A stretch of 63,237 bases of DNA, counting the filler, from Reclinomonas americana ATCC 50394 (lineage: Eukaryota): assembly GCA_048213135.1 (NCBI GenBank). It is 14 parts of 14 records of this genome, joined end to end, with 100 filler letters (N's around TTAATTAATTAA, not from the genome) between each part and the next. Parts side by side here need not be neighbours in the genome. Positions count along the whole stretch, not along the records: positions 33,037 to 41,420 come from AFZH01020403.1; positions 41,521 to 43,485 come from AFZH01020404.1; positions 43,586 to 47,458 come from AFZH01020405.1; 11 more parts are not named here. One strand, 5' to 3'. This document shows, one piece after another, positions 1 to 63,237 of the stretch (position 1 is the first letter of the stretch; the number at the start of each line of letters is the position of its first letter). The notes beneath the pieces were generated by a model. It had not been told where the DNA came from. It saw only the letters and a program-made list of their open reading frames with translations, and did no database searches. The position numbers and the translations under genes were made by a program.

Positions 1-487
1 TCGGCGTGGTCGCGAGCCGCCACAAGCTCTCTTCGTTCCTCCTCGTATACTCGCAATCGTGACCCAGACGCCTCCAGCCTACGAATGATGATGGGGAAAT
101 AAACGAATCAGCATTCTCTCAGAACACAGTCTCTCTTGCTCTCTCTCTCTCTTGCTCTCTCCCTCTCTTGCTCTCTCTCTCGCTCGCTCGCTCTCTACGC
201 ATGCGAGTGTCCGCCTCGTCGTGTTCGCAACTCTGCTTGCAAATGAATGATAGTCTCGCGCATACGACTCTTCTCCTCCATCAGCTTCGACACGGCCTGA
301 TCGCGTCCCTCCACGGCGTGCTGTCGCTCAGCCAACTCCGCCTCCAACCTGCATCACACAGACAGAGTGAGCGCGCGCTCTCTCTTTCTCCTCTCACGCA
401 CACACGCGCGCGCGCACACCGTTCACGCTCAATCATGCTCTGCTTGAGCGCCTCTTGTAGAGGCACCAAGTGCCCGAGAACATCCAT
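1..487 (-). CDS. Coiled-coil protein, 5' part (multi-exon, runs off the left edge)
   Basis: Exons ~419-487, ~205-348 and 1-78 splice to MDVLGHLVPLQEALKQSMIERER|LEAELAERQHAVEGRDQAVSKLMEEK...|LEASGSRLRVYEEERRELVAARDHA; heptad-like E/R/L composition. Confidence 0.6.
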
Positions 488-559
488 TGCACGACAATGT
501 GCTGGAGAGGTGACAAACACGCAACGGTCAAATTTTTCGAGGCATTGTGCGAGAGAAAA

Positions 560-3096
<2,537 letters not shown>

Positions 3097-3443
3097 AACA
3101 TCATCTCTCTCTGTGTTCTCTCAGTCACTCAATATCCTTTCCTTTTACACACGCGCACACGACACACTCACAAGACAGCGACCAAAAAGAACCAGCTGCA
3201 CGCACAGCACACGACAATATTTTCGACAAACATAACACCAACAACACCGACGACAGAGGGGAATGGTCGTGTTGACAACCACACACTCAAGTACTCCCTC
3301 ACGTCGTCAGCCTGTTCCACACAACAACAACAAGAACCCACATTGCATCGTGCACCATCCGTCACCGGTCCCTCGCCACTCATGACTGACCCAACTTCCA
3401 CCTCTCCTCCTCCTCCACCACCACCTGCTGCTTCCCGCCTGGC

Positions 3444-4834
3444 TTATCCAATGAGAATCTTCGTCTCGTCGAGGAACTTGTAGGTCGGGATCTCCAGGTT
3501 GAACGGAGCCGGGCCCTTGCGGATGCGTCCCGAGGTGTCGTAGTGACTGGGAGGGAAGCAGTGAGCACGTGCGGTGCAGTGTGATGGACAGGGAAACAGC
3601 AACACAATAAACACACAAACCTGCCGTGGCACGGGCAGAACTGTGTGTGTGTGTGTGAAGGAAAACAAAATGATCACCATGGGTGAGCAACACACTTATC
3701 AGAATACATCTCCATCATCACTCACCCAGCCACCAAAGTCACCAGAGCCACCAATGGGCACGCAACCAAGGTGAGTGCACACGCCGAGCACAATCTGTCG
3801 CCACCACGATTAGTTTTCTATCTGGCGCAGCGACTGGCCACTGTGTTGAGAAACAACGCACCAGCCACTCGGGCTTGGGGAAGCGCTCAGCATCAGTTTG
3901 CTGGTGGCGCAGTTCAGCGAGCGGAACAGAAGCGGCAGCCTCGATCTCAGAAGGGGTGCGGTGGCGGATGAACACCGGCTTGCTGCATGATGCGAAGCAC
4001 GAGGCACATGAGTTACTTCTCTCCTTCGCACGTTGCAGTTATCCCACTCACCCCCTCCACTTGACAGTCATAGACGAGCCCTCAGCCAGATTCGCCACAT
4101 CGACTTCCACAGAGGCCAACGCCAGCACATCAGCCGACGCCGTCATTCTACAGCCAACAACCCCTAAGTCACAGACATTGGGAGATGACGATGCAGAGAG
4201 AGAGAGAGACGCAACGTGTAGATAAACTTGAGCACCATGACACGCACAGCAGCCGAGTACACAAAGCGACCAGTGCCGAGCACAAAGTACGCAAAGGTGC
4301 GCTTTGTCGGATCACCACCACCTGTGCATCAACAGATCAGACTGCATCATCGCGTTGTTATGCGCACGTGTGACACACACACTCAGTCGCAACTCTTCAG
4401 GTACGACAGCTGCTGCTCCTTGTTGTAGTAGCCAGTGTCGAGCGAAGGCGCCTGCGTGCTTGTCGCAAAGAATCGCTGACCATCTGAGAGAGAGCGCGCG
4501 CACATGAGGCCAACAGCTCACAACAAGAGCAGACAAGAGAGAAAAGAGACGCAACTGAGCGACGCTGTGAGCACAGGCGACGACGCGTTCAGTGCACCAC
4601 GCGGGCGCAGCAAACTGCAACATTGTGTGAGTGAGAGAGTGCGACATGGAAATGACATGGTGGGGCACACTTTTGAGCAGACCTCTGTCGCTGCGGCACA
4701 GGCACAGGCTCAACATGCGCCGCCTGCACCGCCAGTGCGGCCGCACCGCGCGCTGCAGGCACGCGGAACGCAGTGGTGGCCAGACGCGACGCTGAGCCAA
4801 ACACAGAGCGAACCACTCCTCCAGAGAACACCAT
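3444..4834 (-). CDS. UQCRFS1: Mitochondrial cytochrome bc1 Rieske iron-sulfur protein, multi-exon; start approximate
   Basis: Spliced product has [86 protein letters not shown], i.e. both Rieske boxes; Arg/Ser/Ala-rich N-terminus resembles a mitochondrial presequence. Confidence 0.96.
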
Positions 4835-5353
4835 GTAAAAACTGCGCACATACACACAACACACGACGAGCAAGTGTCAGTGCACGTGCGACAGGCACAT
4901 CAGGCAAGGTCGACACACACGCGAACGCACATGTTGTGAAATGATGAAAATTCAGTGTCCGCGCGACGTTCTGCAGGCATTCTCCTGCGCGCGCAGAAAG
5001 ACTATGCATGCGCTCGAGTCACCGGTGCGTCTGCTTTTTGTTGTTGCACGCGCCACTCAAAACGAGAATTTCGCGCGCGCACAAGATTCGACTTCGACGT
5101 CGCATCGAGCGTTTTCAAAAGAAAGGAAACGCAGCGCACACTGTGACTCAGAAGAGGAAGACGGGGAGAAGCCGAGGAGAAAGTCTGCGTGAGGCAACCT
5201 GCAGCGACTAGACTTTCACCGCCCATTCCGCTCATCGGCCAACGCGGACCATTTTTGCCTCACAGACAGACAGTCAAGGGCTATTCTCTCTCCCGCGCCA
5301 CTCTCCTTTCTTCTCTTCTCCGCTCTCCTTTTCCCCGCTCTCCAATTTTCCAA

Positions 5354-8300
5354 ATGAGCGCGGCACTTGAGCTGATTCGCCGCATGTGGTCACGCGGGCG
5401 CTCCTCATCGCCGTCCACACAAGCAACCACTGCCACTGTCGGCACACACGAAGTCGACGAGGAGGAAGAAGAGGAAGGGGGGGAAGAAGAAGTCGACATT
5501 GACGAGGAGGAGGACGATGACATGGTGGACAGCAGTCAGACGGATGATGATGATGATGACGATGAGCATCCACGGCGTCACGCACAACAACAACAGCAAC
5601 AACAGCAGCCTCCGCGCACTGTGCGTCGACATCGACATCGTGCCTCCCTACACCACCATCAGCATCATCATGCGCTTCCATTGCCGCCGCCGCCACCCTC
5701 GCGTCATCATCACCGCCGGCATGCGGGCAAGCCGCCGCTGCCGCCACCTCTTCCTCCGCCTCCTCCAGTGCCCTCGAAGCCGAGTATAGTTGACCTACGC
5801 AAGGTCTAGTAGCAGTGTGTGTGCGTGACTGGCTGGTTGCATCATGACTCATAGACTACCACGTGTCATGCGTGCAGGGCACTTTGCCGCAACTGTGGGA
5901 GCAGAGCATCAGTGACTCGTTGACGTGCTTGCTGTTCCAGTACCGGCCCTTTGTGCATATAGGTGCGCGCGCGCGCGCTGCGTGTTCGATGCTGCGTCAT
6001 TCTCTGACAACTCTTTGACGGAATATTGCGTGTGTGGTGGCAGTCGTGGTCAATGGCAAGGCCGAGGGTATTTTGGAGTATGCGCGCGAATTCGCCAGTG
6101 GATGCTTGCGGCAGCGTGCCAATGTGTATATGCAGGATGGNNNNNNNNNNNNNNNNNNNNNNNNNNNNNNNNNNNNNNNNNNNNTTAATTAATTAANNNN
6201 NNNNNNNNNNNNNNNNNNNNNNNNNNNNNNNNNNNNNNNNCACTGGAACGCGGCGTGGTGGTGCGTGTGTCATGCTCACCTCTGTGCCGTCCATGTTGCT
6301 CAACAAGCTTTCTCTGTTGTTCGCCAGCGGTTCGGGGCAATGAGGTGGACCGGATATTGGATTCGTCGCCGTCGTCGGTGCCGGTGGTCATCACCACCAA
6401 GAACATCAAAAAGGGTACTGTGCACCTGCGACGCAATGGGCGGCTGGTGGAGTTGTCCAGTGCTGCGGTGTTGAAGTTGGTCGAGGCCAAGACCAGTGTC
6501 GACGACCCAGCGAACGCCAGCAGCGCGCAGCCTCTGACGCCGGAGCAGGTGGTGCACATTACGCGCGCCCTTGTTGACTTTCCCGTGGGTGAAGAACTGT
6601 GCGAGGAAGCTGGACGAAAGGTGCGCGCATTTCTCTTTTTCTCTCCTCCTCTCTCCACCTCCCCCCACTCAACGAACATTAGGGGCTGGTGTTCCTCACC
6701 CACTGCGGCATCTCGGCCTCGGCGTTCTCTCGCGGCATTAATATTGGAGATCGCTATCCGAGAGACTCGATTCTCCCGCGCTGGAAGGAGCAGTGTCAGG
6801 TGAGCGTTTTTTTCGTCACCGAATGCACCACACGGTTTTGGTGCGTCTGACTCACTCTTCCGCAATAGGCATTTTTGTACGCGCGGTTCGCCTCTCTGGC
6901 ACCAAAGAAGGCCGTGTCGTCTGCCGAATCTCGTGGCGAGGACGTCGATACAGCCGCCGTGTCTCGTACTGCGGCCGCAGCAGATTTATCACCGCCCTCC
7001 GCAGCCACTAGTCCCGACAGCAACAGCATGTCGCTGTTTTCGTCCTTCCCATTCCACGTCAAGAATCCGCTCTGCGGCATCGACGGTGTCAGTTCGCGAC
7101 CCGCGCACTCACGTTCCATCTCGGTTCCGATTGTACGCGCGGAGGTGTTGGCGGTGCAACCGAGACCACGGCGACCGCTGTGCGACATGGATGTGGCACG
7201 CCAATTGGCCGGCTTGCCGGTGGAAGAGCGCGACTCGTCGCAATACGACGACGAATTTGTGGACGACGTCACGGACGACCTGCACACGGAGATGCTACCG
7301 TTTGACGATGCGCCGGTCCGTAGTCCGTACGACTGGAGTGCTGCGCCGTCGCAACTCAAAAGCATGGATTTCGAATGGGACTCTGGGGTGCGTTTTTTCT
7401 TCTCCCTGCCTCTGCCGCGTTGTACTTGTCATTCCTCATCTTCCCTTCTCTCTCTCGTTTCGCGCAGCGTCAACGCAAGTCGGCGCCCACTCTCTCCCTG
7501 TTCGACTTGTTCTCCAGTCAGACTGTGTCAGACCCGTCGTCCTTGTCCTCCTCCCTCGGAGATGACACGTCGACCGCTCTTGCTCTTGCCGATCAACGCC
7601 GCCACACCGTGCTCGTCAATTCTGCCTCCAGCGACCACATGGCACAGTCGGGTGATCGTCGACCAGACGGCCACGCCGACGATTTTTTGGCCAGTCTCCT
7701 CGGCGCAAATGATGTTGAGTTGTGGATTCTCACTCTCTCAAGAGATGCATGTTTGTCTGTCAGCTGACGGTGCAGCCGTGTGTGTGTACCAGGGTGCGGA
7801 CACGGATCTGACGGACAGCTCCGGGCGGCTGTACGCGCGGCACGTACACCGGCGCTCCGGTTCGCTGGAGAACATTGCCGCGTCCCTCAACAGGTCGCGG
7901 GCCAGTTCTCTCCAGTCGTCTCTCTCACTCGGTGGCTCCTCGTTGGCCTCTAATAATCAACAAGCGGCGGTCGGTGGTGCGGGTGACCCAGTAACTGTGC
8001 AGTTGGACACGGCATCGAGTGACGGTCGGTCACACGTCTTGCTGCTTGCCCGCTTTTGTCTGTCGTGATTGTCGCTGACCGCGCTTCAACGCAGGATGGA
8101 ATGACTGCTCGCCGGCCGTGAGTACCGCACCTTCGCGTGGCAACGGCGACGATGGAGACGGCGAAGTTGAATTCTCTGCATTCGAACGCGAAGTGTGGCA
8201 GCAGTTTGAGCAGGACTGGGAGAGCACTGCACCACCAGCACTGCCGTCTCCATTGACGATTCCATCACCACCGCCACTGTCACTTGAGACTATGGCTGCG

Positions 8301-10508
8301 AGCGCAGTTGCGAAGCACGAAATGTCGACTGCTGTCCGCATCTCCCTCTCACACTCCCATGTTGCGCAGGCACCGGTTCTGCCGAGCGAGACTTCACTAC
8401 CACCTCCTCAACTATCCGTGCCGGCGACGACGACGACCCGTGTACATGTGCACCACAGATCCATCGACTCGATGTCGCAGTCGGCACTCGAGTCCACCAC
8501 CGGCATGGCGGCCGCGTCCTCGTCCACCCGAAGTTCTGCGGGTCCATCGCCAACCCCCTCGACTGCGGTTTCGACAGCCGCGTCTGCCGTCGCAACGCCG
8601 GCCGGTTCACGCTCACCGTCGCCACCACGCACTGGTGCCGCAACTGCACCTCAGCCGACGCCCACGGAAGACGAACAAACGACACCGTCGCAGGATGATG
8701 GCAGTGAGAGCGTGGCCGGCGACGTGCCAGTGCTGATGCAGAGCATGCCCGAGTCCCCTGTCGAACCGACGACGCACCATGCGCCCTTGTATTCATTGCC
8801 TGTGCGACGATCGACGCTGCTGGATCGCTCTGATGCGCTCATTGTGTCCGAGGTGAGCAGGACGCGTCTCCTCATCTGCATCTTCCCAGCACTCTCACAC
8901 GTTGTCGCTTCCCTGCAGAGTGAAGACGACGTTAGCTCGGCAGCCACCACGGCCTCTCTCAAGTTCTTCCCCGCCAGCGACGAGGATCCGCGCGATCCGT
9001 GGAGAATTATGCCGAACGAGTTGTACAAGCCATCTCCGGACGACAGCGACGGCGACACGTCGTCGAGTGAGCGCGTGGGTCGGAGTGCCAAGCGCACAGC
9101 TGTGCCGCTGCGCACACGTTCGCGTTCCTCTTCTCGGGGTCGCTCACGTACCCGCGCGTCTCTGCGACCTACGCGGAATGCGCATTCGCCGTCGCCAGGA
9201 AGGCTGCGTCCGGGTGCGATGATTGACGACGGCGTGGACGACGACGACGACGGCGGTGGCGGCGATGATGTCGGTGGTGACGATACTGGCGGCGCTGGTG
9301 GCAGCAGTGGCGTGGCGGCGGCGGAAGGTCGGGAATCGCCGCAACTGGCCGCTCGACCGCGCTACCGAGCCTACACCGATACGGTGGCCGAGCAGCGCGA
9401 TCAAGCCGAGCGACAGCAGACCGCCATCTATGGCGATCATGGAACCACCACCTCCGTGTCTCCACCATCGGTTCCAACCGTGAAGGCCAATGTTCCACCG
9501 AGTCTGGCTGCTCGCTTGGCCAGTATTCCACCACCACCGCCGCCAAAGGTAAGATTTTTCCCGCTTTTATTCAGAAGTCTCGTGACCTGCTCACTCACTC
9601 ATTACGTCCGCGTCTTTTTGCAGCCAATGCTGGCACCGTCTCCAGAAGAGCACCAGGCGCTGATGGAGAGCTTCAACCAGGCGCATGCTCAGGCGTACGC
9701 ACGGCTGCAGGAGCACGCACATCATCAACATCACCGCCCACAGCACCACGCGTATGGCAGACAGCAACACCAGCAGCATCACCATCAGCAGCAGCAGCAG
9801 CAGCAGCAGCACCATCATCATCATCAGCAGCAGCAACAACAACAGCAGCAGCACACACAGCAACAACAGCAGCAGCAGTACGTGACTGCGATGCCGTATG
9901 CCTACGGCGCGCCTGCGGGCTATTACATGTATGCGCCGAATTCACCGCCGCCAGTATCGTCGCCGGTGAGTCACATGGGTCGCGGCCGTGGGCAGCACCA
10001 CTCGGCCTCTCCACCACCAGCACATGGTGGTGGTGGTGGCAGCAGCAGCAGCAGCAACGCGCGGCGACGAGCCAAGAGCGAGCAGCAGTTTCATCGCAAG
10101 CAGCAATCGTATCACCACTACAGTGCCGGCAGTGCGGTGGCCAGCCACCTACCCTTGTCTCCACCACCTCCACCGATGCCGGTACCACTCTCTCCGTCCA
10201 CACCTTCATCCGCGCTCATGACGCCTCCGCCTCCACCCTACTGCTACTCGCCACCAACCGGAGTCGCCGCCCACATGGGTGGCTACTACGCGCCGCCTGG
10301 TGGTGCACCACCGCACTTTATGGTTGCTCCCGCACTTTCAGCGTCATCGCCGTCGCCACCACCACCACTACCGACGGTGCAGCCTTCCGTTGCGGGCTAC
10401 GGTGCCGTGCCATCACACGTGTACGCCGGATATACGACTACTGCAGTGATGGTATGCGGTATTGTGGTGATTTTTCCATTTTCGTCTGTCGGCTTGTCTC
10501 ACCACCCT

Positions 10509-10540
<32 letters not shown>
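5354..10540 (+). CDS. Large low-complexity protein of unknown function (acidic, poly-Q/H/P and Ser/Thr-rich), spans one gap, 3' end lost in gap
   Basis: Chain of long + strand ORFs (5354-5803, 6330-6620, 6870-7390, 8096-10450) bounded by GT...AG introns; no domain recognised. Confidence 0.55.
6141..6240. other. Artificial scaffold spacer N-TTAATTAATTAA-N (first of many copies)
   Basis: The same 12-mer, with stops in all six frames, sits between N runs at every gap. Confidence 0.98.
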
Positions 10541-10640
10541 NNNNNNNNNNNNNNNNNNNNNNNNNNNNNNNNNNNNNNNNNNNNTTAATTAATTAANNNN
10601 NNNNNNNNNNNNNNNNNNNNNNNNNNNNNNNNNNNNNNNN

Positions 10641-10988
10641 CTGCTACTGCTGCGGGTGCTGGTGCTGGCGTCTCCACTGCCACCGGCAACGTTGGTTTGA
10701 TCACGGGCGGCGATGCAGTGACCGCCGCCACCAGCTCCACATAGTGCGTCGGCACGTATCCCTCTCCCGACTGCGAGATGGCCCACAACCAGCCTGTGCC
10801 CTCATCCTACACACACACACGCAGTGGGCAACAGCACTGGAGCTGCTCACACAGTCACTCTCACTTATTACCTCGGTGGTGGGCAGACTCAGTGTCTCGC
10901 CTTCTCGCAGAGGCAGTGCCGCCGGATCCGCACCGCCATCCCAATCATACAAGGCGCGTGCGCGCAGAAGCAACGCCGCCGAGCTCAT
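10641..10988 (-). CDS. SH3-domain protein, 5' part (truncated by gap)
   Basis: RARALYDWDGGADPAALPLREGETL...|DEGTGWLWAISQSGEGYVPTHYVE carries the SH3 hallmarks ALYD, L..G+.+, GW and G..P..YV. Confidence 0.85.
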
Positions 10989-11092
10989 CGCACGGAGAAT
11001 TGATCGCGGGTTACCTCGGAGATCTCGAACAGAAATTCACAGCAGGGTTTCACGTTTGTGTTTGTGTACGCGAGTGGGGCAAATCGCACTTT

Positions 11093-14000
11093 ATGGACGA
11101 CGCGTCTGCGTTCTTTGACGCTGAGGAGGAGGAGGAGGAGGAGGAGGATGAGAGCTTTGATGGGAGCATTGACGACGACGAGGAGGATGATGATGGCGAT
11201 GATGATGATGAAAGTGTGAGCGAGCTGCAGCAGCAGCAAACAGCAGAGGTCATTGATGTGGACGTCGATGAGAGCGAGGGGAGTGAGGATGGCGATGAGT
11301 ATCCGGAGGCCGATGCTGGCAGCGATGAGATGCGCCAAGTGTCGTCTGAGGGCGAGGAGGAAGAGGAAGAGCAAGAGCAGCAAGAGCAGGAGCTCGAGGA
11401 GCAGTCGGAGGCCGACAATGAGGACGAGGGTGATGATGAGGATGAGGACGGCGAGGCGCAGGTGGAGACAATGGCGATGAAGCAAGCGTCGCCCAAAATG
11501 GTATGCCGCCAACACACACATTGCTCGTGTACACTCTCTCGCGCTCACTGCGTGTCGTCGCCTGCAGAGTTCTCGGTCGCCGGCGAGCCTGCAGCCAGTG
11601 TCGCACGACTCGCACCCACTGCCCATGATGCTGCTTTCGCCACCACCACCGCCGCCGCCTCCGCCGCCTCCGCCGCCACCTCCGCCACCGCCGCCACCCG
11701 CACATTCCAGTAGTGATGATGTGTTGTCAGAGTCGCACGGTGGTGCATTTGGCGAGCAGGAGCCGCAGGAGGAGGAGGAGGTGGTGGAGGAGGAAGAGCG
11801 CCACATGGTTTCCACTGGCGCACTGCAAGAGTCGTCGTCGGTGGCATCGGCGGGCAGCGCGACTCCGTCGACACTCTTGTCGGCGCTCCAGCTCATGTCG
11901 CCGCAGACGCCCATGGCGCTCGACTCGCCGTTTGTGTCCGCCAGTCGCCTGCGTACTCGTCAGCACCCCGCTGGCGGCTCCCCGCAGTTGTCGGCATCGG
12001 CGTCGGCACCAGCTGGCGACGGGCACGGTGGCGATTTGGCGTCGCCACTGCTGCTGCCGCGGTCGCCGCAACTGCGCGCCACCAAGAAGCGTCTGCTTGG
12101 CGTGAACTCGGACTCGGACGACGACAGTTCAAGTGACGCCGACTCGCGTGCCCCGGAGGAGAAGAAGCAGCGACACGACACGACGCCGGAGTCGTTGGCC
12201 GCCCCCGGTGCGCAGCTGCTGACCGACTCGAATCTGACGCAAAGCACGCGACAGTGGGTCGCCGATGCCGAGGTTGGTGTCCCCCCACTTCTGTTGCTCA
12301 TTGTTGTGCATTGTGCACTCACACACGCACATCACCAGATGTCACTGGACCGCAACAAGGTCGACGAGGCGGTGCGCATTATTGATTTCATTTGTCAGCG
12401 CGAGCCCAATTACGTGCCCGCTCTGCTCGTGCGCACGTCCATCTTGCAACGGCAGGAGAAGTTGGATGGTGAGGCCGCCTGCCTGCTGTGTTTCTTGTGT
12501 AACTTCAGTTGCTCATGCAGTGCGGCAGAGGCGCTGGCGGTGCTGGATCGTGTGCTGGTCTTGCGACCGATTGAAGTGCGTGCACTGATCGGGCGAGGCG
12601 TGGTGCTGCGCAAGTTGCTGCGGTTAGAGGAGGCCGTTTCGGCACTCGAGCGTGCTCTGGAATTGGATCCCGACTCGACAGCGGCAAAGGCCGAGCTCGC
12701 TGTGACATTGACCGACTTGGGAACTAATCGGCTCACTCACGGACTGCCAGAGGCCGGCTACCACATGTATGAGCGTGCGGTCGAGCTCGATCCGCAGTAC
12801 GCACCGGCGTATTTCAACATGGGCGTCATGTTGCGTCGGATGCGCGCAGATATGAGTGTGTAGAATGTGTGCTTACGCGATTTTCATGTGCAGGCTGTCG
12901 GACAGCTCCATCCCCGACGACGCGCAGCGGGCGTACGAAAAGGCAATTGAGATGAATCCGACCTACGTGGAGGCACTCTGCAATTTGGGTGTGCTGCACA
13001 AGAATCGAGGTTTGACGACGCGCAGCGCCTGCCTGCATATTCACCACCACCACCTCGTTTTTCTCACATTTTGACCGCATACAGGAATGTTGGAGGAGGC
13101 GGTGCAGCTGCTGGAGCGCGCTCTGGTACTCAGCCCGCAAGTGGACTTGGTGCGTTCCAACTTGGCGTTGGCACTCTCCGATCTGGGTTCAGCAGTCAAG
13201 GCCAAGGGCGACGCGGCGCGCGCCCTGAAGCTCTACGAGCGCAGCATTATCGTACTTCCATCGTTTGCGCAAGCGCACTACAACATGGGCGTGTGGTACG
13301 CGGAGACGGGCGACTTGCAAAGAGTGCGCTGTTGCTCCCCTTGACTTGATTATCTATTCGCCTCTTTGACATTGTCTCTTTTGTGCGCAGGCCACCATGT
13401 GCTACCGGCTCGCTGTGCAGTTTGCGCCGGACTACGCCGAGGCCCACAACAATCTGGGAGTGGTCCTCAAGGAACAGGGCGACTTGCAGGGCAGTGCCGA
13501 GGCGTACCATCGGGCGTTGCGAGCACACGTGCATCCGCAGACCCTCAACAATCTCGGCGTGCTGTACACTCTGCAAGGAAATGTTGCGTGGTGGCATCTC
13601 CTTGTACTCGCGTATTGTCACGGATTTCCATCACTCACTCCTCACGCAGTACGCCGAGGCTTTCCGCTTGCTGACCGAGGCTGTGAAACTGGACGAGACG
13701 TACGCTGATGCGTGGAACAATCTCGGTGTGCTCTATCGAGACGCAGGCCAGATCTGGGAGGCGATTCGCGCGTACTCGCGTGCCCTGCAGTACGATCCCG
13801 ACAGCGAGACCGCTGGTCCGAATCGACTCATGGCCATGAACTGTTGCGTTGCTCTTTGTATCTCGCCGCTTGTCAAGGCGCTTGCCAACTTTCTGACTTA
13901 CCCCCGCACATGCAGACCTGGATGAGCTGTCGGTCAAGACCATTTTCGATGAGCACAAGGCGTGGGGCAATCGCATGATATCGCGGTGCGCGCCGTGCAA

Positions 14001-16027
14001 ATCGTGGCCGAATGCAGCATCATGTGTGCCGTCGGTGGATGTGCGTCTCTCCTCGCTTGATCTCTATGCAGTCCAGGTCGCTCACGGTGTTGATGAGCAG
14101 GGTGTGTTGCCGTACGGGCGACCACTGGTAATTGGGTACCTTTCACCCGACTTTTTCACGCACTCGGTATCGTACTTTATCCACGCGCCACTGCGGTGCC
14201 ATGACCGTTCGCAATTCCGCATCATCCTGTTGCGTCATCCTTGTGTGTGTGTGTGTGTGTGTGTGTGCGAAACGAGGAACAGACATGCTCACTCGTGCAA
14301 CAGCTACTCGAATGTCCAATACCCCGACAAGAAGACCGAGATGTTCAAGTCGCTGGGTCACGAATGGCGCGACGTTTTTGGCCGCTCGGCTGCCGACGTG
14401 TGCGACATGATTCGTGCCGATGGCGTCGACATTCTTGTCGATCTCGCCGGTCACACGGCGCTGAATCGTCTGGATGTGATGGCCAGGAAGCCGGCACCTG
14501 TCAGCGTGACGTTGCGTGCTTCTCTTCCCCTCGCGCCGCTGAGTGATGCAGGTGACTCATACAGTGTTGCGCAGGTGGATTGGCTACCCGAATACCACCG
14601 GCCTCACCACGGTCGACTACCGCATTACGGATGGTGTTGTGGATCCAGAGTCGACCGAGCAGCCGTACACGGAGCGACTGTGGCGCATGCCGCGAGCATT
14701 CCTCTGCTACACTCCAATCGCGTCACCGCCACCTGTGTCACCGGTGGGTGCAGACTGAAGTGATGCGGCTCTTATCCCTCCCGCATTCATCACTCTCTCC
14801 CTCTCTCGCGCAGGCACCGTATGTAAAGAACGAATTCATCACCTTTGGCACCTTCAACAGCGTGGCCAAGATGACGCCACGCGTGCTGCGTTTGTGGAGC
14901 CGCGTGACGCTGTCGGTACCGAAGTCGGTGCGTCGCGTGCATGCTGGTGACCGCGATCGTGTGTGATTTGCTGACTTTTTGCGTTTGTTCTGCAGCGTCT
15001 GCTCCTGAAATCCAAGACCTTTGCGTGTGACAGCGTTCGCGAGCGCATGTGGGAGGCCCTGGAGAGCAGCGGCCTTCCGCGGCATCGCGTCGACTTGCTG
15101 CCGCTGCTGCCTGACGCCAAGGATCATCTCGATTGCTATTCGTACCTCGACATTTCACTTGACACGTTCCCGTGCGTTCTCCGACAACTCCCCTCACTGT
15201 GTTCGTTTGGCTCTCCCGTGTGCTCACCGAATGTGACACGCAGGTATGCTGGCACAACGACCACCACCGAGTGCTTCCTAATGAGCGTGCCGGTGATTTC
15301 GCTGCGCACGGCGTCGAATCACGCGCACAATGTCGGTGCGTGAATGAGACTCACTCCTGTGATCTTCTTTGTATCCACCCTTCACTGATTATCGAATACC
15401 AGGCGCCACTCTTTTGCACCATGTGGGCCACCCGGAGCTGATTGCCGACTCGGAGGATGAATATGTACGGATTGCGTGCGAGTTGGCCAACGATGTCGAG
15501 CGTCTGCTGCGATTGCGTTCCACATTGCGGTTCGTACCGCACTCATCTTTCTATCCACATGTGTTCTACACGCTCATCATTACTGCAGCGACGAGTTCCT
15601 GGCCTCCTCCCTGTGCGATGCACCGCTGTTCACTGCCGATCTGGAGGACAGCTACATCCAGATGTGGTCCGAGTACCTGCAGCAGTGGGCATCGCAGGCT
15701 GACGCCGAACCAGAACCTGCCGCCAATGGCGCAGTTCTCCACCTACCTCTCCGGCTACCCATGCCGCCTCCACCTCCACCACCGCCGCCACCACCACCAC
15801 CGCCATTGTTTTCGTCGCTCACGACGCAGTCGTTCACGGCGGTGAAACGAGCACCCATCATGGCGCCATCGTTGCGTGTGCACACTACACATCGTGGGCG
15901 TTGTTCTTCACTTGTGACTCACCTTCACTCGTGCTGCAGACCCGACGACGACGTCGACTTGCTGTCCGCCGACTTTAGCAGCAGTGGCGGCGACCCGTTT
16001 CCACCATACGACGGCGACCAACCATAG
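11093..16027 (+). CDS. SPY: SPINDLY-like protein O-fucosyltransferase (TPR array + GT41 catalytic domain), about 18 exons
   Basis: TPRs (YAPAYFNMGV, YVEALCNLGVLHKNRG, YAEAHNNLGVVLK); catalytic motifs RPLVIGYLSPDFFTHSVSYFI, DILVDLAGHTALNRLDVMARKPAPVSVT|WIGYPNTTGL, ITFGTFNSVAK, DISLDTFP|YAGTTTT, HAHNVG. Confidence 0.93.
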
Positions 16028-16178
16028 ACAGAAACCCCCGCACAGAAAAAAACATAGCTAGTCATAATCCTCCGCCCATGAAGAAAAAAATCATCTAGGC
16101 GGACAAGTCCACTTCGTTTGTTGCAATCACCGACGGACGCCTGTGTGAGAGCATTGAAGACACAAGGAGTTCGCCTGT

Positions 16179-19100
16179 GATGAGTTCTGCAGCGGCTGGT
16201 GGCAGCAGCGGCGATGGTGGACCGAGGCCAGCGGGAATGTCCAACAGTGCGCCCTCTTCACGAGCCTCCTCGCGATCCTCGTCGCCAACTCTGGGCGGCA
16301 ACAGCGCCATGGCAGTGCTGTCGATCGCCGATCTGCTGCAAGTGGCGGCCATTGAAAACAAGTGGACAGTCGACCTGCTGGAGCACGTCACACGAGTGCT
16401 TTCGCGACAGGTTACGATCATCATCTCATCATGCGTGTCCAGTCTCTCTTTTTCTCTCGCTCACACGCACGGTGACACACACACACACACACAGTTCGGC
16501 AGTGTTCGTGAGTTGTGCGATCGGATTCGCGTGCTGATGGGCCAGGGAATCGCGGAAGAGTGCCTGCCTCCACTTGTGTTTGAGCAGATTGCGAGTTGTG
16601 TTCAGAGCAGTTGTCCATCGCGCACCCTTCCTGCTAATGTCCTCGAGAACAGCGGTTGGACGACACGTTCTTGGTCTGCCCATGATGGGTCTCATGCCGT
16701 CCAGTGCGTCGTCGTCTGCGCTGCAACAGCTTGAGCGACCGCGATCGCGACGGTACTCGGCGGCGCGTCGCAGTGCCCTGCTGAGCAGTGGTCAGCTGGC
16801 GGATGTCATGCTGGTGGTCAGTGCCTTCCCAGCAGAGTCGCCCGGCTGCGCGACACCGGACGGGGGTGAGTGTCGCTTTGCGGCCGCGGAGGAGTGGCGC
16901 ACGGCGGATGCGGTGAGCGAGAGCGCTGCACCGCGCGAGGACGCCAGTCTGCAGTCGCTGGTGAGCGAACTGGCGGTCAAACTGACGCTCTCCAGCGCAC
17001 AACAGGACCTCATTCTGTCGGTGGCCAAGTCGCGGGTTGGTGGCATTTACGTGCGGCTTGTTTGTGTCGCTCACCTGTGTTGCTCACGTGCTTCTGTAGT
17101 TTGCCACCGCTTCTGAGTTCCTGCGCGCAAATTGGGACGAGCTGGAGCAGTCTGGCTTGCATCCGTCGCCCGAGGCCGTGTATTGCAAGCCGTTGCCGCC
17201 GGTCTTGCTTCGTCGCATTCGCAGTTGCGATGCGCATGCACTTTCCATGAGATCCAGTGCCAAGCGCCGTGCACTCATTCTCACCGACGTCTCGCAGAAC
17301 ACCTGACCGACTCGGGAGCATTCGAGGCCGCTCGTGCCGGTGACTTGGAGGAGCAGGATGCGTCGTCGCCAGCCCTCCCGTCGCCTCCTCCGATACCCAA
17401 TGCGCAACCAGACTTGAGTGCGTCTTTGGTGTCGCTTGTGAGTGAGAGTGCCGACTGTGCCTCACTGCTCTTGTCGTCTGCAGGTGATGCCGCGCAGTCG
17501 CAACTATTCTTGAACTGCTGTGTGCGTAGTGTGGCACGACGTACTCTCTCATTCTACCGCGCGTGGGTCTGATCTGCTCTTCCTCCACAGCTGCTCGAGC
17601 AATACACAATGGTGTACGACGGGTCGATAGCCGAGTACATCAACAGGTCGCCGTTGGACGCGCACTCGCTGACCGGTGCCGTGCTGCTGCATGTGCTACC
17701 GCCCCACGAGTGCGCCTTGCCGCCGTACGTGATTGTCGCTGCGGAGGCGCGTGATATTGAGACGAACGACACGCTTGTTATTCTGCATGTGCCGCACGAC
17801 ACTGCTGCGCGTCTGCTGACCGAGGAAATTGGTGCCGGTGCGCTGTGCGTGTGCGTACGATTGCCTACTGGTTCAGAAAAAATAACTGCGATGTTTCTTC
17901 TCCAAACAGCGGCGGGCGCTCCACCTTTCTTCTGGTTCCTCGGCGAGATCATCAATCGGTGTTCGATTCTGTGCAATCTGCGTGAGCCTCGCACCACTCT
18001 GGTTGTCTCTGGCGTCCCCAATGTGAGTCGCTGCTGTGCATGCGCAAGTGGCACAGTGCCTAGTCTCTTACCATGCTCGGCAGCCGGGGTCGCACGACGC
18101 CATTCTGAACACACTGGCCCTCTGCAATCTCCCACTGCCTCGCATCGAGTATTATGACGGTTCGTTGCTTGCAATTGTACATGCCACCCCTCTCTTGCGT
18201 GTCACTCAACCGCCACGCGGCGCAGACCTGCGAGGAGGCGACTGCATCAAGCGGTACATGGCCAGTGAGCAGCGCCTTGTTGCGTCCGTTTCTTGTTGCG
18301 TTGCGTCGGCGGAAGTTCATCGTGAGGCACAGATTGATCTCAATCGATCCGTCAAGTCGGCAGCCATGCGTCTGGCCAAGCCCGGTGCACCGCCACGACC
18401 GCGAATACTGTGCGGACACGGACTTCCGCGGGTGGGTGACTCGGTGCGACCGATTATCAGCAGCTGTCGACGTGTGTTTACCGAGAATCCGTACGACTAT
18501 CGATTGGTGTTGTTGGGCGAGCGACTGGAGACGGTGGTGCAGGTACGCGTGCACACCACGATTCAGTCGCTTCACGATTCCCTCTCTCTCATGTCGCTGT
18601 GTGCGGGGCACATTCAGGTTCGCACCTCGACCGGCAGCTATGCGCGGATTGTGGAACGCACCACCACCTACTTGTTCATTGACGTGTTTTGCGACCCGTC
18701 GTCGGCGCCGGAAATGTTTGTTCTCGTGTACTCGGCCTTCGACACGGCGGAGCCAGTCAAAGTGGCGCTCTCGGCCGAGGTGACGATGCAATTTCTTTTC
18801 CGCAATCGTTGCAGCACTCACATGACTTTGTATGTGCGTGTAGGATGCTCCCGTCGGTCGTAGTCACCAGATTCTGTTTCACACACCACTCGAGTTGCTG
18901 GAGTTCATGAAGGAGCTGAGTCTCATGCTGTTCTTGGTCAGCGTACGCGAGCAGGCTGCCGTGTGGTTCCAGCTGCACGAGGTGTGTGCGCGTGTAGCCG
19001 GCCGCATTGGGAGACTTGTACTCACCACATCACGTCTCCAGTTTGTGATGCGTTCGTTGCAGGGACTCGCCGAGGTCTTGCCGGTGCGTTTCACTGCCTT

Positions 19101-21455
19101 TGTTGATTACACGGCATCTGCGACAGAAAAGCTCACCATCCTGCAGTGCGACTACCTCATGTTTCTACCGTACACGACGGAGATGATTCCGCGCAAGGTG
19201 TGTCGTCGGTGCATCCAGTCCCTTCTCATCCCACACATGTTGACACCACGTGTGCCATTTTTGCAGACACGCTGGTGGCCATGGCGCGACCCACATCACC
19301 GAGGCGGACTGCATTCGCGTCTCTCACGCCCCAAGACTGCCATGTCGCCGAGCCAAAGCCTGATCGCCGATCTGCTCGACAATCCGGCCAACTTTTCTGT
19401 TGCGTGCTCCTTTCTGCTGTCGTTGCGATTTGTAGATTCTCACGAGATGGGGTGCGCCGCTTGTATCAGCGATTCCACGAGGTCGCTGGTGGTACCCAGC
19501 TATACGCCATTCTCGAGTGGTATCTGCAGCATGCGTGGTTCAGTTCAATATTTGTGCGCAAGCTGCTGCAGAAGAAGCACTCGCAGCCGAAATCCATTGG
19601 TCTGTGCATTTCGTGGATTGCGATTTTTGTGTCTCGCGCAGCTGACATCTCCGTCGATGCAGCTGAGTTGGAGGGCTTTGAGGACTTTTCGGTGTTGTGG
19701 AACGAGCAACGATTGACCAAGATCGGAACGCAAATCGAACTGCTGCAGGAGGCCTTCCGCGTGTATCTCTACCTGACCACACCGCCTGTCGATGCTCACG
19801 ACCAGTGGACGGTGTTCCTGGTACAATGTGATTTGGCACAGGCAAATATGGGGGTTGCGTTGTCGTCGGATGTGAAACAAGGGTGTTTCATGTTCACTGT
19901 TGTCCTTGACGTCGAGGCTGACTGGCTGTTTTCCCTCCCGTTCAGCAAGTGGACTGTGAGCAGCACTACTCTCGCCGTGTGGCACGGTGTGCTCGATTGG
20001 TGCAAGAAAAAGCTGGCGAACTCGGCTACTTTAGCGACATTCGTGGCGAGGAGTTTGGTGTGCTGGAGCAGCTGTTTACCTCCATGCGCGGCCAGGAGGA
20101 TTATTGCGGCACACATGGCTCCGATCAGGCGGTTCGGAATCGCTTGAGTCACCAAGCGAGGAGTTGCGTGTGTGTGAGTATGCATCAAAGCAGCGTGCGA
20201 TTCACTCACGTGGTTCGCGGTAGTCGACTTGGGTGTGATCAACATTATTCGAGAGGTGCGCTATCGGCTGACACAGGAGGCGCAGTACGTTGGTACGTTT
20301 TCGTGTTCCACTTTGCAGTGCGATGTGTGTACTGATTGGCGTGCTTGCTGCAGTGGTCATTGGTCCGGCAGGAGTTTTGTGGCGTTGCTTTGTGTCGGTG
20401 GTGGTGGTGGTGGTGGCTTCATTCTTGCTGACACTTGCACACAGAGTGGCAAGTCGCAGCTCACACGCTTGTGTGACGTGGACTTTGTACCGATTGATGT
20501 CGTGCCGACAGATAGCGTTGCGTGCCAGTCGCACCAGTTCACGAAACCGTGCACTCTCGACTGACGTGTTTGCAGTTCTCAATACACAATCTGCTCCTCG
20601 ATGAGCTGACGGAAGCTCTCACGGTGGCTTTGGTCGACACGCCACCACTGGCCAGTCGCGGCGATTACTTTTGGAATCTGCGGCGAGTAGTCAACGCCGC
20701 CTCCTTTGTGGTGGTGGTGTGGCCCGACATTATCAACAATCCATTCGACGACGATGCCGACACTGACGAATGGCGCCGGTATTTGCAGTATGTTGCGTAC
20801 TTTCACTGCCGACCTGCGCGAGTTGTCCACAAGGTGATGACCGCGGTGGTGGTGGTGTTGGGTGCAGTTGTTCCAGTATTTCGACGGCCGTCTGCTGTGC
20901 TTGCTCAACAAAATGGACGAACGTGCACGCCAGTGTTATGTGCGCGGTGAGACGGCGGATGAGATGGCGCAAATGATGCGCGACGTGTATGCCGAGGAGT
21001 CGGCCAAACTCAGCGAGGCGACCAACTGCCCACACATCAGTCGCTTCCTCCGCATGAGCGTGCTCGACGACTCGGTACTGCAACTCAGTGCACCGCGTGC
21101 GACCATGTTTCGTGAGGCCTGTGACCGACTCGTTCGAGAGGTGCGATACCACACCACGCCCTTGCACTTGTTGCTCTCTCTCTCTCTCTCACTCTCTCTT
21201 TTCCCGCGCACAGCACGCTCACCTGCAGGTCGTCGGTCTGTCGCATGTCAAATCAATCATCACCCAGAGTCTCTTCGCCGTGCCGCCAACATTCTCATGA
21301 CACATTCGCAAGTGTACAACAACATGTGTAGCTATTCATACAAACACTTTACAAGGTCGTATTCAGTCCCGAACTATGCTGCATCACTAGCGTCTTCATC
21401 CGAGACACAGCGTCGGCCACCTGTAATGCGACACGATCAGCGGCAGGAGAAGTAA
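16179..21455 (+). CDS. Large multi-exon protein with a C-terminal P-loop NTPase (GTPase-like) domain
   Basis: Splicing out 20374-20444 gives YVVVIGPAG|SGKSQLTR (Walker A), followed by TVALVDTPP (G3-like) and ASFVVVVW; the upstream ~1000 aa are unrecognised. Confidence 0.6.
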
Positions 21456-21527
21456 GAAGGCAAGTGGAGATCGACAACGACAAACCAATGTGCTGGCGCC
21501 TAATGAATCGAGATCCCGTCGCACCTC

Positions 21528-24500
21528 GCTCAACATCTCGGGCGACGACACAGACCGAGTCTGTGCATGGTACGAGAGCCCAGATGCCGACCGATGTGAT
21601 TGCTGATCCGGCGATCCATCCTGTGACTTTTACGCCAGAATGAGCGACACACAACACAACTCCATTGATTTCAGGTTGCGGTGACTCACGCGTGACAGGC
21701 TGTGTATGGAAGCGCGATCGGCCTCCAAGGCCTCCACCGATCGGCGCAACAGATCGGCCTCCCGCTGTGTCGTGTTCAGCCGTGATTCCTTCTCCTCCAG
21801 TTCCGACGCAAGCCGTTCCACCTGCAACGTCAGTGCCACGATGCGATCGCGTTCCGCGGCGGCAGAGGTGTCACCCTCACTCTACGCCAGTTGACGCGTT
21901 GAGCAACGAACCGGAGCTGCACTCACAACCCACAGGGCAACCAACAACAACTACATACCGGGCGAGGTCTCCAGAGAGGTGTCCGCGACGTCTCATCCCG
22001 CCGACCAGCCAGCTGTCGTCGCAGATCGAGAACTTCGTCGGCCAGTCGGTCGCGCTCGGTGGAAATCTGACAAAGTGTGTGCCACGCACGTCAGGGAGGA
22101 CACGGATGCGAGTGCCATTCTGGGGAACACATTGTCATACCGCATCGATTCGCCGAATGAAATCCTGCCGCAGCCGCTCCAAACTCGACGAGTACGTCAT
22201 CGACTGCGTCTCTTGTCGCTGTGCCATCTCTTCATTGGCGGCCTCCAGTGCCTTGACTCTTCTTCGCAGCTCGCCACGTTCAGCGTCCAGACGCGACGTG
22301 CGCTCACCGACCGTCGACTGCGAAACAACACGAGTGTGAGCCAACAGCTATCGATACAGACGCCCGAAGNNNNNNNNNNNNNNNNNNNNNNNNNNNNNNN
22401 NNNNNNNNNNNNNTTAATTAATTAANNNNNNNNNNNNNNNNNNNNNNNNNNNNNNNNNNNNNNNNNNNNAGAGAGAGAGAGAGAGGCATGCACGTATCGG
22501 ATACTCACCGACTCGGCCTTGCCGCGCAGTTCCTGCGAGCGGCGCTGCGTGTTCTCCAGCTCGGCCGCCAGGTGACGCACCTTGGCACGGAGCTCTTCAT
22601 TGTCGCGTCGCTGCAGATCCATGTCGGTGAACTCGCGCTCCAATCGCTGCACAATTTGTTCGGTGGAGTCGAGTTTGTCGAGAAGCTGCAACGCACGTGC
22701 GCTGTCAGCACGAGCAACAGAGCGCCACAGAGTGGCATTCCAGCAAACACACACGCACTGCCTGATGCGAAGCCACAAGATCAGCGTTCTTGCCCTCCAG
22801 GACGAGCACCTTGCGCTGTGCTGTCTCCGCCTCCTGCGCCATCTGCGACAGCGAATGAGACACCACTCTACGGATGTGTGAAGTGAGGCAACGGAAGCAC
22901 AACAGTACCCGAGTGCGTGCCGTCTCGGCCTCGGTGCGTTGCACTTTGAGTGTCACCAACGAGTGCTCCGTGGCCTCCAACTGCGTCAGCACCTGTGTTG
23001 ATCGGATAGTCCATGTGAATAATCGTGCCGAGTGCTCGCCTGTGCAAGACGGCACAATCGAATACCTTTTCGCAGTCACTCGTCTTGACGGCCAGATCCA
23101 GTCGTGTTCGACGCAGCTGATCCTCCAGCGACTCGACTGCCGCGTGAAGCGTTCGCACCTCCTGAACCAACTGCACACAACACGGAGTACGTGAGTGCGC
23201 CTTGCACACGCTAGATAAGGAAGCTCACACGCCATGATAACGCACCGTCTCACGCTCGGCATTGATCTCAGCCGCAGAGCGCTCCGAACCGAGGCGCAAC
23301 TGCTCCTCGGCCACACGAAGTTCCTCCGAGGCTCGTTCCAGGCGACGTGACAGCTAACACAGCAGAGGGTGACAAGGCGTGAGCTTCTCATCTCCGTCTA
23401 CCACAGTGCATCTCTGTAGTCTGCACGCAACTCGGTCGCACTCCGCCTCCTTGTTGCGCAAGTCCGTTTGCAGTCCTTCCACAGTGGTGTCGACAGCACG
23501 GAGCGCAGCTCTGACGTCCTTGAGTTCCGATTGCAACTGCGAAGGCACACAAAGTAAGCTACGTGTATCGTTCTGTTGATGGCACAGAGCACGCCACTCA
23601 CCGCGTCGCACTCGTCCTCCCGAGACCGCAGCTCTTCGGCACGCATCGCAGCTTCGGCTTCAAACCGCGAGGCCGCTGCGCGTGCCTTGGCCACTTCGCT
23701 GCGCAGGTGCGCCATCTCCTCTTCATCGCCACCATTGTCGGCACGCCGCCGTGTTGATCGCTTGGCATTTACCAACTCTGCACGCACATCGGCGAGTTCC
23801 TTGCGCACCTGAAGCAGTGGCGTGTCAGGTAATCATTTGAAAATGCATCGATCGTCGGAAATGAGAATCAAACCTCTTCCAGCTCGGCGACAGACAGTTG
23901 CAGTTGACTGCGCGCACTCCGCACATCGACGCGCAGCTGTACACAACTCATGTGAGCACGAACAAAAGAGAGAGTTACTAGAAATGACGGCGAAGCGACA
24001 TGCCTGCTCGCTTTCGATTTCACATTCATCAGCGCGCTCACTCTCTCCCCTGCAGTCCTGCTGGCTCTGTGTTGTGCGGCACGATGAGCGAGGGGTACAC
24101 ACACGAGAGCGAGAAAGAGACAGAATGAGTTTTGTACCTTGGCCAGCGCTGACTCCAGTGAACTCGCCCGCTCTGCCTCTCGTGCAAGCTCTCCTCGCAT
24201 CTGTGCATAACAACAGTGAGACACAGCTGCTGTGTAAGAGGACGGTCGCCCTCACACATCACCAACCTGTTCCACAGTAGCAAGCGCCTCGCGGAGTTGC
24301 TCGCGTGCAGCATGATCATTCGAGGCAGCCTCGGTCAAGCGCGACACCTCCGACTGTGCCTGCTGTAGTGCTTGCTCACGGTCGGCCACCTGCTGCTCCA
24401 ACTCTGCGCAACGTTCTCGATCGCCACGCAGCGTCTGTTGCAACTGCGCTCACGGGAAACACACTATCTGTGAGCGCTAATGACGTTGCGGTTGAAAGCA

Positions 24501-27500
24501 ACGCCTCTCGCACCTCATCAATGAGCGCCGAACTGGCGGTTGACTTGCGATCGACCTCCTGCCGAAGATCAGCCCGCAGCTGCTTGACAACACAGGGTGT
24601 CAATAAACAAAACAAACGAGACGACATGGACGATGGAGATGTTCACCGTCTCTGCCAGTTCCTGGGCTCCACGGCGCTCGAAGCGAAGCTGAAGCGCGCC
24701 CCACAACACATACAGACATCAGTACACGCAGGCAGACAGACATGCAAGAGATATCAACCTCCGACTACAGCGCACCGTTTCGATGGTTGTCTCACTGTCG
24801 CGCAGAGCAGTGCGAACAGCGGACAGTTGCTGCAGCAGGTCGTGGCGCTCTTCTTGCAGCTACAGTCATCACCCCGAAGGAGTGGTGAGGCAAAAATAGC
24901 AGAAAATGAAAAAATGCACACAATACGCATGACGAGACCTTTTCCACGTCATCTTGCGCGCTGTTGGCTCGAATGGTCTCACGATTCAACTCGGCTCGCA
25001 ACTGCGCGCGCATTAGCCTGGGATATGAACACATGGCAAGACATGCCAACGCAACTCTCTCCAGCAGCAGATCAGTGTCTCTTGTCGACGTGCGTGGCTG
25101 CAATCGATTGGTATCAGCGCGCTCTCTCACACGAGACACACAGACAGACGAGGAGCGCAACTTGCGGCGACGACGGAGCACTTGGTGCGGTTCGCCGGTA
25201 CTGCTCAGCATTACCTCGCCGCTGCGCACAACAATCAGCACATGGAAGAATTCACCGACTGTCATTCCCCGACCGCAACGCAACAGCCACGGCACTCTGG
25301 TGTGCATCGACGAGCTCTGCCAGCAGAGCATCCAGCATGTCGTCGGTGGTCGCCTCTCGGTTGCGCAAGACACCCAACTGCGCCATGCAATGCGTGAATT
25401 CCACACAGACAAATTGCTGGTGACACAAGTCGCACCCAACAACACACGTACCGCGCGTGTGAGGCGAGAGTGCGCGACCTGTACTTGAGCCAGCGAATGC
25501 TCGAGCTGCGACCCGAACAAGTGGTGAGCGACGCAAGTGGAATGCAGCACGGCGATCTACGGAAGAAAGCACCTCATCGGCGTACTGCTGCGTGTCGACC
25601 ATCTCCTGCCGCACCTGTTGCATCGCGCGTGAGACTGACGAACACCAACAACACTCGGTGATTTGCGTACCCTCGCATACATGGCGTCTTGTGCCTCTTG
25701 TGCTTCGGTGATAACCTGGCGCAGCACAGTGAGTCAAGCAGAACGGCCGATGGCATTTCACATAGGCAAGGTCGACGCACTTGTTCGTGATCACTCTGCA
25801 GCTGCGCCAGTTCTGCGTGTGGCGAGAGCCGACAGAGTTATTCACCACGCATTTGGGGACAAAGAAAGATACAATCAGTGACACACCAGCCTGCCACTTG
25901 CCGCGGTCGCTCTCATATGCCCGTTCCGTGGCTGTCAACTCTGCGTTTTTTTCGAGTATGTGTGAGGAGATCATGCTCGCAGTGTGCGACTGCTTCTCGT
26001 ACGCCACGCTCAACTCAATTCCATCTCCGTGAATCGACTGCGCATCCGCTGCGATTCCGACACTGATCGCTCCAGCAGGCTGCGTGCACTCTCCAGCTCG
26101 GTCACATGGAGTTCCGACTGCAACACAAAGAACAACGCACAGTCAGCACGACGATCGAGCATGATGAAGCACACACACACACAAACGTACCCGTTCAGCC
26201 GCGAGTTGTGCGGCGTTCAGATCGCGTTCCAGAGCGCGACACTTGTCTCGCAGTACCTTCAGCTCGGCATCTTGTTGATCGGTGATATTCTGCTCGCGCT
26301 CCAAACTCTGTGCACACCCACACACAGCAGTGGTGAGTACGACGACATCACATGCCAACTCTGACGATGCTGCAGTGTCGCACCTTTTCGAGCTCGGTTG
26401 CTCGCAGACCCAGCCGATCACGTTCCATGGCGACCTCGTCCACTCGACCGCCCAGAGTCTGCTCCAGTCGGAGGCGGGCATTCTCACGTTCCTCGGACAG
26501 GCGCACGGCTGCCACCAGTTCTCCGCGCAACTCCTCGCACTTGGCATCGGCAGCCTCCAACCGACTGTCGCTCTGCTCCGCACGCTCACGCAGCACTTGC
26601 ACCTTCTTGTCGGCGGCGGCCAATCCTACCATGAGGGCGTGATTCTCCTGCTCCAGCTGTTTCACCTTTGACAGCGCCTCGTCTCGCTCCTCGGTCACAC
26701 GGCGAAGTGACTCGCGTACCGACTGCAACTGCTGCGACGCATCAGCGGCAGCCGCCAAAGCCGCTTCGTCGCGAATCAGCTTTTCTGTGAGCGCGTCCAC
26801 CGTCTGCTGCAGCGTCGTCGTGCGCCGCGTGTCAATCTCGACGCGAGCGGCGGTCGACGTCAGACGCTCCGTTGTCGACTGCAGCGTGCTCTCCATCTCC
26901 GCACACCGCGCCTTCCATTCGTGCAACTCTGCGCGACGACCAGGCGAGTGAGCAAATAGAGAAGAAGCTTCGAATCAGAAATAGATAACAACAACGCACC
27001 CTTGGTCAGCGTCTCGACTTCTGACTTGAGCGACGTGGCCCGGCTGACTGCCTGCTCGCATCCGATCTGGGCCTCCGCCAGTTCGGACTTGAGTCGTCCG
27101 TGCTGTGTCTCCTTGCTCACCAGCTCCGCCACCACCTTGTTGTAGCGCTCTTCCAACTGATGCTGCGCCTGCTCAGCCGTCCGAGTGCGGTCCTCCAGCA
27201 GCGACACCTGAGCGCTGGCATTGGCCAACTCCGACTGCATGTGCGCAAAGTCGTTGCGCATCTGCGCCAGTGTGTTCCTCTCCTCCTCCAGCTCGTCTTC
27301 GTGCTCACGCAGTTGGATTTCCAGCGTTCGGCGCAGCGCAGACAGGTGCGTGCACTCCTCCTCCAGGGAGTCACGTGCCTTTTCTGCACTGAGCAGGCGA
27401 CCCTTTGTCGTGGCATGCTCCTCCTGGAGCACCCGCAAGGCCTCCTGCGACTGCTGCGTGGTCTGCTCCATGCCAGAGTACAAGCCACAGCGCTGAATGA

Positions 27501-29939
27501 GGCTGTTCAGCTCCTGCTCACACACACACGCCGCATCAGCAACAACCAGGTTGGGTGGGAAGCACGAGGACACTCACTTCGGACTGTTCCGCGTGCTGCG
27601 CTTGCAAGTCGGACAAGCGGCGGCGTATTGACGTCAGCTCATGCGTCAGTGCGCCACGCGCGGCCGAGGCCTCGTGCAGTGAACTCTTGCAACTGGCCAA
27701 CTCGACGCGAACGTTGCCGAGCTCTTCCTTCAGTTGCCGGTTGGCAGACTCCAGTTCGTTGCGATGCCGCACGTGATAGTCGTCCGCATTCTTGGCCTCC
27801 TGCGTCTGTGACTCGGCCACTCGCAGCTGCACCACCAACTCGTGGTTGCGTGACTCGAGCGATGAAATGGCGGCCGTCAGCTCCTGCACATCGCGCACCG
27901 TGAGAACCACGAAGAAACAAGTGTAATCGTGCACAGAAAAAAACAAACCTCCACTCGCTTCTCCACCACCTGCCGTTGCTCGACCGCTCGCTGCGCCTGC
28001 GCGCGATTACGCTCGCTCTCTTCTTGCAGCGGGCGCAATTCGGCAATCACCAGCTCCGCATCGGCGAGCGCCGCTCGTGCCGAGTCACTAGCCGCCGTCT
28101 GCTGGCGCAAGCGGTTCTTGCATTCGTGCAGAGCGGCTTCGCTGCTCTTCACTCGTACCTCGAGATCGACGACGCGGGCATCCTGCTCCTTGCAGCGCTG
28201 CTGCAGCTCGGCCACGTGGGTTTCGGACTCGGCGAGGCGTGCAGAGTGCACACTCAGCGATGAGGTCGCCTCGATTAGCTGCATTGACTTGCTGTTGATC
28301 TCGACCTGCGTGGGAGAGAGGCACGGAGATGAGTGGGAGAGAGGCGACACAGCGAAGCGACAGTCGGCACTCAACTCGCAGCCGTTCGACCTCCTGACGA
28401 CACGTAACGCGGTCGGCTTCAATCGCATCCACTCGCGAAGCCAGTCGTGCACGCTCGTCAGACAGCTGTGCACGCCGAGACAGACAGATTAAAAAACATG
28501 TGAGGCCTTGCGTGCTCTCCCCCCTCTGCTGGCTGGCTCACTGACGCACCTCCTTGATCGACACGGTGAGCGCGTCACGCTCACTCTGCACCTGTCGCAG
28601 CTGAACCGCCGACTCCTCCGCTTGCCGCTCGAGGCGCCTACGAGCCAGCTNNNNNNNNNNNNNNNNNNNNNNNNNNNNNNNNNNNNNNNNNNNNTTAATT
28701 AATTAANNNNNNNNNNNNNNNNNNNNNNNNNNNNNNNNNNNNNNNNNNNNCTCCAGGTGCGTCTTGAGGCGTTCCAAGTTGCGCACGACCGACTCGTGCT
28801 GCTGCTGCTGCTCCCGCATCTTGTCCTCGTGGTACGTGATCCAGTTGCGCTCCATGTCGTTGACCTGCACGACACGAGAAGGTCAGCAAATGACAATCTC
28901 GGAATGAGCGAGTGAGCGAGCAATGATGGCGCACAGTTTCGTCATGCGTGTGCTTCAGCACATCGCTCATGCGCGCAGCGGCGTCGTCCTTCTTGCGGAG
29001 CTCCTTGCGCAGCAGCTGATTCTCGTTCTCTTTGGCCTCCAATTGCGCCTGCAAGCTCGTCAGCCGCGCACGATGCTCCTCCAGCTCACTGTGCGTGGAC
29101 GCCGCCCGACGATCGGCATCGGCGGCCGACAGTGATATCGAGGCGTAGCGCCGTTCATACCGCTCCGCCACCGCGGCTTTCTCATTGGTCAGTGACTTGG
29201 CGCGCACACACACACAGAGAGAAACTTAGTTGAGTCGTGGCGTGGATCGTGCAGTGCGCGCACACACAACCAATAACACACCTCCACCTCTGCACGCAGT
29301 CTCAGATTGTCGTCGTGCATGGTACTCAGCGCGGCGACCTCCTCCCGCAACGACGAATTCTCTCTTCGCAGCACATCCATATCACCGGCCATCTCACGCG
29401 CCTTCTCCTGCGCATTCTCCAGCTCCCGTTGCACCGACGCCTTTTCACGTTCCAGCGACTGCACCACCTCTCGCATGGCGGTATCCGCACCTTGCGCCGT
29501 CACCTGCGCACGCAACAGCTGGAACCGCGATCGCTCCGAGCTCAACGCGCTCTTTGTCTCGCTCAGCTCGTGCACCAAGTACCGTCGCGTCATCTCCGAC
29601 TTGTCAAGCATCGATGCCAGCTCCTGCGTGGCCAGTCGCGAGGCAGCAACGCTCATCGGCGACGCCACTGTCGCCATCAGCGGCTTTTCATCCTCGACCG
29701 ACACATCGACGCCATGACGCGATGCCTTTCGATCGGGCGGCGATCGACTCAATCGCTCCTGCGCAGCCGGTGTGCGCGGGTGTCCCAGTGGAGAGTATCG
29801 CCCTGCAAAGAGAGACGCGTGTGAGTGCCAGTGAACGGAAAACAGACGCGCGCACGTGACAACCGACCGTCGGTGAGCGACGCGCCCGAGTACAGTGACG
29901 GAGTCCGCGCGCTGCTGGTGACACGAGACGAGGAGCCAT
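21528..29939 (-). CDS. Very long coiled-coil protein (possibly centrosome/basal-body or cytoskeletal), many exons, spans two gaps; ends approximate
   Basis: About 8 kb of minus-strand exons with heptad-rich E/R/L/A/Q sequence (e.g. LSALRRTLEIQLREHEDELEEERNTLAQMRNDF; VQSLEREKASVQRELENAQEKAREM). Confidence 0.75.
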
Positions 29940-30052
29940 TGCCCTTTTTTTTNNNNNNNNNNNNNNNNNNNNNNNNNNNNNNNNNNNNNNNNNNNNTTAA
30001 TTAATTAANNNNNNNNNNNNNNNNNNNNNNNNNNNNNNNNNNNNNNNNNNNN

Positions 30053-30382
30053 TTTGACACCACACAACAGAATCATCGCGTGAATGGGATGTGTGTGTGT
30101 GCACGAGTGGGCGATGTCACACGCACACACCAGCAACATGGCAGACAGCTCGCCTGTGCTCGCCACCAACGATCGCGCTGCGGCGGTGTCTGAGGAGGAG
30201 AATGCACCGCTGAGCAGCAGTGGTCCATCGACCGAGTCGCGCACTGCAGAGGCCTCTGCTGCTGTTGTTGTTGTTGTTGTCGTGCGAGAGTGGCGACTGC
30301 TTTCGTCGCCATCGTGATCGACAAAGGCGGCGAGTGCCGATACGCCACGACGATAGGCGTGACGAGGATCGCTGCTCTGCAT
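30053..30382 (-). CDS. Probable first exon (MQSSDPRHAYRRG...) of a minus-strand gene, possibly the N-terminus of the long coiled-coil gene
   Basis: Open frame from an ATG near 30382 running toward the gap, on the same strand as the coiled-coil gene. Confidence 0.35.
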
Positions 30383-30533
30383 GCTCACGACACTGAAAAG
30401 ATGGTTGTCCTGCGACGTTTTTCGATCGACGTCGGTGCCAACGTGCTGCAGGAAGCCCAAGTCCTTCGCTGACGCCTGTCAGCCGCCGGGTTGTAACCCA
30501 GCGAACAAGGAGGTCATGTGTGTTATTCTACAT

Positions 30534-31168
30534 TTAGTGGCGAGACGAGAAAATGGTCCTCCGCCGGAACGATGAGCGTTCGCCCTCGTCGAAGAAGAGC
30601 TGCATGGCCTTGCGAAACCTGCACGAAGGCAACGTCGATCGATATCGACGTCGTGTGAGTTGCAGCCACAGGGGAAAAAGAGATCGCTCGACTCAACTCC
30701 TCGTACGTTAGCTCCTCTGTGCTGCCGCCGGCTGTCATTAGCCGCATGAATTCGTACTCCACACTGCACGTTGTCACTTAGGCGAGCGATCGAGAAACAT
30801 TGTAAGCGACTGCCCGAACCGTAAAGGCGTGAGAATGACCTTGTCCGAGTGCCTCATCGCGTTGCGCAACACCAGCAATGCCTGTGTCACCCGATATATC
30901 AGTTGCAAGGCAGCTATCGCCCGATCCCGACACTCCGTTCCATACCTCGTCGGCACTGATGGTGCCGCTCTTGTCCATGTCGGCGGCCTCAAACATGACT
31001 GGAAGGAGAACAATGAACACAACCGCGAGTGTGAGACAGGCGAGCATGCAAGTNNNNNNNNNNNNNNNNNNNNNNNNNNNNNNNNNNNNNNNNNNNNTTA
31101 ATTAATTAANNNNNNNNNNNNNNNNNNNNNNNNNNNNNNNNNNNNNNNNNNNNTAGAGCAGTTCTTGT

Positions 31169-31221
<53 letters not shown>

Positions 31222-31574
31222 GTGAGTGTTGCATTCAACGAGGGGCAGAAGGCATACGACGCAACAGCACACAAGCCCACAAAATCCTCGAGATTGAGAG
31301 GTTGCCCTGTGCGTGTGCGCGTTTAATGAGAGACACTCACACCACACTGTGTCGCGTGCACCACATAAGACACACCCAAGTTCTCCTCCTGATACTTCTG
31401 ATAGAGCACATGCAGCTCGTCAACAGTGACTGCAGTCAAGCAACAAAGATGCGGTCAGTCTTCACACACACACACACTCTCTCTCACACACTCAACAACG
31501 CAACATGCCACATCGGGCTTGTCTGCGAGCTCCTGGAACTCGCTCTCAGGCGTCTTGCTGTCACTGGCGCCCAT
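30534..31574 (-). CDS. N-myristoylated EF-hand calcium sensor (NCS/calcineurin-B-like), spans one gap
   Basis: MGASDSK (MGxxxS myristoylation motif); F|TVDELHVLYQKYQEEN; LNLEDFVGLC; canonical EF loop MFEAADMDKSGTISADE; LTYE|EFRKAM; stop at 30534-30536. Confidence 0.8.
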
Positions 31575-31643
31575 GTGTCTGTGTGTGCTCGTGCAAGAAG
31601 AAAAAACCCAAATGAGAATATCGAAGCACGTCCTGTGCATGCG

Positions 31644-31992
31644 CCGACGTTCACTGCTTGCCACGTACTACTTGCCGCAGGTCCAGTTCGTCTTCCGCGT
31701 CGTAAAGCTGCAGCGCGGGAAGTATCTGCTCGGCAAGCTGGCGAGCCTGATCGGCGCGACCGGCGGCCTTGAGTGCCGCGATGAGCTTGACCTGTTTGCG
31801 GAGAACTTCCTGTATGCCGACGTTCACTTCTTGCCACGTACGAGGTCGCTTACTTGCCGCAGATCCAGTTCGTCTTCCGCGTCGTAAAGCTGCAGCGCGG
31901 GAAGTATCTGCTCGGCAAGCTGGCGAGCCTGATCGGTGCGACCGGCGGCCTTGAGTGCCGCAAGTAGCTTGACCTGTTCGCGGAGAACTTCC
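31644..31992 (-). repeat. Tandem duplication (~170 bp x2) of the last coding segment of the SMYD gene
   Basis: 31644-31810 and 31818-31992 are near-identical (shared ccagttcgtcttccgcgtcgtaaagctgcagcgcgggaagtatctgctcggcaagctggcgagcctgatcgg); one 9-nt indel and a few substitutions. Confidence 0.95.
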
Positions 31993-34456
31993 GTGTCGAT
32001 GGCGTGGTAGCCGAGGTCGAGGAGAGTGCGTATGGAGCGGTGGAGGAGCTCGGCCACGCGAAGCCAGGCCGGGGGGGAGTCGGCGGTGGCGTTGTGCAGG
32101 CGTGCCAGCTCGTTGAGGCAGTGTGCCAGGCGTGGACTGCGTGGGGCGAGCGCGCGGTCGAGCAGGTCGAGGCATTTGGTGAGGAGCACGATGCGCTGGG
32201 AGTCGGAGGAGGAGGAGGAGGTGGCACGCTGTTGTCATGGCGAGGGTCAGCCGGTGACGTACAAGGGGGGCGGGGAAGGAGAATTCTACGACGCACGTTC
32301 CAGCAGTCGTGCGCGGTAAAAAGGCGCGACTCAATGTCGGCCAGCAGCGTGACGGCTCCACACCGCGCACATACCAGGTGGTCCTCGATGGCTGCAGCGC
32401 ACGAGTAGAAATAATGAGGCCTCATAGGCGATCGCACAAAAGGAGGGGAAAAAGAGCACGCAACGTGAAGTGACCATGATCTCATCCATGCCGCGCCCCA
32501 GTGACGCGCTGCACGCGGGGCACTTGACCTGGTTGACATCGGACGGACTGCGCAACGGTGAGGAGACGCACACAACCTGCGCGGAATGTGCAGGAACACA
32601 TACCGACTGCATGCGTCGCACTCGCAACGAAAGAGATACTGGGACGCCAGCTGTGCGCGTCGCGTCTCACTGCGTTTCTCCTTGCACACATGCGGTCCGT
32701 AGGTGATCAGCACCTCGTCACCGGCTTGCATACTCGGCGCAGTGCCGACCACGGTGAGGTAGCGCGAGCGCTCGAACTGCACTCGTGCGTTCGGGAGGCA
32801 GGAATGGTTGATGCGCGAGGCCGATGCGTACAAGGCCTTTAATATCACGCGTCAGCAAACGGAAAAGGAGGAGGAGAAGGAGCGGGAGAAGGAGAGGGAG
32901 GAGGAGGAGGAAGAGGAGGAGGAGAAGAGAAGAGAGNNNNNNNNNNNNNNNNNNNNNNNNNNNNNNNNNNNNNNNNNNNNTTAATTAATTAANNNNNNNN
33001 NNNNNNNNNNNNNNNNNNNNNNNNNNNNNNNNNNNNGAGGAAGAGGAAGAGGAAGAGGAAGAGGAAGAGGAAGAGGAAGAGGGAGAGGGAGAGAAAGAGG
33101 AAGAGAAAGAGGAGAAGGTGAAGGGGAAGAAGGAGAAGAAGAAGAAGAGAAAGCAGACGAGGAAGAAGGAGAAGGAGGATAAGGAGGAGAACAAGAAGAA
33201 GAAGAAGACGAAGGAGAGGGAGAATAAGAAGGAGAAGAAGAAGAAGAAGCATGTGGGGAGACCCGCGCGCAACTATTCCGCGAAGCACATGGCCATACTC
33301 GTCGGTCTCCACATCGACCTGGTAACCGCTCACCGAGAACGCGTTGAAGCGCAGAGCGCAGAGCGCGCAAAACACCAGCTGCTCAAAGGCCGAGTCGCCA
33401 GAAAACTCGGCTGTCACCGCCGCCGCCTGCGCCTCCATATCGCGGCGCTCGTCGGCCGGCAGGCGCTCCACATTCAGCAGCAGCTGTCGAATCTGCTGCA
33501 CGCGAGGTGATCCGTCTGCGCGTGGCGCAAGAGTGTGTGTCAGGTGAGGAGAGCACACATGCAGTGGCCTCGGTGTGCCAGACCTCCGATGCAGGCCACC
33601 ACTGCCGCATACACCAGCTGCGGAGTCGAGGACAGCACAAAGTCGGCGCGATCAAAGACGCGCGCCAGTGCCTCCAACTCTCCGCGTGCCCGGCTCTCTT
33701 CGAGACACCTGCTTTGCCGTCGTGAGGATCCCCGTGTCCACACACAAAAGAGAGAGAGAGACACGCAACTCTTCACAACAGTACTGCAACGGCGCCGAGC
33801 AACCGGGCAGTGGCACGCCGGCCTTCACATCGCGCAAGCAAAACGCGCAGAACCAGTGCCAAGTGCCCTCCGCCGTCGACACCACCGCCAGCAGCGCGTC
33901 CTCGCGCGACAGCAGCACTCTACTTCCAGTCGCCTCGTCGTACCCCACTGTCGCCACGCACATTTGCTCACCGGGTCGTCGCGCCTCATCGCTGACCACC
34001 TCTGTCCGCGATCGCGAAATGAGAAGAATGAGCTTCTGCGATATGGATATGCAAAGGGGCCTGCTCACCAATCGCTGTGTCACATGTAGGTCTCCATTGC
34101 GGTGGTGGCGTCCACACCGTTGAGCAACTCAGCAGCATCTCGGTCGCTGACAGCAAATCATCGAGAATGATCATTCTCGTGTTCGCTTTTTTCCGACGAT
34201 TGCAATCATGATATATGCACACACCTTTTTGCTTTCTATACAGCGCCTTTGCGTGATTGGCTTGCAGCGCCAGTGCTGCCTCGGCGTCTCGGAGCGCTTC
34301 TTGGGCGTCGCCGAGACTGAGCGAGCACTGGGCGCGATTAGCGAGGAGTGTTACGCGGACATCGTGTGAGGAGGCAGTGTGGAGAGCGGCGGTGTAGAGA
34401 CGACGTGCGCGGGCGTAGTGGTGCTCGCGGAAGGCGGTGTTGCCGGCGGCGTGCAT
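31824..34456 (-). CDS. TPR-MYND-SET lysine methyltransferase (SMYD4-like), spans one gap; start approximate
   Basis: TPR GNTAFREHHYARARRLYTAAL...LLANRAQCSL; MYND-like FCAFCL...PGCSAPLQYCC; SET RGI|ALYASASRINHSCLPN, GDEVLITYGP; post-SET YLFRCECDAC. Confidence 0.88.
32861..33250. repeat. Polypurine (GAG/GAA)n low-complexity tract inside a SMYD intron, interrupted by a gap
   Basis: gaggaa/gaagaa repeats on both sides of the gap. Confidence 0.85.
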
Positions 34457-34747
34457 ATCTGACAACAATGTGGCAGCTTTGTTTCCCGCGCTGACTGCGA
34501 GCAGGACGACACTGGTGCTCTTTCTTGTTTGCGCATGCGTCGAGTGGTGTGGTTGCTACCACAGGCAATGTATTGCTTGGAGATGTTTGTCGGTTGATGT
34601 ACGTGTGCGGCCTTGTCTTTTCCTGCCAATTAGGTTGGTGTCGTCGCTTGTCGCGTGTGACGGGATTCAATCCGGCACTCACCGACTGCTGACAACAACA
34701 GGCCGTGTTGTTCGAGGCAGCGACGAGGAGGCAAGCAGGTGTGGGCC

Positions 34748-37700
34748 ATGGACGGTGATGGAGTTGAAGACAACTGGGTGAGTATCGCAGCACGGTGTAT
34801 GGTTCTGTGCACACGTTCTCGCACGCGCGTACATTGATTGCACTCATCAGCGCCGACACTGCTCACGATGTGCGTAGGCGATTGATAGCGACGGTGCTGC
34901 TGTTGGTCGCGGCGCAGATGAGCAGGTGCCTGTGCACCGTGCGGAACAACCCGTGGTGAGCGTCGATGTGTCGTCGACTGTCGTGGTTATCCGTTCTCTG
35001 ACGTCTATTCAGGTGGTAGTGGCACAGTTGAATGTGTGTCAAGAAGAGGTGCCAGTGCACGAAGACCCAGTTGCAGAGCTGATGCTGGTGGATGGCGGCG
35101 GCCATCCCGGAGGAGGTGGTGACGGTGGAGGTGGCAGTGGTGCTGCACAACTAGGCGCTGATCATGACGGCGACGCGGAGATGGCACAGGCACATTCGAC
35201 AGTACACGGATCAGGCCTGATGCTGGTGGATCGTAGCGGGCTCCCTGGAGGTGGCGGTGACGGCGGGAGCGGCAGTGGCAGTGGTGACGGTCAATCAGTT
35301 GCAATTGTTGCTTCAACTGAGAAGTGTTACCTGCCTATCGGTAGAGTCGGACCTCCCGAAATTCTGCTCGGCCATCGCAGCCCTGGAGGCGGGTACAAAG
35401 TCAGTATGGTGCGTGCAAGTGACCCACAGACGAGTTGCAGTCTTGGTCTGATGAGGCGTGTATTTCTCTTTTCAACAGGTCCGCAGTGACAGAATTCAAG
35501 ATGGCGAGTGCAATCAGCTTCTCGCTGGCGCAAAATGGAACACGGGCGCCGTATTTCCAGGCAGTGGTGAAATTGGTTTCCGCCTATGCCAACGTCATCT
35601 GGAGGAGAGAGCACACTCGGCGGTCAAAGCTGACAGCTACATGGAAGCGCATCAGCATGGCCAACTCTTGAGGCGCAACTTCCTGCTGGCGATCGACTTT
35701 CAGGGCATGACGGGCCCTGTATTGCCAACAAGCCTGCAGTTCGAGCTGCGAGTGACGCCTGCAGATCGAGAGGATCTCCGAGCCCGGATTCACGAGGCGC
35801 ATGTTTATCTTGAGCCTGCGGCCAACTGCATTGATGCAGCCAAGTTGGCGAGAGCGCATGCGCGCCTGCGCTGCTTTGCGATCACAGCTTTTGTCGGCAG
35901 ATTCCGCACGACTGTGGAAGTCGCCGTTGAACAACTGGAGGTGTGTGGCACTGTGTTATTCTGAGTCTGCCTTTGTCAGTAACTGAATATATATTAATAT
36001 GACCGTGTGCGCGCGTGCATTAGGCCGTCAGGAACTATAAGGGTTGCGATCCAATGTGTCAGCTTCGCTTTGATCTCGTCGTGTACTTTGGCGATCAGCC
36101 GCCTCAGGAGGATGAAGACGTGTACTTGTACACGCTGCAGTGTGCGCTGCCGGTTGTGTTGCGGAACAGGGCTGCTGAGGGGCCGTCACCTTGTTGTGCC
36201 AGTCACATCACGTGGATGGGCCATCAAAACGCTTCGGGGTTCAATACGACACTGTGGCACGCGATCGAGCGCGCTAACCACGTGTCGGTACATGATGGTA
36301 TCCTTCAACGGGCCGTCCGCGCTCGTGGAATAGGTCTCTAACACTCCTACTGACTTCTGACATTCTATTTTGCTAACATTGTGGTGTGCGAGCAGAGTTC
36401 ATCCCACATAAAGAAGTGGAGTATTGGGAGAAGAATCAAGACGGAGCTGTACCACCCCTGAGTGTCAGCTTCAACTGTGTCGGTGCCACTGTCGACATGA
36501 TGGCTTCCATTCAGGCCATCGGTGTGCTGTTTGCGCACAGTTCTGCGATGGCACATCGCGAGGTGCGTGCATGTTTGCACTCTGGTCCAGCATCTGCAAA
36601 GACTTGCACCTTAAATTAATATTGTGTTGCAGATTTCTCGTTTGTGCAAAGTAGTTGGCGGGCAAGTGCTCGTGGATTATGACGTGAAAACAATTTCCGT
36701 GAAGGTTGATCTCGAGTTTGTGAGCGACCAGAGGAACGGTGCATTGCTGTTCGTCGTTGTCGCGGAAGGAGATGGCTGCTACGTGTATGACAAGCCCATG
36801 CACGTGATACGAGAGAAGCCACCCAAGCACACGGTAGTCGGTATGCGAGCGAGTGGAGAGAAGCCGGATGATCCACCGCCACCGAGTTCACCACGTGACG
36901 GAGGTGCTGCTCAAGTTGGCGAGCCCTCAGGTTGGCCGTCGTCGGGTTCTATCTGCCACACAAGCTCACCTGTCCCGTATTGCACGCAGGTTCGAGTGAG
37001 CGTCCGCCGGTGTCGCAGAGACCTTACTTTAAGCTGCCAGCGGAATCTGCCTCTCAAATGACTAAAATGTCATTCACGGAAGGTGCCGTGGCAGGTTCGG
37101 CAACCACACTTTCCGGTTATGCGCTATCAGCAATCTGTTTGACAGCACATGACTTCGTGCACAGGCATGAAATGTGATTTGCAACAGCTGGAAGCATCGA
37201 CCAATCACCCTGTGCTCAGCGTCCTTTTTACTCATGCCGTAAACGCTGATGTGGAAGGTCTCCAAAAATTTCTTCGCGATCCGTATTACGGATCTTGGTA
37301 CCAGTCGTTGCGTGTCCGACCACCACCAATCTGTGCGCGTATCGGTATTCACTTGTCGCGTTGCCGTTGCAGGGTGCTTGTGGATCCTTCGTTCAATAAC
37401 TCGGAAGTTGCTCCGCTGCAAGTGTATGCACATTGCTGGGTCGAAGGATTCTATGCTGCGCTCGGCTGTGCCACGGAGCTCACCTCGGTAGTGATCGAGT
37501 TGCTGCATGACGAAGACGGCAACAACCTGCTTGTTACTCTGGTCAGCAATTCAACTGTTTTGCACCGATGTTCCAGCGCGATGGGTGTGGCCTTCATGGA
37601 ATTGTTCAAGAAGGCAAGTCCCTCGTCTTAATGTCACTACTGGTGCAGCTTTCGTTACTGATCGCCTGCATGGCAGTGTGGCTCTCGGCGCTTGTTGGAC

Positions 37701-40585
37701 CACAAAAACGTGAATGGCATCACCATGCTGCATCAAGTGGCCGCCAGAGCGTCGATGGAGACTGCGCTCCAGATGCTAGTCGCACTTCGGATGCAATCAC
37801 GCCCGAGGGAGCTAACAGCTGACGAGTGTTGCGCGGCTGCGACAGAGGCTCTCGCTCACGAGAACTACGGGACTGCCGCTGCGTTCGTGCTGACTGCACA
37901 CGAGGGCTCCGACTTTGCACTCGGCAGCCGCGATGTCGTTGAGATTTTGTGCCAGCACACGCAGGTACGCAAGCAATCTGTGGATGCAATTTCGCGCAAC
38001 TCTCATTCTCCGTTGCTGCCACAGCTGCGACTTCAGGAGTCAAAGGACCGATTTGTTACTCTTGTGTTCGAAGAGAGGCTGGCAGAGTGTCGATCAATTA
38101 TTGACGAGCTGTTGCAAGGTTTGTTACTTGTTACTTCGTGAGTAATCACAGCCCGCACGAGTAACGACCATATTCGCAGAGCTGGTCGACGGAAAATTCA
38201 ACCCACGTTCGTTGGCTGAGACGGCTGTGGATGCCACGCTCCTGCTCCCACAGTCCGTCATTTTCGCCAGAATGGCCACTGAGTTGTCGGTGGACGACAT
38301 TCGACAATTGCTTGTCGGCCGAGACGAGTCCTCCAGCACCGTCGCTGAGGCCCCGAACGCTGGGTCTGAGGCGTCGCCCTTGCCCACCACGGAGACCGGC
38401 ATGCATTCGGTGTGTGGTATCGCCTCGACGATGACTTATCCGATAATCGAGTGCTGACAACTCGTGTGTGTGATTTCAGTCACGACAGTCGGCAACTGAC
38501 TTGTCCAGCTCTGCTTGTGATGAGGGATCATGCATTCATCACGATCAAGCTCCACACCACACTGACGGGACAGATACGGACGCAGAGGATGACTCAAGCG
38601 ACGATCCACTTGCGCCAGAGTCAACAAGCCTGAAGATTGGACAGCCTATTCAAGTGGTAGCCGGTGCGGGAAGCGCAATGACAGATATGGTCATTCCAGA
38701 GGGTGCCACAGTGGATGGTATGTACATTTGACTGAGCCTTTCGCAAAACACTGCAGTGTGCTGATCTTGCGAGTACAGAAATCGGACGTGCGATCGATCG
38801 GCTTCGGAAGGACTTGGAACGTCTAGTCGTGGAGGCATCAGTAGCATGTAAAGTTGACGGTTGGTAACTAGAGCATGTCCCTTCGGGCATCAATCGCGAA
38901 TACCTCTTGCCAACCGAAATGTGTATTCACAGACAGCAAACAAGAACATGCGAATGTGCAATTTCTAGCGCGTACTCAAGCTGATTGGGAGCACTTGGCG
39001 GTCCAGACGGAGAGCTCGCCTGTAGCGCGATCGCGCACGGAGCACCACATCAATGCGCTAAAGCTTGTTTGCGGACAAGCGGCGCTCGTTATTCTGTACG
39101 GCGACTCGTCTCAGCTTATGCAGGTGTGTTATGTGCTCCATGTTACATTTGCATATTTCCTTGCTGACACGTGACTTGCACTTGAGCAGATTGCGAGGAC
39201 CATGATGTCCATTGCAGATACAAGCGTCAAGCTCGAAGTGCCTTCTATGGTGGATTCGCATGCAGCATTCTCCAACCCTGAAGGCAAGACGGATACGGAC
39301 GCTGTGCAAGAGTTCCTGTACTCGTTGCGAGTTTATCGACTGACGGAGACGGAGCGCCTGTTTGAGCATTTGCGCGACTGCGAATTGTTGGAAACGGAGC
39401 TGCGTGATCAGGAAGCCGCCTTCATGCGCAAGCTGCAGGGTTTCAAGGCCGCCATTGAGTCACGATCAATTGACTTGCGCGTTGCGTTGAGACGCTACGA
39501 GCACCTGGATGTCCGTTCGAAGAACACTAAGCGAGTGCGCGAAACCCAAGTGCTACTCAAATCGGCTGCTGTTGCTCAGTCCAACCTGGAGCAGGTTCTA
39601 ATGGGACTGGAGTTCTGCCGTCTCACTCCGCTGGCAGCGATCTTCCAACACTGGAACCGTAACGACCGCGAGCCACGCAACCGGCTGGTTACCGAGTGTG
39701 CGAACGATGTTCTGGAGCATCTGCGCAAGTCTCTCGAGCTGACTAACATTGTGCGTACGTGTGCACCTGCACGTCGTACTCGTTGTTGGCGTGCTCACTC
39801 GCCCAGCACATTCCCCAGCTCTCTTCTGAAGAGTGGAAGCATGCGACGCAGCAGTGGTGGACTCGTGCATCGGAGCTTCGGTGTCTCTTCGAACGTACCC
39901 GGGAGACACTTAACACACGCTTTGCACTGGATTTGATGACAGACTCAATGCCACAGCTTGCGACGGTTTGTGTTCATCAGTTTTCTTGCATTCCATCAGT
40001 CGTTTTGACCACTATGTGTGTCTTGCGCGTGCGTAGTTTGCGGAGGAACGTTGCGTCTCTTGGCAACTGTGTGCGTGTGCGTTGTTGTCTGCATGCTAAC
40101 CTGATTGAGCTGTCAGTTGGCATTGACGTCAGCTACAAATCGACAACGTCGTCCACGTCGACGACATCGATTAGTTCCATTGATGATGACGAGGCGGAAG
40201 ACGTCAGGGCTCGTGCTAAGTCACCAGTACCTGTACCAGTGTCGCGGGGTGCTACTGCTCATGCGCATGCAGATGTTTTTGTAAAATAAATTGCGATCAA
40301 AAATTTGTGTTGAACATCACCGCTGCGCACACATACCGCTTCATCGCTCTGCGATTTGCGACAGCCAGTTTTCAGCGCCAGCTGATGAATCTCCAACATG
40401 GGCGCGCTGCGGAAATACGGTGTGTCCCGGTAGAAGTGGACCCTCAGACCACCGGTGGTGTACCGCTGCGTGACGATGATTTCGAATTTGAATTCCGGGC
40501 AAATCTACTCGGCCGCGCAGCGGTGTGTTGCGGGCGAAGAAAAACAGTTGACCCTCGGCGTCGGCAGTTGGGTCTGTTCAGATAA
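34748..40585 (+). CDS. Large unknown multi-exon protein, paralog A (beta-rich domains, ankyrin-like repeats, helical C-terminus); end approximate
   Basis: Exon chain from MDGDGVEDNW|; ankyrin-like DEDGNNLLVTLV and DHKNVNGITMLHQVA; collinear similarity to the gene at 41004-46711. Confidence 0.7.
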
Positions 40586-41003
40586 GCGCGGGCTGTGCCG
40601 CGGTACCGCCACACGCTGGGCCGGCCGCGGGGAGCTGGCCGTGTATACAGTATACGCGTATTAATATTCGTATATATATATATATATACGCGTAACTACT
40701 GTAGATCGCGATATATATCCAAGGTAAGTGCTGCTGCATGCACACTGCTGAATTAGAATCAATCGAGACATCCCGTCTGCTCTCTTCCTTATACAACACT
40801 GAGGCCAGATGGACGAAATACAGTATGTAAAAACTTGAAACCCGGCATGACTGGTCAGAAGTTGCGGTGTCGTCGTGTTCTTCGCACGCCTGTCGTCGCA
40901 TTCGTGGCGATAACCACCTTCACTCCTCTCTCGCGCGCCGTCGTTGTGCGATCGCAGAAGTCGTCTTCATCCCTCCCATTCACCGACAACGTCTTCCCCC
41001 GCC

Positions 41004-41235
41004 ATGTCTTTCCACGACGGCGACTTTGACGGAGAGGATGTGCCGCTGCCTCCACCGTTCGACAGTCACACGGTCCTCTTTGAGCAGTTCGAGCTCGAGG
41101 AACACGGCGGCGAGGGCAGTGGCACCGTCGGCGCCGTTGCTGGCGACAGTGAGAGCAGCAGCATGAGCTCCGGTGACCACTATAGCATGTTCGGGAGCAC
41201 AATGCCTGAGGAGGTGATGTGTGTGCGTGCGTGTG

Positions 41236-41285
<50 letters not shown>

Positions 41286-44200
41286 GAGACGAAGAAGAGA
41301 GAGAGAGTAGAGTAGTCTCACACACGACGAGACGAACTACACACGTACCACCAATCGTCTACTTCCGACAACGCAGTAGGACGTGGACGAAGGTAGGACG
41401 GTACCACCACGCCTACCGAANNNNNNNNNNNNNNNNNNNNNNNNNNNNNNNNNNNNNNNNNNNNTTAATTAATTAANNNNNNNNNNNNNNNNNNNNNNNN
41501 NNNNNNNNNNNNNNNNNNNNACCCCGTACCGTACCGGTCCGTCTACTCCTACGTCGCGTCCGTCCTACGTCTCTCGTTTCGTTCGTTCGTCGTCGTCGTC
41601 CTCTCTCTCTCTCTCCTCTCCTCCCTCCCTCCCTCCCTCCTCTCTCTCTCTCTCTCCTCCCCCCCTCCCTTCTCTCTCTCTCCTTCCCCCCCCCCCTCCC
41701 TCCCTTTCTCCCTCCCTTTTTCCCTCCCCCTTCTCCCTCTTCCTCTGCTGACTGTTTCGGGATGCCGCAGAAGAGCCACCACAACTGGTATCCTCGGAGC
41801 TCACGATGAGCAGCCAGCGTCGTACCACCGCGGGAGCACTGCCCGCCTCTTCCAATGTCACCGACCATGCAGACGGCGGTCCCTACCACGTGGCACATCG
41901 TCCGGTTCGTTGGCGATGATCTGGCACACGCACGCAGCATCTCACTGTGCTGCAGATTGGCTTTGGTGGGGATGTGCAAGTCGTGTGCGGCGCCAAGTGG
42001 AGCTTGCACCCACTCCGCATCGACGACTTTGTGCTGCTGAAGATTGCGGACGTTCGCGAGATGGATTGCGTGATGGATCCGCGGCCGCCCATCGTCGGTC
42101 ACTTGCTGGGTTCCCAGTTTGTGTGGTCGTTGCATTTCTGTGGCCTGGCCGACAATGGCGGCTTCTTGAAAACAACGCACTTCGAGGTCTCCACGTGGCG
42201 ACAGCAGCGGTGTCGCATTGAGAGTGCAGAAGCAAGCTTGAACAGCGGGAATCCGAACCGCGACGCTTGTTTCGAGTTCCGTTGCATCGTGCATGCAGAC
42301 GAGACTCGCACCGGATTCGCACTGGAGGCCCGGCAGGTTTGCTCTTTTTTTGATGAGTCAAGCGAATGGGGCTGTGTTGTCCTAAGTCGTGTTGCACAGG
42401 TCAACACATCTCCGCCAGCTCCGCATGTGGGCGAACACAGAATCGAGAGGCTACGCATGCAGCTTATCGTGGTGGTCGTCGATCCGAACGGCGACGCGCA
42501 TCGTCTCCACTTGGAGTGCTTCATTCCGTTGGTTCTTCGCAACAAGGGCGCCCAGGTGCCCAAGGTCGCCTCTCATATCTCGTGGGTCCTCTTCCATGTC
42601 GCTCCTGGGCTCGCACCGATTGACCGTCGTCAACTCTGTCTTCATGCCCAACATGATACTACTCGTTTCGTGAAGCATACCTTGCATGTCACCATGCATG
42701 CTTGTGTGCTGACACTCGTCACCGCTGGCACGCAGGATTCTTTCCTCAACAGCCCGAAGTGACGCTACGCATGGGGCAGGATGACGTGATTACACACGTA
42801 CGATTCCCGTATGGATGGAACTTTGCTGAGCCGGCAAACGAGATTGGCTTCCTGATTTCGACCAATACGGTCGTCGCCCACGCTGTGGTAAGCGCGAAAT
42901 ATGTAATGTTATAAGTCGTCTGGTGCTGACTTCATCGTGCCAGGTGCCTGACATTGTGCAAGTGGTCGGCGGCGCGTTGGACGGCGCCCAGCCTCCTCCC
43001 CGACTCTACGAATTCCTTGCCGTGCGCTTGCGAGGTCTGCGAGCGGGACGCAAAGTTTTCCTCTTTCCTGCGTTCTCCCGACCGGACGGTCGGATCGACA
43101 TCTACCACGAATCGTTCGAAGTGATTGTGGTCAGGACGCGCGGTATGCTTGCTCGTTGCACTCACTCTTCATGTCCCCTGAATCAGCCTTTAGTGACACA
43201 TGCTTGTGGGTTGATAGGAGAGAAACGCGCATGCTCCTCAGCCGATGACCAGGGCGCTGATGGTGGTGGCCGCGCGCGCGATCGTGATGACGAGGACGGT
43301 GTGTATTCGTGCCAAGCCCGTGCTTTCTTTCCTAGTTGGGCCACTCACAACTGTATGTTGGCTGCTCTCAGCACCACGGGCAAGGAGGCGGAACGTTCCC
43401 ACTGCTGGTTCGGCAGCGGGCAAAAGCAAGAGTCGTTTCGTCCGTGTCTGCTTTGCTGCACCGTCACCCGGCAGTCTCCCACTGANNNNNNNNNNNNNNN
43501 NNNNNNNNNNNNNNNNNNNNNNNNNNNNNTTAATTAATTAANNNNNNNNNNNNNNNNNNNNNNNNNNNNNNNNNNNNNNNNNNNNCCGTTTTGTTTCAGA
43601 GCAATCAAAGACGGCAGCTGCCAGTGGGGGTGGCGGCAGCAGTGGCGGTGCAACAGAGGAACAAGGCAGTCGAGAAATCAGCGACGCAGCACATCAGCAC
43701 GTGTATGAGACAGCAATGGCCTTGCTGTTCAAGGCATGTCGTTTCATCTAATCGCAGGTGGTTGCTTTGTTGCTGATTGCCGTCGCACAGTGTGCCATTG
43801 AGGATATGCCAGAGTATGTTGAGCAATACATGCGCTTCCCCAACAAGACTGTGGCGAACCAAGAGTTGCGCCGGCACTGTGTGTATCTAATCTTGCACAA
43901 CCACTGACCTCGTGTTCTCCTCCGCACAGGTGGCTGTTGGACCAGGACTTTGGCTACTCGCACGTCGCTCCTCTGCAGGCCTTTGCCGTGGCCAGCGCCA
44001 AGTCGCTAGCCGTTGCTCTCAATGGCGCCACGGACCTCACCGGGGATGAAGTGGCCGCGTTGCGTGACGAGAACAACAACAATATCCTCGGCACCTATGT
44101 CGAATCGCTGCAAGAACCCGACTGGGCCAGTTATTTCGGCGACGGTCCATCGTCGCCAGGAGTGGACTCGGAAAACAGCTACACACCACCCGCAAAGACA

Positions 44201-46711
44201 TTGGATGCTGAGGCACTGACGGCGCTCTTCCGCAAGGTTTATTCCTTTTTCTCCGTGATGCGATTTATCAAGTCACTGACTTGTCCATGCTCACACTCTC
44301 TCTTCCTTTCGTCAACCTCAGTGCTCTGCTTCCGAGCTCCTTGCCCACCGCAACGACGACCGGCAGACGGCACTGGAGCTGCTGGCTGCGTGTGGCTCGC
44401 CGACCGATGTTCGCATCTTGCTCGACGCACTGGAGGCAACAGCAACGGCTGACGCTGTCAATCCAAGTGTCCACAAAGAGGCGGCCGTGGAAGCACTTGC
44501 GCATTGCAACTGTGCTGTGGCGGCCATGTTCCTCCTTGAGAGCTGTAGCGTGGGGTTGCAGCCAGCCGCCATCAGCACCGTGGAGGTTTGTGGAAATGCA
44601 CTTGTACCTTAATGGGATTCGCGTGTGCGATTGACCTTGTTGTCATGTGGCTCGTTGCAGTCCTGGCTGAGTGAACGCCGCGTGTGGGAGCAACTTGACG
44701 GGCTCGTGTTGCAAGAGAGGATGGAGAAGTGCCGCGACATTGTGCAAGACTTCCGGACCAGTGCGTGTCCCTTTGCAGTCGTCGTGTCGCTTATCGCTCT
44801 CCTCATGGTTGCGATACGAATGCAGGAGGTTTTACTTTTACGGCACCAGCGGAGCCTCCTGTCTTTGAACGGCGTCATGTACACATTAAGTTTGCCGGTG
44901 TTTGCCTCGACCGCATCACTCTTCGGAGTGATTTGTGGGGCGTCACTGGCAAGTCTCTGGAACTGGAAGAGTTGCTGGACAGGCAGGGTTTGTACTCGCG
45001 CTCTCTTCCACAACTCTCGCTTTCGCTTCGTTGACGACAATTTCTGTATTGCCTTGTGCAGAGGCGCTGCCGCAGCAGGTGGAGACAGTTGTTGAAGCCG
45101 CTACTGCGGTACACGCGGCCGAGTCAGCGCCCGTGGTGTTCAAGAAGAAGCACCTCGATCTGTTCGTCAACCACCGTGGAGTGCAGGTGCGCTTCAGATT
45201 ACGTCACCACGCTGCCACCACCTTGCTCAGCTGACGCTTTACTGCCGTACAGGAAATTCTCGAGTCCACTGACGAGAGTGACAAGGGTTCGTCGTTTGTC
45301 AACGTTACGCAATGATGTTTTCCCTGGTGTGTTCACTGTTCCCCTTGTGCAGCTGTCGCCGTGCGACTGGAAAAACTTGATCGCATTTGCAAGGTATTCT
45401 TGGAGGAGACGATTACATGCCTTGGAAACAACACGGGTGCGACTGCTGTGCATTCCTCCAGTCGACACACAGTTATCGCTCACCGATGCGTCTGTCCATT
45501 GTGCAGCAACTGCGGCGGGCCCCGTTGCCGACTACGAGACAGTGGCGGAGCAAAACATCCACCAACTCGGAGCCAAGCTTGTCGTTCTCACAGATATGTT
45601 GGCCGCAGCCGAGGCTCGCGACGATCCCAAATTCGTTGCCGGCCAAAGAGCTGTAGATGCCGCGTGCAGTCTGCTGGAGTATGTGAAGGACAAGATGCCG
45701 CCGGCGCAGAAATACAAGTCGAAAGAGGCCCGTCCACGTTGCAGTCTACAGTTTCACGGTCTGTGCGAAGTTGTTGACAAGGCATTGCGTCAAGTGGTCG
45801 ACTGGGTGCGTGCAGCTTGTCACCATATCGAGTGCGCACACTTGCCTCACATCCTTTCGTCTGCCGCGCACAGACCGGCCACTATCTGGACGAATTGGCC
45901 AGTCTGTGGACGAAGCAGCGCATTGTGATTGGCGACCAGCACTCGGCGGACAACAAGCGCCAATTCAACCTCTCAATTGACTTGCTTACGCAGTCAATCA
46001 AGCTTCAACGTCAAGTGCCGACCGCTTTTGATCCGGAATGGGAGAAGCGCATGTTGGCCAGCGTTGCGAGCTGCACCGAGACCAATGAGGAGTTTTTGTT
46101 GCTGGCTGCACAACTGAAGCAGCTCGGCAGGAAGGTGGTGGCTGATCGACGGTTGCTGCGTGGCAAGGACGACGACTCGGCGCGCTTGCGGTACGAAGCA
46201 CAGCGCACTGTCGACGGCATCAATAAGCAAATGCGCGCACTTCGGCGACAGATTCACAATCTGCGGGTCGTCGCACTTGCGCTTCGCGAATTCAAGGATC
46301 ATTACGCCTGTGCGTTTGATGGACTGCAGCATGCATTCACCTCCTGGGTGGACGACGAGTTGTGCAGTAGTGCAGCACGTTGTGGTCGGCAGCAGTTGCT
46401 CACTCGATGTGTTGAGGCTGCCTGTGAGCCAGTGCAGCAGGCGATTGACGATGTTGCGTGCCGACAACAACACACAATGATGCTCGTCGTTGCTGACATG
46501 TATGCGTGTGCGTCTGCAGGATCCGAGTCGTCAACTAGCGGTCGACACACTTCGAGAATGGGAGTCCCGTCTGCGCGGCTTGCATGAGCTCATTGCCACG
46601 GCCGCCGATGGCCCAGACCGAGATGAGTTGCAACAAGTGGTTGACAATCAACTCGTTCCATTGCGTGCCTCGATTGATTGCGATGTCAGCTGCACAGCGG
46701 GTGCGCCGTGA
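41004..46711 (+). CDS. Large unknown multi-exon protein, paralog B, spans two gaps; end approximate
   Basis: Starts MSFHDGDFDGED; ankyrin-like DENNNNILGTYV and HRNDDRQTALELLA; collinear similarity to the gene at 34748-40585. Confidence 0.7.
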
Positions 46712-46765
46712 GCCTGTAACAGTCAGTGTACATGAAGTGAAAAGGGTGTTTGTTACTAATGATCA

Positions 46766-47271
46766 TTATTTCTTCTTGGCTGGTGGCTTGGCTCCCTTTG
46801 GTGGTGGAGCGGCGGCGCCGGCGGCCAGTGTAGGCACTCCATACAGCACTTGAGACAGAATTCGAGTAGCAGACAAGTATGGAGCGGGGGGAGCACTGCC
46901 GCTTCCTTCGCCGCCACCAGTGCTGTCGCGATGCTCCGGAAGCTGGGTGTGCGCGACGTGAGTAATATATTTGTGTGTGTATGTGCAGCACACGGTACGC
47001 AACAGCGTCGCCAGGGCGGCACACCTCGCGGTACCACTCGCAATCGGACTCGAGGAACTTGAAGAGCTCTTCACGACGCTTCGTCATGGCGGCGCCAAGG
47101 AGCGGTGAACCCGCAGCACCGCCAGTGCTATCCGACACGAGGCGTCGCAAAAATTCGACATTGTCAACCGGGAATGTGGAGAATGCGTTGACGAGACACG
47201 ACCGAGCGCCGAGCGACATGAGCAGCATGGCAGTATTGTTTGGTACCTGCGAACATGTTTCTCAGTCAGTC

Positions 47272-47356
<85 letters not shown>

Positions 47357-47702
47357 GTGTACGACGTACGTAACGTACGTCGCGACGTACTACGTACGTA
47401 CGGTACGGTACGGTACGGTCGTCGGTTCCGGTCCGTCGTCTCGTCGTCGTCGTTCGTCNNNNNNNNNNNNNNNNNNNNNNNNNNNNNNNNNNNNNNNNNN
47501 NNTTAATTAATTAANNNNNNNNNNNNNNNNNNNNNNNNNNNNNNNNNNNNNNNNNNNNGTACGGTACGTACGACGTACGAGACGACGACCGACGACGACC
47601 GGACGGACGACGACGTACGTAGTACGACGACGACTAGTCGACGTAGTTAGTTTGGTTTACGTTACGTCGTCGACGTACGTAGTTCGTTCGTCGTACGTCG
47701 TC

Positions 47703-47785
<83 letters not shown>

Positions 47786-50700
47786 TTGCTGAGGCACAAA
47801 GTTGCGCGCAATACCTCGAGGTACAGGCGACGGTCGGTTCGTTCCGCATCCTGCTTGGTCTTGCGACGGCTGCTGGCCTCACACTCGCACCGATCCAGCA
47901 ACATGGCGAGCGCAAGATCTGCAGTGGCAGCGGCGGATGAGTGAGTGCAATAGGTACGGCAAAATGCCGATCAGCAATAACGAAACTGTTGAGTGGCAAC
48001 GCTGCAATATCCTCCGTATTGACGTAGGACATGAAGCTGGAGAAACCGGCAAAGAGGAACACCGCCTTGCGACGCATGCCCTGCTGCCATTCACCGTTGC
48101 TTGGCACGTGCTCAGATCCGTGCAAACCGACCCAGTTCTTGCCGCTCGGTAACGCCTGGTGACCATGCATGAGTCACATATGCACACCGACACTTGCCGA
48201 CAAACAGCAGCAGCTCACCGCCTGGGCACTGCGGAAGGCACCCGAAAGGTCAAAGAGCTGTGACTCGGCCATCGGGTCACACATGAAGCTGACATTGTCG
48301 AAGCCTTGCACACTTCCGTCAAAGTCGCGCATCTGCTGCGCCAGCAAGTGCACCGACACGTGGCGAACAATCGAGGCCGCCGGCCGCAACGGAGTCAGCA
48401 CCAGCTCCCACGGCACGAACTGCGCGCGCGGAGATGAGGCAAGCGGTGCGTGAGAGAAAGAGACCGCTGATCATACCTGCAGCTCCGGATCGACAACCAA
48501 AAGAATCGGAGGCAGCCGCGAACCCGCCGAGGGGTCGACTTCCGGGAACACAGCAAGCTCCTTCTGCAGCAGGTGCCGGAGGTCCTCGAATGCGTCGGAG
48601 AGCACCTGACCGACGGCCAGGAACTGAGCATCTTTGGCGCGGTCCTCTTCATCTGCAGGCTCCTGCAGAATCGACAACAGGCATGATGAGCGAAGGGCGA
48701 GGCTGGGGAAATAGCGCGGATTACGCATGCCCACGAACCACAATCTTCGACCACTTGTCATCCCACGCCCGGAAGTCGGCAACACCCTTGCGGAATAATC
48801 TCTCGTTGAATGCACAGCGCCGAACAACATGCAACTCGCGTGCCTTGTGCAACATGGACAGAAGCACGACACCGGGTTCCACATTCAACGGCAGCGTGAG
48901 CGACAGCAACAGTGTCTCTTCCGGCAAGGTGACCAGCACGTCGGCGACAAGTGGCGAGCAGTCGGTACTGCATACGGCCACATATTAGCGTGGACGACAC
49001 CAACAGGAGAAGAAGAACTGTACTACGCGTGACGCACTTTTTCGCCGCCGCCGACTTGCTGGCGCTGAATCCGCGACTGGCTCTGTACGCCGGCAGGTGC
49101 GCCGCAAACGCACCGCCAGCTCGCTGCTCGAGGAAAGCGGCCTGCCGAGCTGCCACGGCCTCGCGAGTTCGCGGACCTCTGGCGGCCTCGAGAAGACGCA
49201 GTGACACAGCCACCGAGTGTGCACTGCGAGACGCCGACGATTAGAAATGAGCGGAGACACAAGCACAAAAAAAAAGGGAGCAAGCGATAGAGCTGAGAGG
49301 GGGAGAGAGAAAATGCGACAACACATGTGCGAGGGATCGAGAGAAGACTGCCACATCCATTCACGCACCTCTGTCGCCACAACATCCACTCCATGGTGCG
49401 CAGGGCCGGCGAGTGACTTGCATGGCAGTATGCCAAGTGCTCAGTGGCCACCTCCAGCTCTGCCCACTGTTCGTGCACTCGCATCATCTCGATGGCACGA
49501 CCGAGATACTGGACGGCATTCTCGCGGCTAAGCTCGGCCGGCGTGAGAAGGCTGTCGACGGCCACCGAGCTGCCGCCGCTCTGCCGCTCCACACGATCCC
49601 ACGACGATGTCACATTGTGATCCACGGCCAGGTAGTAGAACGCCACGCCGAGCCACACACAGCATCGAGTCTGCGGCACAACGAGCAACACATTGTGATG
49701 TGATGATGTGTGTCATGGACAAGGGATGACCACGAACCGCCAACTGTGGGTTGGAGATGCTGTTGAGGGCGCCACACAACAATGTCACCGCGATTTCTGG
49801 GTGCTCCAGTGTCGTCGACCGCTCCTCCTCCTCCTGCTGCTGGGCCATCTCCGCGCGCAAATACCGCTGCAGCGGTGAACCGAGTCCAGCACCCGCACCC
49901 TCCTCTGCCTCGTGCACGCTGGCACGCGCACGGTGCTTGTCATGCCACACCTCCAAGTTGGCGATGCCGAGCTCCATATTGACGTGCGCTAGCGCCTCGC
50001 CGGCCGCCAGGAACGGAACGTGCTCGACCGGAAGGCCACCTAGAGTCTCCTCGGCAAATGAAGCCGCCGCAGGCTTCAGCCGCATGAGCATGCGCAGTGC
50101 TTGCTGACTCAACTGCCACAGCTGATCGTTAGACGAAACCGGAAACACACCACACATCTTGCTATCTGGCACTCACCCGCAGGCGAGCGCTGCTCGATCT
50201 CGTCTGCTCGCGACGCTTGCGCAACACGCGCACCAGCAACATGCAAGCATTGAACTGGTCGGCAAATGATCCGCTGCTCTCAAACGTCGAAAAGGCTGCG
50301 GCGGCGTTCAACGTCGCCGAGTCCAGCAAGGTGGCCTCGCTGGCACGCACCAACGTGCGTTCAAACTGCGTTACTTGCAACTGCGCCCGCAGCACGAGGA
50401 CACGTGCCTTGGCCAGCTCGAACCGCCAGCTGAGAGGTGTGGACGACGAGGGCGCCAGTCGTCGTTCAATTTCGCCCATGGCGTCGGTGAGCCAGTCGGA
50501 GATCTCACGAAAATCGTCCACCTCCATCAGCGTTCGCGTGACCAGTTCAAGCGACGCCAGCCACTGATCGAGCGGTGATGGCAAGTGACAGGCCTCTTGC
50601 ACGCGTTGTACGCACAAGGCCACGTCGCCCTCGGCCGCAGCAAGTTGCGCCTGCACTCTCAAGCAGCGCCCCACAATGACGTCGTGCCGCGCCGCATGTC

Positions 50701-53393
50701 CGTACAACAAAGCCTCATTGGCCAGGTCGGCTACCACATCCCACTCACCGAACTCTGCACGCTGCATTGTCAGGACATAGACGTGAGTGTTTTCTGTCTG
50801 CGGCAGCCACATCACCTAGAAGGAGTTCGGCAATCACACTCCACGCCTCGGCCATGGAGACCGGCTGGAGGATTTCCTCGACAAACAGGTGCACACCTTG
50901 TCGAAGACGTGCCAATGATGGTGGCTTGGGCACTCCGGCGGCGCTCAGCTGCTGCACCTCTTGGCGGTTGGTGGTGCGGTCGTTTGGCGAGATTTCGACT
51001 TGCTTCAGCAGAGCCTCCACTGCAGCCATGGTCTCCGTGGCGTGTCCGAGTGACCGCAACACTCGACACCGACGAAGGAGCACGAGGGAGCGCAGATGCG
51101 GACTCGGAACCAACTTGTCGACCAGCAACTCCTCCAGCAAGAGCAGCGGCGCGGCAAACACTGCGTAGCCCTCTGCGTGCATCAGGTCGAGCGCACTGTC
51201 CAGCAAACGCAGCAAGAGCGCTGGCCTTGTGACAGACGTGGAATTGATGCAGTGTGCCGCAGAGGACGGCGTCTCAAACACATCCACTAGCGCCTGCGGC
51301 CACTGATACCAGAGCCATTCGCTGTGCGACTGCGGCAACTCCAACACATACGTGTCACCCACAGCATCACGATTCTTCTTGACGGCCATGAAGAGCGATA
51401 CGCTGCACGAATAGGGGATATAAGCACACGCGTACAGCAAATAAGTGTGTGCGTGCAGGTTGCGGTAGTCACCTAATCAGGCGCGTGGCAAAGTAGTGCA
51501 CAAAGCGGAGAGCACTCAGACGCTGCTGCTGCGACTCGGCCGTGAACACCACCAGTCCCGCAGCACGGAGGAGCATTTCAAAGTGGCGCGCGGTGAGCGG
51601 TGGATCTGGTTCGCGTGCGCGGGTCGATCCGCGTGAGCTCCCTCGGGAGCTGCCACGAGAGCTGCCACGAGACGACGGCGACCGCGATCGTGAGCTGCGA
51701 CGCGCCGAGCGAGAGGAGCGACGGCTAGAAGGAGAAGGAGGAAAATAAACATGCACGTTTGGACACGTGATGATACATAACCACCCGTCACGAAGCATCA
51801 TCTCCTCTCACCTGCCAGTGGCGGAGCCACGGCTGCTTTGTCGACTCCGACCGCTTGCCGACGTCTTCGCACTCTTGACACTCTTGCCACCGGAAAACAT
51901 GCTGCGCACGTCGTCGCCCCCATCCGGCTCCTCCTCCTCCAAAATGCTATCGAATATGGACTGCAGCAGCAGCCACCTGGTCAGACAGTGTTCCGAAACA
52001 CTCTCAAGTACACAAGCACACACCAGCAGCTGATCGGACACATCAGCGGCAGAAGCCTGCTGTAGGGTAAGCCACAGGCCCAGCTCGGCCAGTACTTCGG
52101 CGCGGACAAGCATGCTGTCGCCGGCCACTTGCAACGCATGTTCGAACGCCTCGAGCGCAGCCTGTGAGTCGTTGACACTGCGCACCAACTGCATGCACGC
52201 TTGTGTCTGCGTTTCCGAGTCGTACTCTCGCAGGCGACCCAGCACGGAGGCCGGGTTCTGGCCGCAGCGGCCGGTGAACTTGATGGTTGCTGCGTGGAGC
52301 ATGATAAACAGTGTCATGAGCTGATGTCCACGCCAGAGACGCAACGCAAAGTACTTCACGCGAACCTTCCCACACCACCTGGTGTCGCGAGCGTGGCAAG
52401 TGAGCAAGCGCCTGTTTCGTCCACGCCAAGCCTGCCGCCCAGTTCTGCTCGTCTTCGAGACACTTGAACATGAGGGCGTACAGCTGCGAGCACAGCACGC
52501 CGAGCTCCCGGGCTTCGCGCTCCTCCGGCAACTCCTCCACTGGCTCGTCATCGTCCTCGCCACCATCGGCCTCCTCATCGCTCTTCTTTCTCGCCGTCTC
52601 CGCAATCGTCACATTGCGCAGCTGTGCAAGCAGCGTCTCCAGCAGCGGTCGCACAGACACGCGCAGATCGGCCCTGGACGCCAGAGGGAGACACGTGTTC
52701 CAGAAACACTTGGCCGCCGATTGCACCAGCGAATTCACAGTCGAGATGACGCCCGTCTCTGCGGCGGCCACAAAGCGCGACAGCGCCTTGCCCAGGACCA
52801 CCACACGAGTAGTCAGTGGCATATCCGGCCGCAACAGTGCCGCAATTGCCTGCCCATAAGTGCGCTCAGCCAGCGACACCCACCGCCACGCCCGGGTGGA
52901 TGACGACGGTGGCAGATCGCTGGGTTTGCATCGCAGTGAGAGTTCGGCGCACTCCAGCGTCTCGTGGAAGCGATTCAACAAGAACGCCTGCACAGCAAGA
53001 CGCGCACAGAGCTCGAGTTGTGGTCGCGGACGCAAGGCTGCAATGGCCTCCTCAAAGTACTTGGCGCGCACTGGAGCATCGACTCCAGGAATCAGCAGGC
53101 ATTCAAGTCGGAAAATCGCTCGATACCACTCATCGGCTCCGGCCTTCGGCGCTGCGAGAGAGACGGTCAGGCCAAGAAACGTCGACGCGAATTCACCACA
53201 GCGTGAGATGTACCTGGCTCCTGTCCGCGAAGTTTCTGGAGTTTGGCAATCAGCGCAATGTGCACCTTGGCCGACATGGGCTTGACGCCCTCCACAGTCT
53301 TCTCCAGCACTTCTTGAGCGGCCTTGAGATCCTCGGACGTGCCATCGCGGTAGTTGTACAGTTGGCTGACGGGCGAGGGTGAGTTGGAGAGTG
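46766..53393 (-). CDS. CFAP46: CFAP46/TTC40-like axonemal central-pair protein, 5'-partial, spans one gap
   Basis: TPR-like helices (PQLELCARLAVQAF, LVQSAAKCFWNTCLPL); C-terminal LLVVDPELQ|FVPWELV, SFMCDP, WVGLHGSEHVPSNGEWQQ, VFLFAG and VLYGVP resemble the CFAP46 C-terminal region. Confidence 0.75.
47275..47355. repeat. (GT)n microsatellite in a CFAP46 intron; continues at 47706-47784 across the gap
   Basis: About 40 uninterrupted GT units. Similar (GT/CA)n or (GA/CT)n runs lie at 31170-31220, 41238-41284, 57330-57379 and 59506-59551, each close to a contig end. Confidence 0.95.
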
Positions 53394-55433
53394 NNNNNNN
53401 NNNNNNNNNNNNNNNNNNNNNNNNNNNNNNNNNNNNNTTAATTAATTAANNNNNNNNNNNNNNNNNNNNNNNNNNNNNNNNNNNNNNNNNNNNGGTAGTC
53501 TGTTGTGTCTTTTTCGTCTCTGTGATATTTGTTGTGCGTGCATCTTCAGTCGTGCGTGTAAGTGCCTCAGGAGAGCGAATCACCGATGATTGTTTCATTG
53601 TGTCTTGTTTTGCACACCACCTGGGCGCCACTACTCTGCTTCCCATTGTGCGCATATATGCACGCCGCGGACATTTTCATCCCAGCTCTGCAGGATGCAT
53701 GTAATTCCGTTCCTCCCTTTCTGTCCCTTGTTGAATCTCTCTCTTTCTCTCTCTTTCTCTGCCGTCTTCCTCCTTTGTGCGCTCACCATCTTCCCCAGTC
53801 GTCCGCCTCTCCTTCCCGCACAAGCTCGAGGCCGAGCATGCATGCTGGTCTGCTCAAGATGCGCCGACTTCCATTCTGCCTTCTGCGAGTCCATGATGGT
53901 GAGCATTCCGATACCGAAGTGGCATGACTGCATGCTGACTCTGCTCTCTCTCTCTCTCGTAGGGTGGATGTGTGTGCAGAAACGTCCCTCGGCTTGCCTG
54001 ATGCGCAAACGCGTGTTGGTATCAGATGCTCATCGGTGTGTTCGTCAGCGAGACAAGAGCTCCTCTTCTTCCATTCCTTTGCTCACAGCACACCGACATG
54101 CAGATACCTTGGAGGCACGTGCTTGCCGTCGGCCGTGACGATGAACGGCTGTGCATCGCCCATTGCCGACTGTCACCTCACTCACTCGGCTCTCCACTCG
54201 CATCCCACCGTGAACTCAGCATGTGTGTGGCCTTGTTCGTCTTGATCTCTCTTTCCTCCTTCCCTTCCACTCACCTCATTCATGCAGGTCGTGCATGCTA
54301 TGGAGGGCGTGGCTGGCTATGGGTGTACGTATGCATGCCGTGCTGTGCGATGGATGGCCTGGTCGGTGGATCGTTTTCAATCCCGGATGGTAAGTCGGAG
54401 CGAATCGATGATGTGCGCACCTTGGCTGCTGCTGTCACTGTCGAGCGACGATGGTGGTGACTGCAGGCACGTGCGAGGCCAGCAACTCATGGTGGGCGCG
54501 TATTCTACTCCTGCGTTGAGGAACAAGTTGACGAGACTTGGAGATTGACTGACTCCGCCTGTGTGTCATCTGAACACAGGCGTGCTGGCAAGTCGAAGAC
54601 ACGTGGTTCCATGCTTCGCAGTACACGCATGAGACGATTCCCTACCGACTGCAAGTAAGATTGAAGGCACGAGGCATTGATTGTGATTTGGGTGAGAGGA
54701 CGACACAGCTTCCTCTTCCATCGCTGAGTGGCTGTGCTGGTTGGTCCTCTTTTATTCCTTGTGACTCTCCTTCTTCATTGTCTCACCGCAATCTCGCTGT
54801 GGGCCGATCCAAGGAGGTGTGAGGTTTCGAAGACTCGGTGCTCCTTGAATTCTCAGGTGTGCTTTGCTATGGTATCAGCACAACTGCGCCACAGCTGTGC
54901 ATCCAAGCAGCCCGGCATTCCAGTCCTTGTTGAGAATGCAGGCCAGTCGGAATGAAGTGTCGCTGGATAGCAGCACGGTGCAGTGGAGCTTCACCTCGTG
55001 TCACCACCACCTTGCATGTCTTCTGCCGATTTCGCGCGCGTCGACAAGTCCCATGTCAGTCTTCGAACCCCCACACGCATCATCGGAGCCAGATTGCTCA
55101 CACTACTGCATACTGTGTGGGGTGCGGCGAGGGATGAGGGACGTCTCGGAGCAGGGCGGAAGAAGAATGGCGGGGAACGGTGACAATCGAGCGAGCAAAT
55201 CACACACATAACACACGCAGCGATACGAGAACAGACTCTTCGTGAACAGTAGAGTACCGACCAGGTGGCTTGCTCTTCGAAGAAAAGAAGTTAGCAGAAG
55301 CGAACCAACAAGAGAGGACACAAGAGTCATCTTATCCTTCCAGTTCTCCAATGACAACCAAGGTGCGCTCAGATGCACACGCGAGGGATGCTTGCGTGTG
55401 GCTACTGCTTTCTGAGTGTGTCTCATTGTGAAT

Positions 55434-56495
55434 ATGTCGGTGCAGGTCTTGCGGGGCCACACAGGGACGGTACGATGTGTCGCTATCACGCCGAATGGTC
55501 AGCGCATCGTGAGTGGGAATAGAGACAGCACAGTGCGTGTGTGGTCACTGGCGAGTGGCGAAGAAGTGCAACGGTTGGAGGGACACACTGAACGGGTAAT
55601 GTCTGTCGCCGTCACTGCCGACGGCCAGCGCATTGTGAGTGGCAGTAGAGACAACACGTTACGAGTGTGGTCTCTGGCACGTGGCGACGAAGTACGGCGG
55701 TTAGAGGGGCACACTGGATGGATTTACTCTGTCGTTGTCACTCCCGATGATCAACACATCATAAGCGGGAGTTCGGACCAGACAGTGCGAGTGTGGTCAC
55801 TGGCGAGTGTCGAAGAAGAACGGCAGCTGACGTTGGCAAGACGTGCCGGCGTAGTGTGGTCCCTTGCTGTCACTCCCGATGGTCAACACATTGTGAGCGG
55901 GGGCGAGGACAGAACAGTGCGGGTGTGGTCACTGGCGAGTGGAGAGGAAGTGCGGCGACTGGATGGACACATTGGAACTGTGTGGTCCGTCGCCGTCTCG
56001 CCTGATGGCCTGCATATCGTGAGCGGAAGCGGGGATAAGACAGTGCGGGTGTGGACCCTCGCGAATGGAGACGGAGTGTGGCGGATGCAGGGGCACAGTG
56101 GTGCAGTGCTGTCTGTCGCCGTCACTCCCGATGGTCAGCACGTCGTGAGTGGAAGTGCCGACAAGACGGTGCGTGTGTGGTCTTTCGCGCATGGAGAAGA
56201 AGTGCGACGGTTGGAGGGGCACATTAACTGGGTCCTCGCTGTCGTCGTTACTCCTGATGGCCAGCACATCGTGAGTGGCAGTCGGGACGAGACGATCCGT
56301 GTGTGGTCCACGCCGCGTGGGCTGGCGAGGCAAGAGCTTGCAGCCGCGCAATCAGCCGTGCTGGCCGTCAACGAGCTGCTTGCTGAAGAAGATGACTGTA
56401 ACTGGATCCTGGTCGATGTCGCGCTGCGCTGTTTTGTGTTGGAGGATGCAGAGGCGATTGAACGCCGTGCGCCTGAATGGTGCTGGACGGAGTGA
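55434..56495 (+). CDS. Intronless seven-repeat WD40 protein with a short helical C-terminal tail
   Basis: Seven highly similar ~42-aa repeats with consensus LEGH...V.SVAVTPDGQHIVSGS.D.TVRVWSLA.GEEVRR in a single uninterrupted ORF. Confidence 0.93.
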   Translation: MSVQVLRGHTGTVRCVAITPNGQRIVSGNRDSTVRVWSLASGEEVQRLEGHTERVMSVAVTADGQRIVSGSRDNTLRVWSLARGDEVRRLEGHTGWIYSVVVTPDDQHIISGSSDQTVRVWSLASVEEERQLTLARRAGVVWSLAVTPDGQHIVSGGEDRTVRVWSLASGEEVRRLDGHIGTVWSVAVSPDGLHIVSGSGDKTVRVWTLANGDGVWRMQGHSGAVLSVAVTPDGQHVVSGSADKTVRVWSFAHGEEVRRLEGHINWVLAVVVTPDGQHIVSGSRDETIRVWSTPRGLARQELAAAQSAVLAVNELLAEEDDCNWILVDVALRCFVLEDAEAIERRAPEWCWTE

Positions 56496-57326
56496 GCTCA
56501 ATGAATGTACGAAGACCGATTGCTGTCACTGCGCAACTCTGTGATGTCGACTGCCACACCGCCTCACACGTGCTTCTCCACTGCCTTGCCACGTGGAGGC
56601 AGCTGGAAAGCAGATACAGCTCTGTGCCGTGGGATTGCAAGAAGAGCATGCCGAGTGCGGGTGTGTGTGGGTGGTTGTGATGAGGCCACGGAATGAACAG
56701 ACACACGCGTGTTGCTCGGCATTGAGCGAGCCCTCGCTCACCCACCCACACACCCGCCTTGTGCTTGCCCCCATGTCGCCTTGTCATTCGAATGCAGCGG
56801 AGATGCCAGCCTGTCGCTGTTGAAGCAGCGGCCAGTGGCGTCATTGCCCGCCTCCCCCCTCTCACACTGGCACCGCGTGAACATGGAGAGCTCACCAAGC
56901 ATTGAGTCAGATGGCCACTCTTCTCCCCTCGCACGCCATGGGGAGTGTACTTGCCCCGCGAACTCGTTTTCTGCACGAGCACAAGCATGTGTGGCGCACC
57001 CCACTCACGCGTTGCGCTGCTTCTTCGCTCTCTTTCTGAATCGTGTGTTGTTGGCCTCCACCCGACTCACGTACAGATGAGTTGATGCTCATGGCGTGTT
57101 GAGGTGAACAGGCTCGGCAAATGCATGCATGCATGCACATTCAATGCCGCAACATTCACTCATTTTGCAGGTTGAGAATGGAGCTCCACGACGGGGACGC
57201 AGAGACACAGGGGGCACTGAGACACAGACAGCGCCGCGAGGCGCACGCACACGCGCGAGAGAGTTGATGTTGATGTTCCGTCGGATGAACAAGAGTGCTT
57301 CTCGCAACTAAACGTATAGTAACTAA

Positions 57327-57379
<53 letters not shown>

Positions 57380-57479
57380 NNNNNNNNNNNNNNNNNNNNN
57401 NNNNNNNNNNNNNNNNNNNNNNNTTAATTAATTAANNNNNNNNNNNNNNNNNNNNNNNNNNNNNNNNNNNNNNNNNNNN

Positions 57480-59500
57480 TCTGCTCCTGTCGACTCTCTT
57501 TTCGTGTGATTCCTCACCTCTTCGTCCAGTGTTCGTTGAGCGGTCCGCTTGGCCGGGTCGTCGGTGCATGACAGGGGCACACACGTCGACAAAAGCGTAG
57601 ATATCGACTCGTCTTCACGAAAGTGAGCCAGCTCGCGCTCACACCTGCGCTCGAGCACATTGTGCACGTCGACTTGCAGAAAGACGGCTGCAGCGCGCAC
57701 AGGTTGTTCAGCGACGACAGCGGCGTGCTCGGCAAGCGCGCCCATCGCCGAGACTTGCACTCACCGCGGCGCGCACAGTCGAGTCCATCCAGTAATGCCT
57801 GTCGCTGCTCCGGTGACAGCGACAGCGAGTTTGCAAGCTGAAGCAGTATTCCTGGATTGCTGTGACCGTCGCCAAGTAGTGCCTCCACTTCAGTGTCGTC
57901 GGCGGTCGGGAATGGGCGGTGCACTATCGCATTGCGGAATTGGACCATGCGATGGATTGCATCGCGCTTCAGAGAGTGAGAGAGCACGAGGAGAGTAAGG
58001 GAGAGAGGGGGAAGGCGATAAGCACTGAGAGAAAATATCGACCAAACCTCCTCAACGCCCTCAACGAGCAAATGCTCCACTCCGTCGGCGTCAACCGCAA
58101 AGGCATACTGGAGAATCGAGGCCAACAGGGTAATGTCGAACCTGGCACAAGACGGTTGCGCATGTTCTCCCTCGGCGTCGAAGCGTTGCTTCCACTCAAA
58201 CACCACATGGTGCATGTCGGCGCTGACTTTGACAAACTTGCGAGAAGTCACTGGTCTGCGGTACGTACGACACTCGCGATCAGCATGCACCTCCCTAACG
58301 ACCTGACTCTTCGGAAGGCGGGTGGTTCACACGTACTTGGGCGAGGGTGATGACGGCACTGCTGCCGCGGAAGCTGCCGACGACGACGACGACGACGACG
58401 GCTTGTCGCACCAGTCGCGCACATTCACATGGTACTGGCGACAAAACACCGGCAACGCCAGCTCCACCCGCTGCTGCAGCGCGCGTGTCAAGTGGCCGAT
58501 GGCCATCACCAACCGAATGTGATTCATGGCTCTGTGCCGATCACTCAGTGTGTGTCAGCCGACCCCACCTCCACACAGGTCACGAGTGAGATGAACACGA
58601 ACCGCGACTGCACGCTTTGATCACCCACATCAGGCACAGGACTGGGTGTCGCCACCGTTGGCGAGGGAGAAAATTCGGGTTCGGCACTGCGCACCACGGC
58701 CGCGACATTGACTACGCATATCAACACATTCACGCGACGGAACAGCACACGCAACGTGTCGCGCACACGGCACTTGATTTTTGTCCCACTATTGTAGTTT
58801 CGCAGGTCGTCCACTTTCGACTCGTCGGCAAAGTCGATGGGCTTGACGATTGACACGACCTGCAGTGTTGCACCACCAGGGAGACGGCTGAGCAGGGCCG
58901 CCACCGACGCTCGCACTGCCGCCTTCTTGGACAACTGGTGCAGATGGTCCAGGGTGAACGTTGTCGTCACCAACCCAGGCACACCGACCAGCTTGACGCG
59001 CAGCAGATACGGTGCGCGCGGCGAATGCGGTGGTGGTGGCGGCGGAGAAGGGGAAGACGGCGTCGGCGATGCAGGAGCAAGGTGCGTGGAGGCGGCGGCA
59101 GATGGGGGAAGCGGAGGATGTGATTCGGCGATGTCTTCTGGTGGTGGTGGTGGTGGCGGCGGCGCAGAGGCGCTGTGTGACAACGGTGAGTGTGACAGTC
59201 TGCACCTGGCGACAATGGCGGCCGGCGCACGCAACATGAGCACCGTCATGCTGGAGTTGTGCTTGATTCCGAGATCGATTGCTCGCAGGTGAGACACGGC
59301 GGCGAGATTGAAGGCGACCGGCTTCACCACACCCTCAATGTGCAGTGCATCGTTGCGGAGCGCCGCGCGCAGCAAACAGGTGGCCTCTGCCAGCAGCTCG
59401 CCAAGTGTGCACATGGGCGACAAGGAGGACACCGCCACGCCCTTTACTGGCTGGCGATCGACGGCGGGCACAGCGTGGACGGTGACGACATATTGCTGCG
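57480..59500 (-). CDS. Protein with two putative ubiquitin-like segments and a DZIP3/hRUL138-type HEPN domain (partial at both ends)
   Basis: FDITLLASIL (58111-58140) followed after an intron by DAIHRMVQFRNAIVH (RxxxxH at 57919-57936); upstream are two related segments (IEGVVKPVAF / VVSIVKPIDF) separated by a Pro-rich linker. Confidence 0.65.
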
Positions 59501-59501
59501 C

Positions 59502-59554
<53 letters not shown>

Positions 59555-59994
59555 CAAATAGAAGTAGAAGACGTAGTAGTAAGTAGNNNNNNNNNNNNNN
59601 NNNNNNNNNNNNNNNNNNNNNNNNNNNNNNTTAATTAATTAANNNNNNNNNNNNNNNNNNNNNNNNNNNNNNNNNNNNNNNNNNNNTTGTCCTTTGTTGT
59701 CCCAGCTGACGTCGTCAGAGCGCGCACACCGACGACGGATCGCACACACAATATGCTCCGACTTTTGTGCCCCGCGCGATTGCTTGCAAAGCGTCGAATG
59801 TTGCGGCGCACGCCATATTATGCCTTGTTCTGTGTGTGTCTTGTGACAACGACAAAATCTCGCATTGGTCGACTGCTGCACTCGTCGTTTGCGGTGGCGC
59901 TCTTTCTTGTCTATATAGATCATTCACTCTTTGTGTGAGCAACGAACTGTCTCTGCGTGGCATGTGTGTGTGCGTGTGTGTCTCATGTGTGCGC

Positions 59995-61543
59995 ATGGGC
60001 GCGCAAGTGGGTTTTGTTGGGTGCGCATTTTTTTCGAGTCTCCCCCAGTCGTCCACTTCACATACGCCTCCTCTCGTGTCGCCTGTTGCTGACGAACTTG
60101 CACGTGCGTACAGCGATGTCGGTCGCACTCTGTTTCCGTCGACTGCGCGATCATCATCATCGGCTTCATCATCTCCGTCTCCATCTCCGTCTCCCTCTGC
60201 ACCGCCACTCGATGCTCCTCCACCTCCCTCACGAGCACCAGCAACCACCGCGACCACCGCCTCTCTTTCCAATGTGATGTTGGCCAGCAATCCGACCCAG
60301 TTGTCGGTGTTGCGCAAGCGGGCCGACATGGTTGGCGGAGTGCACTTTGGCAAGCCGCACGTCAAGCAGGTCGAACGTGAGCTGTTGAGTACGCTGGCCG
60401 AGTTTCGGCAGGTGCATGGATTTGGGCGAGCGATTGCGGCGCCGCAGATTGGCCACCTGGTCCAGATGATTGGCCTCAATCTCGGGGCCGAGATGAATCG
60501 CCTGGTGTCGGGCCACCCCGACCCGTTTGTGATTGTCAATCCGCTGATCATTGAGCACAGTCGGCACATGTTTACGTTGCGTGGGGGGGGGGAGGGAGGG
60601 GAGGGGAGGGAGGGAGGAGGGAAGGAGGAGGGGAGAGGAAAGAGAGGAGTGAGAAAGGGAAGGCGAAAGGAGGCGCAGGGAGGAAGGGGGAAGGGGAAGA
60701 GGAGAGGAGAGGAAGGGAAGAGATGAGCGAGAGCGGATGGATGGTGTCTCACATCGTGCGGAGGGAGGGGGAGGGGGAAAGAGAGGAGTGAGAAAGGAAA
60801 GATGAAGAGAGAGGATGCGAAGGGAAAAGGGAAGACGAAGAGGAAGGGGAGGGAGAGGATGGAGAGGGGACAGCGAAAGTGGGTGCATACTGTCTCATAT
60901 GTGCCTGTAAATTGGCTTCTCATATCGTGCGGAGGAAGGGGGAGGAGGAAAGGGGAGGAGGGGAGAGAAATGCGAGAGCGGATGGATGGTATCTTGCCTG
61001 TGTCTGTGCACTGGCTCCACGTATCGGGTGGAAGGAGGGCGGGAAGGGGGAGAGTGGCAGAACTGAGAACGCGTTGTGGTGCCGTACCTGCTCTTGCTGA
61101 AGATTGTGCGCTCTTGGCTGTGCGACGAGGCCCGAAAAACTCGTGGAATCACGTGTGTATGGGATTTCTCTCTCTCATTCTTTCTCATTCGTCCAATTCC
61201 TTTCTCTCAGACGTCCTCCTCCTCCCTCACATTCGTCACCCTCACAATCTCCTCTTGCAACAGCCTGTGGGACGACTGCATGTCGTTTCCCGACTTGATG
61301 TTCAGAGTTCGCCGCCACACATCCATCAGCATCGAGTACCAGCTGGCCGACGGGAGTCCGCGTCGCTGGTCGAACATTACGCGCGAATTCTCCGAGTTGC
61401 TGCAACACGAAATCGATCACCTCAACGGCGTGCTCATGTGCGATCGCGCACTGCCGGGCTCCGACGCGGTTTTGCGCAGTGACTACTTGGAGCGCAAGCA
61501 ATTTTACGACCTGCAAGTAGACTACAGCATTCAACCCACATGA
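59995..61543 (+). CDS. PDF: Peptide deformylase (variant motifs), with one 688-nt intron (60576-61263); start uncertain
   Basis: VLRKRA; GRAIAAPQIG; VIVNPLI; MFT|LWDDCMSFPDL; LLQHEIDHLNGVL (HExxH). Confidence 0.9.
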
Positions 61544-61688
61544 CTCTTGTCACCTCCGCCACCAATGAATGCTGCAACTTGAAAGAACTTCTGTTGTTGG
61601 CGTGTCACTTTTACTACTCGCCGCGATGGCCACACTAACTGTTATTGACACAAATTCGTACTGTACGCTGATGCTGTCTGCGCTGGTG

Positions 61689-63237
61689 CTACACATTGGC
61701 CGACAACTTGGTCGACTTGCCAAGCTCCAGCTGCATCGGCTTTGTTGTCTTGCCCTGTTGTGCATACCTGGGGGGGCACAAATTCGTGAGCAACAACACA
61801 TGAACCCAGCAGCAAGCAACGCTACTCACGTGTCCATTACGCTCGTCACATAGGTCTTGAACATTTCCTCTTCCTCCGCCATGGCCTGCTGCAACAATCG
61901 GCCCTCCAGTCGCTCCAGTTCCTTCTCCTCCTGCTCCGTGAGCTGGCGCTCGTGCTGCAACGCAACAACGAAACATCCCGCCGGTCAACATCAGATTCTC
62001 TCTTACATGCATGCGCCCGCGTGTGTGGCAACAACGCAACTGCTTGTCGCTGTTGGTATTCCATGATTCTGCGCCGCTCCTCGTACACGCGCTGTCGCTC
62101 GGCGGCTTCCTGCTCCAGCAGGTGTTCACGGAGAATTTCTTGCGCCATCCTATTCTGCGCCTCCAATCCGCTCTCGGCGCTTCGCACACGCTGCTTGTGT
62201 ACCATCTGCGCTTGCCGACTGCGATGCAGCTCCTGCTTGATAAGACGCTGGCGTTCCGCCTTGGCCGCCTGCGTGGCCTGGAACTGCTGCTCTTGTGCTT
62301 GTTTCTGCAATCACGGTGGCGGCGTGCGTCAGTCTCGTGCAGTACACGTCAACCCACTCGTCCTCTACCACACTGGCTCACCTGCTCCTCCACTCGTCGG
62401 TTGATGACCGCATCCAGATCGACCAGTTCTCGCCGCTGCTTCTCAATCAGTCTGTTGAGTTCCTTCAGTTTCGTCTCGCGACGCTCCTTGGCCGTCTGCT
62501 GAATGTGCGACTGCTCCTCGTGCTTCATGGAAGCGTAGGCGAGTACCGCGGCTTCGTATTCGCGCTCCGACTCGGCGAGCGCCTGTCGCTTTTGCTGTGA
62601 TTGTCGGAAAAAATGGTAAGCGCGCCCAGAAGGTAAAAACGTCTTGCTGTCGTCCACCCTCACCTCACGCTCCTCGAATGCCTGGTGGTACATGGCCATC
62701 AGCTCGCTCGCTTCTGCCTTGCGAGTCGACCTTCGCGTCACCTCCTTTTGAATCTGTGCCGTTGCCGCTTGCCGGATTGTGTCACCCTCCGACAGGTACT
62801 CCTGTGCGTGAAGCGTCAACCACCAAAATGTGCCAGCGAGTGAGCGCCAGAAAGAGAAAGATATCAAGACAAACCTCGCGTGCCTGCTGCTTCTGTGCAC
62901 GGCGCTCCACAATCTGCACCGCGACCTCCGACTTGTGCTCACGAGCACGTTGCCATTTCTCCAGCTTCTCGCGGCGCTCCTTCTCATCGCCAGCCCTCAC
63001 CGTCTCCAAAATGCTGCAGCCGAACCGATAAGCACATCTCCCTCCTCCTGCCTACAAGCAAGACAGACACGGCCAGAGAGAGGTGGTACGCAACACTTGA
63101 GTGAACTCGTCGTCAATGGTGGCCTTTTCTGCCTGACGGGCACGCTTGATTTCGATCTGCCGCTCTCGCTCCTGCACGTGGGGTGCGCACGAGTGTTAAA
63201 CATCCCGCTGCCTCTGCTGCTGCTGCTGCTGCTGCGC
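61689..63237 (-). CDS. Trichohyalin-plectin-homology coiled-coil ciliary protein, CFAP210/CCDC173-like (5'-partial)
   Basis: E/R/Q-rich helices (REYEAAVLAYASMKHEEQ...KERRETKLKE); C-terminus EEEMFKTYVTSVMDT|YAQQGKTTKPMQLEL*. Confidence 0.65.

Follow-up and report, generated by a model that had tools for sequence, protein, structure and literature searches.

Several introns of the TPR and glycosyltransferase-41 gene located here start with GTTGCGT, while others start with GTGCGT or weaker variants of it, raising the question of whether the choice between the two donor forms depends on the last base of the exon, and if so, how U1 pairs with each of them. A preliminary description of the locus had claimed that the GTTGCGT-type (shifted) donors never follow an exonic G, and that the first intron base, +1G, may substitute for the missing last exon G (-1G) in pairing with U1, favouring a whole-register shift over a simple bulge. 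We addressed this question in the window, i.e., the whole stretch of 63,237 nt of Reclinomonas americana DNA that was analysed.

In a Pfam scan of 113 of the 307 ORFs of at least 100 aa only two genes gave useful matches, and we therefore built a self-trained gene finder for this purpose, with a donor model blind to exon bases. Frame openness alone was useless for placing introns. The gene finder predicted 158 introns from 17 gene models, while the window reversed without complementing yielded 13 low-score models with 8 introns between them and no introns in models scoring at least 10. Among the 152 classified introns, 30 are in-frame and stop-free and so not demanded by the reading frame. The ORFs of the TPR and glycosyltransferase-41 gene carry Pfam TPR and Glyco_transf_41 matches, and the spliced product aligns to homologs over residues ~400 to 1175 in the best 40 of 120 HSPs, from which junction coverage was counted (gapped, a gap within 4 residues; Table 1). 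A katanin p60-like gene served as a second homology check. Here the gene finder missed a 24-nt micro-exon (2322-2345) and called a false 165-nt intron instead; hence the long introns it predicts are unreliable. Metagenome relatives of the katanin exon were found at 25 loci with identities of at most 77%, none of them with GTTGCG at intron starts.

Table 1. Gene models and splice donors in the window (the vertical bar marks the cut).
Feature	Position	Intron	Phase	Strand	Evidence
TPR plus glycosyltransferase-41 (O-GlcNAc transferase / SPINDLY-like) gene model	11093..16027			+	17 predicted introns, 1263 codons
Normal donor G|GTATGC	11501			+	same gene
Normal-register donor G|GTTGGT, added here	12273			+	same gene
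Normal donor G|GTGAGG	12469			+	same gene
Shifted donor AT|GTTGCGT	12830..12836	12830-12893	2	+	31 HSPs cover, 5 gapped
Weak normal-register donor G|GTTTGA, added here	13010..13015	13010-13084		+	35 HSPs cover, 0 gapped
Normal donor GA|GTGCGC, non-G exon end	13324..13329	13324-13390		+	39 HSPs cover, 3 gapped
Shifted donor AT|GTTGCGT	13583..13589	13583-13649	0	+	39 HSPs cover, 5 gapped
Shifted donor CT|GTTGCGT	13843..13849	13843-13915	1	+	40 HSPs cover, 0 gapped
Candidate normal donor T|GTGCGT, in-frame 60-nt intron, added here	14041..14046	14041-14100		+	gene model; gaps in 30 of 40 HSPs, so homology indecisive
Shifted donor CT|GTTGCGT	14229..14235	14229-14303	2	+	40 HSPs cover, 0 gapped
Shifted donor AC|GTTGCGT	14511..14517	14511-14574	2	+	40 HSPs cover, 0 gapped
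Normal donor G|GTGGGT	14744..14749	14744-14813		+	gene model, homolog alignment
Normal donor G|GTGCGT	14928..14933	14928-14995		+	gene model, homolog alignment
Normal donor CC|GTGCGT, non-G exon end	15172..15177	15172-15243		+	gene model, homolog alignment
Normal donor G|GTGCGT	15336..15341	15336-15402		+	gene model, homolog alignment
Normal-register donor G|GTTCGT	15530..15535	15530-15588		+	gene model, homolog alignment
Shifted donor TC|GTTGCGT	15871..15877	15871-15939	2	+	unconserved C-terminal tail, 0 homologs cover
Katanin p60-like AAA ATPase gene, second homology check	560..3096			+	Pfam AAA matches; 57 homolog HSPs, tblastn
Shifted-type donors, katanin gene	2001 (T|GTTTTGT), 2152 (A|GTTTCGT), 2252 (A|GTTCCGT), 2622 (T|GTTGCGT)			+	
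Normal donors, katanin gene, each after G	788, 1780, 2346, 2900			+	
Exact GTTGCGT donor after exon G (GGGG|GTTGCGT)	19854..19860	19854-19945		+	gene model

A mixture model on intron positions +3 to +9 separated two classes unaided among the 158 predicted introns, GT-TGCGT (shifted, weight 0.36) and GT-GCGT-like (normal, weight 0.64), and assigned 54 donors to the shifted and 98 to the normal class, with 6 ambiguous. In the shifted class G, C, G and T occupy positions +4 to +7 at frequencies of 0.83, 0.87, 0.96 and 0.76, and in the normal class the same letters occupy +3 to +6 at 0.60, 0.47, 0.95 and 0.69, so that, compared with normal donors, the shifted consensus stands precisely one base further from the cut. 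GT-AG introns of the genes in the window begin in one of two ways, as G|GTGCGT, of which there are many weaker versions, or as H|GTTGCGT (H being A, C or T), and the seven letters G-N-T-G-C-G-T are common to both, with the cut after the first G in normal and before it in shifted donors. Shifted donors are the stricter ones, 31 of 54 being exactly GTTGCGT; this heptamer occurs 46 times on both strands of the window, and 33 copies were called as donors. Towards the 3' end the classes are alike in branch motifs (CTCAC, then CTGAC), in the spacing of these and in the acceptor (GCAG), and median intron lengths are 70 nt (shifted) and 69 nt (normal), suggesting that one machinery handles both beyond the 5' end. 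U12-type introns have their own donor consensus, as well as their own extended branch consensus near the acceptor. The shared branch motifs, spacing and acceptor argue against the shifted introns being of this minor type, and their donor GTTGCGT is presumably unlike the U12-type donor consensus.

The two classes differ strongly in the last exon base. The contingency test of this base against donor register, proposed in the preliminary description for confirmed junctions genome-wide, was run on the predicted junctions of the whole window and gave -1G in 5 of 54 shifted compared to 70 of 98 normal donors (p=2.7e-14). This contrast persisted after stratification by codon phase (p=6.5e-12), in frame-required introns of 50-130 nt (3/40 shifted, 53/74 normal), and in the homology-supported junctions (n=21; 0/10 shifted, 9/11 normal; p=2e-4), and its direction was the same for the majority of the 16 gene models with classified donors. 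Within the TPR and glycosyltransferase-41 gene alone, -1G was found in none of 6 shifted and 8 of 11 normal donors (Fisher p=0.009). With the motif definitions of the preliminary description the counts were 2/40 shifted and 25/47 normal, and for perfect motifs 1/37 GTTGCG and 19/31 GTGCG (p=6e-8); expressed the other way, GTGCG outnumbers GTTGCG 19:1 after exons ending in G, while GTTGCG outnumbers GTGCG 36:12 after other exons. The 70 of 98 at normal donors is a strong enrichment over the ~30% expected before an exonic GT. Exon ends in the shifted class have lost this preference (5/54), and at exact GTTGCG donors the single -1G in 37 lies below the 22-26% expected from coding background (p about 0.001), T being the commonest base there (14/37). 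Counting motifs without gene models gave a weaker contrast (5/46 GTTGCGT, 33/102 GTGCGT), as the gene finder had passed over 80 of the 102 GTGCGT sites.

The claim that shifted donors never follow G held as a strong tendency but not as a rule. The six GTTGCGT donors between 12830 and 15871 sit where they had been reported and none follows G, whereas GGGG|GTTGCGT at 19854 on the plus strand is the sole exact GTTGCGT donor called after an exonic G. A further G-preceded candidate GTTGCGT donor lies at 3766 on the minus strand in a badly modelled region, and several weak calls in the shifted class that have -1G probably represent errors of the gene finder. Exon ends in AA, CA, GA and GT before shifted donors were also as described, but they occur elsewhere in the window (e.g., 1498, 1620, 20163 and 679). 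The donors cited as following an exonic G (11501, 12469, 14744, 14928, 15336 and 15530) are all in the normal register, although the first two, in the same gene, lie upstream of the range 12830..15871 given for them, and normal donors after other bases exist at 13324 and 15172, as had been noted.

Homology was used to place the cut within the predicted shifted donors. At 13843 the split codon encodes Y, the residue also present at this place in 89 of the 120 homolog HSPs, while a cut one base later would encode C, and this homology supports the predicted cut before the G of GTTGCGT. Support at 13583 is weaker, with Y, the first residue after the junction, aligning with L, F or Y in homologs, and at the four other junctions both possible cuts encode an identical protein.

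Taken together, this suggests that one seven-letter signal is read by the splicing machinery at two positions relative to the cut. The best explanation as a whole, which we hold to be correct with moderate confidence, is that one seven-base recognition frame of U1 is used in two registers. The 5' arm of U1 snRNA would recognise this single frame in both donor classes, and would differ from the textbook arm, given the strong conservation of C at +4 in normal and at +5 in shifted donors. The U1 base that faces the last exon G in a normal donor would face the intron +1G in a shifted donor, so that the pairing of the latter would come entirely from the intron. With the last exon base constrained by its codon, exons ending in G go with a normal donor and those ending in A, C or T mostly with a shifted one, and insertion or deletion of one T within the intron could interconvert the two without moving the cut. 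The position of the cut itself may be decided at a subsequent step, with U6 and U5 acting on the only GU that heads the motif. All of these pairing statements are inferred from donor statistics and hypothetical arms.

5' splice sites in general are known to show an anticorrelation between -1G and the strength of the intron side (PMC11732430), and exon/intron compensation, exerted when the donor is handed over to U5 loop 1 and the U6 ACAGA box, might explain the exon-end bias with no effect on U1 register. Shifted donors would then simply be those whose intron side is strong enough to do without an exon G, while weak normal donors lean on -1G. Two such classes, with -1G permitting any +5 base and vice versa, have been described in several eukaryotes (PMC11732430), and the exon-end and intron-leaning classes reported there resemble ours. 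The anticorrelation is also present within our normal class, in which -1G precedes 23 of 23 donors with two intron matches and 11 of 20 with four (p=3e-4), and donors matching neither motif of the preliminary description have -1G in 54 of 71 cases. However, GTGCGT offers an equally strong intron side, yet -1G precedes 11 of 22 GTGCGT donors compared to 1 of 33 GTTGCGT donors (p=5e-5), showing that the effect exceeds general compensation. Furthermore, -1G in shifted donors is below the coding background and not merely at it, and compensation leaves unexplained why the strong motif lies one base deeper: the published classes, as far as the available text describes them, are in one register, whereas our intron-side class is displaced by one base. 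Compensation accounts for part of the effect, and we consider it unlikely as the full explanation.

We modelled duplex energies for 64 hypothetical U1 arms, comparing donors with exonic decoy GTs. With the textbook arm, modelled duplex energies placed shifted donors below the decoys (AUC 0.37), while hypothetical arms with A or G opposite +2U separated them well (AUC about 0.9); the best overall AUC was 0.81, and no single arm of the 64 separated both classes well from decoys. According to nearest-neighbour energies, an arm complementary to G|GUGCGU would bind GUUGCGU more weakly than GUGCGU after any exon base, meaning that a shift of a single U1 requires an extra assumption. The same arm predicts that -1G helps GUUGCGU, and among four arms modelled this benefit was removed only by the one with a single substitution opposite +2U, which predicts -1G to be neutral, whereas depletion was observed; U as the preferred -1 base was predicted by none of the four. 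In such simple duplex energies a single U1 arm of the normal type fits poorly, and we lean towards a variant second U1, with A opposite +2U, serving the shifted class, in preference to one U1 in two registers.

That no single arm fits both classes could also point to a separate recognition RNA or particle for GTTGCGT introns, U11-like or with another small RNA, whose own preference would create the exon-end bias. We find this improbable, as branch motif, spacing, length and acceptor are identical between the classes; moreover, an Rfam scan of the 63-kb window gave no RNA family match, to U1, U6 and U5 included.

Alternatively, the same U1 might pair with -1, +1 and +2 while one U at +2/+3 bulges and GCGU pairs normally. 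Bulge +2/+3 registers have been validated in humans at a few dozen sites, with 54 in a curated list (PMC4856993), and with -1G the lowest-energy modelled duplex of GGUUGCGU on the arm complementary to G|GUGCGU is indeed a bulged helix; the bulged U may also still be required later, at the U6 stage. With the exon-base pair kept, however, -1G should be at least as frequent as in normal donors, not found in 5 of 54 shifted donors and 1 of 37 exact motifs. Scoring the last three exon bases (-1 to -3) before shifted donors against the normal profile gave log-likelihoods of -263.4 unshifted and -227.2 shifted by one. The deficit of 36 log units rejects the unshifted alignment and speaks against a bulge with the exon pairs retained, and we regard this reading as very improbable. 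A plain coding null (-226.2) was no worse than the shifted alignment, and a whole-register shift is thus allowed but not demonstrated. In preferring the shift to a bulge, the preliminary description was accordingly right about the poor fit of the bulge, while its positive case for the shift goes beyond what the exon bases reveal.

A historical origin, in which GTTGCGT introns derive from an introner-like element that landed after non-G bases and brought its own donor, would agree with the uniformity of the shifted donors, but their lengths and 3' signals are as in normal introns and they interrupt conserved positions of old genes, leaving it highly improbable. An all-against-all comparison of the 158 introns of this one window gave 152 matches at E<1e-3, 20 of which were made up of a 21-base match between two intron starts, a match of 15 bases and multiple occurrences of a single simple repeat. 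We give almost no credence to the correlation being an artefact of intron calling or misplaced cuts, for although all junctions are predicted and at least one gene structure was called wrongly, the donor model could not see exon bases, the reversed control and the homology-supported subset behaved as described above, uncalled GTTGCGT sites have -1G in 4 of 13 cases, near background, compared to 1 of 33 called sites, and a cut one base later at 13843 gives the wrong residue.

The reading of one seven-base U1 frame in two registers may be extended to a routine two-frame donor code, with two U1 species or one U1 in two registers, reading the same seven letters either across the exon-intron border or within the intron only. 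The frame of each intron would be set by the codon-constrained last exon base and switched by a T indel. We put forward this extension tentatively and consider it rather doubtful at present.

The closest known parallel is the shifted (+1) U1 register at atypical human 5' splice sites (Roca and Krainer, 2009, as described in Tan et al., 2016, PMC4856993). There, too, a conserved intron motif lies one base further from the cut and the proposal is that every U1 pair moves along by one base, with +1G replacing the last exon G, and the test oligonucleotide has no GG at the junction, which we read as a non-G exon end (PMC4856993). In the available part of that account, the human register is a rare exception read by ordinary U1, whereas the shifted form here makes up ~1/3 of the introns and has a strict consensus, GTTGCGT, with a systematic tie to the last exon base and probably a changed U1 arm. 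The human bulge +2/+3 and asymmetric-loop registers likewise have one extra nucleotide between GU and the remaining consensus (Tan et al., 2016, PMC4856993), but keep their exon-side pairs, while here the exon-side G is avoided. Co-evolution of U1 arm and donor has been reported for Entamoeba (AACAAAC with GUUUGU) and Mastigamoeba (ACGUAC with GUACGU), where, as here, intron +4 is a pyrimidine to which the arm is inferred to be retuned (Roy and Bowser, bioRxiv 10.1101/2022.06.08.495308); in the available text each has one donor consensus and one arm, whereas two consensus forms coexist here and our arm is hypothetical. The normal class shares its GTGCGT consensus with the AG|GTGCGT donors of the Mamiellophyceae Micromonas (PMC3879977) and Ostreococcus (PMC2483917), although the available parts of these papers mention no GTTGCGT class, and GC content and intron length here do not point to these algae. 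Among the matches listed in the literature searched, we found no description of a class of splice donors with GTTGCG or GUUGCG.

Shifted U1 pairing has been documented at a handful of human sites, each demonstrated by its own minigene. In R. americana the same geometry seemingly serves ~1/3 of all introns and leaves a clean statistical mark at the last exon base. If borne out, this would provide a natural system for studying how the cut site is determined if U1 sits one base out of place, how U6 and U5 handle a donor with C at +5, and how a changed U1 arm co-evolves with thousands of donors. Should the two-frame code be true, the last exon base would predict the U1 mode, or the U1 gene, used for each intron. 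In practical terms, gene finders trained on GTRNGT donors would misplace ~1/3 of the exon ends in this genome.

The preliminary description had linked donor type to the last exon base (position -1) at 12830..15871, a region within the gene (11093-16027, +) of a TPR and glycosyltransferase-41 (O-GlcNAc transferase/SPINDLY-like, by Pfam) protein, here the transferase; donors of the shifted H|GTTGCGT type (H, A, C or T) were said never to follow G, whereas donors after G, and some after other bases, kept the normal, G|GTGCGT-like register. All of the listed donors, normal ones after G and non-G included, were found at their positions, and further donors were added here (see table). In this gene alone, G precedes 0/6 shifted and 8/11 normal donors (p=0.009). 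The region of the doubtful candidate intron is gapped in 30/40 homolog HSPs and could be either kept as coding sequence or spliced out. A search for longer proteins with one transferase exon gave as best matches long bacterial TPR-GT41 proteins (58-60% identity), few of them named (Ferrovibrio, Rhodospirillales), and the match list held no product of the window itself.

Features located in the window (14 record parts), with exon bases preceding the cut where given
Position	Strand	Feature	Preceding exon bases or remark
12830	+	GTTGCGT donor, transferase	AT
13583	+	GTTGCGT donor, transferase	AT
13843	+	GTTGCGT donor, transferase	CT
14229	+	GTTGCGT donor, transferase	CT
14511	+	GTTGCGT donor, transferase	AC
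15871	+	GTTGCGT donor, transferase	TC
14744	+	normal donor, transferase	G
14928	+	normal donor, transferase	G
15336	+	normal donor, transferase	G
15530	+	normal donor, transferase	G
11501	+	normal donor, transferase	G; upstream of 12830..15871
12469	+	normal donor, transferase	G; upstream of 12830..15871
13324	+	normal donor, transferase	non-G
15172	+	normal donor, transferase	non-G
13010	+	GTTTGA donor, transferase	G; added here
12273	+	GTTGGT donor, transferase	G; added here
14041-14100	+	doubtful candidate in-frame 60-nt intron, GTGCGT ... GAGCAG	T; added here
2252	+	shifted-type GTTCCGT donor, katanin p60-like gene	A; flanks micro-exon
2322-2345	+	24-nt micro-exon, katanin p60-like gene	encodes PSTIFIDE
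2346	+	weak GTTGGC donor, katanin p60-like gene	G; flanks micro-exon
18279-18306	+	GTTGCGT at 18279, 18295 and 18300	start of one called intron
55434-56495	+	intron-free 353-codon WD40 ORF	
14240-14268		microsatellite	
16411		intron with microsatellite at acceptor	
3857		intron with microsatellite at acceptor	
6141-59686		paired 44-N blocks, 12 bases between	13 places, 1144 N in total

The 63-kb window, eukaryotic nuclear DNA of approximately 57% G+C packed with short introns, was analyzed with protein homologs and published papers as the only other basis. To avoid choosing introns by eye, a small gene finder was written in which coding was scored with a codon-position Markov model, acceptor, branch and length had models of their own, and the donor model covered intron positions +3 to +9 only, exon bases never being used; it was seeded with frames having Pfam support or an obvious WD40 translation and then self-trained for four rounds. 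It returned 27 gene models, 17 of which scored at least 10 and held 158 introns, while the same model run on the reversed, non-complemented window gave one such gene model with zero introns, and 8 introns across 13 low-scoring models. A two-component mixture separated the donors, unprompted, into GT-TGCGT (weight 0.36) and GT-GCGT-like (weight 0.64) components, the shifted consensus being much stricter than the normal one. The two classes are alike in branch motifs and intron length, and both have the acceptor consensus GCAG, whose G at -4 is present in 101 of the 152 classified introns. When introns were compared with one another, 152 hits were obtained, and the 20 examined were short or reflected one simple repeat.

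Several other features of the window were recorded. (GT)n and (CA)n microsatellites lie within many introns, CACACACAG precedes several acceptors, and the paired N blocks interrupt several gene models; Rfam families gave no scoring match anywhere in the window. The WD40 ORF scored 45 in the first pass and was lost once the coding model was retrained on intron-rich genes. Nearly all of the protein-atlas clusters closest to this ORF are bacterial or archaeal, and a foreign origin or atypical codon usage is possible.

Across the window, with six ambiguous introns set aside, G was the last exon base before 5/54 shifted and 70/98 normal donors (p=2.7e-14), confirming the correlation of donor type with this base. 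The contrast persisted with better-scoring signals only (2/42 versus 51/74, p=3.3e-12), with 50-130 nt introns required for frame (3/40 versus 53/74, p=1.2e-11) and after stratification by codon phase (p=6.5e-12), and ran the same way in the majority of the 16 models with classified donors. By the definitions of the preliminary description, GTTNNGT donors followed G in 2/40 predicted junctions and GTRNGT donors in 25/47 (p=5.7e-7); 54 of the 71 donors outside both definitions also followed G. Normal donors are enriched for -1G relative to exonic GTs in the same phase (approximately 30%), and shifted donors fall below the 22-26% background, exact GTTGCG following G in 1/37 (p about 0.001). Among perfect motifs, GTGCG outnumbers GTTGCG 19:1 after G-ending exons, and GTTGCG outnumbers GTGCG 36:12 after other exons (p=6e-8). 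Of the 46 GTTGCGT copies on both strands, 33 were called as donors, one of them after G, so the claim that shifted donors never follow G held in the transferase gene and not window-wide. Four of the 13 uncalled copies follow G, one being exonic (five bases past an acceptor), two antisense to genes and one, at 3766, a candidate donor. The trio at 18279-18306, in which the last two copies overlap as GTTGCGTTGCGT, possibly represents tandem alternative donors.

Homologs of one transferase exon and one exon of the katanin p60-like AAA ATPase gene (560-3096, +) were aligned to the predicted spliced products. The junctions at 13843, 14229 and 14511 were without gaps in any of the best 40 HSPs, those at 12830 and 13583 were gapped in 5/31 and 5/39, respectively, and the katanin junctions 2001, 2152 and 2622 were well supported. 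A homolog also revealed the micro-exon, which the gene finder had skipped. Among junctions with at least 30 HSPs and at most 20% gapped, plus the two fixed via the micro-exon, -1G preceded 0/10 shifted and 9/11 normal donors (p=2e-4). The split codon at 13843 yields Y, matching 89/120 HSPs, and would yield C if cut one base later; at this junction, homology therefore supports a cut before the G of GTTGCGT.

Seesaw compensation between the exon and intron sides of donors is a well described general property (as treated in PMC11732430) and accounts for part of the effect. Within normal donors, -1G does offset a weak intron side, occurring in 23/23 with two intron matches versus 11/20 with four. 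However, perfect GTGCGT donors follow G in 11/22 and GTTGCGT donors in 1/33, a difference that compensation leaves unexplained, as it does the placement of the motif one base deeper. The preliminary description had instead proposed that +1G replaces -1G in U1 pairing, favouring a shift of the whole register over a bulge. Exon positions -1 to -3 at shifted donors were scored on the normal-class profile. Shifting the alignment by one improved the fit greatly (log-likelihood -227.2), but a phase-aware coding null did at least as well (-226.2), leaving a register shift allowed, not proven. The unshifted alignment fitted very badly (-263.4), and a bulge with exon pairing kept is therefore disfavoured. 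As a mechanism, the proposal is plausible and has partial support.

Of the mechanisms described in the sources cited here, the closest is the shifted register in which U1 pairs with rare human sites, along with bulge and asymmetric-loop registers (PMC4856993; review PMC9311317). Retuned U1 arms are described for Entamoeba and Mastigamoeba (bioRxiv 10.1101/2022.06.08.495308), and GTGCGT donors for Mamiellophyceae (Micromonas, PMC3879977; Ostreococcus, PMC2483917). The GTTGCGT class differs from all of these in its frequency, its strict consensus and its systematic association with the final base of the exon, and a literature search for GTTGCG/GUUGCG as a donor found nothing on splice donors among the matches listed.

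Sixty-four hypothetical U1 arms were modelled, as inference only. The textbook arm ranked shifted donors under exonic decoy GTs (AUC 0.37; 0.85 for normal donors), and arms did better when G faced intron +4 of normal donors or +5 of shifted ones. Placing A or G against +2U in the shifted frame brought the AUC for shifted donors to about 0.9, C there being best for normal donors, and none of the 64 served both classes well. The pairing models leave two features unaccounted for: T is the most frequent -1 base of exact shifted donors (14/37), and -1G is depleted instead of neutral. Of four arms examined, an inserted-base arm and a normal-type arm both predicted -1G enrichment, contrary to the data; only the arm with A substituted opposite +2U, where +1G would pair with the C facing the exon G in normal donors, did away with the advantage that -1G was predicted to give GUUGCGU. 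Since only this arm removes that advantage and no arm fits both classes well, the modelling points to a variant U1 arm, or a second U1, behind the shifted donors of R. americana.

Follow-up and report, generated by a model that had tools for sequence, protein, structure and literature searches.

The stretch between positions 34,748 and 46,711 of the window (the whole 63,237-nt piece of eukaryotic DNA that was analysed, with 58% GC, short introns and 14 scaffold gaps) raises the question whether two large genes placed one after the other, A and B, descend from an old duplication, and what kind of protein they encode. Our analysis shows that they are real, old paralogues in a small orphan family. 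Their shared part consists of two Ig-like domains and ankyrin-like repeats, which a reading made from the sequence alone had not seen, and this make-up leads to a testable functional reading.

Gene models and paralogy of A and B

The models (Table 1) were built by hand. Their basis is the splice signals together with conservation between copies, and further copies in the assembly served to refine them. The introns are of the GT/GC-AG type and 56-100 nt long, the exception being one 165-nt intron that crosses a gap. Gene A lies on a single contig (C4936). The size of B is a lower bound, at least 18 exons and at least 1164 aa, and its conserved exons lie on two contigs (C4937 and C4938). The putative first exon of B could not be linked to the family by similarity (its score was reached by 564 of 1000 shuffles).

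Table 1. Positions of the modelled genes, their parts and the scaffold gaps, counted along the window.
Feature	Position	Strand	Remarks
Gene A	34748..40289	+	model of 19 coding exons for 1418 aa; the frame is open and the splice sites are canonical
Gene A exons	34748-34777, 34878-35408, 35479-35940, 36024-36297, 36396-36562, 36633-36930, 36990-37094, 37165-37297, 37373-37613 (GC donor), 37677-37964, 38025-38118, 38180-38409, 38480-38717, 38779-38859, 38933-39123, 39190-39750, 39819-39965, 40037-40049, 40117-40289	+	
A, N-terminal region	34748..35408	+	aa 1-187; acidic, glycine-rich, low-complexity
A, domain 1	35515..36213	+	aa 200-405; predicted beta-sandwich via homology to B (alignment)
A, domain 2	36396..36819	+	aa 433-551; predicted Ig-like via homology to paralogue C (alignment; model of C's domain)
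A, degenerate ankyrin-like repeats and the helices after them	37197..38118	+	aa 634-874
A, private C-terminal part	38180..40289	+	comprises an acidic spacer, a probably helical region and a Ser/Thr tail; unalignable to B
Gene B	41956..46711	+	18 modelled exons after gap, 1164 aa; open frame
Gene B exons	41956-42336, 42400-42664, 42736-42887, 42944-43142, 43218-43298, 43372-43434, 43600-43733 (GC donor), 43791-43864, 43930-44236, 44322-44585, 44661-44760, 44826-44987, 45062-45186, 45253-45286, 45353-45436, 45507-45805, 45874-46452, 46520-46711	+	
B, putative first exon	41004..41213	+	acidic (D+E 16, K+R 0 in 70 aa); on A's contig
B, further putative exon	41771-41889	+	
B, domain 1	41974..42585	+	predicted beta-sandwich, about 9 strands; candidate DNA-binding domain
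Most conserved family motif, PxVLRN...P..ASHIxW	42526..42585	+	end of the last strand of domain 1; 17 invariant columns, 6 copies
B, domain 2	42736..43142	+	predicted Ig-like
B, basic patch RARRR	43377..43391	+	NLS-like
B, glycine-rich stretch	43608..43685	+	7 of 20 residues are Gly; separates the basic patch from the ankyrin part; A has no counterpart here
B, degenerate ankyrin-like repeats and the helices after them	43710..44760	+	
B, private C-terminal part	44826..46711	+	probably helical
Scaffold gap	41421..41520		separates A's contig from B's conserved exons
Scaffold gap	43486..43585		within a modelled B intron

The sequence-only reading had proposed a tandem pair with collinear domains and shared intron positions. 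Its motif pairs are present and collinear, and BLASTP aligns the refined proteins over 677 columns (A248-871 with B48-670, about 620 residues), at 24.5% identity and with an E of 2e-25. The alignment is significant against shuffled sequence, the Smith-Waterman score being 277 for the whole proteins (maximum of 200 shuffles, 64), 111 for the N-module (highest shuffle 56) and 200 for the ankyrin module (highest shuffle 55). Collinearity holds for about 60% of each protein, but not for the C-terminal 40% or so: A876-1418 and B675-1164 are unalignable, their score of 46 being equalled by 38 of 200 shuffles. Within the aligned span A has nine introns. For seven of them B has an intron in identical phase no more than two residues away, which bears out the shared positions; for one more it lies within five residues, and one, in the linker, has no matching B intron. 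By a rough estimate the chance of six or more shared sites is below 1e-8. BLASTN between A and B is empty at E<1e-3, just as no DNA-level repeat had been obvious. As to the tandem arrangement, the scaffold does place A and B side by side, but this adjacency depends on the scaffold, since A lies on C4936 and the conserved exons of B on C4937 and C4938, across a gap.

Family members and outside searches

A and B are not a lone pair, as had been supposed, but belong to a family of six loci and three gene types. A genome search identified two further A-like genes (on C30 and C28; 75% in exon 3) and a short gene C in two copies (C27 and C30; about 40% to the first domain exon of B). DNA identity is about 89% over kilobases both within the A-like pair and within the C pair, so each pair may represent two haplotypes. 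Gene C carries the N-module of B (121 of 358 aligned residues identical), and all five of its internal introns agree with B in phase and fall on the corresponding alignment column or close to it. It stops after two basic patches, RPRKR, at the same exon start as RARRR of B, and KRRRRRK, and genome searches found no ankyrin-module match adjoining it. Of two weaker genome matches, that on C6 (E 0.059, with an internal stop) was rejected, the family motifs being absent on reading, and that on C375 had an E of 1.36.

Gene A and its copy on C30 are 67% identical, with a dN/dS of 0.28 (0.11-0.38 for individual domains; 73% identity and 0.23 in domain 1) and with all 16 compared introns matched in phase, and the two copies of C give a dN/dS of 0.08 when compared with each other. 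The ratios for A and its copy indicate purifying selection on A, in agreement with the earlier view of an old paralogy and long retention. The C-terminal exon of B at 45874-46452 has a sole match in the assembly, itself.

Outside this genome, the domain 1 profile gave no match at E<=0.001 among 1.84 billion representative proteins, exon 3 of A none among 539 candidates from longer proteins, and the profile of the A tail no homologue among 8000 scored candidates. None was found in 17 viral contigs or, at E<=0.001, in a viral fold library, and the ESM Atlas held no usable match to domain 1 of B. In a metagenome scan one of 47 pattern matches passed; it covers 14 residues of DNA that looks bacterial by eye and was put down to chance. 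Profile matches in the PDB to SipA (E 0.65), PDC-109 (E 1.3), VirB7, Fis and designed beta-trefoils (one 11-residue piece matched three times) were dismissed in the same way, as was a trehalose synthase regulator (E 0.098), the sole match of the profile of the exon before the ankyrin exon. Literature searches returned no description of such a gene family, and STAT, SH2, CudA and NF-kappaB do not occur as whole words in PMC11589745. In the searches made, neither protein matched a well-annotated family over its full length, which upholds the statement that no described family is recognisable here.

Domains of the shared part

Low-confidence models predict that the N-module of A, B and C consists of two tandem Ig-like beta-sandwiches. 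Structure prediction with Foldseek, suggested earlier as a check, did yield Ig-like models, but that of domain 1 is poor (pLDDT 44.5) and nothing in its search reaches E 0.001. Adaptin/COP ear domains occupy 8 of its 41 rows and rank higher, the weak rows include NFAT and TonEBP, and a p53-like factor is absent from the top 50 after re-alignment; all fold scores of domain 1 are within the range of common arrangements. For domain 2 the best fold matches are V-set Ig domains, and neither an IPT domain nor a p53-like factor is among the matches listed. Its model includes a 19-residue intron read-through, which may supply extra V-set-like strands. In the fold searches adaptin ear domains do as well as STAT-type ones, or better.

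Evidence for degenerate C-terminal ankyrin repeats in A and B is weak but consistent: Pfam gives Ank_5 for B (E 0.022) and Ank_3 for A (E 0.17), and all four matches of profile A9 to the PDB at E<=10 are ankyrin proteins (best E 0.058). A basic patch, a putative NLS, follows domain 2 in B and C but not in A, which has no window with four of five basic residues; nor is domain 2 of A followed by a glycine-rich stretch. Domain 1 itself is not notably basic (K+R 20-22, D+E 18-24). The N-terminus of A is acidic (D+E 12 vs K+R 3 within the first 70 aa), and its hydropathy shows neither a signal peptide nor a membrane segment (19-residue maximum 1.65).

The most conserved motif of the family resembles, by eye, the S459-Q463 loop of STAT1 as given in Table 1 of PMC10298571, which was available in part. 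Over 21 ungapped positions, compared by eye and chosen after looking, C shares seven residues with STAT1 and B six. Q463 has its counterpart, in register, in the Gln of B and C, and the invariant Asn lies one place off N460; A has no Gln and carries a two-residue insertion. A second block, also compared by eye, has four of eight identities in B, at a spacing of 137 vs 135, and two of eight in C. The binomial tails per register (1.5e-4, 1.2e-3 and 7.5e-4) are uncorrected and belong to a comparison by eye, chosen after looking. According to extracts of PMC5737217 and PMC1550284, the residues at N460 and Q463 set the specificity of STAT1; the STAT3 motif is confirmed in excerpts of PMC13162942 and bioRxiv 2026.10.24.761574. 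STAT is absent from five HMMER searches of the PDB (E<=10) and two Pfam scans, and genome scans with STAT_bind and STATa_Ig gave no match, the controls being equally silent. Pfam found no SH2 domain in the exons scanned, and the two SH2 matches in the genome are both on C36. The N-termini of A and B are acidic and of low complexity, and the coiled coil that precedes the DNA-binding domain of STAT was not encountered. We take the STAT resemblance as a lead, not as a result.

Function and comparison with known systems

We tentatively prefer, at a little short of an even judgement, the explanation that A, B and C are a small lineage-specific group of soluble Ig-fold transcription factors of p53-like or STAT type, with built-in ankyrin restraint and a p105/Mga2 layout. 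Domain 1 would bind DNA through the invariant loop past its last strand and domain 2 would dimerise. In A and B the ankyrin part would fold back and mask the basic patch, so that the masked protein, or a C partner, would be kept in the cytoplasm until the ankyrin part is released or removed. C would be the unrestrained, Rel-like form, and the unrelated tails of A and B would provide different inputs. The absence of STAT, Rel and IPT profile support and the poor domain 1 model count against such factors, as do the higher-ranking ear domains, the V-set matches of domain 2, the missing basic patch and glycine-rich stretch of A, and the lack of a marked basic charge in domain 1.

It is quite possible that the proteins are instead cytoplasmic adaptors or scaffolds, in which two Ig-like domains of the ear/appendage or ciliary CFAP65/HYDIN kind, ankyrins and helical tails bind proteins rather than DNA. 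This would agree with the fold rankings at least equally well, even though the domain 1 scores all fall in the range of common arrangements; it leaves unexplained the two basic patches that end C and the one in B, the acidic N-termini, and the strongest conservation being in a polar loop just past the last strand of domain 1. Identity with adaptin ear (GAE) or COP appendage domains, and with V-set Ig domains, is only 5-17%, and there is no secretion signal. Were they adaptors, this would be one more orphan family, of limited interest.

We consider it very unlikely that the genes are true, highly divergent Rel/NF-kB homologues, in which case the origin of that family would predate opisthokonts. 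The full order of beta-sandwich, Ig domain, basic patch, glycine-rich stretch and ankyrin part in B, the NFAT and TonEBP rows and the presence of ankyrin-bearing and ankyrin-less forms side by side speak for homology, but none of 26 queries at exon level matched PF00554 at E<=1, the genome has no match above the cut-off (the one match, E 0.37, is below it and lies at another locus), and neither Rel nor IPT was matched at E<=10 in the PDB profile searches or in Pfam. The Rel DNA-binding domain has an Arg-rich recognition loop near its start, with a run of Arg, Tyr, Cys and Glu; by eye, no such run is visible in the alignment, and the resemblance in sequence favours STAT over Rel. A 180-species survey, in the portion of PMC8763368 available, reports Rel regions, also those with ankyrin restraint, from opisthokonts only. 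Most unlikely of all is that the models fuse unrelated genes or that B has decayed, with a layout that is partly an artefact of hand-splicing across gaps. Two scaffold gaps touch B, its C-terminal exon has no second copy and hence B no dN/dS, and C demonstrates that the N-module can stand alone; yet A lies on one contig with its compared introns conserved in the C30 copy, and the frame of B stays open through 18 exons, with collinearity to A on either side of its internal gap.

Each of the known systems compared fails in at least one tested feature, so that membership in Rel/NF-kB, STAT, Mga2/Spt23 or CAMTA is not indicated. CAMTA proteins have a CG-1 domain and IQ motifs; in the scanned exons Pfam matched neither of them at E<=1. 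Compared by eye with STAT1, as far as the excerpt of PMC10298571 goes, B and C have a predicted beta-sandwich that may close in a similar Asn/Gln loop and then P-x5-I-x-W, and the family has two blocks at similar spacing; unlike STAT, it has no SH2 domain and no preceding coiled coil, and domain 1 leads into a second Ig domain and ankyrins rather than a linker and SH2. With yeast Mga2/Spt23 it shares an unstructured N-terminus, a beta-rich domain, an Ig-like domain and ankyrins, the p53-like DNA-binding domain of Mga2 having been recognised from structure only (bioRxiv 10.64898/2026.08.31.748402, in part). Unlike them, A and B have long soluble tails, no sequence match and no C-terminal membrane anchor (19-residue hydropathy maxima 1.65 in A and 1.68 in B, not near the C-terminus).

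A close layout is that of NF-kB1 p105 and NF-kB2 p100 in the available parts of PMC8763368 and PMC13042239: two Ig folds, a basic patch, a glycine-rich stretch and ankyrins, an order predicted in full for B. Rel/NF-kB proteins, with those of unicellular opisthokonts, likewise include an ankyrin-less paralogue alongside ankyrin-bearing ones (PMC8763368, in part). In contrast to p105/p100, the family has no detectable Rel homology sequence and its ankyrin repeats are degenerate; A and B have long unrelated tails without a death-domain match and an acidic N-terminal region, and A lacks the basic patch and the glycine stretch. The host, too, is likely non-opisthokont. A cytosolic-type HSP70 encoded on another contig of the assembly shares 76-81% of its residues with named plant and green-algal proteins but 73-74% with three named animal ones; among 8000 scored candidates its best match, at 87.5%, is an unnamed protein. 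That a deep-branching non-opisthokont protist combines a STAT-type DNA-binding domain lacking SH2 with an Ig domain for dimerisation, an NLS, a glycine-rich stop and built-in ankyrin inhibitors, A and B being the precursor-like and C the Rel-like form, is in our opinion rather doubtful. If true, NF-kB-style control would either have been put together separately or be older than the opisthokont split, which would bear on whether ankyrin restraint is an ancestral or a convergent trait, as well as on the kinship of Ig-fold DNA-binding domains. The parts belong to no recognised family and the layout is of a known kind; it suggests, without proof, a self-restraining transcription factor arranged like NF-kB.

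Duplicate stretches, gaps and probable bacterial DNA in the assembly

Contigs C27 and C30 (loci L004 and L006), which carry copies of the short paralogue C, and contigs C28 and C30 (L013 and L014), which carry further A-like genes, are about 89% identical across kilobase stretches that include non-coding DNA. Two haplotypes or strains may therefore be present in the assembly. For genes A and B themselves, no second copy of this kind, about 89% identical over kilobases, was found in the assembly.

All 14 gaps in the window consist of two runs of 44 N separated by 12 bases. Three gaps were read: all have a TTAA repeat as the spacer between the runs, and the flanks of two are of low quality. The nominal gap sizes are unreliable.

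Contig C2, which is longer than 1.7 Mb and has 47% GC, bears a full-length match to the HSP70 family (L036); this contig is probably bacterial DNA within the assembly.

Other genes in the window and on contig C36

Other features of the window are listed in the table; the one with TPR repeats and the glycosyltransferase 41 match is a predicted O-GlcNAc transferase-like gene. On contig C36 an SH2-containing gene lies at position 201206 (L042), and the contig has a second SH2 match.

Other features of the window
Feature	Position	Strand	Remark
AAA ATPase exon	2051-2839	+	
TPR repeats, then glycosyltransferase 41 match	11481-14760	+	
Coiled-coil frame	26863-27573	-	long
SET domain	31853-32851	-	
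TPR-bearing frame	33989-34555	-	lies head to head with A, whose start codon is about 200 bases away
WD40 propeller	55416-56492	+	repeats very similar to one another
Peptide deformylase match	59710-60723	+	weak

Intron donor sites in A and B

Among the 35 introns modelled for A and B, three (window 40050, 43865 and 46453) start with GTTGCG after an exon that does not end in G, and two more (42665 and 43435) start with GTTTCG. GC-AG introns are found at 37614 in A and at 43734 in B, the former donor being GC also in the A-like gene on C30.
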